Shown here: positions 1-54,993 of the stretch, in pieces | Position numbering within the stretch: the stretch's first letter is position 1 | How the letters are laid out: the number at the start of each line of letters is the position of its first letter | Virus record (IMG/VR): IMGVR_UViG_2923302340_000009 | Coordinates: 1-54,993 of that record | Strand: one strand, 5' to 3' | DNA length: 54,993 nt | Source of the DNA: a virus | Taxonomy: Duplodnaviria; Heunggongvirae; Uroviricota; Caudoviricetes | Program-made: the position numbers and the translations under genes | The notes under the pieces: generated by a model | The model's database searches: none | What the model saw: only the letters and a program-made list of their open reading frames with translations | Told to the model about the DNA's origin: nothing

Positions 1-107
1 AAATTTAAAATCTATATTATCGTAACTTTTAAAGTTACAATTATATTGGATATTAGTGATATGGTTCCATTAATTAATAAGAGTTAAATTTAGCAATGTG
101 AAATTTC

Positions 108-134
108 TGATCAGGGTTGCTGCAACCCTGATCA
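108..134. repeat. 13-bp perfect inverted repeat (tgatcagggttgc / gcaaccctgatca) with 1-nt spacer in AT-rich non-coding DNA
   Basis: Palindrome read directly from sequence; no flanking T-tract, so function (operator or recombination site) unknown. Confidence 0.5.
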
Positions 135-365
135 ATCAACATCCAATTATCCAAGATATGTCTGATGCATCAGAAACTCCTGTTTATACCTAATTGAATA
201 TACTCCCATTTTTTTCATACTACCTAACAGAAATAGTGCGCAAGTAAGTTCTTAGCTTATTGTACATAAAGTAAGATAAAACTATGTCTACTTCTGGCAC
301 ATAGCACACCTAAAACAGTAGCGTGTAATCATGTAAGCTCGGTGTAAGGAGGAGCAAATCCTCTC

Positions 366-458
366 ATGCAAAAAATACATAAAATCAGTAATGGCTGGAA
401 ATTATTCAATACCCGAACTATCAAAGGTTCGCCAGCAAGCCGCAGTATTCCGCCATGA
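366..458 (+). CDS. small ORF (30 aa) with strong Shine-Dalgarno
   Basis: taaggaggag 6-10 nt upstream of ATG; ORF MQKIHKISNGWKLFNTRTIKGSPASRSIPP; no recognisable family. Confidence 0.25.
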   Translation: MQKIHKISNGWKLFNTRTIKGSPASRSIPP

Positions 459-475
459 CAAGTTGCTGCGACTTT

Positions 476-769
476 TTATGTTGAATGGATAAATACCCAG
501 ACCAGCAGACACGCCACCACCGGCACAGCAAAATCCATCAGGCTTGTCACATCCCATGCACGTGTATCAAAACCGCCCCACCACGGCATATTCATTCGCT
601 TGCCATGCCCGAACATTTCGATCCAGCGATATTCTGCCTGGGTGTGTTCACGCGCAATGAAGAACGTACAACCGGCTATCGCCCCGTAAGCCCAGTTCCC
701 GGTAAAAAGACCAATCAGTAGCTGCGCAGCCACAGCACAAAGCGCATGAAGAAAAGGTGTTATATCCAT
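476..769 (-). CDS. hypothetical small membrane protein
   Basis: Track ORF 476..784 begins with TTG; internal ATG (MDITPF...) preceded by AGGA; hydrophobic segments; family not recognised. Confidence 0.45.
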   Translation of the reverse strand: MDITPFLHALCAVAAQLLIGLFTGNWAYGAIAGCTFFIAREHTQAEYRWIEMFGHGKRMNMPWWGGFDTRAWDVTSLMDFAVPVVACLLVWVFIHST

Positions 770-781
770 TTTCATCCTACC

Positions 782-806
782 CAATAAAACGGGGCGCTCG
801 GCCCCT
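782..806 (-). terminator. putative rho-independent terminator downstream of tail-fibre gene
   Basis: GC hairpin ggggc-gctcg-gcccc followed on minus strand by GTTTTATTG. Confidence 0.4.
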
Positions 807-811
807 TAATA

Positions 812-1852
812 TTATTTAGACGCAAGCGCCGCATCAATTGCAGATAATCTTTGTCTTAATTCTGCGTTTTCTTCTTCCAGTGCTGTTATTCTGTCGTCTG
901 ACTCTCTGGCTACCTGAACAAGCAAGCCAGTAACACCAGAATAATCTACTGTGTAATAACGTTCACCTTCTTCACCTTCCGATCCGCTCGCACCGTCCTG
1001 ATATTTCATTGCGGAACCTACAACTTCTGGGATTGCTTCCAGAGCTTCCTGTGCAATGACACCAGCATAGGGCATACCGTTTTCTTTAAGCGTGTATGTA
1101 TAGCCGTTCATTTTACGGATGCGGTCGGTTGCATTATCGATCACCTGAATGTTGTCTTTCAGATCCCGGTCGGAATGCTGGTTAAATGCGGTGGCATGAC
1201 ATGCACCATTAACGCTTAACATATAGGTGTTATCGGTATTTTTCTGCGCATAGAACATATAAGCGCCACCATCAACACCGACTTCATAAACAACAGGACG
1301 GCTGGAGTTGCCCCACAATTGAGCAGTAACACCAGCATAAGCGGTTCCCTGTGTGTTTAATGTCATGGTTGACCCATGATTGGCATATTTGATCTGTAAT
1401 GTGTCGGTGTAATCAAATTTAATAAGCGCGTTACTTCCACGCTTGCTGTATGACATAAGGCAGTTACCCATTTTGAGGTATCCGCTGTCACCGGGAAAAA
1501 TCATCGTACCGCCATAAAGGTTGGTAAAGTCCCAGCAAATGTTTGTCCCGTTATCGTTCAGGTTAAGGCGCGCCATTGCGTTACCTGGGCTGTCTATCCA
1601 TTTTTTGAGGTATAGCTCGCAATACGCATCCTCAACACCTGCCGTCCTGTGAGTTGAGCGGAGTTTTCTCCCAAATATAGCTCCGCTAGTTGGCAATACC
1701 TGCTGATACCATGAAGCAGACCAGTCACCAACGATTTCATCTTTGCTGTCTACATATAATTTTGTTGCGTAGCTTCCTTGATCGTTTTTTAATTTGCTAA
1801 CGTCGGATTTTAGCGTTTTGATGTCATCAGGAATTACTGTCGATGTAGCCAT
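812..1852 (-). CDS. tail fibre/tailspike-like protein with C-terminal intramolecular-chaperone (peptidase S74-like) domain
   Basis: 346 aa; C-terminal HSDRDLKDNIQ...YAGVIAQEALEAIPEVV plus coiled-coil tail resembles auto-cleaving chaperone domains of phage fibres. Confidence 0.6.
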   Translation of the reverse strand: MATSTVIPDDIKTLKSDVSKLKNDQGSYATKLYVDSKDEIVGDWSASWYQQVLPTSGAIFGRKLRSTHRTAGVEDAYCELYLKKWIDSPGNAMARLNLNDNGTNICWDFTNLYGGTMIFPGDSGYLKMGNCLMSYSKRGSNALIKFDYTDTLQIKYANHGSTMTLNTQGTAYAGVTAQLWGNSSRPVVYEVGVDGGAYMFYAQKNTDNTYMLSVNGACHATAFNQHSDRDLKDNIQVIDNATDRIRKMNGYTYTLKENGMPYAGVIAQEALEAIPEVVGSAMKYQDGASGSEGEEGERYYTVDYSGVTGLLVQVARESDDRITALEEENAELRQRLSAIDAALASK

Positions 1853-1861
1853 TTTTCTTCC

Positions 1862-2143
1862 TCACATCCAGCCACGAAGTTGATGCTCAACAGCAACCAC
1901 GTATTCATCGAATAATGACGATATTTGCGAATCATTAATGATGCGCACGCTTACAAAATATCCGTCCTCCTTAACACATACCGGCTCGCCATCTTCAGTA
2001 AGTTCTCCGGTTTCTTTGTACACATTACCTATCACGTCAATAAGAATATCATCCTGCATCGACTCGTCATCATAATAGCCAATACTCTCCATAAAGGCCG
2101 AAAAGTCGGCCCTGTCGGCAAATTTGAGTGTTAAATCTTTCAT
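1862..2143 (-). CDS. hypothetical acidic protein in tail-fibre module
   Basis: 93-aa ORF between stf and downstream fibre gene, start overlaps stf stop; not a typical Tfa. Confidence 0.45.
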   Translation of the reverse strand: MKDLTLKFADRADFSAFMESIGYYDDESMQDDILIDVIGNVYKETGELTEDGEPVCVKEDGYFVSVRIINDSQISSLFDEYVVAVEHQLRGWM

Positions 2144-4515
2144 TAGATTGACTCCCCCACCTGAGCATCAGTCAATGCCTTGTGCCATATTCTGAAATTC
2201 CTGACATGACCAAATAAATGACGTAACCCGGCTGTAGTCTGGCCTCCAATACGGATAATTGCGGTGTTCTGAATACAGGACCATGTGGTTTTTGTTTCGC
2301 TGGATATATGCCCGTTACTTACTGAGCACGTAGACTGCTCTGACTTTACACGCATCCCCATAACCATTTTTTCAAGCGATGCGTTTTCGTTTACCCGTCT
2401 GTTAGCTCCTCCAATATCGCAATAAGGAAATCCGTCGTAATCTGTTGAACGACCGAAGCCAAGAATAATAGCCGCTCCGGTTTGATGACCGCCGGTATCA
2501 AAAACACGTGGCGCTGCATTTGGCGTTTTATACCAGTTCTTATGTACCTCACAAAGAACCGTAAAAGGAAGATTATAAAGATTATTCTTAATTGGAACTG
2601 TAACTATATCGCTTGCGCGGGTCGCCGCCGTCGCTCCTGATATAATAAAAGATGATACACAAGGCCCATCTTCTACTTGTGGGGTGGCCAGATAAATATA
2701 GTCACCAGATACGGTTGCCCCGCTCTGCTTAGGAGAATACTGTATCTGAGAGCCTATTTTTAACTCCCCATCAATTGCCTGAATTGTTGCCTCTGCAAAA
2801 ATCCATCCGGTAGCTTCGTCCTTTCTGACTCTCGCTGTAATTCTTGAGGCAGCACCGCCTGTCATATTAATTTCAAGCGTTTGTGTATCAATATACGCAT
2901 CACCAAGAAAAGTTGTTGCGCTACCGTCATATTTATCAAACCGGATACGCAACCTTACCTGCAGTTCTGTTTTAAAACGACATGAGGTTGTCACGTGTTT
3001 ATTATCGCCTGAGACATCAACTGACTTTGTTGCAGCAATTGATGCCATATTAATGGCTGAGGTTTGCCCAATCAGAGAATCGTTGCAGACAAACTTTCCA
3101 TAGGTAAAACCAAAATTATCCGTCCCTGTTTCGGGCACATCCATATTTGACGATCGCCCCCAACTGGCAGGGCTTTCCGAATTGAGCATGTAGTTTGTTC
3201 TTTGCCCCTCAATAAGCAGGCCATCACGTTCAAATCGTGGCTCGTCAATGGCAGCCTCTGTCAGCACACCAGATTTGTTAATATAGGTTGCTTTCGATGC
3301 ACGTTTAAACTTAACAATCTTGTCGCCAGGCATCGTTATTTCATCGTCACCAATAACAATTTTTTTATATGATGGCGAAAAGCCCGTAATCATATCCAGC
3401 GAATCGTTAAATGGTATCCACACATCAGGCAGCGGCTGTAAGACATATTTATACGGCTCCGCAGCCTGGCTTGCGTACTCTCTGGCTGCATCTTCGCTTG
3501 CTTTAGCTGCCGTCTGGCTTGCTGCCGATGCTTTCGCTGAGTTCGCAGCCGCTGTTTCGCTCACCTTTGCGTTGGTTTCACTGGTTTTTGCTGCTTTTTG
3601 ACTGTTAGCTGATGCAGTGGCAGAAGCAGCCGCCGCGCTTGCAGAACTGGCTGCGGCACTCTCGCTTTGGGCCGCTGCATCCTGACTGCTTTTCGCCGCA
3701 GTTTCACTGGCTTTGGCATTCGTTTCGCTGGTCTTCGCTGCCGTCTGGCTGGACTTTGCGTTAGTTTCACTCGTCTTCGCAGCTTTCTGGCTGTTAGCCG
3801 CAGCAGTTGCTGATCCAGCTGCTGAAGTCGCAGAACCGGCTGCCGCGCTCTCGCTTTGGGCTGCTGCAACCTGGCTGTTTTTTGCTGCAGTTTCACTGGC
3901 TTTAGCATTCGTTTCGCTGGTCTTCGCTGCCGTCTGGCTGGACTTTGCGTTGGTTTCGCTCGTCTTTGCGGCTGTCTCGCTATTTTTCGCGTTGGTTTCT
4001 GATTTTTTAGCTGCTGTTGCGGAGTTTGCCGATGCAGTCTGCGAGGCCGCTGCCGCCTGTGCGCTGTTAGCTGCATTCGTTTCTGAGGTTTTCGCCGCGT
4101 TCTTCGATGATGCCGCTGCAGTTTCGGATTTCTTTGCCGCCGCTGCGCTCTGAGAGGCGGCTTCAGCGTTGCGTGCCGCTTCTTCCACCATTTCCTCAAA
4201 ACGACGCAATGCCTCCGGCATGACATCATCCTCCGTCATGGCACCGAGAAAATCATTCAGCGTACCGGGTTGAGAATCTTCATACACGGTGATGGTCCCG
4301 GCATGTGACGGCGGGAATCCCTCCACCAACAGAATAACGCTGTACTGACCGTACTCAACGTCCATGCTGTAACGCCCGGCTTCATCCGGATTTTCTGAGG
4401 CCAGCGTGTTCACCACCACCGTGGTACTGTTACGTTTTGCTTTCAGCTGGATTGTGCAGTTCTGTACCGGTTTTCCTGTGCCGTCTTTCAGTACACCTGA
4501 AATCTTTACTGCCAT
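2143..4515 (-). CDS. stf: side tail fibre protein Stf (lambda-like N-terminus, Ala/Ser/Thr-rich repeats, distinct C-terminal domain)
   Basis: N-terminus MAVKISGVLKDGTGKPVQNCTIQLKA matches lambda Stf; track ORF starts at GTG 4521, ATG at 4515 matches lambda start. Confidence 0.85.
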   Translation of the reverse strand: MAVKISGVLKDGTGKPVQNCTIQLKAKRNSTTVVVNTLASENPDEAGRYSMDVEYGQYSVILLVEGFPPSHAGTITVYEDSQPGTLNDFLGAMTEDDVMPEALRRFEEMVEEAARNAEAASQSAAAAKKSETAAASSKNAAKTSETNAANSAQAAAASQTASANSATAAKKSETNAKNSETAAKTSETNAKSSQTAAKTSETNAKASETAAKNSQVAAAQSESAAAGSATSAAGSATAAANSQKAAKTSETNAKSSQTAAKTSETNAKASETAAKSSQDAAAQSESAAASSASAAAASATASANSQKAAKTSETNAKVSETAAANSAKASAASQTAAKASEDAAREYASQAAEPYKYVLQPLPDVWIPFNDSLDMITGFSPSYKKIVIGDDEITMPGDKIVKFKRASKATYINKSGVLTEAAIDEPRFERDGLLIEGQRTNYMLNSESPASWGRSSNMDVPETGTDNFGFTYGKFVCNDSLIGQTSAINMASIAATKSVDVSGDNKHVTTSCRFKTELQVRLRIRFDKYDGSATTFLGDAYIDTQTLEINMTGGAASRITARVRKDEATGWIFAEATIQAIDGELKIGSQIQYSPKQSGATVSGDYIYLATPQVEDGPCVSSFIISGATAATRASDIVTVPIKNNLYNLPFTVLCEVHKNWYKTPNAAPRVFDTGGHQTGAAIILGFGRSTDYDGFPYCDIGGANRRVNENASLEKMVMGMRVKSEQSTCSVSNGHISSETKTTWSCIQNTAIIRIGGQTTAGLRHLFGHVRNFRIWHKALTDAQVGESI

Positions 4516-4524
4516 ATTCACCCC

Positions 4525-4553
4525 ACAAAAAAGCCCGCCTGAACCGGCGGGCT
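4525..4553 (-). terminator. rho-independent terminator downstream of lom
   Basis: Hairpin gcccgcc-tgaacc-ggcgggc followed on minus strand by TTTTTT. Confidence 0.55.
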
Positions 4554-4579
4554 GTCATAACACTGTGTTACCTGGCTAA

Positions 4580-5179
4580 TCAGAATTTATAACCAACACC
4601 CACGATGAACCCGTCAGTGCGCCAGTCACCACTGCCAGAACCTTCATAAGCAATATCAATGGCCACGGATTCGGTCGGGTTAAACTGCACGCCAGCCCCC
4701 CACGCCAGAGACGTGTTGCTGTGGCGACCGTCATCACTTCCGGTCAGCACATCGTGCGTTTTCCCCTTGTTGTCAGTTACGCGAAGGTAATCCCCGGAAA
4801 AAGTCGAAACACGGCTGTAAGCCATACCCGCCATCGCATACGCGCTGAACCATTCATTCACGCGCACAGACGGCCCCGCCATCACGCTGAACCAGCGGTT
4901 ACGCACGGAATCTTCATGCCAGCGGGTATCGCTGTAACGGGTCAGCTGGCGATTCTTGTCTCCTGCATAGCTGAATGACGTCACCAGCCCCAGCGTATCC
5001 GTAAACTCATAACGGTATTTCACGTTAATCCCGTTCAGATCATCACTGCCGGGAACGTTGGTCCGGGCATGAAGATACCCCGCGCTCAGCGTGGACTGAT
5101 GTTCAGATGCCCATGCAGGCGCACCGGATACGGCCAGACAAATGGCTGCGGACAAAATGGCGGCATAAAGTTTACGCAT
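4580..5179 (-). CDS. lom: Lom outer membrane protein (Ail/Lom family)
   Basis: Signal peptide; C-terminus IAYEGSGSGDWRTDGFIVGVGYKF identical to lambda Lom. Confidence 0.9.
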   Translation of the reverse strand: MRKLYAAILSAAICLAVSGAPAWASEHQSTLSAGYLHARTNVPGSDDLNGINVKYRYEFTDTLGLVTSFSYAGDKNRQLTRYSDTRWHEDSVRNRWFSVMAGPSVRVNEWFSAYAMAGMAYSRVSTFSGDYLRVTDNKGKTHDVLTGSDDGRHSNTSLAWGAGVQFNPTESVAIDIAYEGSGSGDWRTDGFIVGVGYKF

Positions 5180-5200
5180 AATTACCTCTCGCTTTTCTGC

Positions 5201-5228
5201 AATAAAAAAGGCGTCATTTCTGACGCCC
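5201..5228 (-). terminator. rho-independent terminator downstream of J
   Basis: Hairpin ggcgtca-tttc-tgacgcc followed on minus strand by TTTTTTATT. Confidence 0.5.
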
Positions 5229-5245
5229 GTTCTGGGTTATAAAAT

Positions 5246-8647
<3,402 letters not shown>

Positions 8648-8704
8648 TCACGCTCCATAAATGACAAAACCGCCCGCAGGCGGTTTCACATAAAACATTT
8701 TGCA

Positions 8705-9376
8705 TCAGCGACCAATCACCACAACCTGACCACCGTCCCCTTCGTCTGCCGTGCTGATCTCCTGAGAAACCACACGTGATCCCACGCGCATTTCACCGTA
8801 CAGAACGGGCAGAACATTGCCCTGGGCAACCATGTTATCCAGTGAGGAGAAATAGGTGTTTTGTTTGCCGTTATCCGTTGTCTGTGTACGGGGAGTTCTG
8901 GCTTTCGGTGCCAGCATCTGGGCCACACCACCGAGCACCATACTGGCACCGAGAGAAAACAGGATGCCGGTCATACCACCGGCCCCAATGGCTGCCCCCC
9001 ACGCTGCAAGGGTGGCTCCGGCAGTAAAGAATGATCCGGCAATGGCGGCTGCTCCCAGGACAATCTGGAATACGCCACCTGACTTGGCCCCGGCGACTCT
9101 GGGAACAATATGAATCACAGCGCCATCAGGCAGAGTCTCATGTAACTGCGCCGTTAACCCGGACGTGCTGACATCCCGCCCGGCAATCCGTACCTGATAC
9201 CAGCCGTCGCTCAGTTTCTGACGAAACGCCGGGAGCTGTGTGGCCAGTGCGCGGATGGCTTCAGCCCCCGTTTTCACACGAAGGTCGATGCGGCGGCCAA
9301 ATCGTTGCAAATCCCCGTAAAGGCAGATGCGCGCCATGCCCGGTGACGCCAGAGGGAGTGTGTGCGTCGCTGCCAT
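8705..9376 (-). CDS. I: tail assembly protein I
   Basis: 223 aa, matches lambda gpI; overlaps K as in lambda. Confidence 0.9.
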   Translation of the reverse strand: MAATHTLPLASPGMARICLYGDLQRFGRRIDLRVKTGAEAIRALATQLPAFRQKLSDGWYQVRIAGRDVSTSGLTAQLHETLPDGAVIHIVPRVAGAKSGGVFQIVLGAAAIAGSFFTAGATLAAWGAAIGAGGMTGILFSLGASMVLGGVAQMLAPKARTPRTQTTDNGKQNTYFSSLDNMVAQGNVLPVLYGEMRVGSRVVSQEISTADEGDGGQVVVIGR

Positions 9377-10017
9377 TTGTCGGTATACCTCTCTCGTTTG
9401 CTCAGTTGTTCAGGAATATGGTGCAGCAGCTCGCCATCACCACAGTAAATGGCGGCATGATTCGGCACCGATGAACCAAAACAGCACAGCAGCACATCGC
9501 CCAGTTGTGCTGATGACAACGGCACCTGATACAGCCCTGTGGCCTCCAGATTATCCAGATAGAGATTCTGACCGTGACGCCACCAGTCATCCCCGCGATG
9601 AAAATCCGGCATCTCAATCCCCGCCAGATGATAAGCATCCCGGAACAGCGTGTAACAGTCCGTCACCCCGTGCTCAAAGCGCCGCCCGGTGAGATGCGGC
9701 ACACAGCGGAACTTATGAATCGTCCCCCGGCAGACCAGCCACCACGGCAAATCACTCTGCACCTGCAGCCGCCGGTCGGCCTCACTCAGCCAGGGCAGAC
9801 CACCGGGGTGGCTGTGGACCAGCGCCACAATCTCACCCTGCATTTCTGCCTGCAGCCAGTCTTCCGGCGACATACGGAAATACGCCTCCGGCTCACCGGA
9901 GATATTCACGCAGGGGAAATATCTTTCCCCCTCCGGCGTGCTTACCACGAAGCCGCACGACTCCGCTGGCGCACATCGCCGGGCGTGCGCCAGAATCGCT
10001 GATTCTGTCTGTGTCAT
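9274..10017 (-). CDS. K: tail assembly protein K (JAMM/MPN and NlpC/P60 motifs)
   Basis: HSHPGG JAMM motif; matches lambda gpK; start may be the internal Met giving the 199-aa form. Confidence 0.85.
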   Translation of the reverse strand: MTQTESAILAHARRCAPAESCGFVVSTPEGERYFPCVNISGEPEAYFRMSPEDWLQAEMQGEIVALVHSHPGGLPWLSEADRRLQVQSDLPWWLVCRGTIHKFRCVPHLTGRRFEHGVTDCYTLFRDAYHLAGIEMPDFHRGDDWWRHGQNLYLDNLEATGLYQVPLSSAQLGDVLLCCFGSSVPNHAAIYCGDGELLHHIPEQLSKRERYTDKWQRRTHSLWRHRAWRASAFTGICNDLAAASTFV

Positions 10018-10022
10018 GGGAT

Positions 10023-10721
10023 TTACTGCGAAAGTTTGTTAATGGAAAGGAAGCCGCCAAAGTTGCCGACGTTATTGCGGAACTTACAACCGCTCAGGCA
10101 TTTGCTGCATTTATCCTTCGTGATATCGGACGTTGGCTGGTCATATTCATCCGCGACCGCCGGACCGTGATAACCGCACTCATCGCCGCGATAGGTCCAG
10201 GTGCAGGTGTTGGCCAGCATGATACGTCCCGGAAAAACAGCGCCGTCCGTTTCCGTCGGCGTGGACAGTACAAAAGAGGCACTCACCGCGCTCAGTTCGC
10301 TGCACTGCTCAATGCGCCAGCGGCTGATCACCTCCTGCTCCGGATCGGCGTCACTGTTTCCGTTGACGAAGTTCACCGCATCCAGAAAACGGGCGTAAAC
10401 CTTACGCCGGACCACCGTTCCGCCGACCAGACTCTGCAGATCTTCCGCCATCCCGGTGACCATACCGTACAGGTTAGAAACCGTCAGCGTGGGGCGCGTA
10501 CTGGTGCCTTTGCCATTCAGTTCAAAACCACTCCCCTGAATGGGATACGGCTGATACTGTCGCCCCTGCCAGGTGACCGGCTCACCTTTTTCGTTCTGCT
10601 CATTACAGAAAAAATAACGTTCTCCACCGACCTCTGTCAGATCGATTTCCCAGAGCACCACGCTGGCAGACTGCTCCGCACGGGTGCATTCATTCAGTGT
10701 TTCCTGCCGGATATCCTGCAT
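10023..10721 (-). CDS. L: tail tip assembly protein L
   Basis: 232 aa, matches lambda gpL. Confidence 0.9.
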   Translation of the reverse strand: MQDIRQETLNECTRAEQSASVVLWEIDLTEVGGERYFFCNEQNEKGEPVTWQGRQYQPYPIQGSGFELNGKGTSTRPTLTVSNLYGMVTGMAEDLQSLVGGTVVRRKVYARFLDAVNFVNGNSDADPEQEVISRWRIEQCSELSAVSASFVLSTPTETDGAVFPGRIMLANTCTWTYRGDECGYHGPAVADEYDQPTSDITKDKCSKCLSGCKFRNNVGNFGGFLSINKLSQ

Positions 10722-11050
10722 CAGTTCACCACCTGTTCAAACTCTGCGCTGAACTCAACACGCAGCATACTGACCCGCGACGACCATTTTGCGCAGGTCA
10801 CCTTTATCTGCCGCCACTCATAAGGCGGCGTCCACAGAAAGGATTTCCAGCCCCCGTGCTCAGCCAGAAACGACTCAAGCGCCGTGGCCTCCCAACGGGG
10901 AACAGAAAGCGTCACGCTGTACGTTTTCAGGTCGGCATTCAGCCCGGCAGGCGCTCGCTGGGAATAGCCATCACCAAAGCGCACCTTTCTTACGGAAGGG
11001 GCCGAAGCCACATCCATACCGGGTTTCACTTTCCAGCGGAAGGTTTTCAT
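10721..11050 (-). CDS. M: minor tail protein M
   Basis: 109 aa, matches lambda gpM. Confidence 0.9.
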   Translation of the reverse strand: MKTFRWKVKPGMDVASAPSVRKVRFGDGYSQRAPAGLNADLKTYSVTLSVPRWEATALESFLAEHGGWKSFLWTPPYEWRQIKVTCAKWSSRVSMLRVEFSAEFEQVVN

Positions 11051-13596
11051 CGTCCACCTCCGGAGAACAGACCACCATCGCGCATCTGCCCGGTCACAAC
11101 ATCCATTGCCGCCTTACGGGCTACGTCATAAACCGCCTTCAGTGCCTGTGGCCCTATCTGCCCGTTCGTGCCGTCGTTGTTAATCACCACATGGTTATTC
11201 TGCTCAAACTTCCCGGACGCCTGCGAGAGGCTGTCCGCCATGCTGCCCGGTGTACCGACATAACCGCCGGTGGCATAGCCGCGCATCAGCCGGTAAAGAT
11301 TTCCCACGCCAATCCGGCTGGTTGCCTCCTTCGTGAAGACAAATTCACCACGGTGAACAATCCCCGCTGGCTCATATTTGCCGCCGGTTCCCGTAAACCC
11401 TCCGGCCGCAAAATGGAATTTCGCCGCAGCTGCCTGAATGGCTGTACCGCCTGACGCGGATGCGCCGCCGCCAATGGCGCTGCCTATACTTCCGACAATC
11501 CCCACCATTGCCTGCTTAAGCAGAATTTCTGTCATCATGGACAGCACGGAACGGGTGAAGCTGCGCCAGTTCTGTTCACTGCCGGTCAGCATCGCCGCCA
11601 TATTCTGTGCAATACCATCAAAGGTCTGCGTGGCAGCACTTTTAACCTGCGACATACTGTCCGTGGCGCTCTCTTCCCACTCACTCCAGCCTGACCTGAG
11701 GCCTGCCATCCAGCTCCCGCGAAGCTGGTCTTCAGCCGCCCAGGTCTTTTTCTGCTCTGACATGACGTTATTCAGCGCCAGCGGATTATCGCCATACTGT
11801 TCCTTCAGACGCTGTTCTGTGGCTTCCCGCGCTGCCTGCCGGTCAGTCAGCCCCCGGCTTTTCGCATCAATGGCGGCCCGTTTTGCCCGTTGCTGCTGTG
11901 CGAATTTATCCGCCTGCTGCGCCAGCGCGTTCAGGCGCTCCTGATACGTAACCTTGTCGCCAAGTGCAGCCAGCTGGCGTTTGTACTCCAGCGTCTCATC
12001 TTTATGCGCCAGCAGGGATTTCTCCTGTGCAGACAGCTGGCGACGTTGCGCCGCCTCCTCCAGTACCGCGAACTGACTCTCCGCCTTCCACAAATCCCGG
12101 CGCTGCTGGCTGATTTTCTCATTTGCTCCGGCATGCTTCTCCAGCGTCCGGAGTTCTGCCTGAAGCGTCAGCAGGGCAGCATGAGCACTGTCTTCCTGAC
12201 GATCGCCCGCAGACACCTTCACGCCGGACTGTTTCGGCTTTTTCAGCGTCGCTTCATAATCCTTTTTCGCCGCCGCCATCAGCGTGTTGTAATCTGCCTG
12301 CAGGATTTTCCCGTCTTTCAGTGCCTTGTTCAGTTCTTCCTGACGGGCGGTATATTTCTCCAGCGGCGTCTGCAGGCGTTCGTAAGCCTTCTGCGCCTCT
12401 TCGGTATATTTCAGCCGTGACGCTTCAGTATCGCTCTGCTGCTGCGCATTTTTGTCCTGTTGAGTCTGCTGCTCAGCCTTCTTTCGGGCGGCTTCAAGCG
12501 CAAGACGGGCCTTTTCACGATCATCCCAGTAACGCGCCCGCGCTTCATCGTTAACAAAATAATCATCCTTGCGCAGATTCCAGATGTCGTCTGCTTTCTT
12601 AAACGCAGCCTCTGCCTTAATCAGCATCTCCTGCGCGGTATCAGGACGACCAATATCCAGCACCGCATCCCACATGGATTTGAATGCCCGCGCAGTCCTG
12701 TCTGCCCAGGTCTCCAGCGTGCCCATGTTCTCTTTCAGGCGGCGGGTCTGGTCATCAAACCCTTTCGTTGCGGCCTCGTTCGCCGCCTGCAATGCCCCGG
12801 CTTCATCGCCGGAACGCTGCAACTGAGCAACATACGCAATCTGCTCCGCCGTCACGTTATGGAACTGGCGTGCCATCGCCGTCAGCCCCGACGTCGGGTC
12901 TGTGGTCAGCTTCCCGAAGGCTTCAGCGACCTTGTCCACCTCCACGCCGGATGCAGAGGAGAAACGCGCCACACTCTGGCTGATGGACGCAATCTGAGCC
13001 TCACCGCTTACCCCCGCCTTAACCAGTGCGCTGAGTGACTCGCTGGTCTGGTTAAACGTCAGCCCTGCCGCCTGCCCGGCTCTGGACAGGACCAGCATGC
13101 GATCTGCCGTCAGACCCGACTGATTGCCGGAAAGGACCAGCGTTTTGTTGAAATCGGACAGGGTTGAGTTGCCCTGATACCAGGCATACGCCAGCGCACC
13201 GGTCGCCACCGCCAGCGAGGTGGCCCCCACCATCGGCAGGGTGATCGCACCGGCAAGCCCCCTGAACATGGGGATCATCCCGCCGAAGGAGTCCTTCACC
13301 TGCCCCCCCTGTTGCAGCAGGATCAGCCACGGACTTTGCCCGCCTGCAAGCTGCGTGGCCACGTCGGTGAACTGTGCAGGCAGCATACGCATGGCGGCTT
13401 TATACTGCCCGACGGAAATCCCCGCTTTCTGTGCAGCCAGCGCCTGTCGGCTCAGCGACTGTTCAACGACTGCCGCTGTTTTTTTCGCATCACTTTCCGT
13501 ACCGGAAAAATGACGCCTGACTCTGGCCATCTGCTCGTCAAATCTGGCCGCATCCAGACTTAAATCAACGACCAGATCGCCTACCGGTTCAGCCAT
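11047..13596 (-). CDS. H: tail tape measure protein H
   Basis: 849 aa, lambda gpH-like, coiled-coil rich. Confidence 0.92.
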   Translation of the reverse strand: MAEPVGDLVVDLSLDAARFDEQMARVRRHFSGTESDAKKTAAVVEQSLSRQALAAQKAGISVGQYKAAMRMLPAQFTDVATQLAGGQSPWLILLQQGGQVKDSFGGMIPMFRGLAGAITLPMVGATSLAVATGALAYAWYQGNSTLSDFNKTLVLSGNQSGLTADRMLVLSRAGQAAGLTFNQTSESLSALVKAGVSGEAQIASISQSVARFSSASGVEVDKVAEAFGKLTTDPTSGLTAMARQFHNVTAEQIAYVAQLQRSGDEAGALQAANEAATKGFDDQTRRLKENMGTLETWADRTARAFKSMWDAVLDIGRPDTAQEMLIKAEAAFKKADDIWNLRKDDYFVNDEARARYWDDREKARLALEAARKKAEQQTQQDKNAQQQSDTEASRLKYTEEAQKAYERLQTPLEKYTARQEELNKALKDGKILQADYNTLMAAAKKDYEATLKKPKQSGVKVSAGDRQEDSAHAALLTLQAELRTLEKHAGANEKISQQRRDLWKAESQFAVLEEAAQRRQLSAQEKSLLAHKDETLEYKRQLAALGDKVTYQERLNALAQQADKFAQQQRAKRAAIDAKSRGLTDRQAAREATEQRLKEQYGDNPLALNNVMSEQKKTWAAEDQLRGSWMAGLRSGWSEWEESATDSMSQVKSAATQTFDGIAQNMAAMLTGSEQNWRSFTRSVLSMMTEILLKQAMVGIVGSIGSAIGGGASASGGTAIQAAAAKFHFAAGGFTGTGGKYEPAGIVHRGEFVFTKEATSRIGVGNLYRLMRGYATGGYVGTPGSMADSLSQASGKFEQNNHVVINNDGTNGQIGPQALKAVYDVARKAAMDVVTGQMRDGGLFSGGGR

Positions 13597-14023
13597 ACCG
13601 GATTCCTCCTGCGATCCCTTCTGATACTGTCATCAGCATTACGTCATCCTCCGTCATGTCCGCCACATCCGGGGAAACGGGGATAACTTCATTCCCGTCC
13701 GGGCCAAAGCGGACACCTCCGGCAAGCCCTGTCGCTTTCTGCATCAGCACATCATCTTCAGGCTCTTCGTCAGCCTCGCGCCGGTTCAGCAGACTGAAAT
13801 CCAGCGGATGCATATCCGGATCGCTGAAAAACAGGCTGAGCACGATGTACGTCAGCCCGGAAAAGTGCATATCCAGCAGAACATCATGAAAATAATGGGT
13901 ACTGTAAAAGCGGTGCCAGTCGGCATACTCCGTGGATGACATCCCGGCAAGCATGGCACGCCAGTCGGGTCGCCCCATCTCGCGCGCCAGTTTCAGGGCA
14001 AAACTCAGCTCACCGTCGAACAC
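13589..14023 (-). CDS. T: tail assembly chaperone T region (expressed as G-T fusion by -1 frameshift)
   Basis: Matches lambda gpT; overlaps 3' end of G in -1 frame. Confidence 0.85.
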   Translation of the reverse strand: MFDGELSFALKLAREMGRPDWRAMLAGMSSTEYADWHRFYSTHYFHDVLLDMHFSGLTYIVLSLFFSDPDMHPLDFSLLNRREADEEPEDDVLMQKATGLAGGVRFGPDGNEVIPVSPDVADMTEDDVMLMTVSEGIAGGIRYG

Positions 14024-14427
14024 TTTCCCGCAGAAACAGGCTCTGCAGGCCCGGCGTCCTCTGTCTGTTCAGGGGCATTATTCACAACAAACTCATACAT
14101 ACCAGACAGCCGGTACACCACGTTTTCAGCATGAGAAATTGCCTCTGTGGGCCAGGTGGTAAGCACTTCCTGCTCAATCTGTTTAACGGCTTCATTCATG
14201 GACGGCATCTGCGTCTTCTGCGGATGGTTATGCCACAGGGACATCGCCACCAGAAACGCGCCGGTTCTGATGGCGTCTTCCACAGTAAACTTCCGGTTGC
14301 TGTCTGACTCCGCCTGTTCTGCCTGCCGTTTCATCAGGGCGAGATGCTCAATACGCTGCAGGGCTGACAGTTCAGAAAGCGTGACGGTCACGCCGTTATG
14401 TTCAAATGATTCGGTTTTCAGGAACAT
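14005..14427 (-). CDS. G: tail assembly chaperone G
   Basis: 140 aa, matches lambda gpG. Confidence 0.9.
   Translation of the reverse strand: MFLKTESFEHNGVTVTLSELSALQRIEHLALMKRQAEQAESDSNRKFTVEDAIRTGAFLVAMSLWHNHPQKTQMPSMNEAVKQIEQEVLTTWPTEAISHAENVVYRLSGMYEFVVNNAPEQTEDAGPAEPVSAGKCSTVS
14023..14029 (-). other. programmed -1 ribosomal frameshift slippery heptamer (G GGA AAG) for G-T fusion
   Basis: Plus strand ctttccc = GGGAAAG on minus strand within the G/T overlap, as in lambda. Confidence 0.7.
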
Positions 14428-14442
14428 CGCTGACTCTCCGGA

Positions 14443-15183
14443 TTAACTGTCAGTGACAGTGATTTCTGCAACCGCAGCAAGTTCACCATTACCGGATACA
14501 ACCGGAATGTTGACCTTACCTGCAGCAACGCCGTTCACGGTGATGGTCATACCACTGACCGACACGGTGGCTTTTGTTTTATCCGCAGACACCGCACGAA
14601 AGCTCTTGTCGGTTACGCCCTCCGGCTGGAAGGCCACGGTCAGCGTGGTGCTCTGCCCTTTCACCACCGAGGTGCTGGCAGGCGTCACGGTCATGCCGGT
14701 TGCCGCTGTTACCGTGCTGCGATCTTCTGCCATCGACGGACGTCCCACATTGGTGACTTTCACCGTGCGGGTGATCACTTCCTTCGCCGTCACCGCCTTA
14801 CCGATACTGCTGACCCAGCCACGGAACACATCGACCGTGCCGTTCGGGAAGCGGATTTTATAGGCACGGGTATCGCCTTCATTAAACCACGCCAGCAGCG
14901 CCTGCTGCCCCTGCTCTCCGGGCATCCACGCCAGCGTGAAGCTGGTATCTCCGGCAGATTTCTGCCCCTGCCCGGTCGCAGTCCAGTCTGCATCTTCATC
15001 ATCGAGATAGCTGTCGTCACAGGACTCAGCGGTCAGTTCGCCGGGCGTCAGGTCTTTAACTTTTGCCAGACGCGACCAGTCAACGTCTGAAAGCGGATTC
15101 GCATAAGGGTCACCGCTCCCCTTATAAACCCACAGGGTGGTCCCGGCACCTTTCACCGGCATTGTAGGATTTGGTACAGGCAT
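14443..15183 (-). CDS. V: major tail protein V
   Basis: Matches lambda gpV from [14 protein letters not shown]; C-terminal Ig-like domain. Confidence 0.93.
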
Positions 15184-15190
15184 AGCGTCC

Positions 15191-15586
15191 TCACATTTCA
15201 TAGGTAATGACATAAGTCAGACCGGCTGAACTCCACAGGCCCGCATCATCGTCGCGCCGGTAGTCATAGCCGCTGGCCACCATACTGGTGATCAAATCTG
15301 ACAGTGCCGGGATATCGCTCATCACCGGATAAATCCGGGACTCCATCCACGCATCCAGCTCTGAATCCGGCACCTGAGCAGGCAGGAAAACTTCGATATG
15401 CAGCTCCGCCTGCCAGGTATCGCTGTCCAGCTCTTCGCCCGTGTATTCAGCGCCGGTGAGATAAACGGCAACTGCCGGAAAATCCGCCTCATCAAAAACA
15501 GCGGGGCGACCATCAAAAAGCGTCGCCCCGGTGTCATGCTTCTCCAGTGCATCCAGTACGGCTGCACGGAGTTCAGTATGTTTCAT
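15191..15586 (-). CDS. U: tail terminator protein U
   Basis: 131 aa, matches lambda gpU. Confidence 0.93.
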
Positions 15587-16161
15587 CGCTTTATTACCAT
15601 TCTCAGTTGATGCTGCAGCGCATAGCCCAGCTCTTTCGGAAGACGTTCACGCCGTATCCGTTCAATATTCTGTTTAAACGCCGTGGTCAGCGGCACCGCC
15701 ATCGGGATTTTCACCACATCAATGGGGTAACGGTTTTTCCCGGCCACACGCTGCATGACATGCCAGCGGCCATTTTTCAGTTGCTGAATAAACGCGCCGG
15801 GAATACGACGGTTTCCCACCACAAGCACGCTGCCGCCACCTTTCAGGGCTGAACGCTGCCCCTTTTTACGACGCCTGCGTCGGGACAGGACAATCCGCGC
15901 GTTACCCTGCTTTATTACGGGCAAATCCCCCCGGTTAACCCTGATTCTGGCCTGCGGATTTTTGACCGTGGCCCTTTTCAGCCTGGCCCTTTCCTTTACC
16001 AGTTTCCGGCGTACCTTTGTCTCACGGGCAACCTGTGACGCAGACTGCGATATCGCGGATGACGCAACGCGGTTAATGGCCATTGCGGCGGCACCAGGCA
16101 CCGCCGTTTTGCTGATACGGCTGAGGTTTTCAACGGCCTGCTCAAGACCTTTTATGGCCAT
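15583..16161 (-). CDS. Z: tail completion protein Z
   Basis: 192 aa, matches lambda gpZ. Confidence 0.92.
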   Translation of the reverse strand: MAIKGLEQAVENLSRISKTAVPGAAAMAINRVASSAISQSASQVARETKVRRKLVKERARLKRATVKNPQARIRVNRGDLPVIKQGNARIVLSRRRRRKKGQRSALKGGGSVLVVGNRRIPGAFIQQLKNGRWHVMQRVAGKNRYPIDVVKIPMAVPLTTAFKQNIERIRRERLPKELGYALQHQLRMVIKR

Positions 16162-16172
16162 ACATCCCCCTT

Positions 16173-16523
16173 TCAGCGGCGACGGTTAACGGCAGGCGGC
16201 ACGCCACGCCCAAGCCAGAGATGACAGCTTCCGCCATCATCCGGCGAAACCCGGTCTATCCAGAAGTTTTCCTCACCGATGGTCAGCGTGTCTCCACGCC
16301 GCAGCTGCCGCACCTCATCAGTCCGGACAAACAGGGACGGGCTGGAGCCTTCAACGCGCACGCCCTGTCCGGCATAGCTGATATTTTCAGGGTCATCAAA
16401 AACACCACGTATCACAGCACCGGACTGCTCACCGGATGTCATGGTGGCTGACGTTCCCATGTACCCGCGTATCGTTTCATCAGCGCGGGCAATGGCAGCA
16501 TCGAACAGGTTATCGAAATCAGC
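16173..16523 (-). pseudogene. FII: head-tail joining gene FII separated from its GTG start and SD by an IS insertion
   Basis: Lambda FII codons 2 onward (ADFDNLFDAAIA...) abut the IS end; in-frame TGA inside the IS; first usable ATG is 22 codons in. Confidence 0.75.
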
Positions 16524-16553
16524 GTAAGCGGCTCGTCAGAACCGTATTGATAT

Positions 16554-18125
16554 TTACTGAGAGCTCAGATCAACTTTCCAGGGCAACAGATCGCGTACCC
16601 GGTTTGCCGGCCAGTCCTGGATATGTTCAATGACGTAGCGCAGCCACTTTTCTGGCTCCACATTGTTCAGACGGCATGTGCCGATCAGCGAGTACAACAC
16701 CGCCGCATGTTCACCACCGCTGTCGGAACCCGCGAACATCCAGTTTTTCCGGCCTACGGCCACTCCCCGTAAGGCGTTCTCTGCGATGTTGTTGTCGATT
16801 TCCACCCAGCCATTACTGCAGTACACGTTCAGTGCATCCCACTGTTTCAGCAGGTATGCGAACGCTTTTGCCGTATCTGAGTGACGCGACAGTGTTTTCA
16901 TCTGTTGCTGTATCCAGTCATACAGTGACTGCATCAGTGGCGCGGCTCTGGTTTTTCTTGCCGCCAGACGCTGTTCTGCTGAACAGCCCCGGACCTCTGC
17001 CTCGATGGCATACAGTTCACCGATACGCTGCAGGGCTTCCGTGGTGATGTCGGTGGGCGCTCTTGCATGCACATCGTGGATTTTTCTCCGGGCATGAGCC
17101 ATACACGCGGCTTCCGTTATTCTGCCGGATTCGTATAACGCCCGGTAACCACCGTAAGCATCGGCCTGAAGCACACCGCTGTAACCGGCCAGGTGATTTT
17201 GTGGATGGATACCTTTCCGGTCCGGACTGTACGCGAACCAGACCGCCGGGGGCATCTGTGAACCGGCGTTACGGTCATCACGGACGTAGACCCACAGCCG
17301 GGCTGTCCGGGTTTTACCGCTGCCCGGCTCCTGGACCGGGACGGGGATATCATCAGCATGGACTTTACCGGGCATCAGCACATACTGGCGCAGGACGTCA
17401 TACAGCGGCTCCAGTAGTTCAGCAACGGCACCTGTCCAGCGCCCCAGCGTGGCGCGGCTCAGCTCCACACCCTGACGGCGGTATATCTCTGACTGGCGGT
17501 ATAACGGCAGATGGTCTGCATATTTTCCGGTGACGACATGGGCCAGGAGCCCCGCTCCGGCATAACTGCGTGCAATGGGTTTTGAAGGTACTGGTGCCTG
17601 CACGATATGGTCGCACCGGCAACAGGCCAGTTTCGGACGTTGTGTTTCGATAACCTTAAAGGCGCTGCTGATAAGCTCCAGTTGCTCTGACACATCACAT
17701 CCCAGAGAACTGAGTTCACCACCACAGGCCGGACAGCATTCCTCTTCCGGCCGGATAACCCGGGTTTCACGGGGAAGTGAGGCCGGTAACGGTTTACGGG
17801 CTGAAGACTGGCGCAGGGCGGATGGCAGTACCGGGTCATATTGCTCACCCAGCGTTTCCGCCATTTCTTCCTGAAGTGCGCTGATTCGCTCCTGTGCTTC
17901 CTGTATCTGCCGTTCGGTTTTTGCGCGAAGTTTTTCTGAGCTTTTACCGAACTGCATACGCTGCAGTTTCGCAACCAGCGCCTTCAGCCGGTTGATTTCG
18001 GAAGCATAAGCCGCCACCCGCTGTGAGAGCAGGCGGTTGTATTCAGCCATCTGGCGTATGGTGTCCTGTTGCGTCTGCAACAGTGCCCGCAGGCGGGCGT
18101 TCTCATGAGCAAGTGAGGTGTCCAT
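16554..18125 (-). CDS. tnpC: IS66-family transposase TnpC
   Basis: 523 aa with N-terminal coiled coil and Cys-rich zinc-finger region typical of IS66 Orf3. Confidence 0.85.
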
Positions 18126-18144
18126 ATCCTCACTTTACAACGGG

Positions 18145-18492
18145 TTATATACGGATTCCAGCGCGTTCCGTTCGTTTCGGGTGCTTCCAGTTGATACCTT
18201 CAAGAAGCATGGATAACTGAGCCGGAGTAAGGTGCACCTTGCCGTCACGGGTGACTGGCCAGACGAAGCGGCCCCGCTCCAGGCGTTTGGTGAAGAGGCA
18301 CAGTCCGTCACTGTCAGCCCACAACACTTTTATCTGGTCACCCCGGCGTCCGCGGAAGATGAACAGGTGTCCGGAGAACGGGTCATCCTTCAGGACGTTC
18401 TGAACTTTTGATGCCAGGCCGTTAAAACCATTTCGCATGTCGGTGATACCGGCAACCAGCCAGATACGCGAACCGGCAGGGAGAGATATCAT
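18145..18492 (-). CDS. tnpB: IS66-family accessory protein TnpB (Orf2)
   Basis: 115 aa; position and size match IS66 Orf2. Confidence 0.8.
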   Translation of the reverse strand: MISLPAGSRIWLVAGITDMRNGFNGLASKVQNVLKDDPFSGHLFIFRGRRGDQIKVLWADSDGLCLFTKRLERGRFVWPVTRDGKVHLTPAQLSMLLEGINWKHPKRTERAGIRI

Positions 18493-19169
18493 CAGTGGCT
18501 GCTCCCTTTCATTTCGCGGATAAGTGTCTGTAATAACGCCGGCGTCAGTTTACCTTTAAGCCTGAGAGTTCCGGCCGGCAGAACCAGCTCGCAGCACAGA
18601 CTGTCTGGCAGTGTATTTATCTGTTCAGGTATCTGCACTGGTGCCGGGATTTTATTATCCGGCTCCGGCGTTAACGTCACGGGAAGTAGCGATGTTTCAT
18701 GTTCGCCGGGCGGCTGCAGGCCGCCGTTACGCCAGAGATGCCGCCAGTTAAAGAGCAGGTTATCGTTGATTCCGTTTTCCCGGGCGATCTGCGCCACACA
18801 GGCTCCGGGCTGCAGTGACTGCTCCACTAAGGCGATTTTAAACTCATAAGGGAAGTTGGGCCGCCGGGGACGTTTTTTTACCACGGGGGCTTCGGATATA
18901 ACGGTGCTTTCAGGACGTACGACTGGTACCGTGGAAAATTGTCCGTAAAGGCAGGCATCAAGTTCCTGCTCCGACATGCCTGCGGGCAAAGGCCACGAAA
19001 GGCCAGCTCTCCGAAAGCGCACGAACATACTACAAACGGTTGATTTTGGTACACCCAGGCGACGCCCGGCCACAACCCGGGGTAAATGTTCTTCAAAGTG
19101 AAGACGTAAAGCTTCAGTGATCCAGGTCCGATGTTTCATACGATAGTGTCCATTAAAAATGATGGACAT
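18492..19169 (-). CDS. tnpA: IS66-family accessory protein TnpA (Orf1)
   Basis: 225 aa with N-terminal HTH-like region; first ORF of the IS. Confidence 0.75.
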   Translation of the reverse strand: MSIIFNGHYRMKHRTWITEALRLHFEEHLPRVVAGRRLGVPKSTVCSMFVRFRRAGLSWPLPAGMSEQELDACLYGQFSTVPVVRPESTVISEAPVVKKRPRRPNFPYEFKIALVEQSLQPGACVAQIARENGINDNLLFNWRHLWRNGGLQPPGEHETSLLPVTLTPEPDNKIPAPVQIPEQINTLPDSLCCELVLPAGTLRLKGKLTPALLQTLIREMKGSSH

Positions 19170-19244
19170 TATTTTTGTAGAGCCGGAGGAAACAGACCAG
19201 ACGGTTTAAATGAGCCGGTTACAAATCAGCCACAGCGCCTCCCG

Positions 19245-19640
19245 TTATTGCATTCTGGCCAGGCCACGTTCTGTCATTTCGGCTGCCACACCGGCAGAGA
19301 CACGAAACGCCGTTCCCGGCAGCACAAATGCCACAGGTTTATCCCGCGTGGCGTGAAGTGCATCAGTATGCAGCGTCACCAGTGCCACGACCGTGACCAG
19401 AGCAGCCGTATCAATCACGGTATCCGGCTGCGCTGATACCACCTCATTTTCATGCCCGGTCAGCACATTTTCCCGGCTGAGAGGGGTGTCCTGACCGGCA
19501 CTGTCGCCCGTGTCATCAAGCTCTTCTTCCAGCTCTGCCACACGGAGCGCCAGTTCTTCTTTCGTCCCCGTCAGGCTGATATCACGGTTCAGTTGTTCAC
19601 CCAGCGAGCGGAGACGGGCAATCAGTTCATCTTTCGTCAT
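19245..19640 (-). CDS. FI: DNA packaging protein FI
   Basis: Matches lambda gpFI from MTKDELIARLRSLGEQL. Confidence 0.92.
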   Translation of the reverse strand: MTKDELIARLRSLGEQLNRDISLTGTKEELALRVAELEEELDDTGDSAGQDTPLSRENVLTGHENEVVSAQPDTVIDTAALVTVVALVTLHTDALHATRDKPVAFVLPGTAFRVSAGVAAEMTERGLARMQ

Positions 19641-19681
19641 GGACTCCTCCACAGAGAAACAATGGCCCCGAAGGGCCATGA

Positions 19682-20707
19682 TTACGCCAGTTGTACAGAC
19701 ACGAACTCATCAGGGTCAGCCAGCAGCATCAGCGGTGCTGACTGAATCATGGTGAACTCACGCGCCGGGTCGCCGGTGGTCACCCAGTTTTTCGGGTAAC
19801 GGGCAGAGGCGTTAATGCCTTCACGCTGTGCGTCCGCATCCTGAATGCAGCCATAGGTGCGCAGACCGCGTGCCTGAGTGTTCCCCAGCACCATCGTGTT
19901 GTCCGGCAGGAAGTTCTTTTTGACGCCGTTTTCCACGTACTGTCCGGAATACACGACGATGGCCACATCGCCATACATTCCCTTATAAGACACCGCTTTG
20001 CCCAGGTCTTTTACCGCTGTCTCCAGCTCGGAATGAGAGCCGCGACGGGTATCCAGCTTCTCCTTGACGGCCTTGAAGGAACGGAACAGCGCCCAGCCTT
20101 TCGGATCAAACACGATGATATTCACCACACCGCTGGCGTTCAGCGCGTAGGCTTCGATATCGTCGGTCGGGTCATACGTGGACTTGTCACGCTTGCTCCA
20201 CTCCGTGCCGCCGGACTGCGTGATGTTATTCGCCGCACTGCGGCCCATATCCACCTCAACCGGATCGAAGGCTTCACCGGTCATGGTGTATTTGCCCTTA
20301 AGCACGGCAGAAACTGCCTGCATCTCTTCGACCTGGGCAATCGCCAGATTTTCATCCAGCATATTCTGCCGAATAATACGGCGACGACGGTAAGCCGGGT
20401 CAGCCAGGTTCTGCGGATCTTCATCCGGCAGGCGACGCAGGGTCATCTGCGGATTCACCTCATGCTTGGGTTTGACATAACCCGGCGTAAATTCAGAGGT
20501 GGAGCCGCCACGGGATCGGATAACCTCACCGGAAACAATCGGCGAAACGTACAGCGCCATGTTTACCAGTCCCGGAATTTGTGAGAGATAGACTTTCTCC
20601 GTGGTGAAGGGATAGCTCTCACGGAAAAAGAGACGCAGAAACAGCGGATCAAACTTAAATTTCTGCTCATTTGCCGCCAGCAGTTGGGCGGTTGTGTACA
20701 TCGACAT
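19682..20707 (-). CDS. E: major capsid protein E
   Basis: Matches lambda gpE from MSMYTTAQLLAANEQ. Confidence 0.95.
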   Translation of the reverse strand: MSMYTTAQLLAANEQKFKFDPLFLRLFFRESYPFTTEKVYLSQIPGLVNMALYVSPIVSGEVIRSRGGSTSEFTPGYVKPKHEVNPQMTLRRLPDEDPQNLADPAYRRRRIIRQNMLDENLAIAQVEEMQAVSAVLKGKYTMTGEAFDPVEVDMGRSAANNITQSGGTEWSKRDKSTYDPTDDIEAYALNASGVVNIIVFDPKGWALFRSFKAVKEKLDTRRGSHSELETAVKDLGKAVSYKGMYGDVAIVVYSGQYVENGVKKNFLPDNTMVLGNTQARGLRTYGCIQDADAQREGINASARYPKNWVTTGDPAREFTMIQSAPLMLLADPDEFVSVQLA

Positions 20708-20762
20708 AAAAAAATCCCGTAAAAAAAGCCGCACAGGCGGCCTTTAGTGATGAAGGGTAAAG

Positions 20763-21095
20763 TTAAACGATGCTGATTGCCGTTCCGGCAAACGCGGTCC
20801 GTTTTTTCGTCTCGTCGCTGGCAGCCTCCGGCCAGAGCACATCCTCATAACGGAACGTGCCGGACTTGTAGAACGTCAGCGTGGTGCTGGTCTGGTCAGC
20901 AGCAACCGCAAGAATGCCAACGGCAGCACCGTCGGTGGTGCCATCCCACGCAACCAGCTTACGGCTGGAGGTGTCCAGCATCAGCGGGGTCATTGCAGGC
21001 GCTTTCGCACTCAATACGCCGGGCGCGGTTGCGGTATGAGCCGGGTCACTGTTGCCCTGCGGCTGGTAATGGGTAAAGGTTTCTTTGCTCGTCAT
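20763..21095 (-). CDS. D: head decoration protein D
   Basis: Matches lambda gpD ([15 protein letters not shown]...). Confidence 0.95.
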
Positions 21096-21104
21096 AAACA
21101 TCCC

Positions 21105-22424
21105 TTACACTGGTGTGTTCAGCAAATCGTTAACGGCATCAGATGCCGGGTTACCTGCAGCCAGCGATGCCGGTGCCCCCTGCATCAGACGATCCAGCGC
21201 AGTGTCACTGCGCGCCTGTGCACTCTGTGGTGCTGCGGCCAGAATGCGGCGGGCCGTTTCCACGGTCATACCGGGGGTTTCTGCCAGCACGCGGGCCTGT
21301 TCTTCGCGTCCGTGAGCCTCCTCACAGTTGAGGATCCCCATAATGCGGCTGTTTTCTGCCGCAACCGCAGCGGTGATCTGCGCGTTCACGTCCGGCTGCG
21401 CCGCGCTGGCGTTTTCGCCCTCCGTCGCTGGCACCACGTCAGTAACGTCAGCCTGCGAAGCAGTGGCTGAAACAGTTGTTGATTGAGTCTCTTTGGTCAT
21501 TCGCCCTCCTGAGAGACGGGATTTACGTGCATCCAGTGCATCACGCATAACGGTGATCGCATCGGTACTGTTAACAAGTTCATCAGCCAGTCCGGCATCA
21601 ATGGCCTCCTGACCGCTGTACACTGCAGCCTCGGTATCCAGCACAGCCTGCACAGACAGGCCGGTATATGCCGACACCTTCTGCGCAAACATCTGGCGGG
21701 TTGCGTCCATCCGGGACTGCAGTGTCTCCCGGACGTCATCCGGAAGATGGCTGTAGGGATTGCCATCCACCTTATGGCTGCCGCTGTAAATCAGCGTGAT
21801 TTCCACGCCCTGTTTCTCCAGCGCAGCACCGTAATTGCTGTGAGCCATCATGACGCCGATGGAGCCTGTCCGGGCGGTCTGCGTGACCAGACGCCGGGAG
21901 GCGGCGCTGGCAAGCAGCTGACCTGCACTGCAGTTCATGTCGTTGGCCAGCGCCCATACCGGTTTTATGTCTCGCACACGGGCGATGATGTCAGCACAGT
22001 CAAATGCTCCCGCCACCATCCCGCCCGGTGTGTCCATATCCAGCAGAATGCCGTCCACCATCGGATCGCTGGCAGCCTGTTGCAGACGGGCGATAATGCC
22101 GTTGTAACCGGTCATCCCCGAGTACGGCTGCAGCGCCCGCGTCCGGCTGACCAGCGTACCGGACACCGGCAGCACGGCGATGCCGTTCATGACCTGATAG
22201 CTGCGGGCCTGTCGTGGTCCGTCATCATCACCGGATATCGCCAGCGCCGCGGGTGCCTCTCCGGCAGTCAGGCTGTCGCCGGATACTGCATCCGTCAGGC
22301 GGCTGATCCCAAGCTGGCCTGCAAGCGCACAAAAGAAAACCCGCGCATAGGCGGGTTCAAGCATCAGCGGCTCATTAAAAGCCATGCTGGCAATATGCGG
22401 GAGATTACGCAGCTCTGCTGTCAC
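21105..22424 (-). CDS. C: head protease/minor capsid protein C (with in-frame scaffold Nu3)
   Basis: Matches lambda gpC from VTAELRNLPHIASMAF (GTG start); overlaps 3' end of B. Confidence 0.9.
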   Translation of the reverse strand: MTAELRNLPHIASMAFNEPLMLEPAYARVFFCALAGQLGISRLTDAVSGDSLTAGEAPAALAISGDDDGPRQARSYQVMNGIAVLPVSGTLVSRTRALQPYSGMTGYNGIIARLQQAASDPMVDGILLDMDTPGGMVAGAFDCADIIARVRDIKPVWALANDMNCSAGQLLASAASRRLVTQTARTGSIGVMMAHSNYGAALEKQGVEITLIYSGSHKVDGNPYSHLPDDVRETLQSRMDATRQMFAQKVSAYTGLSVQAVLDTEAAVYSGQEAIDAGLADELVNSTDAITVMRDALDARKSRLSGGRMTKETQSTTVSATASQADVTDVVPATEGENASAAQPDVNAQITAAVAAENSRIMGILNCEEAHGREEQARVLAETPGMTVETARRILAAAPQSAQARSDTALDRLMQGAPASLAAGNPASDAVNDLLNTPV

Positions 22425-23184
22425 TCTTCTCCTCCTCTGTTGATTGTCGCAGTCCGGATTCAAATGCCGCAGCCGCCCAGGCGGGCGGTTTAAGACCGGC
22501 TGCACGGCGCTCCATCGTTTCACGGACCTGCTGGGCAAAAATTTCCTGATAGTCGTCACCGCGTTTTGCGCACTCTTTCTCGTAGGTGCTCAGTCCGGCT
22601 TCTATCAGCATCACCGCTTCCTGTACTTCTTTCAGACCATCGATGGCCATACGACCGGAGCCTATCCAGTCACAGTTCCCCCAGGCACTGCGGGCTTCCT
22701 GAAAGCTGAAGCGCGCTTTTGAAGGTAACGTCACCACGCGGCGAACGATGGCCTCTTCCAGCCAGCACAGAAACATCTGGCTCGCCTGACGGGATGCGAC
22801 GAATTTTCGCCGCCCCATAAAGTACGCCCACGACTCGTTCGCGCTGGCCCGTGCCGTGGAGTAGCTCATCTGGGCGTAATTCCGGGAAAGCTGCTCATAC
22901 GAGACACCCAGCCCGGCAGCGATATACCGCAGCAGTGACTGCTCAAACACGGAGTAGCCGTTATCCGTATCCTGAGCCGTCTGCAGGTTCAGTGAGTCAC
23001 CCGGCATCAGGTGCGGCACTTTTGCGCCTCCAAGCCGGACCGGCGCTGCGGCGTAATACGCGGCAATTTCACCAATCCAGCCGGTCAGCTTGTCCCGCTG
23101 CTCCTGACTGTTCGCGCCCAGAATAAAATCCATCGCTGACTGCGTATCCAGCTCACTCTCAATGGTGGCGGCATACATCGCCTT
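22405..23184 (-). pseudogene. B: portal protein B, C-terminal segment (codons 277-533) separated from N-terminal segment by the inserted island
   Basis: MYAATIESELDTQSAMDF... to end matches lambda gpB C-terminus; preceding codons KA retained at the junction. Confidence 0.9.
23172..23184. repeat. left copy of 13-bp direct repeat (catacatcgcctt) bounding the island; putative att core
   Basis: Same 13-mer with one mismatch (cataaatcgcctt) at 34071..34083; lambda portal sequence is continuous across one copy. Confidence 0.7.
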
Positions 23185-23256
23185 TATGAAAAGACAGGAA
23201 AAAATAAAATTTAAAAACAGTACATTACGAATGCTCAGACCTATCGTTTAAAGGAG

Positions 23257-23280
23257 TCGCAATACACACTGCAATACACG
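23257..23280. repeat. two tandem copies of GCAATACAC motif near left island end (putative integrase/AlpA arm sites)
   Basis: tcgcaatacacac tgcaatacacg; same motif three times at right end 33894..33947. Confidence 0.5.
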
Positions 23281-23619
23281 ATTATTTATAAGATGAGCGG
23301 CATCCGTCATAAAGCTGGTGGATGCTTTTTCTATGCATATATGCACAGTTTTAGTGGGCGTTAATGTCGATATAGGGATCCCCATATCGAGATTGGATAC
23401 CTGGCTTTTTTCCGGTTAACCTTTAATCAGGCTGGTGGGCTTTACCTGTTTTGTATGAGTGGTCATCATGACCATGTCATAACAAAAACCCCATATTCGT
23501 GGTTTTTCTGTGTCGGGCTATTCTGTCGTTGCTGTGCTGATTTGGCTGGTGGGCTGAATCATCATTACGGCGATGCAGCTATGTAGACGTTCCGGCCTCC
23601 TCAAATTGAGGATTGTGGA

Positions 23620-23980
23620 AGAATCAATGGGTTAGTCTTACTTTCCCGACATCCCCCAATGGGGGTTTTCGAAACAATCAATAGCTTAGGCTTACTTCCC
23701 CGATTTCCTGCATTGCAGGTTTTCGAAATAATCAATGGGTTAGGCCATCGTGCAATTTTGCACTTTGCCAGCCAGCGCAATGTCGCGTTATCAGTCCTCA
23801 GATGTGAGGGATGTAGCCAGCTTTTCCCCCAGTGGGGGATATCCAGCACCGACGGCTTAACTGTGCGTGCCAGCACAAGGTAGCCTTGAACTACTTACTG
23901 CATCCCATCTTACAGGCCGTGCCTTCCTGCTTAACTTTTTGCAATGCAACAAGTCAGCCAGCGCAATTTTGCGTTATCGG
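23620..23980. repeat. array of about 54-bp periodic repeats (aatcaatRgSttagg) each followed by a short GC palindrome and ttttcgaaa
   Basis: Three units starting near 23622, 23676, 23730; palindromes cccccaatggggg, cctgcattgcagg, gtgcaattttgcac, cccccagtggggg; second family cagccagcgcaatNNNgcgttatc twice. Confidence 0.5.
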
Positions 23981-23993
23981 GAATATCAGCAAG

Positions 23994-24275
23994 TTACCGC
24001 CGCAATCGTTCCGGCTTCTTCCACTGGTAAGTATTTTTCGCGCTCTCCCTCCGTTGTTGAGAAAGGCGACGATATGCCAGCAACTCAAGGACTCTTGTTC
24101 GTATGTTGCGCATATCCACGCCGTTAAGCTCAATACCGTCACGGCGCATCACCTCAGCCACTACACGCACATAATTATCTGCGGTCACGCTGTCCGGCTG
24201 CGTGGCCTGTTCGTCATGCTGCTTGCTGATTCCACAAGCACGGCGGATTAATCGCAGTATTTCGGATTCAGTCAT
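23994..24275 (-). CDS. hypothetical protein (island packaging module)
   Basis: 93-aa ORF 11 nt downstream of TerS-like gene; no recognisable family. Confidence 0.45.
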   Translation of the reverse strand: MTESEILRLIRRACGISKQHDEQATQPDSVTADNYVRVVAEVMRRDGIELNGVDMRNIRTRVLELLAYRRLSQQRRESAKNTYQWKKPERLRR

Positions 24276-24286
24276 AGCGTACTACG

Positions 24287-24829
24287 TTACTTATCTTTAT
24301 TCGGCTGCAACTTATCCGGTACGTTTCCGGCAGTTTCCATCAGATAATCGGACAGCATCAGCGGTATGTTTTCGTCAAGTTTTGCGCATGCGTTACAGGC
24401 TCTGATAACTTCTTTTTTCAGTCCATCCAGCATAGACGGCTTCATGTCGGGAAACTTCCTTGTCATGGCAAGCGGCAGGCTGTCCATGATTGAAGAAATC
24501 TGACTCGCCAATTTTGAAAGCACGTATATACAAAACGCTGTATCAATAACGTCGCCGCGTTCGCGCTCGTTTTTAAGCTCCTGCGCCTCTGCCTGTGCTG
24601 TCAGCAATCTGATCCTGACTCGTAGGAGTTCATCATCATCAATCTCGCCTTTGTCGTCTGTAATCTGGTTAATTGCATTGCTAACCCGATTGTCTATTAC
24701 GCTGGCAACATCATAAAACGCCTCGCGGCCTTTACGTTCAACGGGAGTCACTCCCCACTTGTCGAACGCTGTCGCACTTACACGGCAGCTTTGCGCCATG
24801 TTTTTTTTGTTCATCAGGTGCGATTTCAT
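24287..24829 (-). CDS. terminase small subunit-like protein (lambda Nu1 homologue) encoded by the island
   Basis: Aligns with lambda Nu1 core LTRAQADAQELKN...AFCTFVLSRIAGEIASILDGIPL; ATG at 24829 preceded by GGGGA; lies downstream of island cos. Confidence 0.75.
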   Translation of the reverse strand: MKSHLMNKKNMAQSCRVSATAFDKWGVTPVERKGREAFYDVASVIDNRVSNAINQITDDKGEIDDDELLRVRIRLLTAQAEAQELKNERERGDVIDTAFCIYVLSKLASQISSIMDSLPLAMTRKFPDMKPSMLDGLKKEVIRACNACAKLDENIPLMLSDYLMETAGNVPDKLQPNKDK

Positions 24830-24940
24830 CAATATCCCCACTTAAGTAATGTTTCAGGTTGGTGTATTGACTTTATCTTTTCCTTTTTATTCATAGAGAT
24901 AGAGCGAACAACAAAACCACCACCAGCACCCGAAAAAGGC

Positions 24941-25010
24941 TCATAAATAGCGAAAACCCGCGAGGTCGCCGCCCCGTAGCCTACCGGATCACCGGAAAGG
25001 ACCCGCCAGC
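24941..25010 (-). other. island cos site with canonical lambda-type cosN (GGGCGGCGACCT) and lambda-like cosQ-side flank, divergent cosB side
   Basis: Plus strand aaatagcgaaaacccgcg AGGTCGCCGCCC cgtagcctaccggatcaccggaaaggacccgcc (cosN 24963..24974); paralogous to prophage cos at about 37700. Confidence 0.75.
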
Positions 25011-25030
25011 CAGAGCGGGCCCTAATTTCA

Positions 25031-25414
25031 TCAACCAATCAGCTTATAGCGACCATCCCGTGCATTGCGGCGTACACGCTCAATCTTGAGGCATAGCGCC
25101 GCATCTGGCTTTTTTGGGACAGGTACGCGGCAATATTCAGAAGCGCGAGGAATATTATTTATCCAGTCGATCACTTCACTTAAATACCAGGCCTTACGCC
25201 CTTCCGTAACCTGCACACGCTCCGGGAACTCTCCACTAGCCTCAAGGTTTAGCAGTGTACGACGACTCAGGGTTGTAATTTCCATCACCTGATTCATATC
25301 AACAAGGCGCTCGCTTAAACACATTTTGTCAGCGATAGCTTTTAATTCCTCTACAGCTGGATTCGGGTACATCATTTCGGCAATTGGCTTAAGGTCATTG
25401 TAATCATTCTGCAT
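25031..25414 (-). CDS. AlpA-family HTH protein (second copy, in packaging module)
   Basis: Motif ITTLSRRTLLNLEASGEFPERVQVTEGRKAWYLSEVIDWI; strong SD AGGGGGA. Confidence 0.65.
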   Translation of the reverse strand: MQNDYNDLKPIAEMMYPNPAVEELKAIADKMCLSERLVDMNQVMEITTLSRRTLLNLEASGEFPERVQVTEGRKAWYLSEVIDWINNIPRASEYCRVPVPKKPDAALCLKIERVRRNARDGRYKLIG

Positions 25415-25425
25415 TGTATCCCCCT

Positions 25426-25767
25426 TTACACACGAGCCAGCGGCTGAACAGAAATACCTGAGCCAACAAACGCTGCAACCTTTACTGACAGTTCTTTAAC
25501 AGACTCAGGCCAGTTCAGAGCATCAACATTTAAGACACCTGTCTTATAGACCTGAGCCTGTGTTTTTTTCGCGGTGTCGATTTGTACAGCGGAAACATAA
25601 ACCGCTTTACCTACGCTCGAACCATCCCATACCACCAGTGCACCTGTTGCATCTTCCTGCATCAGTGGCGTAAATGCAGGAATTACCCCTTTATTAGCTG
25701 AAAATATCCCCAGCGTAGTCACCAGTGCTTCAGTGCCAGCCATGAGTTCAGTGTAATGAGTAGCCAT
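25426..25767 (-). CDS. head decoration protein, lambda gpD-like (island paralogue)
   Basis: 113 aa alignable to lambda gpD (PAFTPLM...VWDGSS...); SD AGGGGGAG. Confidence 0.75.
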   Translation of the reverse strand: MATHYTELMAGTEALVTTLGIFSANKGVIPAFTPLMQEDATGALVVWDGSSVGKAVYVSAVQIDTAKKTQAQVYKTGVLNVDALNWPESVKELSVKVAAFVGSGISVQPLARV

Positions 25768-25776
25768 TGCTCCCCC

Positions 25777-26823
25777 TTAGCCAATGCGAACGGTAACAAA
25801 ACGATTGATGCGGGCCGGTATTGGCTGTGGTGCTGAATGTGTCTGCACATATTCAATAGCCGGATCACCAGGCACAATATAGTTTTTCGGTGCAAGTTCG
25901 GCTTTAGTCAGCCCCATTCGGATTAGCTCCGGATCCTGAATACCGCCATAGGCGACAATCCCCTGAAGAGCCGTATTGCCAAGCACCATCAAATCAGGAT
26001 CAAGGAAATGTTTTTCTGTTCCGTCCTCGTCGGTATAACGCCCGCTGTAAACAACAATCGCAACATCGCCCATATACCCTTTAAAACTCACCGAATCACC
26101 AAGGTCTTTAAGGGCCGTTTCCAGTTCGGAATTAGAACCACGACGGGTATCCAAAGCCTCTTTTATCGCTCTGAATGAACGGTATTTCTTCCATACATTA
26201 CCACCCATAATGATGATATTAGTGACGCCCTCACTAAATTCTGCGTAGCTCTCAATATCATCATTTGGATCAAAAGTTTCTTTATCCTTACCTGACCACT
26301 CAGTACCGCCAGACTGAGTGATGATATTTTGTGGTTTTATATTCCAGTCCAGCTCATAACGTTCAATACCATCGCCCTCAATGATATTTTTCCCCGTTGT
26401 GATTGCCTGAACAGCAAGCCATTCAATACGTGCACGAATAGCTTTAGCCTGATTTACAATCGCCTGTTTAACTTTAATATTACGCGCCCCAAAAGCATTG
26501 TATTGCTCAGGTGACACACCAGCAGGGCGCACAGCTAACTTATTTGGATCAATGCTGCTTTTCGGCTTCATATAACCTGGACGAATTGTTTTTGATTCGT
26601 ATCCCTCATCTCGTGAAACTTTACTGCCCACCATAGGAGAGCAAAACGCCGCGATCGGGATATTTGGATCGTCGATCGTATCAAGAATAATGTCTCTCGA
26701 TTCAAACATTACCGAGCGAGTGAAAAACAAACTGGTAAACAACGCATTTAATTTTTTTTGCACATCTTCAGCATTAGCCACCTGCACAAGCTGTGTAGGC
26801 GAATATAAATCAACCATACTCAT
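25777..26823 (-). CDS. major capsid protein, lambda gpE-like (island paralogue)
   Basis: Roughly half identity to lambda gpE by eye across C-terminal two-thirds (QSGGTEW...LDTRRGSNSELETA...VAIVVYSG); start at MSMVDLYS with SD AAGAGGA. Confidence 0.8.
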   Translation of the reverse strand: MSMVDLYSPTQLVQVANAEDVQKKLNALFTSLFFTRSVMFESRDIILDTIDDPNIPIAAFCSPMVGSKVSRDEGYESKTIRPGYMKPKSSIDPNKLAVRPAGVSPEQYNAFGARNIKVKQAIVNQAKAIRARIEWLAVQAITTGKNIIEGDGIERYELDWNIKPQNIITQSGGTEWSGKDKETFDPNDDIESYAEFSEGVTNIIIMGGNVWKKYRSFRAIKEALDTRRGSNSELETALKDLGDSVSFKGYMGDVAIVVYSGRYTDEDGTEKHFLDPDLMVLGNTALQGIVAYGGIQDPELIRMGLTKAELAPKNYIVPGDPAIEYVQTHSAPQPIPARINRFVTVRIG

Positions 26824-26988
26824 CCTCTTTACATTCATTACAAATAATTGTGAATATATTCTATTACCGATGTCTGCTATGCGAACACATGCAACCAAGT
26901 GCAATGTTGTATAAAATATGCCGTAACAACTTCAGTGCTGATAATTCGTGTTAATGTATTTACTTCCTTTGGTCGGGATTTATGTAGC

Positions 26989-27028
26989 ATGCCGGAAAAT
27001 CTATTTTTTTCCGGCATCTTTTTGTTTG
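26989..27028 (+). terminator. plus-strand hairpin with T-tract between island ssb and capsid genes
   Basis: atgccggaaa / tttccggcat 10-bp stem followed by ctttttgtttg on plus strand; both neighbouring genes are on minus strand. Confidence 0.35.
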
Positions 27029-27034
27029 CAGAAT

Positions 27035-27457
27035 TTAAAACGGTATATTATCGCCGTACGGATCATCATTCCCCGACTGTTGTTTTGCCCTGTTCAGTGC
27101 GTCAGTGGCCTGCCCCTGCTGGCCTTTTTTGCCGCCCGGTCGCGCCGTTCGCGCACTGATTACGCTGTCTGCGATAACCTGCCAGCCCCGCCGCGTTTCG
27201 CCGTTCTGGCCTGTCCACTGGCTTACCTGCATGTTACCCGCCACGCTCACCAGTTCGCCTTTGTGGTGTTTTGCCAGTGCGTCGGCCTGTCTGCCAAACG
27301 CCAGGACGGATAACCACATCGTCGCCGTTCCGTCATCTGCCTGGCTGCACGGCAGGGGAACCGCCATACTCGCCATCGCCATTTGTGTCCCTTTGCTGGT
27401 GGTCTTTAACTGCGGGTCAGCCACCAGCCGCCCGTAAGCCGCTATCTGTGCTGTCAT
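27035..27457 (-). CDS. ssb: single-stranded DNA-binding protein (SSB-like)
   Basis: 140 aa with Gly/Gln-rich linker and acidic C-terminal tail DDPYGDNIPF typical of SSB. Confidence 0.75.
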   Translation of the reverse strand: MTAQIAAYGRLVADPQLKTTSKGTQMAMASMAVPLPCSQADDGTATMWLSVLAFGRQADALAKHHKGELVSVAGNMQVSQWTGQNGETRRGWQVIADSVISARTARPGGKKGQQGQATDALNRAKQQSGNDDPYGDNIPF

Positions 27458-27768
27458 GCTGTCTGCTCTCCGGTTTTAACATTGATGGTTGTCACCTGTT
27501 CCGCTTCGGCAATCTCCCGTTCTGTCAGCGTGGCAAAGTTTGCCGCTGCTGTGGTCATAAATGCGCTTATCAGGTCGGGATGTTCCTTCGCGTATCCTGC
27601 CCGTGTGTGGTGGTCTATCGCTTTGATTGCCACCTTTAAGGAAAGCTCTGTCATGTCTAACGCTTTATATTTTGCCTGTGTTCTGTCTCTGCGAATTTTG
27701 GTCATTTGTCGCCCCTGATTCATGTTTTCGGCTGGCATGTTTGTTAAGTGATTTTTATGTATGCGCAT
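27454..27768 (-). CDS. hypothetical protein translationally coupled to ssb
   Basis: 104-aa ORF; stop overlaps ssb ATG (ATGA). Confidence 0.45.
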   Translation of the reverse strand: MRIHKNHLTNMPAENMNQGRQMTKIRRDRTQAKYKALDMTELSLKVAIKAIDHHTRAGYAKEHPDLISAFMTTAAANFATLTEREIAEAEQVTTINVKTGEQTA

Positions 27769-27819
27769 TTATTTTCACCCCCCCTCGTTTAAAAAGTTTT
27801 TAGTTGTGCCTCCCCCCCT

Positions 27820-28045
27820 CTACCCATCTACCCGAATGCTCATCATGTCAGTAATGGCGCCGCTTTCAGCGGGTAGATAGCTTTTTTGACTCCTCTACCT
27901 GCCGTCTACCCTGCTACCTGAAACTGATAAAATCAGGTAGAAGAGGTAGAGAGCTTTTATTAGCCTTCTACCTAGCCCTATATCCACTTATCATGTTGAA
28001 TAATATGCATTTATTTCGTTCAGGTAGATGGGGTAGATGGCTTTT
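27820..28045. repeat. iteron cluster (GGTAGA / TCTACC motifs, about 12 copies in both orientations); putative island replication origin
   Basis: ctctaccc, atctaccc, gggtagat, aggtagaagaggtagag, ggtagatggggtagatgg immediately upstream of primase gene. Confidence 0.7.
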
Positions 28046-28053
28046 ACAAAAAA

Positions 28054-29808
28054 TTATAAAAACGCGTCGCAATCGTCTGTTGTAATTGCGTTGGTCTGCG
28101 TTACTCCCTTAACTTTTCGCGTAATATATTCATGCCCGTAAACTTTCGCCGCTGGCTTCATGGCCTTGCTGAACTCAGCCACGTTTAGCGGTTTGCTCCT
28201 GCCCGCGTATGCCATAAACGCCAGATAGACGCGGTAAAGGCTGTTCCTGGTCGTGTACTTCACTGAATCACCACCGCCACCCATCATCAGGCCGCGCGCT
28301 TCCTCCAGAAAATTCAGGAACTGGCAAAACTCAATAACCGGATCCGTCTGTTGCTTTATTGCCAGTGCTTCATCACCGTCACGCTGTTCCAGTAGTAAAG
28401 CCCGTGCCTTCTCAGGGTCGGTAAAGTTCGCCAGCAATCGGCGGATAATAACGGGGATTTCAGCCGCAATCTTTTCCGGTAGCTCCCTGTCTTTTTCGGC
28501 CTCACTGACGATATTGTCGAAACGGAAAATCACGCGACGACGTGCCACACCTCCGGCCCGTTCGGTGAATATCATCGGGTTGTTGTTGGTCGCCAGCACC
28601 ACCGCCCTGATTACCGCCGTGAAACGCTTTTCATATTTCGGGTTAATTTCCACGGGGTCGCCGCCTGTGATTTTCTTGATGCCCGTTCCTTCGCCTGTAT
28701 ATTTCGGCTGGTCAGCCAGGACGATAAGACGACTCCCGACAACCTGCGCACGTCCACCAGCATCATCAAGCGATGTCATTTCAGCGCTTACCGTGTTCTG
28801 TTTCCCTGCCAGAAGGCTGGCTATGTGTGTGAATGTACTTTTACCGCTCCCGCCGTCTCCGGTGGCCTCAATAAACATCTGCCAGTCGTACCGGTTCGCC
28901 ATAATCATGTACAGCGCGGCACATATACGCATCATCTTGCGCGGGTCTTTTCCGGCTGCGTGCTCAAGCCATTTATGAAAGTTTGGCGCGTTATCGCGGA
29001 TGTTCTCCCCTGGTGCTGGTGGCGTGTACTCAATGCCGTTGTGCGTGGTGATCCAGTTCTCCGGCGTGTGCGGGGAAAATTCCCCCGTTTTCAGGTCAAG
29101 CGCACCATTGGCGAACGGCAGCAAATCGCCAGACGGCTCGCCCATTGGTTCGGCAATAACTTTTAACGCTTCCACGGCGTTATTGATTACGCGCTTGCTG
29201 AAAGTGGCCCTGTGCTCTGAATAGATCGCCACCATTTCGCGGCTAAGTTCCATTGTGCTGACCGGACACCATACCCCGCCGCGCCATACGTGAACGATTT
29301 CACTTTCAGGATGTACGCAAACGCCATCAAAGCGATCGGCAAGCAACTGCGCGCGCTCACTGTCCGCCATCTGCGAAAGTTGCGCCTTTTGCTTTACCGG
29401 AAGCTCAATGACCAGACCATCAGAAAGATTCTGGCGTTCACGGGCCAGATATTCGCGCCAGGTCTGCACCTCCTGGCCGTGCATACCCTCAGGATAAAAA
29501 TTTGCATCCTGTACGCCTGCTGCCGCCAGCTTCTGACCAATCGCCTTTATCATTACAGGCGCAAGATATCCGGCCCTGTATATGCGTGCTGATTTTCGGC
29601 CTTCCGGCACAATTTGCAGATTATCCAGTTCGGATAGCTGCTGCTCCCCAAGCCACACAGGAGGCTCATTATCTCCGGCCATACGCGCATCATGTTCCTG
29701 CCATTGTTTCGCGTGTGCCCAGGCATCACTACCCGCAAAAATAATTACTTCTGTTCCTTTGTGTTTTATGCCGCGTGACTGCTGTTTTACGTTCGGTGCC
29801 AGTTTCAT
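28054..29808 (-). CDS. primase-helicase (P4 alpha-like replication protein with P-loop NTPase domain)
   Basis: 584 aa; Walker A GDGGSGKST; adjacent iterons; translationally coupled to upstream ORF. Confidence 0.75.
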   Translation of the reverse strand: MKLAPNVKQQSRGIKHKGTEVIIFAGSDAWAHAKQWQEHDARMAGDNEPPVWLGEQQLSELDNLQIVPEGRKSARIYRAGYLAPVMIKAIGQKLAAAGVQDANFYPEGMHGQEVQTWREYLARERQNLSDGLVIELPVKQKAQLSQMADSERAQLLADRFDGVCVHPESEIVHVWRGGVWCPVSTMELSREMVAIYSEHRATFSKRVINNAVEALKVIAEPMGEPSGDLLPFANGALDLKTGEFSPHTPENWITTHNGIEYTPPAPGENIRDNAPNFHKWLEHAAGKDPRKMMRICAALYMIMANRYDWQMFIEATGDGGSGKSTFTHIASLLAGKQNTVSAEMTSLDDAGGRAQVVGSRLIVLADQPKYTGEGTGIKKITGGDPVEINPKYEKRFTAVIRAVVLATNNNPMIFTERAGGVARRRVIFRFDNIVSEAEKDRELPEKIAAEIPVIIRRLLANFTDPEKARALLLEQRDGDEALAIKQQTDPVIEFCQFLNFLEEARGLMMGGGGDSVKYTTRNSLYRVYLAFMAYAGRSKPLNVAEFSKAMKPAAKVYGHEYITRKVKGVTQTNAITTDDCDAFL

Positions 29809-30104
29809 TTTTTACCTCTGAATCCGTTAATCATGGTTTTCATTTTCTGGATATTTCCCCACGCTTTTTCCCTGCTGATGGGCTTACTGCGGGGTGCGGC
29901 ATATACCAGGGAAAAATCACGCCGGAACTGATAAACAGGCATCACGCAGTCATAGCTATACCCCTCACGGCGGTAAGTGATGCGCCGTTCTGCCACGCCT
30001 TTAATCGTTACCGTGCCGCCGTATTTATCGCGGTAAATATCGCCGTTCATAAATTCAGGTCGAGCGGGGCCGCTGGCAATAAAGCCAGAATTTTTCATTT
30101 CCAT
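29805..30104 (-). CDS. hypothetical protein
   Basis: 99-aa ORF whose stop overlaps primase start. Confidence 0.45.
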   Translation of the reverse strand: MEMKNSGFIASGPARPEFMNGDIYRDKYGGTVTIKGVAERRITYRREGYSYDCVMPVYQFRRDFSLVYAAPRSKPISREKAWGNIQKMKTMINGFRGKK

Positions 30105-30121
30105 ATTATTTATTCCTCGAC

Positions 30122-30343
30122 TTAACTCGACTTATTTGATAGCAGGGCACTATTTATTGCGTCATTGAGTTTTTCTGCTGATTCATCAATAAGTGACAAC
30201 AGGCCATAAGCAATATTTGCATCTTCATTGTCATTTATGCAATCAAGCCACATATTTAATATTGCTTTTGCTGAATTATTTAAAGTTAATGAACTTTCTG
30301 CACATGCTAACAATTTAAAAAAGACTTCCCGTTCTGTATTCAT
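30122..30343 (-). CDS. hypothetical small protein
   Basis: 73-aa ORF in tightly packed three-gene array. Confidence 0.4.
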   Translation of the reverse strand: MNTEREVFFKLLACAESSLTLNNSAKAILNMWLDCINDNEDANIAYGLLSLIDESAEKLNDAINSALLSNKSS

Positions 30344-30535
30344 TTAATCCCCCACCAGCTTACTTTCTTCCTCAATCAAAAAACTAGCGACACTTCCCGA
30401 AAGACGCGCCAGTAGGCTCGCCAGTGCGGATATATCAGCATCTGTAATTTTGTTCGGGTATACCTCAAGAAGGCGGCAAATAATTTCTGTCTGGTGCGCA
30501 CGTTCAGCGGCTTCGTGTAATGTAATTTCCTGCAT
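30344..30535 (-). CDS. hypothetical small protein
   Basis: 63-aa ORF abutting neighbours. Confidence 0.4.
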   Translation of the reverse strand: MQEITLHEAAERAHQTEIICRLLEVYPNKITDADISALASLLARLSGSVASFLIEEESKLVGD

Positions 30536-30720
30536 TAATGCACCTCTTTTAATTCATACACTGCTGAAATAATGACTTGTGATAAGCCATATTCTGATGA
30601 TTCGCTTCTCACCGCAGCAATAGCCGTCTGAACATTAACAGCCTTCACATTCTGAGCGATACCAATTGTGTGGCCTATTGGGTTAACAGCTCGGGCAAAT
30701 ACACGGAAGGTTTTAAGCAT
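30535..30720 (-). CDS. hypothetical small protein
   Basis: 61-aa ORF with SD GGGAG; first gene of minus-strand array. Confidence 0.4.
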   Translation of the reverse strand: MLKTFRVFARAVNPIGHTIGIAQNVKAVNVQTAIAAVRSESSEYGLSQVIISAVYELKEVH

Positions 30721-31001
30721 GACTCACTCCCTGGCGGATTTTTGCAGCGAATACAGCAACACAACCGGACGGGCAACGGCTACGCGCTTCGCGTTCCGTC
30801 CAGGCGGTTACGTGGATGATTTGAGATTCTCCGGCACTCAGTGCCAGAAAACGCCACACAAAGGCCGTTTGTGTGTGTACAAGGTGTGGTATATGATTTA
30901 CAGCAACCATAACGGCTCCTAGTTTACGTTGTTGGTTAGACGCCCCGTATGTGTTCCCAGCACTGCGGGGCGTTGCTCTTTGTATTTCAACAATCCTTTC
31001 G

Positions 31002-31034
31002 GTGTGTTTCATGTTATGAGCGCATGAAACACAC
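31002..31034. promoter_or_regulatory. 12-bp perfect inverted repeat (gtgtgtttcatg N9 catgaaacacac) in divergent intergenic region; putative operator
   Basis: Lies between minus-strand small-gene array and plus-strand gene at 31101; half-site gaaacacac recurs at about 31071. Confidence 0.5.
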
Positions 31035-31100
31035 GTCAAGGCTTTTTGTATTTCTTTTTTTGTGTATACTGAAACACACCGATGATTAGGAGTTTCAGAA

Positions 31101-31406
31101 ATGGCAACGGCTAACAAAAACGCAAAATCACAACTGACAACTGTCAGAGTCCCACTAGATGTTATGCAAGGGATGGAATCCGTTAAGCTGGACGGTGAAA
31201 GCAATGCCGGATTTATCGTAACCGCCATGCGCGGAGAAATAGCCCGCCGCCAAGCAGAAGGCAGCGGAGAAAATCCCCTTGTGTCGTCACTGGATGCCCT
31301 GGCTAAGGTCGAACAAATCGGCATCAAAGCAGCCGAGGAGATCGGGCAACTCGTCACCGTCGCGCGTGAAGAACTCCAGCGACGCAAGGTCAAAGAGCAT
31401 GAATAG
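31101..31406 (+). CDS. hypothetical protein, candidate island regulator
   Basis: 101-aa ORF with SD AGGAG; divergent from small-gene array; downstream of operator-like repeats. Confidence 0.5.
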   Translation: MATANKNAKSQLTTVRVPLDVMQGMESVKLDGESNAGFIVTAMRGEIARRQAEGSGENPLVSSLDALAKVEQIGIKAAEEIGQLVTVAREELQRRKVKEHE

Positions 31407-31463
31407 CCAATATCAGCGCCATAGTTTGAGGAACGCAGGCGCATTGCTTTACAGGACAGCACC

Positions 31464-31643
31464 ATGAGCGACACAGAATCAACCAAAACACCATCACCAA
31501 CTCGTAAGAGACGACGCAAAAATATAGCGCATGAACATGAATCAGAAAGATTCGCACCTTGTTCGTTTGCTCTTGAGAAATTCCTTAAAGAGCACAGGAA
31601 AAAGCTCTCGTTGCAAACCTTGGAACGAACCAAATCTGACTGA
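31464..31643 (+). CDS. hypothetical small basic protein
   Basis: 59-aa ORF (not in track, below 60 aa) MSDTESTKTPSPTRKRRRKN...; followed by terminator. Confidence 0.3.
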   Translation: MSDTESTKTPSPTRKRRRKNIAHEHESERFAPCSFALEKFLKEHRKKLSLQTLERTKSD

Positions 31644-31709
31644 TCACATTGCCCACCAGCCGCAAATGTGGCATTGTTGGTGATGCTTTTGTTTTCCCTT
31701 GTTCCCACT

Positions 31710-31740
31710 GGCGACCCTTTTGCGGTCGCCTTTGTTTTGT
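31710..31740 (+). terminator. rho-independent terminator for plus-strand island genes
   Basis: ggcgacc-cttttgc-ggtcgcc hairpin followed by TTTGTTTTGT. Confidence 0.55.
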
Positions 31741-32318
31741 CACTGAATGCGGTTACCAAAGTAAAACTCAGGCTGATATTCACGTATCAGCGTTTTTTCT
31801 TCTTCCTCCAGCTCACGCTTTTTGCGCTTACATGCCTGTAGCTCCCTCCCCTTCTCGCTGGCACTTATTTGATATTGCTCTTTACGGCGGGAAAAATCCT
31901 GTAATGCACCCCACGGGATACCATAAGTCCCCGTTTTTCTGATACCTGGTATCACATTTCTGAATACCCAGTTACTGAAACGATGAGCAAATGTGCCAGG
32001 CGTCGTTGCTTTGCGGCTGCGGGCTATTAGTTTGTAGAAACCTGACTCAGAGATAATTCTCATATTCTGATTTCCTCCTGGGGTGTAAGTTAAATTTACT
32101 CCCTTTTCATCATCATCAAGCATCTGCAACGCCGTACGCGAATTGGTTAGTTCCAGCGCAGCACAAACATCTTTTGCAACAAACCACGGATCGCCGTTCA
32201 GATACACCACACGAACGTTCACACTATCAAAGCGCAGAACGACGAGATCACGAATATCGCAGAATTTTTTCACTGGACGAGCGTACCCCTTGCCCGTCAC
32301 GGCAATATTTTTATTCAT
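31740..32318 (-). CDS. BRO-N domain protein (antirepressor-like)
   Basis: N-terminal VVLRFDSVNVRVVYLNGDPWFVAKDVCAALEL resembles Bro-N/KilA-N family. Confidence 0.65.
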   Translation of the reverse strand: MNKNIAVTGKGYARPVKKFCDIRDLVVLRFDSVNVRVVYLNGDPWFVAKDVCAALELTNSRTALQMLDDDEKGVNLTYTPGGNQNMRIISESGFYKLIARSRKATTPGTFAHRFSNWVFRNVIPGIRKTGTYGIPWGALQDFSRRKEQYQISASEKGRELQACKRKKRELEEEEKTLIREYQPEFYFGNRIQ

Positions 32319-32334
32319 CGCGTTTTTACCTTAT

Positions 32335-32361
32335 AGACAAAAAACCCCTCGTGATGAGGGG
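32335..32361 (-). terminator. rho-independent terminator downstream of alpA
   Basis: On minus strand cccctcatcacgagggg followed by TTTTTTGTC. Confidence 0.55.
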
Positions 32362-32374
32362 CATTATTTACTGG

Positions 32375-32632
32375 TTATTGCTGTTTTGTTTTTCCAGGTT
32401 TCCATCCAGGATGCCACTCACCACGGATCCATGCCTGAACCTCTGAAAGTCGATACCCTGCAGCACGTTCACCGATCTTGATACGTCGCGGGAATTTACC
32501 TGCCTGCTCCATTTTCCAGCGTGTTGAGTTTGCCAGCGTGGTAAGTGCTATGCACTCTTTTTCACGAATGAACCGATCAATGTCCTTCATTGTGCGCAAA
32601 TCGTTTTCATCAACAAGAGAATAAATTGCCAT
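32375..32632 (-). CDS. alpA: AlpA-family transcriptional regulator/excisionase-like protein
   Basis: 85 aa; ...FPRRIKIGERAAGYRLSEVQAWI motif; immediately downstream of integrase. Confidence 0.75.
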   Translation of the reverse strand: MAIYSLVDENDLRTMKDIDRFIREKECIALTTLANSTRWKMEQAGKFPRRIKIGERAAGYRLSEVQAWIRGEWHPGWKPGKTKQQ

Positions 32633-32633
32633 A

Positions 32634-33875
32634 TCACACCACCTCTTTATTAAGCTCGATAACGTTGTTGTTAAATCCTGCTATCGTATTAAGGTAATTA
32701 ACCCACATATTAAGCACCTCAAGTTTTTTCTTTATATGCCTGCTTTTATTGTAAACACCAGCAACCCCTTTCACTTTATGACCTAAAAGAAGTTCGACAA
32801 TATAAGGATCCGCCCCCATATCATTAAGCGTAGTGGAAAATGTGCGCCTGAAATCATGTATGCACCACAAGCCATTAGTATCATGACCAAGACGCCTGCA
32901 TATTCTGTTTGCAGCCCCTGTTATTGTCGCCCTTTGCAAAGCACAACCGACAACATAACCGCGATTTTTTGTTTCTGCGTAAAGATTAACGATCCATTGT
33001 TTTATTCCGTCAGGAACAGGCCTTACTATAGCCTCCTTGTTTTTGCTGTGCTCTTTTGGGACTGTCCATACCCAGTTTTTTAAATCCCATTCGTCCCAGG
33101 TGGATAGCCTCGCCTCCTGCTGTCGGCAACCAAACACCAGGCAGATAACCATTATTCTTCGGTTATATATTGATGACAGAGTTAGCAAATTATTACCGTA
33201 AGCATAAGACCATACATCAGCGGTTTCATTGATATTAAGAACGCGATCCCTTATACCGGATGAGCGCCCGACATAACTTACGTTAATATCTCCAAAGGGA
33301 TCGCACGCGATGTATTGCCTGACGCGACAAAAACGCAACGCCTGTTTGATATCAAGAAAAATTGCACCAGACATAACAGGCGCATTTTTTTTGATCCTGT
33401 CAAAGACGGTAAGCCATGTGTGTAATTTGCACTGTTCTATAGCCATATCACCGATATAGGGGAAGATATGCTTTTCAAATCGTTTTATTAAATATTCATG
33501 CTCTTTTCTGGCTGTTGTGGCGTGATTGTCGTACCAGTAAAACAGCGCATCCCTTACGGTCACTGGTTGCATAGTTTTTTCGGCAGCAAGTTTTATTTGC
33601 CTGCGGGGGTCCAGATTTTCAGCCAGCCATTCACGGCACTGATCACGCATGCGCCTGGCCGTTGCAAGAGACATGTCAGGATAGCGACCAAGTGTAAGCC
33701 ATACCGGAGGGAATTCCCTGCCACCAAGACGATAGTAAAAAACAAAGCTGATCCCCCCAACCATGCTTACACGCACAGACAACCCGCGCCCATCCGCTAT
33801 TGTTTTTTGTTTGTCCTGCCGTTTTCCGACAAGACTCTTTAACAGTTTGTCACTGAGTTTGTTTTCAATAGCCAT
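32634..33875 (-). CDS. int: P4-type tyrosine integrase
   Basis: 413 aa; P4-like N-terminal arm-binding region and C-terminal HDFRRTF...LLGH...Y catalytic region; adjacent to island end. Confidence 0.85.
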   Translation of the reverse strand: MAIENKLSDKLLKSLVGKRQDKQKTIADGRGLSVRVSMVGGISFVFYYRLGGREFPPVWLTLGRYPDMSLATARRMRDQCREWLAENLDPRRQIKLAAEKTMQPVTVRDALFYWYDNHATTARKEHEYLIKRFEKHIFPYIGDMAIEQCKLHTWLTVFDRIKKNAPVMSGAIFLDIKQALRFCRVRQYIACDPFGDINVSYVGRSSGIRDRVLNINETADVWSYAYGNNLLTLSSIYNRRIMVICLVFGCRQQEARLSTWDEWDLKNWVWTVPKEHSKNKEAIVRPVPDGIKQWIVNLYAETKNRGYVVGCALQRATITGAANRICRRLGHDTNGLWCIHDFRRTFSTTLNDMGADPYIVELLLGHKVKGVAGVYNKSRHIKKKLEVLNMWVNYLNTIAGFNNNVIELNKEVV

Positions 33876-33893
33876 TAAAAGCCCTCAAGAGAT

Positions 33894-33947
33894 TTGCAAT
33901 ACACACCCATCCCGATCGCCAATTTGCAATACACATTGCAATACACA
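33894..33947. repeat. three direct copies of TTGCAATACACA next to integrase start (putative arm-type binding sites)
   Basis: Copies at about 33894, 33924, 33936; same motif at left island end. Confidence 0.55.
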
Positions 33948-34023
33948 AAACCGCGAAAAACTGGAAGGGTGATGAACGGTCATCAAAAGCATGGAAAACG
34001 ACATTCCAGACGCAGCAAGGGTT

Positions 34024-37004
<2,981 letters not shown>

Positions 37005-37030
<26 letters not shown>

Positions 37031-37550
37031 TCAGCAACCCCGGTATCAGTTCATCCAGCGCGGCTGCTTTGTTCATGGCTTTGATGATATCCCGTTTCAG
37101 GAAATCAACATGTCGGTTTTCCAGTTCCGGAAAACGCCGCTGCACCGACAGGGGGATCCCGTCGAGAATACTGGCAATTTCACCTGCGATCCGCGACAGC
37201 ACGAAAGTACAGAATGCAGTTTCCACCACTTCAGCGGAGTCTCTGGCATTTTTCAGCTCCTGTGCGTCGGCCTGCGCACGCGTAAGTCGATGGCGTTCGT
37301 ACTCAATAGTCCCTGGCTGGAGATCTGCCTCGCTGGCCTGTCGCAGTTCTTCAACCTCCCGGCGCAGCTTTTCGTTCTCAATTTCAGCATCCCTTTCGGC
37401 ATACCATTTTATGACGGCGGCAGAGTCATAAAGCACCTCATTACCCTTCCCACCGCCTCGCAGAACGGGCATTCCCTGCTCCTGCCAGTTCTGAATGGTA
37501 CGGATACTCGCGCCGAAAATGTCAGCCAGCTGCTTTTTGTTGACTTCCAT
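37005..37550 (-). CDS. nu1: terminase small subunit Nu1
   Basis: 181 aa, matches lambda Nu1 (MEVNKKQLADIFGASIRTIQNW...). Confidence 0.96.
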
Positions 37551-37699
37551 TGTTCATTCCACGGACAAAAACAGAGAAAGGAAACGACAGAGGCCAAAAA
37601 GCCCGTTTTCAGCACCTGTCGCTTCCTTTCTTTTCAGGGGGTATTTTAAATAAAAACATTAAGTTACGGCGAAGAAGAACGGAAACGCCTTAAACCGGA

Positions 37700-37760
37700 A
37701 AATTTTCATAAATAGCGAAAACCCGCGCGCCTTCCGCCCCGTAGCCTGCCGGATCGCCGG
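37700..37760 (-). other. prophage cos region with variant cosN (GGGCGGAAGGCG instead of GGGCGGCGACCT)
   Basis: Flanks match lambda cosQ and cosB sides; 12-nt cosN at about 37728..37739 differs from lambda at 5 positions as I recall it. Confidence 0.6.
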
Positions 37761-38174
37761 AAAGGACCCGCCAGCCATTCGGGTTTACTTCACAATGGGA
37801 TTTAATATCTGAACGACCAAAGTCGTGCGGCCACGGTCGCACAGACCTGAATACACGTCCTGTTTCTTCCACCCCCGCACAGGACTGGCGAGCATGAGGG
37901 ACAAACCCGCGAATCATAAACGCGGTAAAAACCCGGTGTGCATCGTTTTTGATTATTCCCGCACACTCGCGCAGAAGGAATTCCCCGTCGGGCTACGGTC
38001 ATGGTTAATGCGGGAATACGGCGACGATACAGCGCATAATGTGTCAGGCTTGAATACCTTTATCGAATCCCGGTAACGAATTCTCCTGACGTTCCAGTCA
38101 GGTGATGATATGCATGGTGAGATTCAGATATGAAAAAGCCCCGCTAAAAGCGAGGCCATAAATCACTTAATATC

Positions 38175-38600
38175 TTATTGAGGACGCTGGAGTAATCCGT
38201 GCTGAGCGAGAGTTAGAGCAATGTCATAAGACCCTTGCCTGTCTTTATAGCAAGTTTTATCAACTAGCTCAGCTTTGCTAATTCCGGGTAAATCAAGAAT
38301 CAGATTCGCAACTTCAATTGCCCTTTGGTACAACTTACCGATCTTTTTCTCCCCATGATGTGGTTTTACATTCTTCAGATAACCGCTATCCGCCAGAGCG
38401 AGAAACGTTGCCCTTGGGCATCCCTTCTTTCTTGCCGATTCGCTTTCTGTAACCTCAGCGACAGCAGCATCCCATGCATCACGCGGGGATATTGAATTAT
38501 CAGCAACCAAATAATAAGCAATTAAAGCGGCGCGCGCGTATTGAGACATAATGCATCCATATACAAAAATCTTATGATAAGACTTTTCTAATATGAACAC
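38175..38600 (-). CDS. hypothetical protein between Rz and cos (moron position)
   Basis: 141-aa ORF; likely starts at internal Met (MSQYARAAL...); no family recognised. Confidence 0.45.
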
Positions 38601-39031
38601 TGTGATCTCACATACTCTTGCAGGCCATTCAATTGGTTAGTTATGGTTTCGATGCGCTCTCTGAGAACGAAATAATCCCGTTGAGCGGTGTCAGTAAGTC
38701 TGGGGCTGGAAGCATCATCCACGCCGGAGGCGGCGGTGGTTTTATGCATGTCGGGACAGACTGCTTTGACGTGCAGCCACTTACGACCAGCAGAAACATC
38801 AGCACGAAGACTTTCGATAGTCGCGTTAGCATCAGCAAGCTCCTTTGTATATCTGGCATCGAGTTCAGCTACATTACGTTGACGTTTCTGCATGTCAGCG
38901 ATAATGGATGCGGCCTTATCGCGCTGTTCTTTGTAGGCGATGGCGTTATCACGGTAATGATTAACAGCCCATGACAGGCAGGCGATGATACAAATAACCA
39001 GAGCGGAGATAATCGCAGTTACTCTGCTCAT
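38588..39031 (-). CDS. Rz: i-spanin Rz
   Basis: 147 aa; N-terminal TM then coiled coil; lambda Rz-like. Confidence 0.88.
38641..38832 (-). CDS. Rz1: o-spanin Rz1 (embedded in Rz, +1 frame)
   Basis: Lipobox VVSGC, proline-rich PPPPPAW, nested within Rz as in lambda. Confidence 0.8.
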
Positions 39032-39504
39032 ACCTCAATCTCACTGACCGTTCCGCCTGCTTCTTTGAATTTTGCAATCAGGCTGTCAACTTTATGCTCG
39101 AACTGACCATAACCAGCGCCCGGCAGTGAAGCCCAGATGTTGCTGCAACAGTCGATTGCCTGACGGATGTCACCGCGATCAATCATTAGTAAAGCACCAC
39201 GCTCCTTAATCTGCTGCAATGCAACAGCATCCTGGCTTTTAGGAGAGAAGTCTGTCAGCCCTAACTGCTTGCGGTAAGCATCCCACCAGCGTGAAAGAAG
39301 TTGATAACGGCCTGCGGCTGTTGATTTGAGTTTCGGGTTTAGCGTGACAAGTTTTCGAGGGTGATCGGAGTAATCAGTGAAGAGTTCGCCACCGACAATA
39401 ACGTCATAACCGCGGTTACGTGTCGGTTGTCGCCCGTTATCCGTTCCTTCTGACCACGCCAACATATCGAGGAAAGCTTTACGCTGAGGATTAAGATTTT
39501 GCAT
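39028..39504 (-). CDS. R: endolysin R (lytic transglycosylase)
   Basis: 158 aa, matches lambda R ([17 protein letters not shown]...). Confidence 0.93.
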
Positions 39505-39808
39505 TTTTCACCCCTGTCAGTCGTTCCCAGAAGTACGTCAGTGCAACCGAGCCCATCGCACCACTAATCCCCGCTGTCGCGAGAATCATGTAAATACTGA
39601 ATCCACTTTCGATACTGATCAGGCCACCAATAACACCGGTGAATCCCGATACCACTATCTGAGCCAGAGCATTTATCCAGCTCCACGTTGCTTTACTTTG
39701 CTTCACATCTATCAGATAGCGGACCAGACCGCCCCAACCTGCGATGATCAGCAAAACGAGCCAGAACGCTCCGGCAAGGCTCTCTTTTTCGTGCATATGA
39801 ATAGCCAA
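39491..39808 (-). CDS. holin (non-lambda type)
   Basis: 105 aa with predicted TM segments directly upstream of R; not lambda S; apparent non-ATG start. Confidence 0.7.
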   Translation of the reverse strand: MAIHMHEKESLAGAFWLVLLIIAGWGGLVRYLIDVKQSKATWSWINALAQIVVSGFTGVIGGLISIESGFSIYMILATAGISGAMGSVALTYFWERLTGVKNAKS

Positions 39809-40025
39809 TGTTTCGCCGCCGACGAAAGGCCGGGACGCTAATGATTAAAAACTTACATGGGAAATATTGTTATAAACAGTCAACTCAAAAATAACTAAAA
39901 AATCTTATAACTACGCGAATGGCCTTCAAAAGCCGATCCGTGCAACTTGCATAAAACGATCTTTATCAATGAGTTACATGTGTGGTTAAATACCATGCTT
40001 TAAGGACTAAGAGCATTACCAGCAG

Positions 40026-40829
40026 ATGACAGAAAAAGATAACATTGGTAAGTTAATTTGGCATATTGCTTGCGATGAATCTGGCATTGATGGGCAACGT
40101 TTCTACGGCTTTGGCAGTCTGTGGATGAAGTACCAACGCCGTGGGGATTTCTGTCAACTAATCAGAGAACTACGCAGCAAACATGGTTTTTTTGAAGAAA
40201 TAAAATGGCAAAAAGCCCATTCAAAAAGATACTCTGAATTTTATCTTGAGCTGATCGACTTATTCTTTAGAGTTCCTTGGCTAGCTTTTCATTGTATCGT
40301 GGTTGAAAAATCAATAGTAAACAAGGCATTTCATAATGGGGATTATGACCTGGCAAGGAGAAAGCACTTCACAAATCTCATTACCACAAAAATTAGCTCT
40401 GTAATTTCTGCACACCCTGAAAGAGACAGTTACTTCAGGATTGAAGTTGATCCTATCGCATCTCGTTATAAAAAGGCCGATGAAGAACTAAATGTTATTG
40501 CCAATAACATATTGAATAGAAAATTTGGTCGTAAAGGGATAATCAGCAGTGTAGTGACAAAAGACTCTAAAGCATCTGAAAACATTCAGCTAGCCGATTT
40601 TTTCTTAGGTGCGGTTATGTGCGCATATCAAGGAAAAGCTTCATCTGAAGCCAAAATAAGAGTATCAAACTATGTTGCTTCATATTTAGGCTGGGATCAT
40701 TTGCAATATGATACATGGCACACTGAGAGAAAATTTAATATCTGGTATTTTTATGATAAAACTCGAGGGCCACGAGATATAGAAACTCAAAATGTTAGCT
40801 TAAAGTATCCACTTCCCCAAAAGAAATAG
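40026..40829 (+). CDS. DUF3800-like protein (moron between Q and lysis genes, opposite strand)
   Basis: N-terminal DESG motif (IACDESGIDG) and C-terminal QLAD motif (IQLADFFLGAV) characteristic of DUF3800 as I recall it. Confidence 0.6.
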   Translation: MTEKDNIGKLIWHIACDESGIDGQRFYGFGSLWMKYQRRGDFCQLIRELRSKHGFFEEIKWQKAHSKRYSEFYLELIDLFFRVPWLAFHCIVVEKSIVNKAFHNGDYDLARRKHFTNLITTKISSVISAHPERDSYFRIEVDPIASRYKKADEELNVIANNILNRKFGRKGIISSVVTKDSKASENIQLADFFLGAVMCAYQGKASSEAKIRVSNYVASYLGWDHLQYDTWHTERKFNIWYFYDKTRGPRDIETQNVSLKYPLPQKK

Positions 40830-41050
40830 ACGTCGACCTCTCAGCCGACACGGTTGGAGTCCCAGACCAATTATCGAGTCGAAGTTACCAACTTGGCGGT
40901 TATCTTTTGGGAGCCGCCCCTTCATTCCCAAAACCTTTATTGCAGAAAAATCTATATCCTGGAAATTGGATAGTCAACCCTTACGACACCTACGAACAGT
41001 TGCACATACAACATTGGCAAAATATCAGATTTACACGGAATATATGCCTT

Positions 41051-41740
41051 TCAATCCAGTTTTGCAATACTTTGCTGTGAAAATGTCGTCTTTTGTTTTG
41101 AACGTGTTCTCGTTACAAGCAATAAAGCTTCGCTATCAAGCTGTAGAAAAATGTGCTTCATTGCAACCCAGCGTTCAGTAAATGTCTCAGACCAGTTTTT
41201 TGATGTCACTCCCACCAGTGATGCCAGCTCCTGGTATTCATAGGTCTTACGCCCTGCCAGCTCATTCTTCACATCCTGTGCCGCCAGCCAGATCAACTTC
41301 TTCAAACGTTCCAGTGTCTTACCTGCAATTTTCCTGGTACCCAACAGAGTCTTAAACTCGCTCCATACCCACTGCGTTATGGTGACCTGATGTTCCCAGC
41401 GAACACTTTCGCTGTAACTCCACAGCAACCACGCTTTCTGATGTTCTTCGAGAGACAGAACCGCGCGGCGCCATGAAGATGTTGAGAACTCAACCTGGCT
41501 GACCAGTGCAATGGATGAACCTTTTGCGTACGACTGCTTACCGGAAATCGGCGGATTATCCAGCGTAATCATCTTGCCCGTTACCTCATCCAGAATGCGC
41601 GGCTTCTTTCGTTTATATGTACCAGTATCAAATTGTGCATGCTCCAGCCAGGCTTCAAGCTGGCCTTTCGTTGCTCCGCTCAAATCAGCAGTAGCCACAA
41701 TGAGTTGCTCGCGGACATACTGTAAATATTGGGTATTCAT
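41051..41740 (-). CDS. putative late-gene antiterminator Q-like protein
   Basis: 229 aa at the Q position between rusA and lysis cassette; start at internal ATG with SD AAGGAG; assignment by synteny. Confidence 0.55.
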   Translation of the reverse strand: MNTQYLQYVREQLIVATADLSGATKGQLEAWLEHAQFDTGTYKRKKPRILDEVTGKMITLDNPPISGKQSYAKGSSIALVSQVEFSTSSWRRAVLSLEEHQKAWLLWSYSESVRWEHQVTITQWVWSEFKTLLGTRKIAGKTLERLKKLIWLAAQDVKNELAGRKTYEYQELASLVGVTSKNWSETFTERWVAMKHIFLQLDSEALLLVTRTRSKQKTTFSQQSIAKLD

Positions 41741-41873
41741 GCGGCAGCTCCTTTCAGTGTTTTGGCGTAATTCTTCAGTATTCGGTAATCGGTCAAAACA
41801 GAACCGGGGAAACGATATAAGCGCAGACGCCACCAGCGGTGGCGAAGAAGTTCTGCCATATAAAACTCAAACA

Positions 41874-42236
41874 TCATTCATTCCCCATTTCGGTGATGGT
41901 CAGTTCCAGCCTCCCACCTTTGGTAACAGGCATCTTCACAACGCGGTAATCAACGACCTGAGCATCATCCAGCCAGAAACCTGCTTTGGTGAGTGCGTCA
42001 AAAGCGGCTTTTTGCAGATTATCCAGGTCACGGCGACGGCGATCCGGCATGTGGCACTCAATACGGATTTTCACTGGCATAGCCAAGCCGATATCCAGCA
42101 TTGCGTTTTTAATGATTCGGGCGACGTTATCACGGTATGCCTGCCCTTCTGCGCTGATGTGCGTGCGCCCGCGATTATGCCTGTAGTAGCGGTTATTGCT
42201 CGGCGGCCAGGGTAGTGTGATGTGGTAAGTATTCAC
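41874..42236 (-). CDS. rusA: Holliday junction resolvase RusA
   Basis: Matches E. coli RusA ([25 protein letters not shown]...), GTG start. Confidence 0.9.
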
Positions 42237-42523
42237 GCCTTGATTACCCCCTCTTTCAGCCAGATAACCTGCGTTCTCGCCATACCTTCCAGCGCGCATT
42301 CTTTTGCGTACTCAGCATCGACAAAATGCGTGCGGCGGTCGATTTCGTCGTGACAGGCAGAACAGGCAATGGTGGCAATAAGGTCTGGCGGTTTGATACC
42401 GGTACCGCACAATCCAGCCAGCCGGATATGTGCCAGTACTGACGTTTCAGGATTGCCATTACATACGCCAGGGATTCTTACCTGGCATTCCCGACCACGC
42501 GCTGCTTTTCTCAAATCAGCCAT
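42233..42523 (-). CDS. ybcO: YbcO-like nin-region protein (DUF1364, Cys-rich)
   Basis: Matches DLP12 YbcO from [23 protein letters not shown]. Confidence 0.8.
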
Positions 42524-42686
42524 GATTCCTCCTTGCTGCCAGTCGCAACCATTTTTTATCAACCAGGCTGGCGGTATACCCGAGCAGTGTTGGTATTTCG
42601 GATGGCTTCAGCTCAGGTTTACGCTTACGACGATTTGGTACTTTGTAGATGTGTCCGTTCATGACACGAATAAGCGGTGTAGCCAT
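42516..42686 (-). CDS. ninE: NinE
   Basis: 56-aa [40 protein letters not shown]... (not in track); overlaps ybcN stop and ybcO start. Confidence 0.7.
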   Translation of the reverse strand: MATPLIRVMNGHIYKVPNRRKRKPELKPSEIPTLLGYTASLVDKKWLRLAARRNHG

Positions 42687-43141
42687 TACGCCTCCTGCTT
42701 GTCGCGCAGCAGCTGGAACTCGCAGCTCTGCGGAATAGTCAGGTGGCAGCCAATATTCATCGCCCAGGCTTCAACCTTACACAGGAAGACATACATCTCT
42801 CCGGTATCAAGATCGGAGGTATGGCGTAACGACTGGATAGTAGTGATTTCGCCGGTTACGACATCAACCAGGTCCTTGGTTTCATAACCGAGGTATGTGT
42901 GTTTGAGAGCATCTTTTACCCAAGCTGGAGTAGCAAACGTTTTACCCCTGCTGATGAGGTACTCACTAATTTCGCTGTACCACATGTGGCTAAGTGCATT
43001 CTGGGAAAGACTGCGTCTCTTGCGCCACGGTTTAAGCACCATGCGAAAGCATTTGCCTTCCTCCAGATAAGGCTGGATCTGCTGGCCGATAGCGGTGAAG
43101 TTGCCGCGATGTAATTTGATGCCGTCTTGTGAGAGGTTCAC
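42686..43141 (-). CDS. ybcN: YbcN-like protein (DUF1367)
   Basis: 151 aa, matches DLP12 YbcN. Confidence 0.8.
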
Positions 43142-43328
43142 GCTTCACCTCCGCAGAGGTCAAACGCTAGATGCAAAGAATTGCAGGTGCATTTCTGCAT
43201 CTGTGAAGGGAGAAGAGAGTTTGGATTGTATGTGCGCATAAACGTCCCCGTTTAGCGCAGAAGTCACCGGAGTTGTTCAGGCTCCGATGACATGATTATG
43301 GCTAATAGCTTAGTTTTTATCAATTGTA

Positions 43329-44639
43329 CTATGGATTAGAGAGTGAATCTGGATGTGGTATTTCAGCCATGACCTCCTCTGCATCACAGTTGTCGATAAA
43401 AAAGTATAAAGTTGAGTCAACAATTTTTAAACGCCTGGTACCTTGATCATAATCGAATAATGGCGGAACGATATTCTGATTTGTTTGAAGTATAGGCAAT
43501 CGCTTCAGTGTCCCTGTTACATCAGAAGTTCTGACGTTATCAGGATGAGTATGTATTTCTTTAATAAGTTCCTGTAGAGTCTTTCTCTCAATCCCATCCT
43601 TGAGCTCAGAATAAGTTCTACTTAACAGAACTTGAACTAAATAATACTGAAGATACAAAGCCACAGCCTCTTCACTTGGCCTGCGACTTCGACTCCCTGC
43701 GGCAATTGACTCAAGACTACGGACATGTCTTGACGAATAATCTGCAACCTTAACGTCAATTGCTCTTTGTAGAACGGCCATATCACTCAAATAAACTACT
43801 TCTTGTTGGACCATTCGTATTCCTGACAATTCACAAAGTTGCTTAAGAAGCTCTTGCACTACTGCAACACTTCCATGGGCCTCTTCAAATATACGCTCTT
43901 TAATTTGCTCTGAAATAGATATATTTAAACACTGCTCGCCAACTGTAGCGATTCTTGAAAAGTCACCTTTATCCCATGGCTCAACAGGAACCTCAGCCAT
44001 ACGGTCCTGTAAGTCGCCATTAAACTGAATAAGACGATTATTTTCTCTCCATACTCCGAGTATGATAAATCTAATACCCATTTCTTCAAATGTACGAAGA
44101 TCAAATGCCAACTGTCCTTGAACTTCAACAGAGAGATAATGAAAGTTTTCGAGAACGAAGAACTTATCCTTCCCGCCAACATTAATCAATAATTCTCCTA
44201 CATCTTGTGCCGCCGTCAAGTTGAACTCAATCGGCCTAGATTTTGTTTCTGTATTTTTGGATATCGTCCCTTCAACCCCCGCCTCTACTTCAGTTTTTGC
44301 TAAAAATGGCAGGATGGCAGAAAAAGTGCTTTTTAAAGACGCTGAAGCCTCCTTAGAGTTACCTGTTGTTCTCTCGGTAATAATTTCCACTCCAAAGTGA
44401 CGTAAAAATGTACGATAGATATCTTCCGCAGAATTGGTGGGACCACAATGATATGTAACCCTGCTGTTTTCATCTAAATGGCGCTGAAGTAAGGCTGTTT
44501 TCCCTTGTTTTGATGAGCCATAAATCACGATCTGCTTCGTCGTTGCAAGTGCATCAGCAAGTGCCTGATCGACCTTTTCACGTTCAATATAGCTGGCTAC
44601 CGGATCTCTTGATACTCCGAATACATTATTTAGATGCAT
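43329..44639 (-). CDS. P-loop NTPase (AAA-like ATPase) of unknown function; nin-region moron
   Basis: Walker A GSSKQGKT, Walker B-like FFVLENF; AT-rich gene flanked by AT-rich DNA. Confidence 0.6.
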   Translation of the reverse strand: MHLNNVFGVSRDPVASYIEREKVDQALADALATTKQIVIYGSSKQGKTALLQRHLDENSRVTYHCGPTNSAEDIYRTFLRHFGVEIITERTTGNSKEASASLKSTFSAILPFLAKTEVEAGVEGTISKNTETKSRPIEFNLTAAQDVGELLINVGGKDKFFVLENFHYLSVEVQGQLAFDLRTFEEMGIRFIILGVWRENNRLIQFNGDLQDRMAEVPVEPWDKGDFSRIATVGEQCLNISISEQIKERIFEEAHGSVAVVQELLKQLCELSGIRMVQQEVVYLSDMAVLQRAIDVKVADYSSRHVRSLESIAAGSRSRRPSEEAVALYLQYYLVQVLLSRTYSELKDGIERKTLQELIKEIHTHPDNVRTSDVTGTLKRLPILQTNQNIVPPLFDYDQGTRRLKIVDSTLYFFIDNCDAEEVMAEIPHPDSLSNP

Positions 44640-44825
44640 GGTTCATTTCCTTGTTATAAAAGAAAAATCTTAGCATATTAATACATTAATAACTTCCGCC
44701 CCTTGTTTAACTGTACAATTAATAGACTTTTATGCCTCCTACCCAATGACCGGAAGAATATCCGTAATACCTAGCCCCATTTATCACCTTGTCATGAGTT
44801 GAATCCGAGGTCCGTAGCCTCCCTA

Positions 44826-44860
44826 GCAAAATAGCCCTCCATTCGGAAGGGCTATTTTTA
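44826..44860. terminator. bidirectional rho-independent terminator
   Basis: 11-bp stem aaaatagccct / agggctatttt with A-tract before and T-tract after. Confidence 0.55.
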
Positions 44861-45028
44861 GATTGTTATAAATCGAGCAGTTTCCCAATGAGTGGAGAGC
44901 ACTAAAATGTCTAAATAGTCATAAGGGCAATATCCAAAATCTCCAACAACAATTGGTAGTCTTATAAATTACTCAGTTCAACATACGGTAGGTGTGTTTC
45001 TAATTGATGAAGTAGCATGGTGCGTTAT

Positions 45029-45361
45029 TTAATGTAGTGCACTTCGTGACAACAAATTAATCACCAACACACCGGCACAAATCAACATCATGCCTATAAT
45101 GGCTGGCAGGTCCAGCCGTTGGCCGAAAAATCCCCATGACAGTAAGCTAATCAGGACAATCCCGACTCCTGACCAGATAGCATAAGCAATCCCTGTAGGA
45201 ATATAAGCCAGCGTCTGAGCTAATAACCAGAATGATGCACAGTAACAAATAATTGTACCAACAGATGGCCATAACCGTGTAAAACCTTCTGAAAACTTCA
45301 TTAAGGTTGTACCAATGACCTCTGCAAGTATTGCACCACCAAGATAAATATAAGGGTTCAT
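45029..45361 (-). CDS. emrE: small multidrug resistance efflux protein EmrE
   Basis: 110 aa from MNPYIYLGGAILAEVIGTT; near-identical to E. coli EmrE. Confidence 0.92.
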   Translation of the reverse strand: MNPYIYLGGAILAEVIGTTLMKFSEGFTRLWPSVGTIICYCASFWLLAQTLAYIPTGIAYAIWSGVGIVLISLLSWGFFGQRLDLPAIIGMMLICAGVLVINLLSRSALH

Positions 45362-45428
45362 AGCATATTCTTTCCTGTTCAAACTGGAGAGAATTGTACT
45401 ACAGTTTGAACTCAACTCACCTGTTTCA

Positions 45429-45731
45429 TCATTGTGTTCCCATTGATGTTCTTTTATATACCCTCAATACCCGTTTCATCGCGGCACTCTGGCGACACTC
45501 CTTAAAAATCAGATTCGTGCTCACCTTTCCTTCCCGTTCTTCTCTGGTAGCGAACCGGTAATACACCGTTCGCCAGACCTTACCATCAACGACCAGGATT
45601 CCTGCCCGCGCCATTTTAGCCGCAGCCTGATTTATGCTGGTTACGGTTGCGCCTGTTACCGCGGCAACGTCCTGTGCACAGAAGCTCTTATGCGTCCCCA
45701 GGTAATGAATAATTGCCTCTTTGCCCGTCAT
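45429..45731 (-). CDS. ren: Ren protein
   Basis: Matches lambda Ren (MTGKEAIIHYLGTH...). Confidence 0.85.
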   Translation of the reverse strand: MTGKEAIIHYLGTHKSFCAQDVAAVTGATVTSINQAAAKMARAGILVVDGKVWRTVYYRFATREEREGKVSTNLIFKECRQSAAMKRVLRVYKRTSMGTQ

Positions 45732-46429
45732 ACACTTGCTCCTTTCAGTCCGAACTTAGCTTTAATTTCTGCGATCTTCGCCAGAGCCTGTGCACGATTT
45801 AGAGGTCTACCGCCCATAACAGGAAGTTGTTTTACTGGTTCAGGTATCGTCTCACCACGGTTAATTCGCGCTGTCATACAGGTCAGTTCATCGGCAGCCT
45901 TGCGCCGTAATTCCGCGTCAGTCAGCGCATTGGCCCGCATGTTCTGGTACAAGTTGGTAACCAACCAGTAATGCGCGTTCGATTTCCACGGATAAGACTC
46001 TGCATCCGGATACAGGCCACGCTTCCGGCAATACTCGTAAACCATATCAACCAGCTCGCTGACGTTTGGCAGCCCGGCGTTAACAGATGCTTCTTCCCGG
46101 CACCAGGCGACAAACTGCCCGGGTGATGGCAGGAATGGTCGATTCTGCCGACGGGCTACGCGCATTCCAGCGTTAACCTGTTCCATTGTGGTGATCCCGT
46201 TTTCCCGGAAAGCCAGAACCCACTGGCAGCGGATTTCGTTCAGTTCATTCTGGTCACGGTTAGCCAGGCTCGCCGGGAAAGTTGCCAGTAACTGGCTGAA
46301 CACACCGTTGATGATCTGCGCTACCTGCTGTACCTGTGGCTTTTCGTCGTACTGTTCCGGCATGTTGTTGGCGATCCGGCGCATCTGCTCACAGTCAAAG
46401 TTAACCATCTGTGCGGCGATGTTTTTCAT
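45728..46429 (-). CDS. P: replication protein P (helicase loader)
   Basis: 233 aa, matches lambda P. Confidence 0.95.
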   Translation of the reverse strand: MKNIAAQMVNFDCEQMRRIANNMPEQYDEKPQVQQVAQIINGVFSQLLATFPASLANRDQNELNEIRCQWVLAFRENGITTMEQVNAGMRVARRQNRPFLPSPGQFVAWCREEASVNAGLPNVSELVDMVYEYCRKRGLYPDAESYPWKSNAHYWLVTNLYQNMRANALTDAELRRKAADELTCMTARINRGETIPEPVKQLPVMGGRPLNRAQALAKIAEIKAKFGLKGASV

Positions 46430-47355
46430 AGCTCCACCCCGTAAATCCAGTCAGTGTTCGTCAGGTCGAGTTTTGGTTTGCCGGCTGTCACGCCAGCCTG
46501 TTGCTTGTTTCGGTTGATTTCGAGCTGGGTCCACTTGTCGCGGAGTTTGGCCGGACTTAGCACGTTACCGGACCAGAAGTTGTCCTGGCATGCCCAGCGG
46601 AACAGCACGCACATGTCGCGGTGGTTACGTCCGTCACGTTCACGCATCAGGCGGATATCGTTAGCCCACCCTGCAAAATTCGGTTTTCTGGCTGATGGCG
46701 CGATGGTCTTCACCATGTCAAACATCCACTCTGCGGCGGTCAGGTCTTCTGCTGTCCCCCACTTGCTGCCGCTCTGAATTGCAGCATCCGGTTTCACCAC
46801 AGGAAGATCGTTTTCTGGTTGGTCAGAGGATTCGCCAGAATTCTCGGACGAAAAAGGTTTTATATTGTCTTTTGTTAGTTTGTCTTTTGTGTTTACCTGA
46901 TTCGGGTAAACGCCTTTACCTGATTTGGGTAAACTTTTTTTACCTGATTCAGGTAAATTTACCTCTTTCAGGTAAACTTTATTTTTCTTACCTGATTCGG
47001 GTAATGTTGACCATTCACTGACCACATTATTAATGCCGGTATTCCGCCCGCTCTGAATAAAAATCCCACGCTTTACCAGAACACTTTTTGCAGCAGAACA
47101 CTTGTGCGGCAATATCCCGGTTAATTCGGAAAGTTGCTCGTTGCTCACCCAATCCAGTTTTTTATTAAAGCCATATGTTTTGCGCATGACAGCCAGAAAG
47201 ACCAGAAGCTGGTGCTGTGTTAATCCGGCCAGCATCACAGCTTCCAGCAACTCATTTGCAATGCGCGTATAACCATCATCGAGATCTGCCACGCGCGGCT
47301 CCTTTTGTGCCGCATCCGGCACTGGAAAATTGAATATCTCAGCAGTGTTTGCCAT
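46426..47355 (-). CDS. O: replication initiator O
   Basis: C-terminal half matches lambda O, N-terminal domain divergent; start MANTAEIF with SD GGGAGG. Confidence 0.9.
   Translation of the reverse strand: MANTAEIFNFPVPDAAQKEPRVADLDDGYTRIANELLEAVMLAGLTQHQLLVFLAVMRKTYGFNKKLDWVSNEQLSELTGILPHKCSAAKSVLVKRGIFIQSGRNTGINNVVSEWSTLPESGKKNKVYLKEVNLPESGKKSLPKSGKGVYPNQVNTKDKLTKDNIKPFSSENSGESSDQPENDLPVVKPDAAIQSGSKWGTAEDLTAAEWMFDMVKTIAPSARKPNFAGWANDIRLMRERDGRNHRDMCVLFRWACQDNFWSGNVLSPAKLRDKWTQLEINRNKQQAGVTAGKPKLDLTNTDWIYGVEL
46893..47004. repeat. ori iterons inside O gene (about 5 copies of ttacctgattcgggtaa-like palindromic repeat)
   Basis: Repeats tacctgattcgggtaaa, tacctgatttgggtaaa, tacctgattcaggtaaa, cctctttcaggtaaa, tacctgattcgggtaat within the O coding region. 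Confidence 0.75.
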
Positions 47356-47441
47356 AATTCCTCCCGCAATGAGTGTGTTACGATTTGCACCTGAAAGTCG
47401 GTTCTGTTCCAGCAGACCGGCTTTCGCCATTTCTGAACCTG

Positions 47442-47981
47442 TCATATCGCCCCCAGCATGGTAGTAACCATCGCCATCAATGGACCAGCCAGATCTGGGT
47501 CCACACGAAACATCGACACAATACCTTCACTAATTTCCTTCAGTTTCTGGTGGCGTGGTGCGTTGAGAATGACAGCCTGTTTTGCCTCACTGAGTTCCTT
47601 TTCCATTTCAGCCAACCTAGCCATGAAGCTATCCTGCTCAACCAGGTAACCGCGATATTCCAGCGGTAGTACCGCCAGAATTGCCGGGGTCAGTTCACGC
47701 ACGTTATTTCGGTATTTTTCAGAATCGAATTTGTTATCGAGGAAGCGGAACAGCTTCTGGCGTGCACGGCTGACATCATCAGGGAAATCGATGGTGCCGC
47801 CGCCCTGCTCCCGATACTCATTCACAATGAGTGTGGCAACGACATCCTGATTATCTACAGCCGACCAGGCGCGGACGGCATCACGGATTTTTTCGTGGCC
47901 TGGCACCTGTTTTGTTTGAGAACGATTTATCACCGCAGTCGGGCTAAATCCGCTAGTCTGTTGGTATGTAAGTGGTTGCAT
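47442..47981 (-). CDS. YdaT-like protein (cII position)
   Basis: 179 aa; EYREQGGG...LTPAILAVLPLEYRGYL pattern resembles Rac-prophage YdaT family. Confidence 0.5.
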   Translation of the reverse strand: MQPLTYQQTSGFSPTAVINRSQTKQVPGHEKIRDAVRAWSAVDNQDVVATLIVNEYREQGGGTIDFPDDVSRARQKLFRFLDNKFDSEKYRNNVRELTPAILAVLPLEYRGYLVEQDSFMARLAEMEKELSEAKQAVILNAPRHQKLKEISEGIVSMFRVDPDLAGPLMAMVTTMLGAI

Positions 47982-48050
47982 AATTGACTCCTTTAGTTTG
48001 AATTGACTGTTAAGTTGATTGCTTATTGTTAAAGAGCGTGAAATGGAAAT

Positions 48051-48281
48051 TTAAGCTGCGTTCTTTTCGGTGTGTGGAAACAACTTCGGAAGATCCGGGC
48101 GAATCTGGTATGCCTTCACTACTCCACCAGTAGCCGTAACAATGCTGCCGACATGTTCAGGGGATACCTTTGCTTTGTTGTGAAGCCACTTATAGACGGC
48201 CTGCTGTGAAACTTCGCAAGCAGCGCCCAGTTTCTTTTGTGAACCAACGATATTGATCGCTGTTTTGATAGCTGGGTTCAT
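48051..48281 (-). CDS. Cro/YdaS-like HTH regulator
   Basis: 76-aa HTH protein divergent from repressor; SD GGAGG. Confidence 0.65.
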   Translation of the reverse strand: MNPAIKTAINIVGSQKKLGAACEVSQQAVYKWLHNKAKVSPEHVGSIVTATGGVVKAYQIRPDLPKLFPHTEKNAA

Positions 48282-48385
48282 AACAACCTCCGTGGTTAAT
48301 TTGAATCAAGATTAAAACTATGGTTGTTTTTAGTCAACAACCATTTTCGCTTGATGGAATAAAACCTTGGTTGTACATTTGGACT
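48282..48385. promoter_or_regulatory. rightward-operator-like region between cro-like and cI-like genes with AACAACCAT half-sites
   Basis: ATGGTTGTT-N7-AACAACCAT perfect inverted repeat plus AACCTTGGTTGT; divergent gene starts on both sides. Confidence 0.6.
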
Positions 48386-49075
48386 ATGAAAACAACACTC
48401 TCAGAAAGACTTAAAGAAGCCAGATTAGCGCGAGGCCTTACACAAAAGGCGCTTGGGGATTTGGTCGGGGTTAGCCAGGCTGCTATTCAGAAAATCGAAA
48501 CAGGGAAAGCTAATCAAACAACTAAAATCGTGGAGATCGCGAACGCTTTGGGTGTGCGCGCAGAATGGTTATCTTCTGGCGTTGGAAATATGTCAGACAG
48601 TACAGTGCAACCAATACAATCAACTGTCAGCCATTCCAAATACTTCAAGATTGACGTTCTTGATATAGAAGTCAGTGCTGGGCCGGGAGTCATCAACCGT
48701 GAGTTTGTAGAAGTTCTACGCTCGGTTGAGTACTCGTTTGACGATGCTCGTCACATGTTCGATGGTAGGAAGGCGGAAAATATCCGCATCATTAACGTGC
48801 GTGGTGACAGCATGTCAGGAACGATCGAACCAGGTGATCTGCTGTTCGTTGATATCACAGTTAAATCTTTCGACGGTGATGGTATCTATGCGTTTCTGTA
48901 CGACGACACAGCCCATGTAAAGCGCCTGCAAATGATGAAGGATAAGCTGCTGGTCATCTCTGATAACAAAAGCTACTCACCGTGGGACCCGATCGAGAAA
49001 GACGAGATGAACCGGGTGTTCATCTTCGGTAAGGTTATTGGGAGCATGCCGCAGACATATAGGAAGCATGGGTAG
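48386..49075 (+). CDS. CI-like repressor (HTH + LexA/S24 peptidase domain)
   Basis: HTH TQKALGDLVGVSQAAIQKIE; S24-like C-terminal domain with Ser (GDSMSG) and Lys (HVKRL); start at internal ATG 48386. Confidence 0.8.
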   Translation: MKTTLSERLKEARLARGLTQKALGDLVGVSQAAIQKIETGKANQTTKIVEIANALGVRAEWLSSGVGNMSDSTVQPIQSTVSHSKYFKIDVLDIEVSAGPGVINREFVEVLRSVEYSFDDARHMFDGRKAENIRIINVRGDSMSGTIEPGDLLFVDITVKSFDGDGIYAFLYDDTAHVKRLQMMKDKLLVISDNKSYSPWDPIEKDEMNRVFIFGKVIGSMPQTYRKHG

Positions 49076-49195
49076 TACCAATTAAAAATTATCAACTGGG
49101 CATTGTGCTCATTCAGTAAAGAACTAATTCCTATCTTTGCTCTAGGTAGTAATATTAAGCCACCGCAATAATATCTTTACCTAACGGCGTAAGAA

Positions 49196-49222
49196 TCCCG
49201 GTCACCGTGCCGGGTTTTCTTT
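49196..49222 (+). terminator. rho-independent terminator downstream of cI-like gene
   Basis: cccgg-tcaccgtg-ccggg hairpin followed by TTTTCTTTT. Confidence 0.5.
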
Positions 49223-49364
49223 TGCCCTCCCCTCATCACACACACCGTTAAAAAAACCACCATAACCTCGCTTCAGTTATCGCTATGCGATTCAAGTCAC
49301 AAAATAAATCCATCCTAAATACAACCAGTTATATCTAAAACAACCAATAAAACAACTTTTGTTG

Positions 49365-49393
49365 TTGACGATAAAACAACCATGGTTTTAAAT
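49365..49393 (+). promoter_or_regulatory. pL-like promoter with operator palindrome in spacer
   Basis: -35 TTGACG, 17-nt spacer containing aaccatggtt, -10 TTAAAT; further AACAACCA half-site upstream. Confidence 0.5.
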
Positions 49394-49586
49394 AAGTTCA
49401 TCGCAACAACACAACGATACGGCAACTACCTGATTCACCGTTGCGATGACCGCTTAGATCCGCAGTTTGAATTTCAGCAGGCTTCGGGGAGTGCGAGGGG
49501 TGAAACGGACGCGTGAACGTCGGTGTGACCAGCTGAAATTAACTCAACATTTCATACCTTAGTCGCTTCAACGAGGCGGCTTAGTT

Positions 49587-49877
49587 ATGACAACCGGCGG
49601 CCATCCACCGCCTGAATACGCGCAGAAGTCTCTATATGTTCAGCAGCCCAGCTTACGGGCAGGAGTTTTTATGGTTCATCAACATTATGGAACGCAGACC
49701 GTTAATCGAGGTGCGGTCATGCCAGGAATGCTGGTCAAACACAAAGATGGTACCTGGACTGCATCAGCTAATTTACGCGGACGGCTTTATCTGCATCGCG
49801 GCATCGAGCGCACTTATACCCGTGATTTGCTCGTGGAAGTTTTTCTCGACGGACGCGGTAACGGCCTGAATCACTAA
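49587..49877 (+). CDS. hypothetical protein occupying the N/early-left position
   Basis: 96-aa ORF, SD-like GAGGCGG; not Arg-rich N-like; lambda homology resumes just after its stop. Confidence 0.45.
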
Positions 49878-49952
49878 TCCCCTTTCCTGTTTTCCTAATC
49901 AGCCTGGCATTTCGCGGGCGATATTTTCACAGCCATTTTCAGGAGGTCAGCC

Positions 49953-50249
49953 ATGAACGCTTATTACATTCAGGATCGTCTTGAGGCTCAGAGCTGGGCG
50001 CGTCACTACCAGCAGATCGCCCGTGAAGAGAAAGAGGCAGAACTGGCAGACGACATGGAAAAAGGCCTGCCCCAGCACCTGTTTGAATCGCTATGCATCG
50101 ATCATTTGCAACGCCACGGGGCCAGCAAAAAAGCCATTACCCGTGCGTTTGATGACGATGTTGAGTTTCAGGAGCGCATGGCAGAACACATCCAGTACAT
50201 GGTTGAAACCATTGCTCACCACCAGGTTGATATTGATTCAGAGGTATAA
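49953..50249 (+). CDS. gam: Gam (RecBCD inhibitor, short form)
   Basis: Matches lambda Gam from [21 protein letters not shown]. Confidence 0.95.
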
Positions 50250-50254
50250 AACGG

Positions 50255-51040
50255 ATGAGTACAGCACTCGCAACGCTGGCAGGGAAGCTGGCTGAACGTG
50301 TCGGCATGGATTCTGTCGACCCACAGGAACTGATCACCACTCTTCGCCAGACGGCATTTAAAGGTGATGCCAGCGATGCGCAGTTCATCGCATTGTTGAT
50401 CGTCGCCAACCAGTACGGCCTTAATCCGTGGACGAAAGAAATTTACGCCTTCCCTGATAAGCAGAACGGCATCGTTCCGGTGGTGGGCGTTGATGGCTGG
50501 TCCCGCATCATCAATGAAAACCAGCAGTTTGATGGCATGGACTTTGAGCAGGACAATGAATCCTGTACATGCCGGATTTACCGCAAGGACCGTAATCATC
50601 CGATCTGCGTTACCGAATGGATGGATGAATGCCGCCGCGAACCATTCAAAACTCGCGAAGGCAGAGAAATCACGGGGCCGTGGCAGTCGCATCCCAAACG
50701 GATGTTACGGCATAAAGCCATGATTCAGTGTGCCCGTCTCGCCTTCGGATTTGCTGGTATCTATGACAAGGATGAAGCCGAGCGCATTGTCGAAAATACC
50801 GCATACACTGCAGAACGTCAGCCGGAACGCGACATCACTCCGGTTAACGATGAAACCATGCAGGAGATTAACACTCTGCTGATCGCCCTGGATAAAACAT
50901 GGGATGACGACTTATTGCCGCTCTGTTCCCAGATATTTCGCCGCGACATTCGCGCATCGTCAGAACTGACACAGGCCGAAGCAGTGAAAGCTCTTGGATT
51001 CCTGAAACAGAAAGCCACTGAGCAGAAGGTGGCAGCATGA
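50255..51040 (+). CDS. bet: Bet (Red beta single-strand annealing protein)
   Basis: 261 aa, essentially identical to lambda Bet. Confidence 0.97.
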
Positions 51041-51717
51041 CACCGGACATTATCCTGCAGCGTACCGGGATCGACGTGAGAGCTGTCGAACAGGGGGATG
51101 ATGCGTGGCACAAATTACGGCTCGGCGTCATCACCGCTTCAGAAGTTCACAACGTGATAGCAAAGCCCCGCTCAGGAAAGAAGTGGCCTGACATGAAAAT
51201 GTCCTACTTCCACACCCTGCTGGCTGAGGTTTGCACCGGTGTGACTCCGGAAGTTAATGCTAAGGCGCTGGCCTGGGGAAAACAGTACGAGAACGACGCC
51301 AGAACTCTGTTTGAATTCACTTCCGGCGTGAATGTTACTGAATCCCCGATCATCTATCGCGACGAAAGTATGCGCACCGCCTGCTCTCCCGATGGTTTAT
51401 GCAGTGACGGCAATGGCCTTGAGCTGAAATGCCCGTTTACCTCCCGGGATTTCATGAAGTTCCGGCTCGGTGGTTTCGAGGCCATAAAGTCGGCTTACAT
51501 GGCCCAGGTGCAGTACAGCATGTGGGTGACACGAAAAGATGCCTGGTACTTTGCCAACTATGACCCGCGTATGAAGCGTGAAGGACTGCATTATGTCGTG
51601 GTTGAGCGGGATGAAAAGTACATGGCGAGTTTTGACGAGATGGTGCCGGAGTTCATCGAAAAAATGGACGAGGCACTGGCTGAAATTGGTTTTGTATTTG
51701 GGGAGCAATGGCGATGA
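51037..51717 (+). CDS. exo: Exo (lambda exonuclease)
   Basis: 226 aa, essentially identical to lambda Exo. Confidence 0.97.
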
Positions 51718-51869
51718 CGCATCCTCACGATAATATCCGGGTAGGCGCGATCACTTTCGTCTACTCCATTACAAAGCGAGGCTGGGTATTTCCCGGCCTT
51801 TCTGTTATCAGAAATCCACTGAAAGCACAGCGGCTGGCTGAGAAGATAAATAATAAACAGGAGGATATA
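51714..51869 (+). CDS. small ORF downstream of exo (lambda orf60a-like N-terminus)
   Basis: 51-aa [31 protein letters not shown]...; ATG overlaps exo stop. Confidence 0.45.
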
Positions 51870-52933
51870 TGAGTCAGGTTGGTAATCATTCATTCGAATT
51901 TCCGGCATCGCAAGGTGTACAGGGTGGTACTGTTACACTCTTCCTTACCATACCAGGAAGATCGCTGGCTCGTTTCCTCGCTTCAGATAATTACGGCCAT
52001 ACACTGGAACGCTCTCAGCGAGAAATTAATCCAAATCGAGTACGAAAATTTTTAAATTATCTCACTAACGCAGACTCAAGAAATGAGCCTTTTATCATTC
52101 CCCCTCTCGTAGGTAACTGTGATTCGAATATAGAATTTGTACCGTTTGGCAACACAAATGTTGGTATAGCCAGAATTCCCCTCGACGCCGAAATAAAACT
52201 TTTTGATGGTCAACATCGTGCAGCTGGCATTGAGATATTTTGCCGAAGCTCCCCATCAACGCTCATGGTTCCCATGATGCTTACAATGAATCTGCCGCTA
52301 AAAACCCGGCAGCAGTTCTTTTCGGACATAAATAACAACGTTTCTAAGCCATCAGCGACCATCAATATGGCGTATAACGGCCGGGATGATATTGCTCAGG
52401 GAATGATATCCTTCCTGACCCAACATACTGTATTTGCCGATATAACCGATTTTGAACACAACGTAGTGCCATTAAAAAGTAATATGTGGGTGAGTTTCAA
52501 GGCACTCACTGATGCAACGTCAAAGTTCGCTAGGAACGGCAATCAACAACTTGAAATGGGATATATAGAATCTGTCTGGGAGGCATGGATTACACTAACT
52601 CAGATTGACTCAATTCGACATGGTGTACACCACGCTACGTACAAGCGCGATTATATTCAGTTCCATGGAGTAATGATTAACGCTTTCGGTTTTGCGGTTC
52701 AACAGATGATGGTTAATCATTCCATCGCAGAAATAACTTCTATGATCGAAAAACTATGTGCAACTACCAGCTCTGCAGAAAGAGAGGATTTTTTTCTGAT
52801 GGATAACTGGGCGGGGATCTGCACGAAAGCCAGCCAGGAAAAACTATCTGTTATTGCCAATGTGGCAGCGCAGAAAGCAGCAGCAAACAGACTGATACAA
52901 GCTTTTACCAAAGGAAGTCTGGAAACAACTTAA
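51869..52933 (+). CDS. DGQHR-domain protein (DndB-like), stand-alone
   Basis: Exact DGQHR motif (KLFDGQHRAAGIE); 354 aa; SD AGGAGGA; between exo and xis. Confidence 0.65.
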   Translation: MSQVGNHSFEFPASQGVQGGTVTLFLTIPGRSLARFLASDNYGHTLERSQREINPNRVRKFLNYLTNADSRNEPFIIPPLVGNCDSNIEFVPFGNTNVGIARIPLDAEIKLFDGQHRAAGIEIFCRSSPSTLMVPMMLTMNLPLKTRQQFFSDINNNVSKPSATINMAYNGRDDIAQGMISFLTQHTVFADITDFEHNVVPLKSNMWVSFKALTDATSKFARNGNQQLEMGYIESVWEAWITLTQIDSIRHGVHHATYKRDYIQFHGVMINAFGFAVQQMMVNHSIAEITSMIEKLCATTSSAEREDFFLMDNWAGICTKASQEKLSVIANVAAQKAAANRLIQAFTKGSLETT

Positions 52934-53086
52934 TGAATCAACATTGTCTCATATCAGCATGCTGTACGGCGTCTTTAAGGAACGGTGAGCATGAAAAACA
53001 AAATCATCATGGAGCTACAGGCTCCTTTTTTATTATTCGCATTCACCCTCAAGCGTATTAACCAACAATTCAGGGATTAATGAAAG

Positions 53087-53305
53087 ATGGCAGACATCAT
53101 TGATTCAGCATCAGAAATCGAAGAATTACAGCGCAATACAGCAATAAAAATGCGTCGTCTGAACTACCAGACTGTATCCGCAACTCATTGTTGTGAGTGT
53201 GGCGATCCGATAGATGAGCGAAGACGCCTGGCTGTTCAGGGTTGTCGGACTTGTGCTAGTTGCCAGGAGGAGATCGAACTTAAGAACAAACAATGGGGAC
53301 TGTGA
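53087..53305 (+). CDS. TraR/DksA-family C4 zinc-finger protein
   Basis: 72 aa with CxxC...CxxC (CECGDPIDERRRLAVQGCRTCASC). Confidence 0.7.
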   Translation: MADIIDSASEIEELQRNTAIKMRRLNYQTVSATHCCECGDPIDERRRLAVQGCRTCASCQEEIELKNKQWGL

Positions 53306-53352
53306 TGGCCTCAAAGCAGCAAATTTCAACATCGTCCAACTGAGGTGTAAAA

Positions 53353-53631
53353 ATGTTCAGAATCATTTTTCCTAACACCTGGTACGTCGACCACCACGGC
53401 ACTCCCTGCAAAATCCTGCGTTCTACCCACAACAAAGTTCACTACATCCGAAAAGGCAGAACATGTATCGCCAGCATGTTCCGCTTTAATCATGACTTTG
53501 AACCTGTGAATAAAGCTGATGCAGATCGGATAGCAGAAGAGATCGAAACGGCAGAACACATTAAGAAGTTACGTGACATGCGTTCAAAAAGCAGAGGTAA
53601 CCATGGAATCATACAGCCTCACACTCGATGA
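53353..53631 (+). CDS. hypothetical protein
   Basis: 92-aa ORF upstream of xis; no family recognised. Confidence 0.4.
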   Translation: MFRIIFPNTWYVDHHGTPCKILRSTHNKVHYIRKGRTCIASMFRFNHDFEPVNKADADRIAEEIETAEHIKKLRDMRSKSRGNHGIIQPHTR

Positions 53632-53974
53632 GGCCTGTCAGTTTCTTAAGATATCCAGACCAACCGCCACCAACTGGATACGAACAGGCCGCCTACAGGC
53701 AACACGTAAAGATCCAACCAAGCCAAAATCTCCTTACCTCACAACACGGCAAGCCTGCATTGCGGCGCTTCAGTCTCCGCTGCATACTGTCCAGGTGAGC
53801 GCGGGTGATGGCATAACAGAGGAAAGAAAATGTCACTCTTCCGCAGAAATGAAATATGGTATGCCTCGTATTCGCTCCCGGGCGGGAAACGAATTAAGGA
53901 ATCTCTTGGCACAAAGGACAAGCGGCAAGCTCAGGAGTTGCACGACAAGCGAAAAGCAGAACTCTGGCGTGTAG
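53603..53974 (+). CDS. xis: excisionase-like HTH protein
   Basis: [34 protein letters not shown]; SD GAGGT; C-terminal part overlaps int by about 145 nt, so 3' extent uncertain. Confidence 0.55.
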
Positions 53975-54993
53975 AAAAGCTAGGGGATTTACCTGATGTC
54001 ACTTTTGAAGAGGCCTGCCTAAGATGGCTTGAGGAAAAAGCTGATAAAAAATCTCTCGATTCAGATAAAAGCCGGATTGAGTTCTGGCTTGAACATTTTG
54101 AGGGTATAAGGCTTAAAGATATCTCGGAGGCAAAGATTTACTCTGCTGTAAGCAGAATGCATAACAGAAAGACGAAAGAAATATGGAAACAGAAAGTTCA
54201 GGCCGCTATCAGGAAAGGTAAAGAACCGCCTGTTTATGAACCAAAGCCAGTATCAACTCAGACAAAGGCAAAGCATCTTGCCATGATAAAGGCCATTCTC
54301 CGTGCTGCAGAACGCGACTGGAAGTGGCTGGAAAAAGCGCCTGTCATCAAGATACCAGCGGTCAGAAACAAGCGAGTCAGATGGCTGGAAAAGGAGGAAG
54401 CAAAACGCCTTATTGATGAGTGCCCCGAACCACTGAAATCTGTCGTCAAGTTTGCGCTGGCAACTGGTCTGAGAAAGTCGAACATCATAAATCTGGAATG
54501 GCAACAAATCGACATGCAGCGACGAGTTGCCTGGGTGAATCCAGAAGAGAGCAAATCAAACCGCGCCATTGGTGTGGCGCTGAACGATACCGCCTGTAAA
54601 GTGTTGCGTGATCAAATAGGCAAGCATCACAAATGGGTGTTTGTACATACCAAGGCGGCTAAGCGAGCAGATGGAACATCAACGCCTGCGGTCAGGAAGA
54701 TGCGCATCGACAGCAAGACATCATGGCTATCAGCTTGTCGTCGTGCAGGAATTGAAGATTTCCGTTTCCATGACCTCAGACACACCTGGGCAAGCTGGCT
54801 GATTCAGTCAGGCGTCCCATTATCAGTGCTTCAGGAAATGGGCGGATGGGAGTCCATAGAAATGGTTCGTAGGTATGCTCACCTTGCGCCTAATCATTTG
54901 ACAGAGCATGCGAGGAAAATAGACGACATTTTTGGTGATAATGTCCCAAATATGTCCCACTCTGGAATTATGGAGGATATAAAGAAGGCGTAA
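53830..54993 (+). CDS. int: phage tyrosine integrase (DLP12 IntD-like)
   Basis: 387 aa; C-terminal catalytic motifs HDLRHTWAS...GGWES...MVRRYAHL; resembles E. coli DLP12 IntD; stop at window end. Confidence 0.9.

Follow-up and report, generated by a model that had tools for sequence, protein, structure and literature searches.

The question raised by this locus is what has parted a phage head-tail joining gene from its start signals, and whether anything of the function of that gene can survive. The window (the whole stretch of DNA that was analyzed, 54,993 nucleotides of the viral record IMGVR_UViG_2923302340_000009) contains the late genes of a lambda-like prophage, among them a reading frame without a beginning (16173..16523, minus strand; PF05354). 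According to an empty-site reconstruction, this frame corresponds to codons 2–117 of FII plus the stop codon, and it has neither a start codon nor a Shine-Dalgarno sequence. The missing signals were found on the far side of an insertion sequence (IS), in a segment at 19223..19244 (minus strand) holding the first 11 nucleotides of the gene, with the GTG start at 19233..19231 and the Shine-Dalgarno GGGAGG at 19243..19238; the same sequence heads the intact FII annotated in E. coli 510016 and in strain CFSAN029787. An earlier note on this DNA had claimed that the GTG and the ribosome-binding site were left 2.7 kb away from the rest of the gene, and they are indeed at that distance from codons 2–117. 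The note had also placed the insertion after codon 3; the position was right, but not the clean break between codons, as the breakpoint occurs after nucleotide 11 (GTG GCT GAT TT/), inside codon 4. Because of an 8-bp duplication of the target, the downstream FII copy keeps codons 2–117 and lacks only the GTG and the Shine-Dalgarno.

Deletion in silico of the IS and one copy of the repeat gave a junction identical to the uninterrupted FI-FII of E. coli 510016, and the window is collinear with strain CFSAN029787 on both sides of the IS, this being the comparison with isolates lacking the element that had been suggested earlier. The protein encoded by the rebuilt gene is identical to phage lambda gpFII (PDB 1K0H) in 115 of 117 positions. 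Directly upstream of the FII start lies FI, an intact DNA-packaging protein gene (19245..19679, minus strand; PF14000 at 1e-52), and the next gene downstream is Z, also intact and encoding the tail completion protein (15583..16161, minus strand), with collinear genes annotated in the same two strains. By its PF05354 match and its location between FI and Z, the interrupted gene is assigned as the lambda gpFII head-tail joining (stopper) gene. The other morphogenesis reading frames (Nu1, A, C, D, E, FI, Z, U, V, G, H, M, L, K, I and J) are all open.

The interrupting element is intact and occupies 16524..19222 (2,699 bp); together with both target duplications it spans 16516..19230. Repeat comparison located the 8-bp duplication AAATCAGC on the left at 16516..16523 (gene strand GCTGATTT, equal to FII nucleotides 4–11) and on the right at 19223..19230. 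The two copies are exact, as had been claimed, and they match the empty site of E. coli 510016; for two positions fixed in advance, an exact 8-mer match would arise by chance with a probability of about 1.5e-5. An inverted-repeat search found imperfect terminal repeats of 22 nt, 17/22 (77%) complementary to each other and placed exactly at the ends of the element, one proximal to tnpC (16524..16545; GTAAGCGGCTCGTCAGAACCGT) and the other proximal to tnpA (19201..19222; reverse complement GTAACCGGCTCATTTAAACCGT). The left end reads GTAAGCGGCTCG and the right end, in reverse complement, GTAACCGGCTCA, so that the imperfect ends quoted in the earlier note were correct. Both repeats start with GTAA, and terminal inverted repeats of the IS66 family begin with 5′-GTAA.

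Three full-length genes, all on the minus strand, follow one another between the two ends: tnpA (18492..19169; 225 aa), an accessory helix-turn-helix protein with HTH_Tnp_1 and a score of 291.7 bits against the NF038385 cut-off of 150; tnpB (18145..18492; 115 aa), an accessory protein (PF05717 at 5e-40; NF033819); and tnpC (16554..18125; 523 aa), a DDE transposase (PF03050 at 8e-104; NF033517, 479.6 bits against a cut-off of 180) that also displays the Pfam domains zf-IS66, LZ_Tnp_IS66 and DDE_Tnp_IS66_C. All three are intact, and their proteins score above the thresholds of the curated Pfam or NCBIfam IS66 models. The finer layout of IS66 elements includes an overlap of tnpA and tnpB and a short spacer before tnpC, with all the genes on one strand and tnpAB upstream; here, the tnpB ATG overlaps the tnpA stop (TGATG) and a spacer of 19 nt separates tnpB from tnpC. 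The three-ORF tnpABC organization of the family has been described (PMC6778807). With its transposase domains, accessory genes, inverted repeats and 8-bp duplication, the element is an IS66-family insertion sequence.

Concerning its identity within the family, the DNA of the element is 99.8% identical, over 100% of its length, to RefSeq copies named ‘IS66-like element ISCro1 family’, and its identity to ISCro1-annotated copies in RefSeq ranges from 97.7 to 99.8%. In ISfinder, isoforms share 95% or more of their nucleotides with the reference. By sequence, and through the name carried by the RefSeq copies, the element is most probably ISCro1, a common and already catalogued IS; this agrees with the 2.7-kb, three-ORF, IS66-family element claimed in the earlier note. 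The IS is widespread in E. coli, where 1,492 of 5,426 complete genomes carry it at full length. Two copies used for comparison, L001 and L002, are also 2,699 bp long, with the same three gene sizes, the same ends and an 8-bp duplication. The present copy is a minor sequence variant, with 62–63 differences from those two that are concentrated in tnpA codons 145–188, while tnpC has three substitutions and tnpB is identical to both; beyond this variation and the insertion site, there is no difference of substance from known copies. ISCro1 was first named in Citrobacter rodentium ICC168. C. rodentium carries 24 copies (PMC3072379), and in E. coli ST131 an ISCro1 insertion alters gene expression (PMC8764528).

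The same prophage bears another interruption. Its portal gene is split by a 10,899-bp (10.9-kb) element co-oriented with the late operon, the two portal fragments covering positions 2–242 and 238–354 of the Pfam profile. An imperfect 13-bp core, CATA[C/A]ATCGCCTT, is present at both junctions, 10,899 bp apart. The genes of this element, all on the minus strand, include an integrase, Bro-N, AlpA-like, primase and SSB genes, as well as captured E-, D- and Nu1-like late genes. It resembles the helper-embedded PICI (HE-PICI) of site group B:Phage_portal_2:241, named by Tommasini, Mageeney and Williams in 2023 (PMC10111431), in that it bears an integrase and lies inside a co-oriented portal gene split at profile positions of about 238–242. 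Judged by these features, it is assigned to that site group, a known phenomenon separate from the IS; neither the portal nor satellites are mentioned in PMC8112680 (‘Prophages integrating into prophages’). The split portal to which the earlier note drew attention is thus real, as attested by the fragments and junctions, but its tie to head-tail joining does not hold, because a portal lesion affects head assembly and packaging. Excision of the satellite should restore the portal gene (PMC10111431), since an HE-PICI enters by site-specific recombination, which should reverse on excision, whereas the IS lesion does not. Of the two lesions of the helper, the portal split caused by the satellite should be reversible, and the IS in FII is essentially irreversible. 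No replacement FII-like gene was found by Pfam search in the embedded satellite.

Taken together, these observations make it very probable that transposition of an intact ISCro1, with an 8-bp duplication of the target, interrupted FII at its 5′ end and detached the start signals, leaving FII effectively null. In the proposed sequence of events, ISCro1 would have entered a lambda-like prophage at the 5′ end of its FII gene, with duplication of 8 bp, and the insertion would have parted the ribosome-binding site and the GTG from codons 2–117; a stop codon in the end of the IS would block read-in translation, and there would be no canonical start before codon 23. On induction, DNA-filled heads and tails would be made but would not be joined unless gpFII were supplied in trans, and the same lack of gpFII would also strand the satellite embedded in the portal gene. 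This defect in head-tail joining should follow by analogy with lambda genetics, from FII mutants and from structure. The perfect duplication, the intact IS genes and the open state of the other morphogenesis reading frames fit an insertion of recent date into a helper that was competent in other respects.

Several other readings of the locus have to be weighed. Assembly errors classically arise at IS copies, and the exact junctions seen here were absent from the other collections searched, which could suggest that the assembler misplaced an IS copy at this point. Nevertheless, both junctions show an exact 8-bp duplication, as genuine transposition would leave, while a collapsed or misjoined repeat would not yield a target duplication, and the flanks rejoin into an intact gene; an artefact has a vanishingly small probability. 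Granted a real insertion, residual translation of FII could come from the element or from inside the remnant. An IS-FII translational fusion is ruled out by a TGA at 16538..16536 (16536..16538, minus strand), which lies within the end of the IS, five codons before the remnant and in its reading frame (read from ...TGA CGA GCC GCT TAC/GCT GAT TTC...). Consensus scans of both strands, which give weak negatives only, detected no outward sigma-70-like promoter within the element or close to it, and the gene strand of the IS showed no terminator-like site. The first ATG of the remnant, already pointed out in the earlier note and located in the list of reading frames, is codon 23 (16460..16458), from which a 95-aa frame starting MGTSAT stays open (16460..16173). 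A protein initiated there would retain the beta-sandwich, the beta-hairpin and the C-terminal loop contacting gpU (PMC10721106), and the alternative that such a truncated gpFII is made with enough function for head-tail joining was considered on these grounds. Against it, the product would be without residues 1–22, almost the whole of the helix formed by residues 4–24, which in the lambda virion builds the hexameric helix ring that receives and seats the gpW barrel (PMC10721106). The ATG is preceded only by GGGTAC, where the sole purine-rich stretch is GGG, three bases off, a poor Shine-Dalgarno with poor spacing; moreover, it is 94 nt past the tnpC stop, which makes translational coupling unlikely. 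It is thus very improbable that a functional truncated protein is made. Low-level initiation may take place at ATG23, or at the non-canonical CTG codon 7 or ATT codon 12. As the product from codon 23 would lose the N-terminal helix that docks gpFII to gpW, the FII of this prophage is most likely an effectively null allele, its loss of function being predicted from the sequence.

A different matter is whether the defect is only conditional, with gpFII of a co-resident lambdoid prophage complementing in trans and the prophage and satellite still forming infectious or transducing particles. A 1,001-bp query across the left IS junction, comprising FII, part of Z and an IS end, matched 4,335 of the 5,426 E. 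coli genomes, and the median over genomes with any match was two places; the IS portion of the query accounts for part of this count. Defective lambdoid prophages of O157 Sakai are known to be packaged and transferred through inter-prophage complementation (PMC2669165). On the other side, the 55 kb of genome in view make no second FII demonstrable, and complementation bears on the cellular consequence rather than on what the feature is. Rescue of this kind is a possibility to be reckoned with, albeit an unlikely one. The insertion could also be no random accident, if the 5′ end of FII were a genuine ISCro1 hot spot or if FII knock-outs were selected. Strain 2020C08-115 carries an independent ISCro1 (63 nt different) 8 bp further into FII, in the same orientation and with the duplication GGTTATCG, and in several ETEC strains a third copy is found in the neighbouring gene Z, with the 8-bp duplication GGTTAACC. 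A weak consensus (G at 1, W at 3, T at 4, W at 6, S at 8) emerged from 35 other ISCro1 sites, most of them from one draft genome, Escherichia sp. MOD1-EC7003, with a G two bases beyond the duplication in 24 of the 35. Yet a position-weight scan over 5.3 kb of local sequence placed the three phage sites only 651st, 262nd and 331st of 10,566, the co-orientation of three insertion events is not significant, and the 2020C08-115 and ETEC prophages carry no embedded satellite. Among the 5,426 complete genomes of E. coli, 2020C08-115 alone carries ISCro1 at the beginning of FII, as a separate event, and the exact insertion described here was found in none; its exact junctions had no match in viral contigs or JGI metagenomes, and in viral contigs a gapped pattern matched no ISCro1 end lying up to 30 nt from the start of FII. 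A strong target hot spot was rejected, the consensus being real but weak and the phage sites falling only in the top 2.5–6% locally; that the site is a hot spot, or the knock-out selected, seems rather improbable. The more specific reading that ISCro1 truly prefers the FI/FII-Z stretch of lambda-type late operons is raised by the two FII insertions, which are independent and lie 8 bp from each other, and by the one in Z, all three sharing the direction of late transcription; we regard it as highly doubtful. If it were true, hosts would repeatedly, and possibly under selection, disarm lambdoid prophages through IS insertions that knock out head-tail joining genes, and the ISCro1 knock-out described here would also strand a helper-embedded satellite without an FII of its own.

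Returning to the preferred reading, in which a single ISCro1 transposition has inactivated FII, it seems reasonable to annotate the gene as a pseudogene interrupted by ISCro1 and to score the prophage as defective, or complementation-dependent, for virion completion. Neither the helper nor its satellite is likely to be able to spread without outside help. The insertion is a case of routine prophage decay, by an ordinary and already known route to defectiveness. In O157 prophages, the IS elements are mainly IS629. The pool of defective prophages of O157 Sakai likewise contains an otherwise complete lambdoid prophage in which an IS inactivates a virion assembly gene, and where sibling prophages can complement (PMC2669165). 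Unlike the Sakai cases, the IS belongs here to a different family, and the affected prophage serves in addition as helper to an embedded satellite.

The insertion into FII, the head-tail joining gene of the lambda-like prophage, is bounded by exact direct repeats of the 8-bp sequence AAATCAGC (16516-16523 and 19223-19230). On the plus strand, the left junction reads ...GGTTATCG AAATCAGC and, after the break, GTAAGCGGCTCGTCAG... (16516-16539), while the right junction reads ...ATGAGCCGGTTAC and, after the break, AAATCAGC CACAGCGCC... (19210-19239). This places the element itself at 16524..19222 (2,699 bp). Its terminal inverted repeat is imperfect (22 nt, 17 of 22 complementary), and the end strings quoted in the earlier note are identical to the first 12 nt of each arm. 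The target duplication that the note had proposed was borne out also by the removal of 16524..19230 (the IS with one copy of the repeat), which yields a junction identical to the uninterrupted FI-FII of E. coli 510016. The prophage of strain CFSAN029787 is collinear with the window on both sides of the IS (6147-16523 and 19224-37771), and the IS is their sole large difference in the morphogenesis region. The rebuilt FII, on the minus strand, starts GGGAGG-CGCT-GTG GCT GAT TTC GAT AAC and encodes a 117-aa protein, identical at 115 positions to phage lambda gpFII (PDB 1K0H and virion cryo-EM entries). The insertion had been placed after codon 3; it is indeed near the start of the gene, but the break occurs after nucleotide 11, inside codon 4.

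As had been described, the IS has three ORFs. They fill it on the minus strand and are of 225 aa (tnpA, 19169..18492), 115 aa (tnpB, 18492..18145) and 523 aa (tnpC, 18125..16554). The first two overlap in TGATG, and a 19-nt spacer lies between the second and the start of the third; IS66-family elements share this tnpABC arrangement (PMC6778807). Membership of this family was supported by the domain matches of the 523-aa protein (DDE_Tnp_IS66, 8e-104; zf-IS66; LZ_Tnp_IS66; IS66 C-terminal element), the 115-aa protein (TnpB_IS66) and the 225-aa protein (HTH transposase-accessory domain), and by scores well above the cut-offs of three NCBIfam equivalog models (IS66 transposase, IS66 TnpB and IS66-like TnpA). 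Megablast located full-length copies, both chromosomal and plasmid-borne, in 1,492 of 5,426 complete E. coli genomes; the best matches (99.8% identity over 100% of the length) are labelled in RefSeq 'IS66-like element ISCro1 family transposase', with tnpA and tnpB. In Citrobacter rodentium ICC168, no other IS has expanded as far as ISCro1, present there in 24 copies (PMC3072379); in E. coli ST131, the element has been described at the afa promoter (PMC8764528). Since the three ORFs equal the RefSeq proteins in length and differ from the copies in E. coli 2020C08-115 and ETEC 120899 by 3 (tnpC), 0 (tnpB) and 14-15 (tnpA) residues, the window copy looks intact, judging from its sequence. The differences from these two copies cluster in tnpA codons 145-188 (18600..18760), with 10 of 15 substitutions in codons 145-160, a pattern suggestive of a patch acquired by recombination, not of scattered drift.

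Concerning the effect on FII, the Shine-Dalgarno (19243..19238) and the GTG start (19233..19231), with 8 further bases, remain beside FI on the minus strand, while codons 2-117 (16523..16173, minus strand) now adjoin the tnpC-proximal end of the IS, so that the gene body is cut off from its start signals, as the earlier note had it. Read backwards from the junction, the FII frame runs TAC, GCT, GCC, CGA and then TGA (16538..16536), and this in-frame stop rules out a translational fusion from the IS. No ATG, GTG or TTG precedes codon 23 in the remnant. The internal ATG previously considered as a start is present there (16460..16458), but it has only GGGTAC in front and lies 94 nt past the tnpC stop. 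Residues 4-24 of gpFII are alpha-helical in the lambda neck structure at 3.5 Å, and a ring of six such helices seats the gpW beta-barrel (PMC10721106); a gpFII begun at Met23 would lack this head-binding helix. From the loss of the start signals, the impossibility of a fusion and the expected defect of a Met23 product, we infer that FII is here a null allele. In classical lambda genetics, FII mutants pile up filled heads and free tails that are not joined. A consensus scan of 16100-19700 detected no sigma-70-like promoter, nor any terminator-like site on the gene strand of the IS, so late transcription from the Q-antiterminated promoter (Q gene, 41833..41051) probably still passes through to Z-J.

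Searches for the exact IS-FII junctions gave no match in the 5,426 complete E. coli genomes, the viral contigs of IMG/VR or the metagenome contigs of JGI. The only other of those genomes with ISCro1 in FII was 2020C08-115 (L001, 6609-9323), where it lies in the same orientation 8 bp deeper into the gene, with duplication GGTTATCG; because of this shift and of 63 positions different between the IS copies, it represents an independent event. ISCro1 also occurs, through another independent insertion, in the neighbouring gene Z of several ETEC genomes (e.g., ETEC 120899, L002, 2667-5381; duplication GGTTAACC). Both L001 and L002 prophages are lambda-like, without embedded satellite, and carry ISCro1 oriented as the late operon. 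Scanning for the right end of the IS yielded 35 more sites, of which most lie at contig ends of Escherichia sp. MOD1-EC7003, a draft genome with apparently about 30 ISCro1 copies. The sites display a weak, roughly palindromic preference, G-N-W-T-N-W-N-S, within the 8-bp duplication (G at 1, T at 4, C/G at 8; A/T at 3 and at 6 in 30/35 each), with G two bases beyond it in 24/35 (p about 7e-8). With the corresponding weight matrix, the three phage sites rank only 651st, 262nd and 331st of 10,566 local positions, so sequence preference explains little, and the near-coincidence remains an anecdote.

A nearly complete lambda-like prophage, in inverted orientation, takes up the window, with tail fibres at its left and the integrase (53830..54993) at the other end. 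A plus-strand DndB-like ORF (51869..52933; PF14072, 4e-46), between the recombination genes and the integrase in the early-left region, may be an accessory or defence-related gene. Regions differing from the CFSAN029787 prophage contain a 436-aa protein with a weak AAA_22 match (43329..44639, minus strand) and a 267-aa DUF3800 protein (40026..40829, plus strand), likely accessory cargo genes.

The split portal gene of the earlier note was also recovered: bases 1-780 of the intact ETEC 120899 homologue align to 22405-23184, and bases 768-1602 to 34071-34905. An imperfect 13-bp core, CATA[C/A]ATCGCCTT, occurs at both junctions (23172-23184 and 34071-34083), 10,899 bp apart, and delimits a satellite of 10,899 bp (23185..34083). 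The satellite genes, all co-oriented with the late operon, include tyrosine integrase, Bro-N protein, AlpA-like regulator, D5_N-type primase and SSB, plus E-like capsid (42% identity to helper E), D-like decoration and Nu1-like small terminase genes. Near the satellite late end, just inside the junction with the portal C-terminal fragment, three tandem 54-bp repeats (23592..23753; 65-72% identical), each with a short palindrome (e.g., CCTCAAATTGAGG), are a possible cos, packaging or replication-related site.

The two lesions are not of the same kind. Excision of the satellite should undo the portal split, a programmed interruption; the IS in FII is a mutation. No FII-like gene turned up among the Pfam matches of the satellite, so the IS is expected to leave both the satellite and its helper stranded, except where gpFII comes from another prophage; complementation between prophages is documented in O157 Sakai (PMC2669165). 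With minor corrections, the earlier observation is confirmed and its interpretation supported: it describes an ordinary gene knock-out in a prophage by a known IS, inserted by its known mechanism. It is mildly unusual in one respect only: the prophage that has been inactivated serves as helper to an embedded satellite. At least nine complete E. coli genomes carry this composite with an intact FII, and the satellite, which splits the lambda-type portal gene at Pfam Phage_portal_2 positions 238-242, agrees with a published class, the helper-embedded PICIs of site group B:Phage_portal_2:241 (PMC10111431).

Follow-up and report, generated by a model that had tools for sequence, protein, structure and literature searches.

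What does a run of GC-rich palindromes and repeated motifs do in a non-coding arm of an E. coli phage satellite? The question is raised by a window of 54,993 nt (the whole stretch of viral DNA that was analysed), in which a preliminary description made from the letters alone had marked three units of roughly 54 bp. That description favoured small RNAs or terminator-like 3' ends, loosely recalling the RNA-based immunity of P4, and named a reiterated regulatory target or protein-binding array as a fallback. Our results support the fallback, as the array appears to couple predicted sites for IHF, a DNA-bending protein of the host, to operator-type palindromes. To the complete explanation, in which a composite Roi/Rha-plus-IHF site array traps or neutralises foreign phage proteins, we assign a probability of about 0.5.

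The units themselves are real. A repeat finder returned three contiguous 54-nt copies at an exact spacing of 54 (23592-23645, 23646-23699 and 23700-23753), 65-72% identical to the reference copy, so that the trio is in phase over 23592-23753; TRF reported a period of 54, 2.3 copies and 80% matches. The motif aatcaatRgSttagg, the ttttcgaaa stretch and the differing GC palindromes (tcctcaaattgagga, cccccaatggggg, cctgcattgcagg) that had been described are all present, as are two copies of cagccagcgcaat-N-gcgttatc (23769-23792 and 23955-23978), which the repeat finder scored as 92% identical. Each palindrome had been assigned to the motif preceding it, but it belongs with the motif that follows: the natural register of a unit is palindrome, 10 nt, then AATCAAT..TTA, and the distance from palindrome centre to IHF motif is 17, 17, 17 and 16.5 nt in the four complete units of the window. 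The feature is slightly wider than the originally proposed 23620-23980, running over about 23592-23996, and a fourth related unit, D, stands apart from the trio (23955-23996). All parts are listed in Table 1.

Table 1. Features of the array and of the adjoining non-coding arm; positions refer to the window, and operator classes and cognates are predictions.
Feature	Position	Strand	Sequence elements	Operator class	Predicted cognate (basis)
HE-PICI attP arm motif	23255..23268	-	TGTGTATTGC; att-proximal edge of arm; partner copies 33892-33947		
Three co-oriented Chi sites	23314, 23431, 23545 (23313..23553)	+	GCTGGTGG; same non-coding arm, adjoining array		
Unit A	23592..23645	+	palindrome TCCTCAAATTGAGGA 23598-23612; IHF consensus AATCAATGGGTTA 23622-23634	CCTCA	Roi alleles with helix K-RHD-N, phi330 type (recognition code)
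Unit B	23646..23699	+	palindrome CCCCCAATGGGGG 23653-23665; IHF consensus AATCAATAGCTTA 23676-23688	CCCCC	S-RHD-K/H helices, VT2-Sakai/HK629 roi type (recognition code)
Unit C	23700..23753	+	palindrome CCTGCATTGCAGG 23707-23719; IHF consensus AATCAATGGGTTA 23730-23742	CCTGC	HK022/CP-1639 roi type, helix S-R[PH][DS]N-VK[IV]S
Palindrome	23750..23763	.	GTGCAATTTTGCAC; no IHF consensus here		
Degenerate copy of unit D	23769..23792	+	cagccagcgcaatgtcgcgttatc; imperfect palindrome, IHF core lost		
Palindrome	23796-23809	.	CCTCAGATGTGAGG; without IHF core		
Palindrome	23825-23839	.	TCCCCCAGTGGGGGA; without IHF core	class-B operator sequence	
Palindrome	23939..23949	.	TTGCAATGCAA		
Unit D	23955..23996	+	palindrome CGCAATTTTGCG 23962-23973; IHF consensus TATCAGCAAGTTA 23984-23996		

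This arrangement departs strongly from chance. Each of the four complete units carries an exact IHF consensus (WATCARNNNNTTR), and four of the eight strict consensus sites found on both strands of the 55 kb fall in the array, all on the plus strand (23622, 23676, 23730 and 23984); from this consensus, occupancy of the array by IHF is predicted. Between 23340 and 24000 there are 11 perfect palindromes whose arms measure 5 nt or more; 500 dinucleotide shuffles gave 2.9 +/- 1.7 (maximum 9), and no other sliding window of that size has as many. The unit palindromes are symmetrical as 6-1-6 about one central base, and so fit a two-fold protein site better than an RNA loop, and the 54-bp repeat corresponds to about five helical turns. 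Several other palindromes of the arm have no IHF core and no source gene that we found. The opinion that the array is neither CRISPR nor a set of iterons proved correct: the units are contiguous and 65-72% alike with a palindromic variable part, and no cas-like genes are present among the ORFs examined; what the units conserve is the IHF consensus, and over 4 kb separates them from the primase gene. An integron attC, considered because of a GTTAGGC core, was rejected as the inverse core is absent, and a tRNA/tmRNA scan found none.

The element that carries the array is a helper-embedded PICI (HE-PICI) in a lambda-like prophage. It splits the portal gene at 23187 and about 34024 and encodes Int, HTH, Bro-N, primase, SSB, capsid, decoration, AlpA-like and terS in that order, with a tyrosine integrase. 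Its position inside the portal gene, its co-orientation with the late operon, the succession of integration, Bro, replication and late zones and the doubled TGTATTGC arm motifs are those of the HE-PICIs of Tommasini, Mageeney and Williams (2023, PMC10111431). The element has been described but the array in it has not; the text of that paper makes no mention of palindromes, hairpins or non-coding regions. It occupies the terminal non-coding arm, which in the integrated element is the end far from int/alpA. The array is indeed close to att, as had been proposed, but it lies outside the attP defined for this class of satellite, whose arm motifs, not IHF-like, stand at about -81 and +132 of the centre (PMC10111431); here the arm motif ends at 23268 and the array starts at 23592. 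A role as attP arm was rejected in view of this distance and the published definition, and a cos function was rejected because the exact lambda cosN (24963-24974) is upstream of terS, outside the arm. Lambda attP (H1, H2, H') and cosB (I1) resemble the array in having exact WATCARNNNNTTR cores with an upstream A/T tract near att or cos, whereas the array is outside the attP span, 1 kb from cosN, and ties each IHF site to a foreign operator-type palindrome.

Conservation of the units in related islands had been proposed as a check, and it was found. The array is identical in 48 genomes, RefSeq annotates no CDS over its identical copies elsewhere, and similar, shuffled arrays are present in the terminal arm of every E. 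coli PICI examined, in the combinations A-B-C, A-B, A-C, A, C and others. The array-bearing PICIs are integrated at portal, terL, capsid, clpS, phoQ, dinD and pao sites; the module is common to PICIs at different sites while the att-proximal 190 bp differ, and the arm as a whole is a patchwork of short modules that recur piece by piece in over a thousand E. coli genomes. Over all loci examined, at least 10 different palindromes are centred 16.5-17.5 nt before the IHF core. Parts that lack an IHF core in the window can have one elsewhere: in other PICI arms GTGCAATTTTGCAC precedes TATCAACCAGTTA by 17.5 nt, and the degenerate copy at 23769-23792 has an intact relative (cgcaatgttgcg+ttatcgggaaTATCAGCACGTTA) in locus L008.

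The origin of the units was indicated by comparison with phage genes, in which each of them aligns, in the sense orientation, with a different roi/antirepressor allele. Units A, B and C share 48/54, 48/54 and 41/54 positions with their best roi allele but 35-39/54 with neighbouring units, so that full-length identity to natural roi alleles is 76-89%, and the shorter stretches aligned by BLAST to roi/antirepressor genes are 88-96% identical. Unit A is 96% identical over 50 nt to the phi330 antirepressor gene, unit B 90.6% over 53 nt to codons 43-60 of VT2-Sakai roi, and unit C 87.8% to CP-1639 roi and 96.3% over 27 nt to the Stx2a_WGPS6 antirepressor. The palindrome of unit B is perfect in the array, whereas its counterpart in the Sakai gene is imperfect (ggtgg). 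HK022 roi contains cctgcattgcagc, 10 nt and then AATCAATGATTTA, and in the Sakai and HK022 genes the spacing from palindrome centre to IHF core is the same as in the units. Unit D resembles the equivalent segment of classical Rha genes (32/46 to agcgcatttttgcgtttccgaaaaAATCAATAAGTTA of Rha genes L184-L263), and TCCCCCAGTGGGGGA also occurs within a metagenomic Rha/Roi gene of the S-RHD-K type. A scan of genome contigs with the unit motif gave mostly single matches in unrelated phyla, most likely due to chance, the exception being a Serratia roi-like gene.

The array nevertheless does not lie inside a gene for a cognate protein. Neither tblastn nor a profile search detected a Rha/Roi domain in the window, annotation lists none for the helper prophage of a genome that has an identical array, and no annotated CDS covers the sites. 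The roi frame is open across 23583 to 23883, but in the related locus L005 an 11-nt deletion destroys it and spares the palindrome and IHF sites. A decayed roi pseudogene or an in-frame repeat protein was rejected for want of a plausible start and of flanking roi homology, and is also opposed by the different source allele of each unit and the broken frame in relatives. An in-frame mobile mini-element inserted in roi genes was likewise discarded, since every homologue has the 18-residue segment as an intrinsic portion of its Rha domain.

Across 130 distinct Rha/Roi genes, the equivalent codons spell out a 13-nt palindrome, CCnCMAnTKGnGG. In genes as distant as about 50% amino-acid identity, the codons for P-[PQ]-x-[VEGA] are palindromic in a single register: on average 5.3 of 6 pairs are mirrored there, compared with 0.9-2.3 for the remaining registers, and none of 5000 column shuffles reached the observed total. 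A synonymous base covaries with the amino acid three codons on (CCT-GAG, CCA-GTG, CCC-GGG, CCG-GCG). In an alignment-anchored tabulation of the 130 sequences, the variable palindrome bases track three residues of a putative recognition helix. The raw counts, which are inflated by linkage because the site sits within the gene for the protein itself, are as follows: at positions 3/11, residue x of R-H-D-x pairs N with T.A (41/41), S with A.T (40/45), H with C.G (6/9), D with G.C (11/13) and K with C.G (12/21, the remaining nine being C.T as in the imperfect Sakai palindrome); at positions 4/10, residue i+7 pairs R/Q with C.G (110/110) and I/T/V with G.C (14/17); and at positions 5/9, residue i pairs K with A.T (23/25) and S/A with C.G (97/104). 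Among pairs of different x class that are at least 75% identical elsewhere, 743 of 829 switched concordantly, and such switches between close relatives are evidence against a pure linkage artefact. The code was first seen in viral contigs and was replicated in metagenome contigs.

In this covariation K/H goes with G, D with C and N with A, as is usual where proteins read duplex DNA. The G.T combinations at the innermost pair of 6 of the 24 distinct palindromes are equally compatible with RNA or a single-strand hairpin. Because palindrome bases track helix residues, Rha/Roi proteins appear to read a site within their own gene, and we infer the pairing of protein and site from this covariation. 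Units A, B and C each have six of six mirrored pairs in the form CCnCMA-n-TKGnGG; the classical-Rha form CGCA-TTTT-TGCG was accepted as an alternative and applies to unit D (CGCAATTTTGCG). Very probably, then, the units are Roi/Rha-operator plus IHF sites, their class specificity being predicted by the code. With no Rha/Roi protein encoded in the window, they would be orphan operators, matched to three or four specificity classes of foreign origin.

Rha prevents phages from growing in hosts defective for IHF, and the rha genes of phi80 and P22 are IHF-dependent. Clerget and Boccard reportedly found in 1996 that HK022 Roi binds a site in its own gene beside an IHF site, and that IHF stabilises this binding. 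The HK022 site shares with the units the palindrome class (cctgcattgcag, against cctgcattgcagg in unit C), the 10-nt spacer, the IHF consensus and the 17-nt geometry. Phage roi/rha genes, however, have one coding-constrained site per genome, inside the cognate gene, whereas the array has three or four tandem non-coding sites of different classes, and a cognate gene is absent from both the element and its helper. Roi gave no relative when solved structures were searched and no match in PADLOC, and it is not known as a defence protein. To our knowledge, no arrays of heterologous aba elements have been described. The aba element of prophage BTP1 and its relatives lies at the 5' end of the gene for a phage DNA-binding growth inhibitor; it acts as DNA, is an antidote specific to its own variant of that protein, and works in trans only when present in many copies (Owen et al. 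2021, PMC8585504). An IHF consensus (core AAATCAAATGGTTA) is present within its 63 bp, but this core is all that it has in common with the array (otherwise no meaningful similarity, E = 7): aba has terminal CCCGCC direct repeats instead of palindromes, and BstA has a KilA-N-like domain instead of the Rha plus ANT domains of Roi, so that the array is not kin to BstA/aba.

We propose that the array acts as double-stranded DNA, as a row of composite protein-binding sites. Each unit would combine a 13-bp two-fold operator of one Roi/Rha class with a high-affinity IHF site, in a fixed geometry that places the operator centre 17 bp before WATCAR and repeats every 54 bp. The units would be copies of the in-gene sites of lambdoid roi/rha, stripped of the gene, with three or four classes set side by side in the terminal non-coding arm of the PICI. 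We infer from the sequence that Roi and IHF bind there. A gene for such a protein is absent from the satellite and from its helper, so the occupants would have to be Roi/Rha proteins of other phages, resident or infecting, with IHF of the host acting as co-factor. A replicating, multi-copy satellite could in this way soak up or neutralise phage Roi/Rha proteins, the array serving as a multi-allelic DNA antidote much as aba does against its cognate abortive-infection protein BstA. This role in neutralisation or as a decoy, drawn by analogy, is a tentative assignment. Against it, the helper prophage has no roi, so there is no obvious partner in the immediate setting.

The same site evidence would also serve a phage sensor or switch, in which a Roi/Rha-IHF complex signals lambdoid phage growth and changes how the satellite excises, replicates or is transcribed by read-through; with several operator classes, a broader set of phages could be sensed. 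PICIs are known to depend on helper-phage cues, the array is in the terminal arm next to the att end at every locus examined, and units phased so strictly at 54 bp point to a higher-order complex, not to traps that act one by one. Yet the satellite could not sense its own helper, which encodes no Roi/Rha, and the integrated array is at the end far from int/alpA with no promoter-like site adjoining, which leaves such a switch unlikely. A role for IHF alone, as phased bends for integration or excision, packaging or replication with incidental palindromes, would explain four exact sites in one orientation near att and 1.0-1.4 kb from the satellite's cosN, and IHF sites are standard in attP, cosB and origins. 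We consider it very unlikely, as the class-specific palindromes at a fixed distance and their identity with roi operators would go unexplained. Moreover, the HE-PICI attP reaches no more than about 81 to 132 bp out from its centre and is reported without IHF motifs (PMC10111431), the array begins about 400 bp from the junction, the module is common to PICIs whose att-proximal 190 bp differ, and the cos region upstream of terS is 1 kb off.

PICIs capture helper DNA, and the array might be non-functional debris, scraps of roi/rha caught at recombinogenic palindromes and left in a gene-poor arm. The mosaic structure of the arm would agree with this, as would visible decay at 23769-23792 and in the broken B palindrome of loci L035 and L348. 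However, only the site-bearing piece of about 54 bp is ever present, trimmed at similar boundaries from at least three alleles; its palindromes are perfect even where that of the source gene is imperfect, its IHF cores keep the exact consensus, its 17-nt geometry is invariant over at least 10 palindrome types, and the array is the same in 48 genomes and recurs in differently integrated PICIs. Debris is therefore quite improbable. Small RNAs, or stacked weak intrinsic terminators or attenuators transcribed from the plus strand, were suggested by GC-rich stems followed by UUUUCGAAA in units B and C, and compensatory stem differences fit RNA helices, with an innermost G.T in some gene alleles. 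This reading, with its loose analogy to P4, is not supported. No Rfam family reached gathering thresholds in the whole window, and a permissive search of 23100-24400 stayed at chance level (E = 6.7); the unit hairpins do not qualify as terminators, no promoter-like site is present upstream on the plus strand, and a U tract is missing from unit A. The folding z-scores, modest at about -1.9, are the same for either strand, which is what DNA palindromes should give, and the helix-residue covariation follows duplex-DNA preferences, so that an RNA function is scarcely credible. We therefore retain the array of composite Roi/Rha and IHF sites as our explanation.

A wider generalisation is more doubtful: Rha/Roi and the palindrome in their own wing-coding codons, with IHF as co-factor in enteric phages, may be a widespread protein-antidote pair of the BstA-aba type with a simple three-residue code, and PICI arrays may be tandem antidote libraries that disarm the regulators of competitors. 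If this were so, the array would be a protein-free, DNA-only, multi-allelic counter-measure against the growth-inhibiting regulators of competing phages, and the failure of phages with Rha/Roi on IHF mutants, a phenotype known for decades, would reflect loss of self-immunity. DNA-based cognate self-immunity would then join in one hypothesis the IHF requirement of Rha/Roi, BstA-aba and the conflict between satellites and phages.

Our findings give a concrete identity to the conserved non-coding arm of E. coli PICIs, which published descriptions leave blank, and suggest that Rha/Roi, a large family of phage regulators most often labelled antirepressors in annotations, has a predicted operator within its own coding sequence. 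With the three-residue to three-base code, specificity can be predicted from sequence, and the code could be re-engineered. Should the array titrate phage regulators, it would amount to a satellite weapon consisting of binding sites alone, a class of counter-defence that gene-based searches do not see.

The array region holds three 54-nt units, A, B and C, lying head to tail at 23592-23753, and a further unit, D; the unit length and number given in the preliminary description were reproduced, as were its two copies of a second motif. The region contains 11 perfect palindromes, against 2.9 ± 1.7 in shuffled sequence, a count unmatched by any stretch of the same size in the window. The conserved unit motif, aatcaatRgSttagg, fits the IHF consensus WATCARNNNNTTR exactly, and the strict form of this consensus occurs only eight times on both strands of the window, with four of the eight sites in the array, all on the + strand. 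Motif and palindromes had been recognized earlier, but in inverted order: the correct register is palindrome, 10 nt, IHF core, with the palindrome centre 17, 17, 17 and 16.5 nt upstream of the core in the four complete units.

In BLAST searches of phage genomes, unit A aligned with sense-strand sequence within the phi330 antirepressor gene (96% over 50 nt). Unit B, likewise in sense orientation, fell within roi of many Stx phages as well as of VT2-Sakai and HK629 (90.6% over 53 nt), and unit C matches CP-1639 roi and the Stx2a_WGPS6 antirepressor. The matching gene piece encodes residues 43-60, directly after the helix-turn-helix. Natural roi alleles of each of these classes are present in viral contigs, and HK022 roi, the allele used for experimental Roi work, carries cctgcattgcagc followed after 10 nt by AATCAATGATTTA, a site of unit C class and equal geometry. 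Unit D shares 32/46 positions with the corresponding segment of classical Rha genes. Local duplication followed by drift was rejected as the origin of the array because units A, B and C are closer to their nearest gene alleles (48/54, 48/54 and 41/54) than to neighbouring units (35-39/54).

Rha/Roi N-domain genes with amino-acid identities as low as about 50% were gathered from contigs of viral and metagenome origin. Where these genes encode P-[PQ]-x-[VEGA], a 13-nt palindrome, CCnCMA-n-TKGnGG, arises in a single codon register only, and at least five of six mirrored pairs are complementary in 61 of 62 distinct segments. Mirrored pairs averaged 5.3 in the palindrome register versus 0.9-2.3 in every other, and none of 5000 column shuffles reached the observed pair total. 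Protein-level constraint cannot account for this covariation, because in the first proline codon the third base is synonymous and still varies with the residue encoded three codons on (CCT-GAG, CCA-GTG, CCC-GGG, CCG-GCG); in addition, CAA (Q) pairs with xTT (I/F) and CCA (P) with xTG (M/L/V). An IHF core lies beside the palindrome in enteric alleles and was absent next to it in 39 of 39 metagenome relatives examined.

Across 130 distinct sequences, the variable bases of the palindrome change with three residues in the putative recognition helix, x0-R-H-D-x4-V-K-x7. Positions 3/11 are T.A when x4 is N (41/41), A.T when it is S (40/45), C.G when it is H (6/9) and G.C when it is D (11/13); with K they are C.G in 12/21, and the remaining 9 are C.T, like the imperfect Sakai palindrome. 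Positions 4/10 are C.G with R or Q at x7 (110/110) and G.C with I, T or V (14/17), and positions 5/9 are A.T with K at x0 (23/25) and C.G with S or A (97/104). The code is family-wide in the Rha/Roi genes of L102-L181, L264-L343 and L352-L431, among the loci compared with the window. Found first in viral contigs, it was independently replicated in metagenome contigs, and the base switched concordantly in 743 of 829 pairs that were at least 75% identical outside the code residues and differed in x4 class. The residues are spaced i, i+4, i+7 and so occupy one helix face; pairing of Lys or His with G, Asp with C and Asn with A follows the usual major-groove read-out preferences. Since the operator is written in the codons right after those of the recognition helix, specificity and site pass on together as a single block. 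From these patterns we conclude that Rha/Roi proteins are likely to bind the palindrome within their own gene. This prediction agrees with work by Clerget and Boccard in 1996, in which Roi reportedly binds a site in its own gene adjoining an IHF site, with binding stabilised by IHF.

A tblastn search and a profile built from the family detected no Rha/Roi domain in the window, and the helper prophage of a genome with an identical array has no roi and an ordinary nin region; the array units are therefore orphans. Units A, B and C are predicted to be operators of three Roi specificity classes, each with an IHF site, and unit D probably contributes a classical-Rha class. Selection appears to act on the sites and not on coding, since the B palindrome, imperfect in the Sakai gene, is perfect in its array copy, a related array has lost its reading frame through an 11-nt deletion that leaves both sites intact, and the 17-nt geometry is constant over at least 10 palindrome types across loci. 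We regard the array as a set of Roi/Rha operator plus IHF sites, with a probability of roughly 0.85.

The window is a lambda-like prophage with tail genes, in which a 10.8-kb element with every gene on the - strand interrupts the portal gene. Its genes, cosN and doubled arm motif fit the helper-embedded PICIs (HE-PICIs), a known satellite class with an integrase clade directed at prophage late genes (PMC10111431). Between the att junction and the last satellite gene is a non-coding arm of 800 bp, which contains the array. The satellite cosN has lambda-like cosQ flanks, followed by its own cosB and a terS whose resemblance to Nu1 is confined to the C-terminal, TerL-binding half. Upstream of Nu1, the helper cosN differs from that of the satellite at 5/12 positions; the helper may have an impaired cos or one of a different type. 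The conserved 93-residue protein always adjoins the array in capsid/terS-type PICIs and is missing from array-bearing perC-type and terL-inserted ones. Ten of the 12 Chi sites (GCTGGTGG) of the window fall in the satellite, and three co-oriented ones within 240 bp adjoin the array (23314, 23431 and 23545); because their orientation fits RecBCD entering at the satellite cos end and heading to lower coordinates, they suggest end protection for a Gam-less satellite.

Coordinates of the array, satellite and helper features in the window
Feature	Position	Strand	Remarks
Unit A	23592-23645	+	class CCTCA; predicted reader K-RHD-N helices
Unit B	23646-23699	+	class CCCCC; predicted reader S-RHD-K/H helices
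Unit C	23700-23753	+	class CCTGC; predicted reader S-R[PH][DS]N-VK[IV]S helices
Unit D	23955-23996	+	
Second motif	23769-23792, 23955-23978		
Strict IHF sites	23622, 23676, 23730, 23984	+	in array
Element break points	~23187, ~34024		
Head protease	21105-22559		helper
TerL	35105-37030		helper
Nu1	37005-37550		helper
Helper cosN	~37735-37746	-	GGGCGGAAGGCG
Tyrosine integrase	32634-33875	-	satellite
Small HTH protein, Bro-N protein		-	satellite
D5-type primase, SSB		-	satellite
Major capsid, decoration and AlpA-like proteins		-	satellite
Small terminase (terS)		-	satellite
93-residue protein, function unknown	23994-24275	-	satellite; phrog_1561; no Pfam hit
Exact lambda cosN	24963-24974	-	satellite
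Doubled arm motif TGTATTGC	23255-23268, 33892-33947		satellite
Chi	23314, 23431, 23545, 27395, 29015	+	satellite
Chi	24920, 27421, 28754, 30352, 31653	-	satellite
Recurrent arm modules	23363-23394, 23460-23474		also L004 (another locus) 6785-6850, 7305-7370

Of 5426 complete E. coli genomes, 718 have matches to the array region, a count that includes roi genes themselves, and in 232 genomes at least 80% of the query is covered. Non-coding arrays occupy terminal arms in PICIs that interrupt portal, terL or capsid genes, as well as in PICIs adjoining clpS, phoQ, dinD and pao; they are placed after late genes or after perC, a usual PICI accessory gene. Unit sets are reshuffled among arms (A-B-C, A-B, A-C, A alone, C alone, hybrids, other palindromes), and some near-identical arms differ solely by the unit carried. 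Another PICI arm (L349, ~2465-2487) has a 23-nt perfect palindrome, cttttccaccaatggtggaaaag, around an CCACCAATGGTGG operator of the S-RHD-S class, so arrays hold further operator classes. Other modules, the near-palindrome tcgatatagggatccccatatcga followed by agattggatacctggcttttttccggttaa, and TGGTCATCATGACCA, are repeated inside single satellites and from satellite to satellite. One perC-type arm (L036) also carries defence cargo, an AbiD-family abortive-infection gene (5232-6254) about 0.7 kb upstream of perC and 1 kb from the array. The array was rejected as part of attP, because the att-proximal part of the arm varies with integration site, the array module is common to satellites, and the published attP reaches only ~81-132 bp from the centre and is reported without IHF motifs; the text of that paper mentions no palindromes, hairpins or non-coding regions (PMC10111431).

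Rha blocks the growth of phage in IHF-defective hosts. Tentatively, we suggest that the array neutralises Roi/Rha: proteins from other resident or infecting lambdoid phages would occupy the units together with IHF, and the satellite, once replicating, would offer three or four operator classes in many copies and sequester them as a multi-allelic antidote. The same binding could instead serve a phage-sensing switch, a less likely use given that this satellite's own helper lacks Roi. That the array is non-functional recombination debris is improbable, as its sites are perfect and its geometry invariant. A purely architectural role for IHF seems slightly more doubtful still, and the small RNAs or terminators proposed earlier are very improbable.

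The closest functional precedent for neutralisation is BstA-aba. The aba element is a short stretch of DNA at the 5' end of a phage gene whose product is a DNA-binding growth inhibitor; it neutralises only the cognate protein, acts as DNA and needs high copy in trans, and IHF is never mentioned in that paper (PMC8585504). In the 63-bp BTP1 aba, the two essential CCCGCC repeats flank an IHF consensus match, AAATCAAATGGTTA, for which we roughly estimate a chance of ~0.004 in 63 bp on both strands, and aba weakly matches window 23713-23745.

A single Roi and IHF site within HK022 roi is reportedly known already. The literature searched gave no account of satellite arms with tandem arrays of orphan operators from several classes, of an in-gene palindrome conserved throughout the Rha/Roi family, of the three-residue recognition code or of the IHF consensus in aba. 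The array belongs with operator/IHF composite sites, possibly used as aba-like antidotes. Abortion of Rha/Roi phages on IHF mutants would then reflect loss of self-neutralisation, and the IHF consensus in aba predicts that aba function would be IHF-dependent.

Follow-up and report, generated by a model that had tools for sequence, protein, structure and literature searches.

A Nu1-family small terminase beside a lambda-type cos core with a foreign cosB on an E. coli island: a proposed route to packaging redirection

An island embedded in a lambda-type prophage carries its own cos site, in which a lambda-type cosQ and cosN are joined to an unrelated cosB, and beside it a gene for a small terminase (TerS) of the Nu1 family. 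The island lies in a window of 54,993 nucleotides (the whole stretch of DNA that was analysed), and its cos–terS segment covers positions 24287-25010, exactly where an earlier note on this DNA had placed it. Packaging redirection, which that note had proposed, is in our view the best explanation and a moderately probable one: the island TerS would bind the island cosB and recruit the large terminase (TerL) of a helper. The combination of a satellite TerS, a foreign cosB and a helper TerL fits all sequence-level tests that we ran, whereas two parts of the proposal, a cosN shared with the resident prophage and a possible likeness of the TerS to Rpp proteins, had to be given up or restricted. In the proposed mechanism, induction and replication would yield island concatemers, and the TerS would bind the island-specific cosB through a putative N15-like winged helix-turn-helix (wHTH), with GGTGGTGGTKTTGTT (bp 51-65, in the R3 slot) as the proposed site. 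The Nu1-like assembly and C-terminal regions of the TerS would recruit a helper TerL of the gpA type, which would nick the lambda-type cosN, move the DNA into helper-built heads and stop at the next cosQ/cosN, and the competition for TerL would be expected to lower helper packaging. As the island brings a complete TerS, the helper TerS should be dispensable, unlike for Rpp-type islands such as EcCICFT073, which strictly need it.

The island and its place in the prophage

The island and its surroundings comprise:
23177..34083, minus strand: whole island, ~10.9 kb, with the 8-bp identity block AAGGCGAT at its ends
22405..23184, minus strand: prophage portal gene B, 3' part; lambda gpB residues 277-533, 99% identical
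34076..34905, minus strand: prophage portal gene B, 5' part; lambda gpB residues 1-279, 98% identical
23994..24275, minus strand: conserved hypothetical 93-aa ORF (phrog_1561), located 3' of TerS or Rpp in all family islands
25031..25414, minus strand: AlpA-family HTH gene (PF05930, phrog_2790), ending just upstream of cosQ
25426..26817, minus strand: gpD-like gene (25426-25767) and major capsid protein E-like gene (25777-26817), homologues of lambda D and E

Nearly all island genes are on the minus strand, and their order is int, HTH, BRO-N, Icd-like, DUF4222, primase, SSB, MCP-like, gpD-like, AlpA-like, cos, TerS and the 93-aa ORF, the primase being of the D5_N/DUF5906 type. Judged by size, gene set and a gene order that is the same as in EcCICFT073, the island is a PICI of the EcCICFT073 family; the equivalents of its D-like and E-like genes in EcCICFT073 are c1500 and c1499 (PMC6092414). 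Among the annotated genes (Pfam, PHROG, PGAP) there is no TerL, portal, protease, tail, lysis or full head gene, and a helper TerL would therefore be required. No RNA families were found in 22000-35000 by an Rfam scan, and in the stretch from the AlpA-like gene to terS a promoter scan gave no sigma-70-like site, which would fit a common transcript of the two genes.

Gene B is split at codon ~277-279 with an 8-bp core, and the islands of EC93 and MS 85-1 are found at the same site. By this location inside a late gene of a lambda-type prophage, the island is, as far as its insertion can tell, a PICI of the helper-embedded type (HE-PICI). Satellites embedded in lambda late genes, with gene B among the targets, were already published in 2023 (PMC10111431), and those HE-PICIs (Mageeney et al., 2023, PMC10111431) resemble the island in their size of ~11 kb, their EcCICFT073-like character, the gene B target, and a short att identity block that leaves the sequence of the target gene unreplaced. 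However, the HE-PICI model 11capE has no terS and shares a 258-bp cos with its helper at 90% identity (PMC10111431), whereas the island has its own TerS, and only a ~70-bp cosQ-cosN core, with a differing cosN allele, is common to it and the host prophage.

The cos site and its small terminase

From cosQ to the end of terS, the following elements were assigned, with bp counted from the first cosN base:
24998..25004, minus strand: cosQ heptamer GGGTCCT, at −30 to −24 from the first cosN base, which is also its place in lambda (48473-48479)
24963..24974, minus strand: cosN cohesive-end 12-mer GGGCGGCGACCT, 12/12 identical to lambda
24941..24962, minus strand: right flank of cosN with the spacer towards cosB (bp 13-34), 22/22 matching both lambda and the resident prophage
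24830..24940, minus strand: island cosB region (bp 35-145), without lambda R sites and without IHF consensus, conserved among TerS-type islands
24910..24927, minus strand: proposed R3-equivalent GCTGGTGGTGGTTTTGTT (bp 48-65), in the R3 slot; its function is predicted
24287..24829, minus strand: island TerS, Nu1 family, 180 aa, with putative N15-like wHTH, Nu1-like assembly domain and C-terminal region

The cos comparison was anchored on cosN, with lambda (NC_001416) as the reference. The lambda cosQ-side flank and the exact cosN 12-mer of the earlier description could both be confirmed, as the island bases −35 to −1, cosQ included, are 83% identical to lambda, and the ACG upstream of cosN matches as well. 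The exact 12-mer is present as a single copy in the window, on the minus strand, as compared with a chance expectation of ~0.007 per 55 kb on both strands by arithmetic, or 0.28 in shuffles when one mismatch is allowed. The cosQ heptamer and cosN are invariant in five aligned island cos sites and in the diverged island L012, and cos lies directly 5' of terS in every examined island. Going by these sequences, the island cosQ and cosN are of the lambda type, and cleavage to 12-nt ends is predicted to occur there.

The protein encoded next to cos, described in the earlier note as a diverged Nu1 homologue, proved to align with lambda Nu1 over its full length (BLASTP; residues 6-167, 38% identity, E 2e-36). 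It scores 85.7 bits against Pfam Phage_Nu1 (PF07471, cutoff 30), matches phrog_57 (terminase small subunit) at full length with E 5e-51, and its PGAP record is WP_000835282.1 'terminase small subunit'. By homology, the island encodes a genuine TerS of the Nu1 family in full length. Its N-terminus aligns to the lambda DNA-binding domain (DBD), and the TerS family profile matches lambda TerS 1-98 (PDB 6HN7_B) with E 0.0044. The AF2 model, based on a 27-sequence alignment, is of low confidence (pLDDT 63, pTM 0.32), with a beta-alpha-alpha-hairpin-alpha order of the N-terminus at a local pLDDT of only ~70, and Foldseek against the PDB resulted only in weak MerR/RacA wHTH matches (E 0.16, none with E < 0.1), so that the fold argument has to come from the sequence. 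Between the island variants of E. coli, the DBD shows 98% identity, and its recognition helix TAFDKWGV differs from that of lambda (RTIQNWQE) at 7/8 positions and matches that of N15.

The assembly region of the island TerS is 51% identical to lambda residues 100-140, and the C-terminal region is 39% identical to residues 141-181; assembly and TerL-binding regions are absent from Rpps (PMC9026076). Both Nu1 regions thus appear to be retained, and binding of TerL is predicted. In the C-terminal 41 residues, 16/41 are identical to the lambda-type and 15/41 to the 21-type, as compared with 13/41 between lambda and 21, a TerL-incompatible pair. As the C-terminus is equally far from the lambda-type and the 21-type, an assignment of the helper type on this basis was dropped, and since none of the 50,697 phage records contains a TerS C-terminus more than 50% identical to that of the island, docking on the resident gpA cannot be deduced from the sequence. 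The terS gene is under purifying selection, with a dN/dS of ~0.2 overall, 0.05-0.12 in the DBD and 0.19-0.34 in the C-terminal region. These last values, at a dS 2-5 times that of the DBD, refute the idea that the C-terminus evolves fast by positive selection, and the higher dS rather points to a mosaic ancestry of this region.

The earlier note had allowed for an Rpp-like protein at this position. As far as the identity of the protein is concerned, this is refuted: BLASTP gives no alignment to RppA at E <= 100, the RppC chains in the PDB are matched neither by the single TerS sequence nor by the family profile at E <= 1, and in 6HN7 the same profile that reaches the lambda TerS chain misses the RppC chain. 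Rpps are also shorter (135-153 aa) and have a wHTH and their own coiled-coil, without the TerL-binding C-terminus (PMC6739421, PMC9026076). A different matter is an Rpp-like mode of action, in which the island TerS would act only together with the helper TerS, in mixed dimers or oligomers formed via the assembly region or the DBD; such a complex would ignore the helper cosB and recognise the island cosB, and the helper TerS subunits would bring in TerL, either entirely or in part. It would agree with the assembly region being the part most like lambda Nu1, with the dimerisation of lambda TerS via its DBD and its oligomerisation via the central domain (PMC9026076), and with the heterodimerisation with TerS by which Rpp, encoded in the same genomic slot, acts (PMC6739421), and the diverged C-terminus makes direct docking on TerL uncertain. 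We nevertheless consider this mode unlikely, as the very C-terminal region that Rpps lack has been retained under purifying selection, the protein has no similarity to Rpp, and a complete TerS has no evident need of a partner.

If instead the island TerS redirects packaging by itself, its target would lie in cosB, and this region is indeed as unrelated to lambda as had been claimed. After the spacer, identity to lambda falls to 52% at bp 35-80 and to 30% at bp 81-200, and the lambda likeness stops where lambda has R3-I1-R2-R1. Against the 16-bp lambda R3 the island reaches 10/16 at best, as compared with 13 for the R2 and 12 for the R1 of lambda itself, and the island cosB contains no IHF-consensus site, while the lambda-type I1 of the prophage, used as positive control, was detected at 37649-37661. 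The island cosB is not of the lambda type, in which three Nu1 sites are combined with an IHF site in the order R3-I1-R2-R1, and a lambda-like R3-I1-R2 layout was rejected, as there is no IHF consensus. Two pairs of short, imperfect inverted repeats were also seen (bp 56-69/163-176 and 105-117/134-146).

R3 is located at bp 50-65 in lambda and at bp 48-60 in N15 (PMC9026076), and the block that occupies this slot in the island is conserved: 15/18 positions are kept in an island with a TerS of only ~60% identity, as compared with 6/13 and 8/15 in the flanks. The block shares 1/18 positions with the slot of the Rpp-type EcCICFT073 and 8/18 with lambda. From this conservation and from the position, we infer a site for the TerS in the R3 slot. 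An N15-type R3 in the island cosB was considered, but the statistics do not support it (best ungapped 9-10/13, in register 8/18), and the 10/13 hit falls at bp 108-120 of the opposite strand. We therefore claim no more for the R3 slot than a block that is conserved.

This co-conserved block and the near-invariant DBD argue for specific DNA recognition. Both of them, and the position of cos immediately upstream of terS in all examined islands, speak against a TerS that serves chiefly in interference or defence by titrating the helper TerL or poisoning the helper terminase, with island packaging occurring mostly via the shared cosQ/cosN core. Satellite packaging proteins often double as interference factors, as known for Rpp and the SaPI protein Ppi (PMC6739421), and lambda transfers EcCICFT073-cos plasmids without Rpp at reduced frequency (PMC6739421), so that some activity remains when the cos core is joined to a foreign cosB, but on balance we regard interference as the chief role as improbable.

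The helper and related systems

The resident prophage has its own lambda-type packaging functions:
35105..37550, minus strand: prophage terminase, Nu1 (37005-37550) and gpA/TerL (35105-37030), each 99% identical to lambda
37560..37770, minus strand: prophage cos, with lambda-type cosQ and cosB (R3, I1, R2, R1) and the variant cosN GGGCGGAAGGCG at 37728-37739

When island and prophage cos are aligned, the identical spacer follows cosN sequences that differ at 5/12 positions. The claim of a shared cosN therefore fails within the window, and it holds only for MS 85-1 and EC93, in which the same island is embedded in prophages with the canonical cosN. The GGGCGGAAGGCG allele is also present in phage PhiR46_1, PV340565, and it was found in none of the islands in 5,426 complete E. 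coli genomes. As the resident TerL is nearly lambda gpA despite the variant cosN, and the island also resides in canonical-cosN prophages, both alleles are evidently served by a TerL of the gpA type, and the embedding of one island in prophages with two cosN alleles shows directly that gpA-type terminases are not bound to one cohesive-end sequence. With its IS66 insertion and split portal gene, the resident prophage is perhaps not functional as a helper in this strain; in the stretch covered for MS 85-1, the prophage around the island has no IS insertion.

Much of the arrangement had precedents: PICI terS homologues and embedded satellites have been published, as have cos PICIs with a lambda-like cosQ/cosN and a foreign cosB (PMC6092414, PMC6739421), and redirection has precedents in the SaPI TerS for pac sites and in Rpp for cos sites (PMC6739421, PMC6092414). 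The Rpp-type cos PICIs (EcCICFT073; RppA/B/C; Fillol-Salom et al., 2018, 2019; Murialdo and Feiss, 2022) belong to the same island family. EcCICFT073 shares the order int, primase, SSB, capsid-E-like, gpD-like, cos, packaging gene and 93-aa ORF, it likewise has a lambda-type cosQ, cosN and 22-bp spacer followed by a foreign cosB without lambda R sites, and in both islands the packaging gene begins ~100-150 bp past cosN. The island terS fills the exact slot of rppA directly downstream of cos, although its product is unrelated to Rpp in sequence, and the island has one cos, whereas EcCICFT073 has cos1 and an inverted cos2. The SaPI protein TerS_S is a satellite TerS homologue that pairs with a helper TerL and recognises a satellite-specific site, as proposed here. 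SaPIs differ in their headful (pac) packaging, in an unrelated TerS family and in a separate Ppi that blocks the phage TerS, whereas the island is of the cos type, keeps the helper-type cosN and cosQ, and has only cosB replaced.

The closest phage relative of the island TerS is N15 gp1, with 47.6% identity overall, 60% in the DBD and an identical AFDKWGV. The N15 cosB consists of a single R3 and is, like that of the island, short and without IHF site or lambda R2 and R1, and both have a G..T triplet pattern in register at bp 51-59. N15 differs in being an entire phage that encodes a TerL itself and has the cosN GGGCGGCGTCCG, in the limited agreement of its R3 with the island, and in the C-terminus of gp1, which is lambda-like (33/41) while that of the island is not. 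As the N15 terminase has been reported to be able to package lambda DNA (PMC9026076), an N15-like DBD may discriminate poorly against a lambda-type helper cos. In the cos mimicry of P4 and SaPIbov5, a satellite also carries a helper-type cos that is cut by the helper terminase, but it is the complete helper cos and relies on the helper TerS, whereas the island combines a replaced cosB with a cognate TerS. The cf-PICIs (EcCIEDL933) are E. coli PICIs that likewise have their own TerS and capsid-related genes, but they contain a full HK97-type head module with TerL and HNH and steal tails alone, whereas the island is without TerL, portal and protease.

Distribution and implications

The TerS cassette is present in 761 of the 5,426 complete E. 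coli genomes, including O157:H7 and the reference strain ATCC 25922, and rppA in 97, so the former is apparently ~8 times commoner. The cassette occurs at several att sites and in the portal genes of different prophages. That some PICIs of Gram-negative bacteria have homologues of terS was pointed out in 2018 (PMC6092414), which is the only mention that we found in the literature on the function of TerS-encoding E. coli PICIs; two such PICIs did not transfer upon induction of the resident prophages (PMC6092414). That sole reported test, the E-like and D-like head genes and the relationship to N15 gp1 would agree with an inert relic, in which cos and the Nu1-like gene are remnants of an N15/lambda-like head module of a degraded prophage without any role in mobilisation, but this is very improbable given a dN/dS of ~0.2 and an intact terS ORF across hundreds of genomes, an 11-kb layout with int and primase kept at many att sites, a perfectly preserved cosQ, cosN and spacing, and the lack of other packaging genes in any of the islands.

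We tentatively go one step further, with somewhat less than even confidence, and suggest that TerS-type cos PICIs represent a distinct redirection strategy that predominates in E. coli, in which a Nu1-family TerS with an N15-like DBD and a single R3-type site replace Rpp, the helper TerS is not needed, and only a cosN-tolerant gpA-type TerL is required. If this is true, Rpp and TerS would be interchangeable cassettes of one island family, and the compatibility between TerS and TerL, rather than cosB, would determine the helper range. The takeover of packaging by cos satellites in Gram-negative bacteria has been understood solely via Rpp, which needs the helper TerS, and the TerS cassette predicts another dependency, that on TerL only. 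If confirmed, the system would supply engineered transducing particles with an orthogonal cos/TerS pair and offer a natural system for the mapping of TerS-TerL docking and of cos recognition by a single R3, and it would explain which phages mobilise most E. coli PICIs, the bearers of virulence regulators and defence genes.

An island with a lambda-type cosN in portal gene B

The island lies inside a lambda-type prophage, whose portal gene B it interrupts at codon ~277-279, in the same orientation as the prophage late operon; this is the 'helper-embedded PICI' configuration described by Mageeney et al. in 2023, with gene B among the targets (PMC10111431).

Features of the island in the window
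23177-34083: whole island, 10.9 kb, with the 8-bp identity block AAGGCGAT at its ends (23177-23184, 34076-34083)
22405-23184 and 34076-34905: portal B fragments, gpB 277-533 and 1-279 respectively, 98-99%
25426-26817: island D and E homologues, order E then D, opposite to lambda
24998-25004, minus strand: cosQ heptamer GGGTCCT, -30 to -24 from cosN, lambda spacing kept
24963-24974, minus strand: cosN 12-mer GGGCGGCGACCT, single occurrence in the window, 12/12 identical to lambda NC_001416
24287-24829, minus strand: island TerS (small terminase), 180 aa, ORF following cos, full-length Nu1 homologue

On the minus strand, the order is integrase, HTH regulator, BRO-N protein, Icd-like protein, small ORFs, DUF4222, D5_N/DUF5906 primase, SSB, the lambda E and D homologues, an AlpA-family HTH, cos, TerS and a 93-aa ORF, and no TerL (large terminase), portal, protease, tail or lysis genes were found among the island's genes. 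The identical locus in E. coli CFSAN018748 has a RefSeq annotation, the unrelated strains EC93 and MS 85-1 carry the same island at the same insertion site, and related islands of the same order lie elsewhere, at tRNA-Pro/yejM (ATCC 25922), phoQ-roxA (O157:H7) and smrA-abgR (KSC1031). In other Enterobacteriaceae, islands with a ~60%-identical TerS split the capsid gene E, and in such islands on metagenomic and Enterobacteriaceae contigs (L012-L014), FRG-domain and DUF3892 accessory genes follow terS. The ~800-bp non-coding stretch from the 93-aa ORF to the island att end holds a 54-bp tandem repeat (23622-23745; 2.3 copies, 80% matches), every unit of which opens with a perfect IHF consensus, AATCAATRGSTTA, and which may be an attP arm or IHF sites.

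The island cos was compared with lambda NC_001416 on the minus strand, with cosN as the anchor. Identity is 83% in the 35 bases 5' of cosN, 22/22 in the bases after it, 52% at bp 35-80 and 30% at bp 81-200, counted from the first base of cosN. The 16-bp lambda R3 element reached at best 10/16 in the island, compared with 13 for lambda's R2 and 12 for R1, and no IHF consensus was found in the island cosB by the scan that detects the lambda-type I1 of the resident prophage at 37649-37661. The ORF behind this cos is 38% identical to lambda Nu1 over its full length (E 2e-36). The earlier note's observation, an exact cosN with the lambda cosQ-side flank, a cosB unrelated to lambda's and a diverged Nu1 homologue, is thus correct as written.

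The island TerS and a candidate site in cosB

The entire TerS matches phrog_57 'terminase small subunit' (E 5e-51), and Pfam Phage_Nu1 scores 85.7 bits (cutoff 30), with a model covering the C-terminal half only. The assembly region is 51% and the C-terminal 41 residues are 39% identical to lambda. The DNA-binding domain (DBD) shares 60% identity with N15 gp1, the small terminase of phage N15, versus 33% with lambda, and the recognition helix reads TAFDKWGV in the island, QAFDKWGV in N15 and RTIQNWQE in lambda; the N-terminal domain is thus N15-like by sequence.

In its cosB, the window island shares with other TerS-type islands the block GGTGGTGGT(T/G)TTGTT at bp 51-65. Between the window island and the diverged L012 island, 15/18 positions are identical at bp 48-65, with flanks at 6/13 and 8/15, and the same stretch matches EcCICFT073 at 1/18 and lambda at 8/18 positions. 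R3 is located at bp 50-65 in lambda and bp 48-60 in N15 (PMC9026076). Because of its position and its conservation jointly with the recognition helix, we propose this block in the R3 slot as the candidate TerS binding site; its similarity to N15 R3 is not significant.

Four E. coli island variants are 98% identical to the window TerS in the DBD, 84-89% in the linker, 80-83% in the assembly region and 54-66% in the last 41 residues. By Nei-Gojobori counts, dN/dS is ~0.2 over the whole gene and falls to 0.05-0.12 in the DBD (dS 0.14-0.3), and the C-terminal third has a dS of 0.6-1.3 with a dN/dS of 0.19-0.34. The higher dS of this third indicates recombinational mosaicism within terS, and its divergence therefore points to an older, mosaic ancestry that has stayed under constraint and not to relaxed or positive selection. 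In codons 127-180 (window 24287-24450), synonymous divergence is 2-5 times that of the DBD-coding part.

TerS and Rpp as alternative cassettes

Cos PICIs with a lambda-type cosQ/cosN and a foreign cosB have been known since 2018 and 2019, and helper-embedded PICIs since 2023. The experimentally studied EcCICFT073, with capsid-E-like c1499 and gpD-like c1500 (PMC6092414), shares the architecture of the window island including both of these genes, which EcCICFT073 does not need for transfer, and its cos1 has an identical cosQ, cosN and 22-bp spacer. Its rppA (144 aa), which encodes a packaging-redirecting protein, is placed exactly where the window island has terS. EcCICFT073 differs in an extra inverted cos2 (23285-23340 of the CFT073 locus, L010) between rppA and the 93-aa ORF, whereas no second cosN was found in the window with up to one mismatch allowed. 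BLASTP gave no alignment between the island TerS and RppA, and RppC in the PDB was missed by both the TerS sequence and a 27-member family profile, which did match lambda TerS 1-98 in the RppC-TerS complex (chain 6HN7_B, E 0.0044). Rpps, made up of a winged HTH and a coiled-coil of their own, have no C-terminus for binding TerL and depend strictly on the helper TerS (PMC6739421, PMC9026076), whereas the island TerS aligns through the lambda assembly region and C-terminus. The earlier note's option of an Rpp-like protein therefore falls away, and as the shared slot is filled by proteins unrelated in sequence, of which TerS keeps the Nu1 regions, Rpp and TerS are alternative cassettes at one locus in one island family.

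In the best-supported reading, every step of which we infer, the island TerS would bind the R3-slot site and its Nu1-type C-terminal half would recruit the helper TerL, which would nick the island cosN, fill helper heads with DNA and terminate at the next cosQ/cosN. Helper TerS would be dispensable, in contrast to Rpp, and competition for TerL would interfere with the helper. We consider this reading, essentially the redirection suggested by the earlier note, moderately probable. One main uncertainty is the divergence of the C-terminus, for which no phage TerS in 50,697 phage records is >50% alike: 16/41 of the last residues match lambda, a distance similar to that between lambda and 21, a pair known to be incompatible, which share 13/41. 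The other is a 2018 test in which neither of the two E. coli PICIs encoding a TerS was transferred (PMC6092414). As rivals, TerS could form a hetero-oligomer with the helper TerS as in the Rpp mode, or it could serve mainly for interference. An inert relic is unlikely because of the purifying selection on terS and the conservation.

The TerS+cosB cassette occurs in 761/5,426 E. coli complete genomes, including O157:H7 and ATCC 25922, and rppA in 97/5,426 (megablast; the latter count covers rppA only, as RppC-type genes are too diverged for it). A terS in some Gram-negative PICIs was stated in 2018, and in SatelliteFinder 'small terminase' is among the core components of PICIs (PMC10085698). 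However, our literature search found no functional or sequence-level account of a TerS from a cos-type PICI and its cognate cosB; a 2022 list of the packaging strategies that satellites use does not include it, and terS is lacking in 11capE, the HE-PICI model (PMC10111431).

The resident prophage and its cosN allele

Features of the resident prophage
37560-37770, minus strand: cos, with lambda-type cosQ and cosB
37728-37739, minus strand: cosN GGGCGGAAGGCG, differing from lambda at 5/12 positions
~16554-19169: IS66-family element (ISCro1; tnpA, tnpB, transposase) between the FI and FII-like head-tail genes

Compared with EC93 and MS 85-1, the prophage has a shorter FII-like gene, which together with the IS66 insertion makes it probably defective; because of the insertion, it may be unable to serve as a helper. 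The earlier note's shared cosN applies to MS 85-1 and EC93, whose prophages hosting the same island have the canonical 12-mer, but not to the window, where the alleles differ. The presence of the variant 12-mer in PhiR46_1 (PV340565), submitted as a complete phage genome, marks it as natural variation and not as decay. It was found in none of the TerS-type islands among 5,426 genomes. Nu1 and gpA of the resident prophage are each 99% identical to lambda, and a gpA-type TerL can evidently use both alleles, which fits the published view of a TerL endonuclease of low sequence specificity that is placed by cosB-bound TerS (PMC9026076). Lambda-type terminases thus serve at least two cohesive-end sequences.

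Follow-up and report, generated by a model that had tools for sequence, protein, structure and literature searches.

Why should a phage satellite that lacks nearly all other head genes carry a capsid gene and a decoration gene of its own? The question is raised by an island in the window (the whole 54,993-nucleotide stretch of DNA analysed here, IMG/VR record IMGVR_UViG_2923302340_000009). The original prediction held that this island is a satellite, encoding only paralogues of the lambda shell protein gpE and decoration protein gpD and borrowing everything else from a lambda-like helper. The segment is almost certainly the capsid-morphogenesis module of a Gram-negative helper-embedded PICI that splits portal gene B of a lambda-like prophage in E. 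coli CFSAN018748. Earlier publications already describe the element, its location inside a helper portal gene and the capsid and decoration genes of E. coli PICIs; what is at issue is the role of the pair.

The island (23181-34079; 10,899 bp) is co-oriented with the prophage late operon. Coordinates refer to the window, and features lie on the minus strand unless otherwise stated. The borders are marked by the core AAGGCGAT, present as attL (34076-34083) and attR (23177-23184) and given as 'aaggcgat' for this group in PMC10111431. The helper portal gene is divided into an N-terminal part (34078-34905, Pfam Phage_portal_2 positions 2-237) and a C-terminal part (22405-23178, positions 238-354), the split thus falling at profile positions 237/238. 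Once joined, the flanks read ...AIVKAMYAATIE..., and the island carries no replacement portal sequence. Doublets of GTGTATTGCA stand beside the att cores near both ends (33924-33947 on the attL side, 23259-23279 on the attR side), candidates for the doubled motif described as flanking the attP core of helper-embedded PICIs. The exact element is catalogued as Eco8563.11.B_Phage_portal_2_241 (CP028192.1/4037383-4026485; Supplementary File 3, PMC10111431; Tommasini et al. 2023). Its accession, coordinates, size and att core agree with that entry, upon which its membership of the HE-PICI (HE-PICI/HES) group B:Phage_portal_2:241 is based. The island shows no structural difference from this group; the helper in the present strain differs in its cosN and in bearing an IS66-family insertion.

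Size and layout are those described for Gram-negative PICIs (about 10-15 kb, mostly unidirectional): with a single exception, every annotated gene lies on the minus strand. Another criterion for this class, an integrase at the island end with alpA adjacent, is seen in the tyrosine integrase (32634-33875; Pfam Arm-DNA-bind_3 and Phage_integrase) and the neighbouring AlpA regulator/excisionase (32375-32632; Phage_AlpA, 5.4e-14). Next come a Bro-N protein in the 'Bro zone' (31740-32318; Bro-N, 4.9e-20), a primase/replicase (28054-29808; D5_N, DUF5906, Pox_D5) and an SSB (27035-27457; Pfam SSB, 5.5e-16). Two 27-nt direct repeats (27933-28046, strand unassigned) lie just 3' of the primase gene, where PICI origins are located (PMC6092414), and from this position are likely to be the iterons of a replication origin. 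A second AlpA-family helix-turn-helix protein of 127 residues (25031-25414; Phage_AlpA, 7.6e-09; PHROG 2790, 1.1e-49) is encoded between the decoration gene and the cos site, and the final gene (23994-24275; PHROG 1561, 1.6e-54) specifies a conserved 93-residue protein. The gene complement agrees with the five core components used by SatelliteFinder and with the gene criteria of Fillol-Salom 2018 for Gram-negative PICIs. This anatomy, together with the att sites and the catalogue listing, bears out the assignment of the element as a satellite. A search of the island for RNA regulators of the C4/isrK type returned no Rfam match at E values up to 0.1. Three 54-nt tandem repeats (23592-23753) were also observed; their predicted structure is not significant (z = -1.5) and, among the loci fetched, they are confined to this island lineage.

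The capsid gene (25777-26817) encodes a 346-residue major capsid protein of the lambda gpE family, with the HK97 fold. It matches Pfam Phage_cap_E (E = 2.9e-41, profile positions 4-327 of 329), PHROG 29 'major head protein' (E = 2.1e-89) and the solved structures 3BQW (E = 1.1e-121) and lambda gpE, 7VI9 (E = 8.7e-78), all far beyond chance, so that the family proposed for it stands. Residues 7-347, counted from the ATG at 26823, align to residues 4-340 of 7VI9. The structure prediction that had been suggested as a check against lambda gpE returned the same fold: the AlphaFold2 model gave TM scores of 0.86 to 3BQW and 0.80-0.83 to lambda gpE. The two proteins align end to end with small gaps only, and the sequence of the island protein gives no sign of a triangulation number different from that of gpE. 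The divergence from the prophage copy that had been claimed is likewise evident, the island protein being 42% identical over its full length to prophage E (19682-20707). A ribosome-binding site, AAGAGGA, lies 5 nt ahead of the ATG at 26817, which is the start in the RefSeq annotation and likelier than 26823. The two genes placed in the span 25426-26823 are both present and intact. Just upstream is a candidate sigma-70-like promoter (26858-26885) matching 9 of 12 consensus positions, a weak match in a region that has fewer such matches than shuffled sequence.

The decoration gene (25426-25767; 113 aa) begins 9 nt past the stop codon of the capsid gene. Judged by sequence, its product belongs to the gpD/SHP decoration family, as predicted, with matches to Pfam HDPD (E = 4.5e-15), to PHROG 49 'head decoration' (E = 1.3e-25) and to the solved structures of phage 21 SHP (1TD0, E = 4.7e-16) and lambda gpD (E = 1e-11). 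Its identity to prophage D is 37%. GGGGGAG precedes its ATG at 25767, so that the good ribosome-binding sites noted earlier are visible for both genes.

Beyond this pair, Pfam, PHROGs and the RefSeq annotation reveal no portal, protease, scaffold, large terminase, tail or lysis gene in the island, and the same sources place none of the genes characteristic of capsid-forming PICIs (cf-PICIs: portal, protease, head-tail connectors, large terminase, HNH) among its ORFs. Hidden morphogenetic genes were sought in the remaining ORFs by Pfam and PHROGs and none was found, several small ORFs being without assignment. Among head genes the island thus holds the E and D paralogues alone, as was claimed, and for portal, protease/scaffold, connectors, large terminase and tail it would have to rely on a lambda-like helper, as proposed.

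One premise of the original prediction, that classical PICIs carry only remodelling factors, is contradicted by the literature. In E. coli CFT073 the model Gram-negative PICI, EcCICFT073 (Fillol-Salom et al. 2018, 2019), encodes both a capsid protein (c1499) and a head decoration protein (c1500; PMC6092414), and it is for this orthologous pair that the crystal structure 3BQW is given. Of 29 reference Gram-negative PICIs, 21 have a capsid gene (PMC10111431), and 'capsid morphogenesis' is one of the five core PICI components in SatelliteFinder (PMC10085698). The pair is a standard and earlier described feature of such E. coli satellites. Deletion of c1499 or c1500 left both EcCICFT073 transfer and interference with lambda unchanged (PMC6092414), and in the literature after 2019 we found nothing on the function of the pair that goes past these 2018 knockouts.

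The ancestry of the pair can be traced by comparison with phages and other satellites. The island E and D are 55% and 54% identical to c1499 and c1500, as opposed to 42% and 37% to the E and D of the resident helper. The island order, E then D, is the reverse of that in phages, exemplified by the resident prophage (19682-21095), in which D (20763-21095) precedes E (19682-20707). Recent capture from the resident helper is ruled out by these identities and the inverted order. Capture from another sequenced phage is also ruled out: among 50,697 phage records the top match to the island E was lambda, at 42.1%, and none exceeded 60%. Lineages were further compared using the 104 full-length proteins (320-370 aa) among the 120 best matches in a database of 5.8 billion protein sequences. 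These fall into two groups with one chimeric exception: members of the first share 52% identity or more with the island E and no more than 47% with the helper E; for those of the second the figures are at most 44% against the island E and 47-97% against the helper E (all but one at least 55%). Relatives at 75%, 59% and 52% identity reside in int-alpA-primase-E-D islands of Serratia, Edwardsiella and Lelliottia, and the Edwardsiella island, which occupies the same portal site, keeps its E-D pair without a recognisable small terminase.

Selection on both genes has been stringent, dN/dS being 0.05-0.09 for E and 0.09 for D at dS values of up to about 1.4. The E-D module occurs at a coverage of at least 80% in 395 of 5,426 complete E. 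coli genomes, and both frames were intact in every E-D locus inspected. The intact frames and low dN/dS rule out decay of the pair and the possibility, raised with the original prediction, that the capsid gene is a pseudogene. Because of the identities to c1499/c1500, the lack of any phage match above 60%, the E-D order and the dN/dS values, we regard the pair, on comparative sequence grounds, as an old, constrained, satellite-specific module. Such strong purifying selection argues that it does something.

The island cosN (24963-24974) is the exact lambda cohesive-end sequence, GGGCGGCGACCT; its cosQ side is lambda-like and its cosB side island-specific, a combination reported for E. coli PICIs, in which cosQ/cosN are kept and cosB differs (PMC6739421). 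Its placement after the helix-turn-helix gene and ahead of TerS/Rpp is the same in three other PICI loci (L002, L004, which is EcCICFT073, and L008). The satellite small terminase (24287-24829) is Nu1-like (Pfam Phage_Nu1, 3.5e-24), the match covering profile positions 80-162 only: the C-terminal half is conserved with Nu1 and the N-terminal, DNA-binding half has diverged, the identity to prophage Nu1 being 37%. Rpp-type packaging was rejected, since the protein that EcCICFT073 has in the Rpp position does not resemble this small terminase. As had been pointed out, a 10.9-kb monomer is too small for a T=7 lambda head, and four copies amount to 43.6 kb, or 90% of lambda. This matches EcCICFT073, for which packaged DNA was phage-sized and no small capsids were observed (PMC6092414).

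EcCICFT073, which holds the orthologous pair, has the same layout as the island, with int, alpA, primase, capsid, decoration, small protein, cosN, packaging-specificity protein and 93-aa gene, the last being 75% identical between the two; both combine lambda-type cosQ/cosN with a private cosB. They differ in that EcCICFT073 is chromosomal, beside phoQ, whereas the island lies inside a prophage, in that EcCICFT073 uses Rpp to hijack the helper small terminase whereas the island has a full Nu1-like small terminase, and in the small proteins encoded after the decoration gene, which are unrelated. The cf-PICIs (prototype EcCIEDL933) share an HK97-fold capsid protein of their own and the int/alpA/replication backbone of classical PICIs, but add the portal, protease, head-tail connectors, HNH, and small and large terminases, and form their own small capsids; of these additions, the portal, protease, connectors, HNH and large terminase are missing from the island. 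SaPIbov5, likewise a cos-packaged island, encodes in Ccm a homologue of its helper's major capsid protein. Ccm redirects assembly to small capsids, which were not observed for EcCICFT073, and no decoration partner for it is mentioned in the cited satellite papers, whereas the island pairs E with D. P4 is likewise a cos satellite of enterobacteria and has a related integrase, a regulator resembling AlpA and a primase, but it remodels P2 capsids through Sid/Psu and encodes no capsid protein; none of the island proteins scanned against Pfam and PHROGs resembles Sid, Psu or Delta.

What the pair does may be approached by weighing several explanations. That it is a functionless, decaying remnant of a captured helper late-gene block would accord with the silent c1499/c1500 deletions, but this is extremely improbable, being contradicted by the selection analysis, by the intact frames and wide occurrence of the module, by the inverted gene order and by the lack of a phage donor. 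The satellite might, conversely, be obliged to build its shell from its own E and D, borrowing the portal, protease/scaffold and terminase; that shell might be a smaller one, holding one or two copies. Both genes are intact, co-translated and constrained, their lineage stands apart from all phage E, the Edwardsiella island keeps the pair even without a recognisable small terminase, and a cognate decoration protein would make sense only on an expanded, DNA-filled shell. Yet EcCICFT073 lacking c1499 or c1500 transferred normally, its packaged DNA was all phage-sized, and the island E, aligning end to end with gpE, points to no different triangulation number; an obligatory shell, which the model PICI does not require, is decidedly improbable.

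A role in interference has a precedent in SaPIbov5 Ccm, which blocks its helper by redirecting capsid size (cited in PMC6092414). Satellite E and/or D could be a poison or decoy, misassembling with gpE or titrating the scaffold or portal and so cutting helper yield; the island is without Rpp, the dominant interference factor of EcCICFT073, and another route would therefore be useful to it. We nevertheless consider this unlikely, since lambda was not relieved by deletion of c1499 or c1500, although Rpp may have masked an effect, and a poison leaves the co-conserved decoration protein unexplained. Quite unlikely, too, is the backup copy of Tommasini et al., whereby satellite E stands in while a helper late gene is interrupted and the module would have been gained by recombination with relatives that target capsid genes. 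A helper-embedded PICI that lies within its helper's E gene (L003) does indeed carry nearly the same module, with identities of 99% for E and 100% for D; the E-gene site is that of the commonest helper-embedded group (201 of 491); and in strain EC93 an intact satellite E accompanies a helper E with an internal stop. Here, however, the interrupted gene is the portal, for which the island has no substitute; the same pair is found in chromosomal PICIs that interrupt no phage gene (L002, L004, L008, L010); and excision restores the helper gene in any case.

The reading that we favour, in which E and D are accessory shell subunits, working with or replacing helper gpE and gpD on the helper portal and scaffold, is credible with a chance a little under even. 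The accessory role is suggested by conservation; against it stand the c1499/c1500 deletions, which were without phenotype, and the weak promoter match ahead of the capsid gene. The pair would be useful, yet could be dispensed with where the helper provides E and D. By extension from published related elements, helper induction would switch the island on through late transcription and AlpA, after which the island would excise at AAGGCGAT, restoring the portal gene, and replicate from its own primase and putative origin. The Nu1-like TerS would then bind the island-specific cosB and use its conserved C-terminal half to recruit the large terminase of the helper, and concatemers would be cut at the lambda-type cosN, with about four tandem copies filling lambda-sized heads. 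Taken as a whole, this explanation (the PICI module, its life cycle and the accessory shell) is, in our judgement, probable. The resident helper looks defective, carrying an IS66-family insertion (16554-19169) and a non-canonical cosN, and the element may therefore be stranded in this strain.

As a discovery, the locus adds little to what has been published. It poses the question of why satellites keep a private capsid and decoration pair whose deletion has no phenotype, a question sharpened by the old satellite-specific lineage, the inverted gene order and the strong purifying selection; helpers with their own E interrupted or reduced to a pseudogene are natural test cases. A bolder reading, which we consider rather unlikely, is that the E-then-D pair is a selected, satellite-only shell set that builds, or helps to build, capsids for PICI DNA on the helper portal, scaffold and protease. 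If so, redundancy with helper E/D would have hidden its contribution in EcCICFT073, and it would be indispensable only to satellites whose helper E is interrupted or dead, as with helper-embedded PICIs that target the capsid gene, or in EC93. Such a set would place these elements between classical and capsid-forming PICIs, as a 'shell-only' intermediate.

The island that splits the portal gene of the lambda-like prophage is a helper-embedded PICI already present in a published catalogue, with a capsid and decoration module typical of its family; the finding is real but ordinary. The window matches a stretch of the E. coli CFSAN018748 chromosome (NZ_CP028192.1) at 100%, and positions 23181-34079 correspond to the coordinates given for HE-PICI Eco8563.11.B_Phage_portal_2_241 (CP028192.1/4037383-4026485, GCA_003030245.1, aaggcgat) in Supplementary File 3 of Tommasini, Mageeney and Williams (PMC10111431), under whose definition the island is a helper-embedded PICI. 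All five SatelliteFinder PICI core components are present (integrase, AlpA, primase-replicase, capsid morphogenesis and small terminase), and elements with all five are overwhelmingly from E. coli (PMC10085698).

The prophage lies on the minus strand; in descending coordinates its gene order is Nu1, A, W, B, C, D, E, FI, an insertion of the IS66 family, FII and Z through J. The 10,899-bp island separates the two halves of portal gene B, the first (34078-34905) covering positions 2-237 of Pfam Phage_portal_2 and the second (22405-23178) positions 238-354. It is bounded by the att core AAGGCGAT (34076-34083 and 23177-23184), and joining its flanks restores ...AIVKAMYAATIE... in the portal gene. 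A GTGTATTGCA doublet near both ends (23259-23279 and 33890-33947) probably corresponds to the 'doubled motif' described in helper-embedded PICIs, an arm-type site for integrase binding. Three tandem 54-nt repeats (23592-23753), each containing a short palindrome, lie in the interval from the last island gene to attR; they have no Rfam match and no significant fold and, among the fetched loci, are confined to this island lineage. Among 5,426 complete E. coli genomes, 53 contain the island together with its portal flanks at a coverage of at least 80%.

Beyond the capsid and decoration genes, the island encodes int, AlpA, a Bro-N protein, YlcI/YnfO, an Icd-like peptide, DUF4222, a D5-type primase, SSB, a second AlpA-like HTH protein, a Nu1-like small terminase, a conserved 93-aa protein and several small ORFs without assignment. 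Pfam, PHROG and RefSeq annotation of its ORFs revealed no portal, protease, scaffold, large terminase, tail or lysis gene, confirming the original prediction of gpE- and gpD-like genes unaccompanied by portal, protease, scaffold or large terminase. The premise that made this arrangement seem novel, namely that classical PICIs carry remodelling factors only, was wrong: the pair is a known PICI feature, and a capsid gene occurs in 21 of the 29 reference Gram-negative PICIs (Tommasini et al., PMC10111431).

The capsid gene (25777-26817, minus strand) encodes 346 aa matching Pfam Phage_cap_E (E=2.9e-41) and PHROG 29 'major head protein' (E=2.1e-89), while the decoration gene (25426-25767, minus strand) encodes 113 aa matching HDPD (E=4.5e-15) and PHROG 49 'head decoration' (E=1.3e-25); their identities to prophage E and D are 42% and 37%. 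Both are preceded by Shine-Dalgarno sequences, with 9 nt between the E stop and the D start, and the spacing of the RBS favours the ATG at 26817, the RefSeq choice, over 26823 as the capsid start. Near end-to-end matches link the capsid protein to PDB 3BQW, the 'putative capsid protein of prophage, E. coli CFT073' (E=1.1e-121), and to lambda gpE (7VI9, E=8.7e-78). An AlphaFold2 model (mean pLDDT 76.7, with low confidence at residues 56-74 and 86-89) superposes on 3BQW with a TM of 0.86 and on lambda gpE with 0.80-0.83; the predicted structure has no domain gained or lost. The nearest structure to the decoration protein is phage 21 SHP (1TD0, E=4.7e-16), followed by lambda gpD.

Among 50,697 phage records searched by tblastn, the best match to island E is lambda at 42.1%, and none exceeds 60%. 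Of the 120 best hits from a 5.8-billion-sequence protein database, 104 are full-length, and apart from one chimeric protein these fall into two groups: the first shares 52% identity or more with island E and no more than 47% with helper E, the second no more than 44% with island E and 47-97% with helper E, a single member of the second being below 55% to helper E. Three proteins from the first group, with 75%, 59% and 52% identity, each belong to an int-alpA-primase-E-D island: one adjoins fis in Serratia plymuthica, one is again within a portal gene in Edwardsiella tarda, and one adjoins fis in Lelliottia. Judged by sequence, the E/D pair is a satellite lineage. In gene order, E precedes D in all satellites examined and D precedes E in helpers (25426-26817 versus 19682-21095 in the window, and the fetched loci); in the parts of the PICI literature consulted, we found no mention of this inversion as a satellite signature. 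Compared with a chromosomal PICI at clpS/cspD, the island E gives a dN of 0.109 and a dS of 1.39 (ratio 0.078), and compared with a helper-embedded PICI targeting the capsid gene a dN/dS of 0.052; D gives 0.089. These values indicate strong purifying selection on both genes, and the module is found in 395 of the 5,426 complete genomes (at least 80% coverage). Lineage separation, gene order, selection and prevalence together rule out both recent capture and decay of the pair, and indicate that both proteins are used.

One capsid protein (P0043), encoded on a 4,432-bp ENA contig, is a clean chimera: the first two-thirds of its alignment are nearly identical to helper-type E (87-100% per 30-column window) and the last third is 100% identical to island E, with the junction in the conserved DTRRGS...VVYSG region. 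It represents either true recombination between helper and satellite or an artefact of metagenome assembly. In another genus, Edwardsiella tarda (L009, 1786-11908), a helper-embedded PICI occupies the same portal-gene site. Nothing but the E-D pair is present in its late zone, which lacks both a recognisable small terminase and a lambda-type cosN, so that the shell genes are kept even where packaging genes are not. The PICI beside fis in Lelliottia sp. SL45 (L010, 10001-12752) carries E, D and then an S49 peptidase of the lambda gpC-type protease/scaffold family, as well as a Phage_HCP-family protein close to alpA, and its head-gene content is intermediate between classical and capsid-forming PICIs.

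The closest comparison is the model Gram-negative PICI EcCICFT073, in which c1499 and c1500 are 55% and 54% identical to the island capsid and decoration proteins, the final 93-aa gene is 75% identical, and cosN has the same position, downstream of the small protein that comes after D. The two differ in that Rpp sets packaging specificity in EcCICFT073, whereas the island has a Nu1-like small terminase that does not resemble what EcCICFT073 encodes at the Rpp position. The island cosN (24963-24974, minus strand) is the exact lambda sequence GGGCGGCGACCT and its cosQ side is lambda-like, with divergence from lambda cosB starting directly past '...CGCTATTTATGA'. The match of the small terminase to Pfam Phage_Nu1 is confined to profile positions 80-162, and its resemblance to prophage Nu1 lies mostly in the C-terminal half, the half (residues 100-181) that binds gpA in lambda (cited in PMC6739421). 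From the diverged cosB and this C-terminal likeness we infer that the N-terminal half would read the island's own cosB while the C-terminal half would recruit the helper large terminase, paralleling the published Rpp logic (PMC6739421). Four island copies amount to 43,596 bp, or 90% of the 48,502 bp of lambda, and three to 32.7 kb (67%). Lambda heads accept roughly 78-105% of genome length, so trimers fall short and tetramers fit; tetramer packaging in T=7 heads would be the expectation, in agreement with the phage-sized DNA of EcCICFT073.

What the element is, and its need for a lambda-like helper to supply portal, protease/scaffold, large terminase, connectors and tail, as had been proposed, follow from gene content and published work on relatives. 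The E/D pair itself is best read as accessory shell subunits able to enter lambda-type heads, where they would act alongside, or replace, helper gpE and gpD; both genes are constrained, and a cognate decoration protein would be useful only on an expanded, DNA-filled partner shell. The stronger proposal of an obligatory private shell, perhaps a small one, is not supported by the model system, in which deletion of c1499 or c1500 neither restored lambda plaquing nor affected transfer, the pair was dispensable when helper E and D were present, and packaged DNA was all phage-sized (Fillol-Salom et al., PMC6092414). Alternatives to the accessory-subunit reading are interference through mis-assembly, a backup function in relatives whose insertion disrupts the helper E gene, and a conditional role with particular helpers.

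In CFSAN018748 the helper is probably not competent, to judge from two changes. An IS66-family element (tnpA, tnpB and an ISCro1-like transposase; 16554-19169) lies between head genes FI and FII, one sign of a defective copy, and the helper cosN (37728-37739, minus strand) reads GGGCGGAAGGCG instead of the canonical GGGCGGCGACCT, which three further helpers that host this island (L005-L007) retain. Within the flanking sequence (37640-37830), the cosQ side is closer to the island cos than to the other helpers, and the altered site may reflect cos-region recombination or an inactivating change. The island may thus be stranded here unless another lambdoid phage helps. In E. coli EC93 (NZ_CP061329.1; L005, 1083-2108), the helper major capsid gene is an annotated pseudogene with an internal stop and the embedded satellite capsid gene is intact, which makes this strain a natural background for asking whether the satellite capsid protein builds heads.

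Follow-up and report, generated by a model that had tools for sequence, protein, structure and literature searches.

The whole stretch of DNA analysed here (54,993 bp, hereafter the window) contains a prophage whose portal gene is interrupted by an island of 10,899 bp, spanning 23185..34083. The island genes listed in Table 1 all lie on the minus strand. Read in that direction, an integrase gene and alpA, which form the island's module for integration and induction (32375..33875), are followed by a Bro-N gene and several small genes, a DUF4222 gene, the initiator gene rep, and, directly beyond it, a compact array of short repeats (iterons) that very probably serves as the origin of replication (ori). 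After the array, and still on the minus strand, come a small conserved ORF, a gene for a single-strand binding protein (SSB), and homologs of lambda capsid E, decoration D and Nu1. An exact lambda cosN is located inside the island at 24963-24974. Judging from sequence, AlpA, the exact cosN and the Nu1 homolog are parts consistent with helper-dependent induction and packaging.

Table 1. Features of the island, of its Rep protein and of the surrounding prophage (window positions, or Rep residues where so stated).
Feature	Position	Strand	Basis or remark
Right att repeat CATAAATCGCCTT	34071..34083		Junction with N-terminal portal part; intact-portal alignment
Integrase	32634..33875	-	Pfam Phage_integrase, Arm-DNA-bind_3
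AlpA	32375..32632	-	Pfam Phage_AlpA
DUF4222 gene, overlaps rep start	29805..30104	-	Pfam DUF4222, 9e-24
rep ("pri-rep"), 584-aa initiator and SF3 helicase	28054..29808	-	Pfam, PDB, EcCICFT073 identity
Uncharacterised N-terminal module	Rep residues 1-135		
D5_N	Rep residues 153-282		Pfam 1e-15
P-loop ATPase	Rep residues 295-470		
DUF5906 (P-loop ATPase)	Rep residues 316-417		Pfam 5e-10
Walker A GDGGSGKS	Rep residues 317-324 (window 28837-28860)		
Pox_D5	Rep residues 487-575		Pfam 3.5e-4, at cutoff score
Origin-binding domain	Rep residues 488-576 (window 28081-28347)		
Predicted origin of replication	27819..28037		10 exact and 1 degenerate GGTAGA iterons
Plus-sense iterons	27872, 27936, 27945, 28023, 28032		
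Minus-sense iterons	27819, 27827, 27894, 27905, 27913 (degenerate), 27967		
AT-rich spacer, candidate DNA-melting site	27975..28021		70-80% A+T; sliding A+T content
Second, short AT-rich centre AAACTGATAAAATCA	27919..27935		Inverted repeats and A+T content
Non-iteron block CAGTAATGGCGCCGCTTTCAG within origin, mostly conserved	27849..27869		Nine-origin alignment
Invariant GTTTAAAAAGTTTT, distal origin edge, upstream of next gene	27787..27800		Kept in 9/9 origins
Small conserved ORF (phrog_1231), directly after origin	27454..27705	-	Start at 27705 taken from near-identical record
SSB, island-encoded, replication zone	27035..27457	-	Pfam SSB 5.5e-16
Left att repeat CATACATCGCCTT	23172..23184		Junction with C-terminal portal part; intact-portal alignment
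O gene (Phage_rep_O)	46426..47445	-	Lambda P homolog adjacent
Prophage lambda-type origin, outside island	46892..47013		Five ~20-bp palindromic repeats inside O gene

The interrupted gene can be followed on both sides of the island: positions 2-242 of the Phage_portal_2 model are found at 34024..34905 and positions 238-354 at 22405..23178, both on the minus strand and thus co-oriented with the island. Alignment to an intact portal gene revealed a clean insertion with exact junctions, each marked by an att repeat. The two repeats share the core ATCGCCTT, which is identical to the published "aaggcgat". A doubled TGTATTGC motif lies near both island ends (23259/23271 and 33926/33938), with one further copy at 33896; in the entire window this motif was observed 9 times against 2.5 expected. 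Excision would restore the portal gene, with a predicted junction of GGCGGCATA[C/A]ATCGCCTTCACAATGG.

This arrangement has a published counterpart. Helper-embedded PICIs are integrated in prophage late genes, and B:Phage_portal_2:241 is among the sites named (Tommasini, Mageeney and Williams, 2023; PMC10111431). The supplement of that study contains an E. coli element, Eco14781.11, which occupies the same site, has "aaggcgat" as its att block and is exactly 10,899 bp long, and the doubled TGTATTGC motif has been described on both attP arms (PMC10111431). The late-gene site, the att core, the doubled motif and the size are all shared with the island in the window, and comparison with the helper-embedded PICIs of that study revealed no substantive difference. 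The idea that a PICI in a prophage portal gene might be new was accordingly rejected. The integrase-side junction is present in 63 of 5,426 complete E. coli genomes (for example, NZ_CP015912.1). The island gave no Rfam matches at E <= 0.1, and thus none to RNAs of the C4/isrK type, which have been reported from some PICIs.

The iteron array beyond rep

The hexamer GGTAGA and its complement TCTACC occur 13 times in the window, close to the mean of 13.6 for shuffled sequence; the signal therefore lies in their clustering rather than in their total. Ten of the 13 copies fall within the 219-bp array, in both orientations, leaving only three exact copies elsewhere, and a degenerate unit (GGTAGC, one mismatch) brings the total for the array to 11. 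With 0.01-0.06 copies expected per 230 bp from the background, a cluster of at least ten has a Poisson probability below 1e-16 after correction for the number of windows. A preliminary description of this DNA had reported about a dozen iterons within 270 bp; it was right about the clustering and the two orientations, and slightly generous in its count. It had also placed the iterons immediately upstream of the replication gene, which has to be reversed: since rep lies on the minus strand, the array is downstream of it, the nearest iteron ending at 28037, 16 bp past the stop codon (28054-28056).

The iterons conform to an extended consensus, R-GGTAGA-N-R-R. Pairs are spaced 8-11 bp apart, and opposed groups face each other across AT-rich spacers. 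The longer spacer separates the iteron at 27967 from the pair at 28023/28032, and the shorter AT-rich centre sits between the inverted groups at 27894-27918 and 27936-27950. In the published layout of PICI origins, two iteron sets likewise lie on either side of an AT-rich region (PMC6092414); by analogy, the longer spacer would be the site of DNA melting.

Origins of the GGTAGA type were found in 564 of the 5,426 complete E. coli genomes. Nine E. coli origins, chosen to span the observed diversity, were aligned. Pairwise identity averaged 0.89 in iteron columns versus 0.66 in all other columns (Mann-Whitney p = 6e-11), and six of the iterons do not vary at all among the nine, whereas the sites at 27913 and 27967 are not conserved in position. 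A scan of the nine origins for DnaA boxes and IHF sites revealed none that were conserved.

Domains of Rep and the primase question

The 584-aa P-loop ORF of the preliminary description is present as stated, and its sequence matches extend over two functional parts. Residues 488-576 match PDB 1KA8 (E 8e-6), which was deposited as a P4-specific DNA primase fragment and which is the origin-binding domain of phage P4 alpha. Residues 190-432 match PDB 7OLA, a 797-aa chain deposited as "DNA primase" (E 4e-15, sequence search). On account of these two matches, the presence of an SF3 helicase and an origin-binding domain in Rep is confirmed at the level of sequence. From the molecule name, the chain length and the corresponding paper, we infer that 7OLA is the SaPI5 PriRep structure of PMC9371898.

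The case for a primase is different. The protein had been called a primase-helicase, with a profile search proposed as the check and the lack of either domain counting against the name. The helicase half was recovered (D5_N, DUF5906 and Pox_D5); the primase half was not, as Pfam, NCBIfam, PHROGs, PDB sequence search and profile comparison all failed to detect a primase domain in Rep. The "primase_Cterm" model of NCBIfam falls on the helicase part (residues 229-495), and the PHROG "DNA primase" matches, considered as possible evidence for a primase in the N-terminus, were set aside as family names with no defined catalytic domain. To judge from the aligned regions, the "primase" names attached to Rep are family labels, the matched region being D5_N/helicase. 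No report of primase biochemistry for this type of Rep was found in the literature searched. Primase activity of Rep is unsupported, and the protein, in which no primase domain could be detected, may be unable to make primers by itself.

Relatives of the N-terminal module are few: a library of 1.84 billion representatives contains only 83 clusters with it, almost always at the N-terminus. In full-length relatives, the module is joined to at least four unrelated helicase or ATPase cores, namely D5_N/DUF5906, DUF927, VapE-like and AAA_25. Its invariant residues are E20, I23, A25, G26, A29, P50, L58 and G80. The module has a confidently predicted alpha/beta fold that is closest to DnaG-type TOPRIM, with a resemblance that is only weak, and a profile built from 19 homologs retrieved nothing significant from PDB or Pfam. 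It may be what remains of a TOPRIM domain after extensive divergence, or it may be of another nature.

We lean slightly towards the reading in which Rep acts only as initiator and helicase, with a module at its N-terminus that is no primase and with primers supplied by host DnaG or another factor. In that case, the module would act as an adaptor, for instance to a protein of the host replisome. Several results argue for a non-primase Rep. Searches of Pfam, NCBIfam and PDB sequences matched nothing to residues 1-150, and the module has neither a zinc ribbon or other zinc-binding motif nor a DxD, so that the acidic motifs of DnaG-type TOPRIM domains are lacking. A distant homolog from Morganella morganii has Zn_Ribbon_Prim and Toprim_3 where Rep has the module, followed by helicase and Pox_D5, yet an hhalign profile comparison between this Zn-ribbon/Toprim region and the module yielded a probability of just 0.2%. 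A Foldseek search of the module against PDB returned nothing significant, and the occurrence of the module on four different ATPase cores in other proteins points in the same direction. A more tentative proposal, which we consider rather doubtful, is that the N-terminus of Rep constitutes an undescribed portable domain, either a minimal new primase or an adaptor that recruits the host primase or another part of the replisome. The module is the only part of the locus that is perhaps worth further work.

Relatives and known replicons

The closest characterised system is that of EcCICFT073. Its Pri-Rep and the Rep of the window are both 584 aa long and identical at 570 positions (98%). The gap between rep and the next gene measures 288 bp in EcCICFT073 and 285 bp in the window. 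Aligned to each other, the gaps agree at 82% of positions, their GGTAGA units falling in register; the origin in the window thus differs at ~18% of positions from the one tested experimentally. One iteron group differs, the window having the iteron at 27967 and CFT073 an extra plus-sense copy. The flanks are the same, with DUF4222 before rep, and the small ORF, SSB, and the capsid and decoration homologs after the origin. In contrast, the integrases are only 40% identical, and EcCICFT073 is integrated in the chromosome between roxA and phoQ (CFT073 record), whereas the island described here occupies a prophage portal gene. With the rep-ori segment of EcCICFT073, a temperature-sensitive plasmid persisted at the restrictive temperature (Fillol-Salom et al., 2018; PMC6092414), and deletion of either rep or ori impaired plasmid maintenance (PMC6092414). 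That study also placed the origin of Gram-negative PICIs directly 3' of the initiator gene (PMC6092414).

An initial homolog search with Rep returned only near-identical proteins from E. coli and Shigella, adding no diversity. A scan of genome contigs yielded only three loci. Two distant homologs keep the layout with other iterons. In Serratia aquatilis, the rep homolog (53% identity) is followed by nine copies of TGTTCAC, located 38-250 bp past the stop codon and nowhere else in the locus; in Morganella morganii, the homolog (52% identity) is followed by eleven copies of TGTTCAT, likewise confined to a stretch 27-295 bp past the stop codon. No GGTAGA occurs in the region 3' of rep in either species. 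The ATPase cores of these proteins are 67-71% identical to that of the window Rep, compared with only 34-37% for the origin-binding domains, which are the most diverged part of Rep in these comparisons. A change of iterons together with divergence of the origin-binding domain is what a specificity switch in that domain would predict; because the scan yielded three loci only, the link rests on three iteron types and is suggestive rather than proof.

The Rep of the window shares with phage P4 alpha a D5_N region and P-loop helicase, along with a C-terminal origin-binding domain homologous to 1KA8. P4 alpha has the order Zn-ribbon, Toprim, helicase and Pox_D5, to which the Morganella relative conforms; the window Rep differs in lacking both a Zn ribbon and a recognisable Toprim. 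The iterons differ as well, being TGTTCACC in P4 and GGTAGA here, as does the layout: P4 has a two-part ori and crr, while the island has one origin cluster adjoining rep. Iteron plasmids of the RepA type (such as pSC101, F and R6K) contain tandem direct iterons of 17-22 bp and DnaA boxes, and their Rep is not a helicase. By contrast, the units in the window are 6-10 bp long and occur in both orientations, DnaA boxes are not conserved, and Rep is a helicase.

In the SaPIs, too, the origin is directly 3' of rep, with short iterons of 5-6 bp in both orientations around an AT-rich centre, and Rep, an SF3-type helicase, loads itself and has a DNA-binding domain at its C-terminus (PMC9371898); the core of the window Rep is homologous to 7OLA. 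Binding of Rep to the iterons has been demonstrated for the SaPI origin, which has the same layout (PMC9371898). The differences lie in the host phylum and the iteron sequence. SaPI5 PriRep5 has been described as a fused primase-Rep polypeptide (PMC9371898); in the 7OLA chain, ~400 residues precede the matched core, whereas the window Rep has only its module of ~135 residues in that place.

Replication of the island

Taken together, the locus is very probably the replication module of an EcCICFT073-type Gram-negative PICI that is helper-embedded in a lambdoid portal gene. Four features by which PICIs are recognised were found: int, alpA, rep and ori are arranged unidirectionally (here on the minus strand) in an island whose 10,899 bp fall within the range of 10-20 kb; the origin is directly 3' of the initiator gene; inverted iteron groups surround AT-rich sequence at 27975-28021 and 27919-27935; and Rep is homologous to a PICI Pri-Rep allele. 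The satellite replicon of the preliminary description is thereby borne out, as an iteron origin with a cognate P-loop helicase that is nearly identical to an experimentally tested Pri-Rep.

By analogy with these systems, a course of replication can be outlined. The C-terminal domain of Rep, homologous to the origin-binding domain of P4 alpha, most likely recognises the GGTAGA iterons. Bound to the opposed iteron groups, Rep would melt the DNA at the AT-rich spacers, form hexamers, load itself and unwind the duplex. Single strands would be covered by the island SSB, and copying of the excised island would fall to the host replisome. Primers would come, by a cautious preference, from the host primase. 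Because the island is helper-embedded, expression of Rep is expected to follow induction of the helper through AlpA, as reported for EcCICFT073.

Decay of the module into a remnant that is non-functional in this copy appears improbable. The prophage has GGGCGGAAGGCG at the expected lambda cosN position and its portal gene is interrupted, so that the composite could be a fossil. However, rep is full length and identical, or nearly so, to clusters present on >1,000 contigs, all of the strongly conserved iterons are intact, and the island has exact boundaries and the size of the published element. Interruption of the portal gene is, moreover, the normal state of a helper-embedded element and can be reversed by excision (PMC10111431). 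More improbable still is that the array is not an origin but an operator/promoter of the SSB-capsid-packaging genes, bound by AlpA, a second AlpA-like protein or a Bro protein: although the array is flanked by genes of the same orientation and immediately precedes the downstream gene block, and the invariant non-iteron block adjoins the next gene, deletion of the homologous EcCICFT073 region impaired plasmid maintenance (PMC6092414), the iterons of distant relatives change along with the origin-binding domain of Rep, a scan of 27400-28300 found no sigma-70-like promoter or terminator, and SaPIs share the layout, with Rep-iteron binding demonstrated there (PMC9371898).

As an EcCICFT073-type replication module, the locus belongs to a replicon type published in 2018, in a prophage-embedded configuration published in 2023, and the finding is therefore already known. 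The useful outcome lies in two corrections, one placing the origin 3' of rep and the other concerning a "primase" label that comes with no detectable primase domain; the comparison of iterons additionally lends support to iteron recognition by the C-terminal domain of Rep.

The prophage also has an origin of its own, which the preliminary description had rightly kept apart from that of the island. Its repeats lie inside the O gene, next to the lambda P homolog. The lambda O/P type of origin, with iterons within the initiator gene and a P-type loader, fits this site and not the island array. While the island resides in the helper prophage, partly passive replication from such a lambda-type origin is possible (PMC10111431).

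Island site and features

The satellite carrying the replicon, a PICI of the EcCICFT073 type, lies within a lambdoid prophage, whose portal gene it interrupts by a clean insertion. Of 5,426 complete E. coli genomes, 63 contain the island's integrase-side junction.

Features of the island, the surrounding prophage and distant Rep homologs (window positions unless a locus is named)
Feature	Position	Strand	Remarks
PICI island housing the replicon	23185-34083		10,899 bp; co-oriented with prophage portal gene
Island junction repeats	23172-23184 and 34071-34083		
38-nt unit, three copies	23598-23743		54 nt apart; near island end distal to integrase
Exact lambda cosN	24963-24974	minus	GGGCGGCGACCT; within island, upstream of Nu1-like gene
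YlcI/YnfO gene	31101-31406	plus	annotated in near-identical record
Rep N-terminal module	29404-29808		residues 1-135
Prophage cos region	about 37730-37745	minus	GGGCGGAAGGCG in place of cosN
Prophage P gene	45728..46429		
Prophage lambda-type origin	46892-47013		five ~20-bp palindromic repeats (TTTACCTGATTCGGGTAAAC) within O gene
TGTTCAC iterons, Serratia Rep homolog	L013 (Serratia aquatilis locus) 3005-3213		just 3' of rep
TGTTCAT iterons, Morganella Rep homolog	L014 (Morganella morganii locus) 2589-2856		just 3' of rep

Rep module and iterons of distant homologs

A search of 1.84 billion representative proteins returned only 83 relatives of the N-terminal module of Rep, the island's initiator and helicase, and four different helicase or ATPase cores were found fused to it. 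The fold predicted for this module bears only a weak resemblance to TOPRIM. The iterons of the distant Rep homologs from Serratia and Morganella probably resemble that of phage P4, TGTTCACC.

Packaging sites and genes

At the cos position of the prophage, 4 of the 12 bases differ from lambda cosN, while the flanks align near-identically; this deviation may reflect either a helper defect or a cohesive end of variant sequence. The island also carries diverged copies of the helper's head and packaging genes, all on the minus strand (24287-24841, 25426-25767 and 25777-26904). Its Nu1-like protein shares 37% identity with the prophage Nu1, its capsid E homolog shares 42% identity with the prophage capsid protein, and a gpD-like decoration protein is encoded as well. 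The island Nu1 homolog may be the counterpart of the packaging-redirection factor of EcCICFT073, a PICI of E. coli CFT073. Each of the 38-nt units opens with a short hairpin (e.g., TCCTCAAATTGAGGA), and these units could be terminators or sites for a packaging protein.

A doubtful reading frame and a plus-strand gene

The mechanically called 356-aa ORF at 30713-31783 (minus strand) is probably not a real gene. Its match to an Icd-like cell-division inhibitor is confined to the last ~45 residues, and a near-identical record annotates in this interval only a short Icd-like gene and the YlcI/YnfO gene, the latter being the sole island gene that this record places on the plus strand.

Follow-up and report, generated by a model that had tools for sequence, protein, structure and literature searches.

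The region at positions 30122–31643 of the window (the whole analysed DNA, 54,993 nt) is part of the early-control (immunity) region of a Gram-negative PICI, an island seated in the portal gene of its helper prophage. The region probably works as a P4-type two-promoter switch, in which a protein repressor would have replaced the immunity RNA. Judged from the sequence, the local repressor is most likely a 101-aa protein of the YlcI/YnfO family, because the putative operator boxes co-vary with its predicted DNA-reading strand, not with the primase, and bracket both promoters. A preliminary description had proposed a divergent regulatory module of a satellite island with the 101-aa protein as a repressor candidate. 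Both proposals were supported, the latter by the predicted ribbon-helix-helix (RHH) domain, the boxes on both promoters, and the co-variation of boxes and recognition strand.

The island is of a kind already known, a helper-embedded Gram-negative PICI related to EcCICFT073. Halves of a portal pseudogene were found on both sides of the island, with terminase and portal genes on the same strand. The int, alpA, and primase genes are co-oriented, and the island lies inside a prophage late gene and in the same orientation. A doubled TGTATTGC motif, which is described in PMC10111431, was found near both island ends; GCAATACACA occurs once at 23255–23268 and three times at 33892–33947. The gene order int, alpA, (cargo), and RHH gene, facing an Icd-like gene, small genes, DUF4222, and a replication gene (a primase or a RepA-like helicase), was observed from E. 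coli to Xenorhabdus and Serratia, and about one quarter of the complete E. coli genomes gave a match to the module. The 101-aa gene and the 59-aa ORF are the only island genes oriented against all others; int, alpA, and Bro lie on the strand opposite to the repressor gene and converge on it. The genes and reading frames of the region are as follows:

31101–31406, plus strand: 101-aa YlcI/YnfO-family protein, candidate island repressor (NCBIfam NF041551; RefSeq name)
31464–31643, plus strand: basic ORF of 59 aa that follows the 101-aa gene (PHROG 21027, E 5e-15)
30713–30910, minus strand: 65-aa Icd/Kil-like gene, first of the leftward operon (NCBIfam NF033153, E 1.2e-17; RefSeq annotation)
30535–30720, minus strand: 61-aa gene (PHROG 3672, E 9e-46, full length; RefSeq CDS), with an 8-nt overlap with the Icd-like stop
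30344–30535, minus strand: 63-aa gene (PHROG 1478, E 2.5e-34), with homologues at the same place in L007–L009 and EcCICFT073
30122–30343, minus strand: 73-aa gene (PHROG 2196, E 1e-28), with a homologue in L014
30713–31786, minus strand: eta-like open frame, including the 356-aa ORF (30713–31783), with openness conserved across loci
31740–32318, minus strand: Bro-N gene, of an antirepressor family, upstream of the eta-like frame (Pfam Bro-N, E 4.9e-20; PHROG 2593)
32375–32632, minus strand: alpA (Pfam Phage_AlpA, E 5.4e-14)

The coordinates of the abutting minus-strand ORFs of 73, 63, and 61 aa and of the plus-strand ORFs of 101 and 59 aa agreed with those reported previously. The three minus-strand genes are real, but they had been described as an array facing the 101-aa ORF, and a fourth gene was missed: the gene that faces the 101-aa gene is the 65-aa Icd-like gene, which has its own GGAG ribosome-binding site, and not the 61-aa ORF. 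Non-conservation of the small ORFs had been named as a ground for rejecting the module, and this objection fails because all of them belong to conserved PHROG families. The Icd-like protein had no BLASTP match in the old 'cI' CDS of P4, and the relation to P4 emerged through the family model. P4 Kil, which is 65 aa long and forms the last 65 aa of eta in the P4 sequence, matches NF033153 with an E-value of 1.4e-20 at eta residues 161–208. A tblastn search of phage genomes with the Icd-like protein returned a single match. Copies of the 59-aa ORF with 68–83% identity were found in L016, L018, L019, and EcCICFT073, with a further homologue in L025, and the ORF is annotated in CFT073; its position-3 bias is weak, and it is absent from L002–L013. 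This gives weak support to the ORF being probably coding. Family-model searches matched it to no toxin family, and no recognisable toxin, as in a type II toxin–antitoxin system, shares an operon with the RHH protein.

The 101-aa protein scored 63.3 bits against the YlcI/YnfO model NF041551 (cutoff of 30) over residues 9–50 and belongs to this family. Its predicted fold consists of an RHH N-domain (residues ~10–54), in which a strand is followed by two helices, and a long C-terminal helix (59–100). The assignment of the N-domain to the Arc-like RHH fold is only moderately supported. Pfam PSK_trans_fac was matched by 20 of 27 family members (best E 0.0011) and hhalign aligned the protein with Arc (E 0.004) and Mnt (E 0.06), although all Pfam and hhalign matches to RHH families were below the threshold of significance. 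Foldseek with both models and a sequence search against solved structures gave no significant match, and the best compact structural matches were RHH antitoxins. The C-terminal part showed a weak helix-hairpin-helix-like match to Hef (E 0.0047). Residues 10–18, the predicted DNA-reading strand, vary among the loci and read SQLTTVRVP in the window. A helper YlcI was considered as a partner of this protein and was dropped, as the ylcI gene found beside nohD in strain EC93 is absent from that place in the window.

The predicted control elements between and around the two divergent genes are as follows (the boxes are not assigned to a strand):

31011–31039, minus strand: predicted leftward promoter P_left, with TTGACG (31039–31034), a 17-nt spacer, and TAACAT (31016–31011)
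30999–31011: operator box 1, TCGGTGTGTTTCA, overlapping the -10 and the start region of P_left
31023–31035: operator box 2, CATGAAACACACG, the inverted partner of box 1, abutting the leftward -35
31046–31054: operator box 3, TTGTATTTC, degenerate in the window, with a good copy in related loci
31065–31070, plus strand: TATACT, the predicted -10 of P_right, the rightward promoter for the 101-aa gene, from alignment conservation
31070–31082: operator box 4, TGAAACACACCGA, flanked by the rightward -10 and the ribosome-binding site of the 101-aa gene
30940–30973, minus strand: conserved leader hairpin between P_left and the Icd-like start, from pairing conservation
31710–31738, plus strand: terminator-like hairpin with a T-run, which would end the rightward transcript; the minus-strand side has no T-run

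The perfect 12-bp inverted repeat with a spacer of nine nucleotides (GTGTGTTTCATG-N9-CATGAAACACAC, 31002–31034) was found as previously reported, and it is not a chance match because 100 shuffles of the window contained no match with three or fewer mismatches. The third half-site was also real, with 13 of 13 positions at 31070–31082 complementary to 30999–31011, but the count was incomplete, as the degenerate fourth box (31046–31054) pairs with it. At one mismatch or fewer, GGTGTGTTTCA occurs six times in the window versus 1.0 expected, and three of these occurrences sit in this 80-bp stretch. Boxes 1 and 2 flank P_left, boxes 3 and 4 are paired around the -10 of the 101-aa gene, and all four lie within a scaffold (GTCAAG, TGTATAnT) that is conserved across 17 loci. 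The likeness between boxes of one locus (7.69/9) exceeded that across loci (6.44/9; p = 2e-13). Across the 17 related loci, the box sequence tracks the variable residues 10–18 of the RHH protein and does not track the primase. The primase of EcCICFT073 is 97.6% identical to that of the window, yet this island has different boxes and a different DNA-reading strand; in L014, residues 10–18 read SKQISIRIP and the boxes are TGTGATTC. These comparisons support the repeats as the best candidates for the operators of the 101-aa protein.

P_left was predicted to drive the operon from the Icd-like gene to the primase, and its GTCAAG column block is nearly invariant in the 17 loci. A consensus promoter scan of the region found three promoters versus 4.1 expected, which is not above chance; the scan did not call the rightward -10, and no good -35 was found for P_right. 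The rightward -10 was recognised in the 17-locus alignment, where TGTATA(A/C)T is conserved, with TATAAT in Xenorhabdus/Photorhabdus. In the leader hairpin, 85.5% of the alignment cells were paired versus 25–43% in slid controls, six pairs showed compensatory changes, and none of 500 shuffles reached the observed values. O157:H7 elements carry the leader segment at 30911–30983, hairpin included, with 97.3% identity upstream of their Icd-like gene, and the one such element examined (L025) has a different repressor. Rfam gave no match in the window, even at E-values up to 5 or at the gathering score window-wide. Neither C4 nor isrK was detected in the window, EcCICFT073, or L025, and both were found in P4, which served as the positive control; RNA immunity in the style of P4 or P1 was rejected on this basis.

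The 356-aa ORF had been dismissed as an antisense artefact, which it probably is not, as judged from its sequence and conservation. Its C-terminus is the 65-aa gene of the Icd/Kil family, the frame upstream is open in most related loci, and the arrangement corresponds to the nesting of kil in eta in P4. The eta-like frame extends from the 3' end of the Bro-N gene across the 59-aa and 101-aa genes in antisense, continues over the operators and the leader, and enters the Icd-like gene. In 14 of 19 loci, L025 among them, the frame is open and in register with the Icd-like gene; in L025, the embedded gene encodes a different, Arc-like RHH protein. In three further loci, the frame is open up to the Icd-like start and ends exactly there, which brings the loci that retain an open frame opposite the repressor gene to 17 of 19; L007 and L011 have none. 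The probability of an open frame under dinucleotide shuffles was 0.008–0.034 for the operator/leader segment and 0–0.2 beyond the repressor gene, and the other frames contain 1–21 stops per segment. Within the repressor gene, the frame stayed open in 16–80% of synonymous shuffles (P 0.16–0.8), which is a weak test, and the informative segments are the non-coding ones. The frame and the 101-aa gene have coinciding third codon positions. The frame thus seems to be kept open by selection. Only its C-terminal 65 aa match a family, and the upstream ~290 aa match none. In most loci, an in-frame ATG adjoins the stop of the upstream gene. No convincing start or ribosome-binding site was found for the frame in the window, where the candidates are GTG at 31783, TTG at 31759, and GTG at 31708, with the Bro stop at 31740. 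A GC skew scan for a Rho-loading site showed no clear C-rich, G-poor signature.

P22 immI encodes Mnt and Arc, small RHH repressors that control two divergent promoters close to each other; Mnt combines an RHH domain, with specificity in the N-terminal strand, and a C-terminal helical tetramerisation domain. The window resembles immI in its small, predicted RHH-type repressor, its close divergent promoters, and the antirepressor-family gene nearby, but the sequences are not significantly related, the operator sequence is another one, four boxes are present, and the gene is embedded antisense in another frame. The SaPI repressor Stl is an HTH protein. As with Stl and the Rpr of Gram-positive PICIs, the candidate repressor gene of the window diverges from a satellite's replication operon and occupies the same functional position, whereas its product is a predicted RHH protein and int is not on the repressor's side. 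In layout, the region corresponds to the left operon of P4 (PLL–vis–eta/kil, PLE, CI RNA). In both, the first gene past the proximal promoter is a 65-aa Icd/Kil-family gene, nested in the last part of a long frame whose start adjoins an alpA/vis homologue (P4 eta starts over the vis stop in the P4 sequence), a D5/alpha-type primase lies downstream, and one operon has two entry points. In contrast to P4, the window lacks the C4/CI RNA and the isrK/seqA element; its immunity factor would be a protein that acts at DNA operators on the promoter and whose gene lies within the eta-like frame on the other strand. The eta/kil mechanism of P4 is summarised in PMC10111431. EcCICFT073 and the helper-embedded PICIs (Fillol-Salom 2018; Tommasini 2023) share the order int, alpA, Bro remnant, YlcI/YnfO gene, and Icd-like gene, followed by small genes, DUF4222, the near-identical primase, SSB, and capsid and decoration genes. 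The YlcI/YnfO copy of EcCICFT073 differs in having 59 aa, no C-terminal helix, and different boxes. The PICI literature that we searched presents AlpA as the activator and describes Bro and RNA immunity zones, with the 101-aa protein and its operators unmentioned.

On the basis of this anatomy, the 101-aa RHH protein, probably a dimer of dimers held by the long C-terminal helix, would bind the four ~10-bp boxes, which are spaced by about two helical turns. Since boxes 1 and 2 bracket P_left, their occupancy would shut off the Icd/Kil-like gene, the 61-, 63-, and 73-aa genes, the 99-aa DUF4222 protein, and the primase; because boxes 3 and 4 bracket its own -10, the protein would also limit its own synthesis. 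By analogy with P4 and with published AlpA data, AlpA induced by the helper, or helper late transcription entering the island, may provide transcripts from upstream. These would be translated along the eta-like frame and thereby shielded from Rho-dependent termination, and, crossing the repressor gene in antisense direction, they would extend into the replication genes irrespective of repression. In EcCICFT073, the alpA homologue has been published as the activator of the island's cycle, its overexpression alone triggers replication, the presence of a global repressor in these islands was called 'unclear', and the inducing signal of the helper for Gram-negative PICIs is still unidentified (PMC6092414). 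The AlpA results are not simply transferable because the EcCICFT073 copy of the RHH protein has 59 aa without the C-terminal helix.

Bypass by read-through, whether it starts at alpA or enters with helper late transcription, appears to fit the anatomy and the published AlpA data better than derepression in the SaPI manner. The latter would make the 101-aa protein an Stl-like master repressor lifted by a helper-phage protein and the 356-aa frame a meaningless antisense ORF. The divergence of the repressor gene from the replication operon, the operators on the promoters, the long C-terminal helix as a potential partner-binding surface, and the Bro-N gene nearby speak for it. We consider it unlikely, as int, unlike in SaPIs, does not share a transcript with the repressor, AlpA alone induces the EcCICFT073 cycle (PMC6092414), no helper partner is known, and the openness of the frame is conserved among loci, also where the repressor has been swapped, mirroring eta/kil of P4. 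The same frame bears on a related and somewhat more doubtful alternative, that it is a functionless shadow ORF of which the 65-aa Icd-like gene alone is translated. The frequent openness in synonymous shuffles of the RHH gene, the upstream 290 aa without a family match, the lack of a clear start codon in the window, and the two loci without the frame agree with this. They are opposed by the openness of the non-coding operator/leader and downstream segments in most loci (P ≤ 0.03) where other frames have many stops, by its persistence when the embedded repressor gene is swapped, by its ending exactly at the Icd-like start in three loci, and by the P4 precedent.

The 101-aa protein may also be antitoxin-like or a purely autoregulatory accessory protein, paired with a toxic Icd/Kil-like product or with the 59-aa ORF, without control of the life cycle. 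Its structural resemblance to RHH antitoxins, the weak PSK_trans_fac matches, the description of P4 Kil as cell-killing (PMC10111431), and the small ORF next in the same operon would suit such a role. It is nevertheless improbable: many loci keep the RHH gene without the 59-aa ORF, the Icd-like gene is divergent and outside the RHH operon, boxes 1 and 2 lie on the promoter of the entire replication operon, and EcCICFT073 has an Icd-like gene beside an RHH protein without the C-terminal helix. Least probable is that the boxes serve as iterons for replication or are bound by AlpA, integrase, or a host factor. Repeated ~10-bp boxes at a spacing of about two turns, upstream of replication genes, fit iterons; however, the boxes differ between the window and EcCICFT073 despite their nearly identical primases and follow the variable strand of the RHH protein, and these islands have their origin downstream of pri according to published work. 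The two-promoter switch with a protein repressor is thus the preferred reading. More tentatively, Gram-negative PICIs may possess a master repressor after all: a cassette-like RHH protein with fast-switching specificity, encoded antisense inside a translated eta-like frame. Such an island might be switched on by translated read-through, coming from alpA or from late transcription of the helper, that bypasses the repressed promoter and collides with the repressor gene, and not by an antirepressor.

Gram-negative PICIs are widespread and mobilise virulence and defence genes. The conserved RHH protein, which EcCICFT073 also has and whose putative operators co-evolve with it on the replication-operon promoter, provides a concrete repressor candidate, and the conserved eta-like frame ties the control of PICIs to the translation-dependent antitermination of P4. 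If true, this would be a rare pair of overlapping antisense reading frames, both functional, that act as a genetic switch. The variable recognition strand and its matching boxes would also constitute a natural set of orthogonal repressor/operator pairs.

The regulatory module lies in an island of approximately 10.8 kb (about 23.2-34.0 kb of the window; 23188-34071), whose minus strand carries, in order, int, alpA, a Bro-N gene, and an Icd-like operon whose last gene encodes a D5-type primase, followed by genes for SSB, a lambda-E-like capsid protein, a decoration protein, an HTH protein, and terS. The island splits a lambdoid portal gene in two (halves at 22405-23178 and 34024-34905) and has the same orientation as the late genes of that prophage, portal gene included.

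Features of the island.
24287-24829, minus: terS
25031-25414, minus: HTH gene
25426-25767, minus: decoration gene
25777-26817, minus: lambda-E-like capsid gene
30122-30343, minus: 73-aa ORF
30344-30535, minus: 63-aa ORF
30535-30720, minus: 61-aa ORF
30713-30910, minus: 65-aa Icd-like gene (RefSeq annotation; NCBIfam NF033153, E 1.2e-17)
31101-31406, plus: 101-aa gene, YlcI/YnfO family
31464-31643, plus: 59-aa ORF

The gene order is the same as in the model island EcCICFT073 of E. coli CFT073, and the primases are 97.6% identical. The configuration of helper-embedded PICIs has been published (Tommasini et al. 2023, PMC10111431) and is shared by the window island, including the TGTATTGC arm motif; thus, the island and its embedding were already known. 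Copies of GCAATACACA, the reverse of TGTATTGC, were found near both island ends (23255-23268 and 33892-33947), three of them adjoining int (33892-33947), in agreement with the doubled arm-type motif reported for the attP sites of helper-embedded PICIs. Neither the 101-aa protein nor its repeats are mentioned in the papers on such islands that were consulted. At the distal island end, three tandem 54-nt units (23592-23753) occupy a gene-free stretch; each has a short palindrome, different from unit to unit, and after it a conserved TTTTCGAAAnAATCAATGGGTTAGGCTTAC-like portion, and the units may serve in packaging or replication. A related island, distinct in recognition strand and boxes, is present on two E. 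coli contigs (L014 and L015), where it adjoins a decoration gene and a fragment of Phage_cap_E; its insertion point is therefore the major capsid gene of the helper, matching the published site E:Phage_cap_E. Rightward of the Nu1-like gene, over 37550-38200, the window departs from strain EC93: EC93 carries ylcI there, and the window has no YlcI-like ORF in that interval.

The three minus-strand ORFs and the plus-strand ORFs of 101 and 59 aa named in the preliminary description were all present. Its list was one gene short, as the gene facing the 101-aa gene is the 65-aa Icd-like gene, which RefSeq annotates in the identical copy carried by E. coli EC93; its start codon is an ATG within the 356-aa frame, with GGAG upstream. 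Each of the Icd-like, 61-, 63-, and 73-aa ORFs overlaps or adjoins the next, and beyond a 17-nt gap lie the genes for DUF4222 and the primase, with a 4-nt overlap between them. The small ORFs do not lack conservation, which the preliminary description had named as grounds for its refutation: all leftward genes matched PHROG families (E 1e-28 to 9e-46), and several recur in the same position in distant loci. The 59-aa ORF likewise matched a PHROG family and is conserved in some other loci, with only a weak coding signature, and is absent in many.

The intergenic region contains the perfect inverted repeat GTGTGTTTCATG-N9-CATGAAACACAC (31002-31034) and a third copy (31070-31082), as originally described; no shuffle of the window produced a comparable one, not even when three mismatches were allowed. 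Allowing up to one mismatch, the 11-mer GGTGTGTTTCA is present six times in the window (1.0 expected), with three of the copies within the intergenic stretch. The set had been incomplete, and alignment with related loci added a fourth, degenerate box at 31046-54. Across 17 aligned loci, the intergenic scaffold (a GTCAAG block, a T-run, and TGTATA(A/C)T) is conserved, and the four variable boxes sit inside it. Boxes are alike within a locus and unlike between loci (mean best 9-mer match 7.69 vs 6.44, p = 2e-13), and their sequence tracks residues 10-18 of the YlcI/YnfO protein, the most variable part of the family, which would be the putative DNA-reading strand.

Residues 10-18 of the protein and the accompanying box.
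SQLTTVRVP: GTGTGTTTCA (E. coli, Xenorhabdus, Photorhabdus)
SQSLTARIP: GTGTAAGnnC
SKQISIRIP: TGTGATTC
SQQLNARFP: TGGTATTCA
SQQINARFP: TGGGATTCA
SQxKNxRIP: GTGTGTATTTA
SQALKARVP: GTGGCCCAC

The boxes were also considered as iterons of the primase; the primases of EcCICFT073 and the window are near-identical while their boxes and strands differ, so this reading was ruled out.

Boxes 1 and 2, the arms of the inverted repeat, flank the minus-strand sequence TTGACG-17-TAACAT (31039-31011), which resembles a promoter (predicted leftward promoter), and boxes 3 and 4 flank a TATACT (31065-70) that is conserved ahead of the 101-aa gene (predicted rightward promoter), for which no -35 element was found. 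A promoter scan of the region gave a count not above chance; the promoter calls are weak alone, and conservation is the better argument. Between the leftward promoter and the Icd-like start, a leader hairpin (30940-30973) is conserved with compensatory changes: 85.5% of its cells are paired, compared with 25-43% in slid controls, six pairs are doubly changed, and none of 500 shuffles attained the observed values.

The 101-aa protein matched NCBIfam YlcI_YnfO_N at 63 bits (cutoff 30), and in Enterobacterales 216 homologues share its length of about 101 aa. Substitutions among homologues concentrate at third codon positions (e.g., 16/17/42), and thus the gene is under purifying selection. AlphaFold models (pLDDT 81; N-domain 89) show an extended N-terminal segment, helices at 19-28 and 35-54, and a long helix at 59-100. 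A ribbon-helix-helix (RHH) fold is likely rather than proven, because all sequence-level matches to RHH families were below threshold and Foldseek searches with the models gave no significant hit.

The 356-aa minus-strand frame (31786-30713) had been dismissed as an antisense artefact, a view that was not supported, as the frame is kept in related loci and contains the Icd-like gene. In 14 of 19 related loci (13 from the main comparison plus L025, an O157:H7 island), the Icd-like frame is open upstream for 285-473 codons, spanning the leader, the operators, the entire RHH gene in antisense, and beyond. Three further loci (L002, L003, and L020) have an open antisense frame of 237-418 codons that stops right at the Icd-like start, and only L007 and L011 have none. 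In dinucleotide shuffles, the probability of an open frame was 0.008-0.034 for the operator/leader segment and 0-0.2 for the segment beyond the RHH gene; openness inside the RHH gene is by itself unsurprising. The remaining two frames have 1-21 stops per segment. Intergenic lengths of 181, 190, 193, 199, and 208 nt all keep the phase in the in-phase loci. In most loci, an in-frame ATG and the stop codon of the preceding alpA or Bro-like gene are no more than about 10 nt apart; the start in the window is unclear. Third codon positions of the 101- and 59-aa genes (31101-31643) coincide with those of the minus frame, the phasing that least constrains two overlapping frames.

A comparable nesting of an Icd-like gene at the end of a long frame is found in satellite phage P4, in which the eta frame (8168-8812) begins over the vis stop and Kil, its last 65 aa, matches the same Icd-like model (E 1.4e-20). 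As summarized in PMC10111431, P4 eta is translated only when transcription starts at the upstream late promoter, and this translation averts termination. Rfam detected the C4 and isrK elements in P4, whereas it matched no element in the window, EcCICFT073, or L025. In the P4 record, an old CDS (P4p10, 8168-8584; "cI gene product (AA 1-137), transcriptional repressor") overlies the eta/kil frame; the "transcriptional repressor" label of Icd-like PHROG families was probably inherited from it and is not to be trusted.

The YlcI/YnfO protein of EcCICFT073 has only 59 aa (10474-10653), with the RHH domain joined directly to the last residues and the long C-terminal helix missing, and its boxes are direct repeats of GTGGCCCAC. 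This short form, from the strain behind the "no repressor" view, may be a crippled repressor, and EcCICFT073 may be atypical because of it. L025 (E. coli O157:H7 Rafaela_II) shares the Icd-like gene and a leader segment 97.3% identical to that of the window, and its slot (about 3140-3360) is instead occupied by an Arc-like RHH gene of 57 aa (MSTPLEKRSPPYQMRLPEDF...), which lacks annotation and is accompanied by palindromic sites of its own (CATGGTAATTACC, two copies). Its antisense frame is also open, for 268 codons from the alpA stop, and is annotated by RefSeq as a truncated Icd-like pseudogene.

As the most probable mechanism, we propose that the RHH protein, probably a tetramer via its C-terminal helix, would bind DNA at the four boxes, about two helical turns apart, and repress its own promoter together with the leftward operon from the Icd-like gene to the primase. 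Induction would enter from upstream, through AlpA-activated transcripts or, in an embedded island, helper late transcripts; these, translated along the eta-like frame in an anti-polarity role, would cross the repressor gene in antisense into the replication genes. This is compatible with the report that AlpA overexpression alone drives EcCICFT073 replication (PMC6092414). The observations of the preliminary description were confirmed in part (repeats and ORFs), and its interpretation was supported in part (candidate repressor/operator set); it missed the Icd-like gene and one box, and its 356-aa artefact is no one-off frame. The module is a putative RHH repressor/operator set within the eta/kil architecture of P4 in a known class of island. 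Its RHH protein is a candidate, open to testing, for the repressor that Gram-negative PICIs have seemed to lack, and the module also shows a conserved antisense-overlapping frame.
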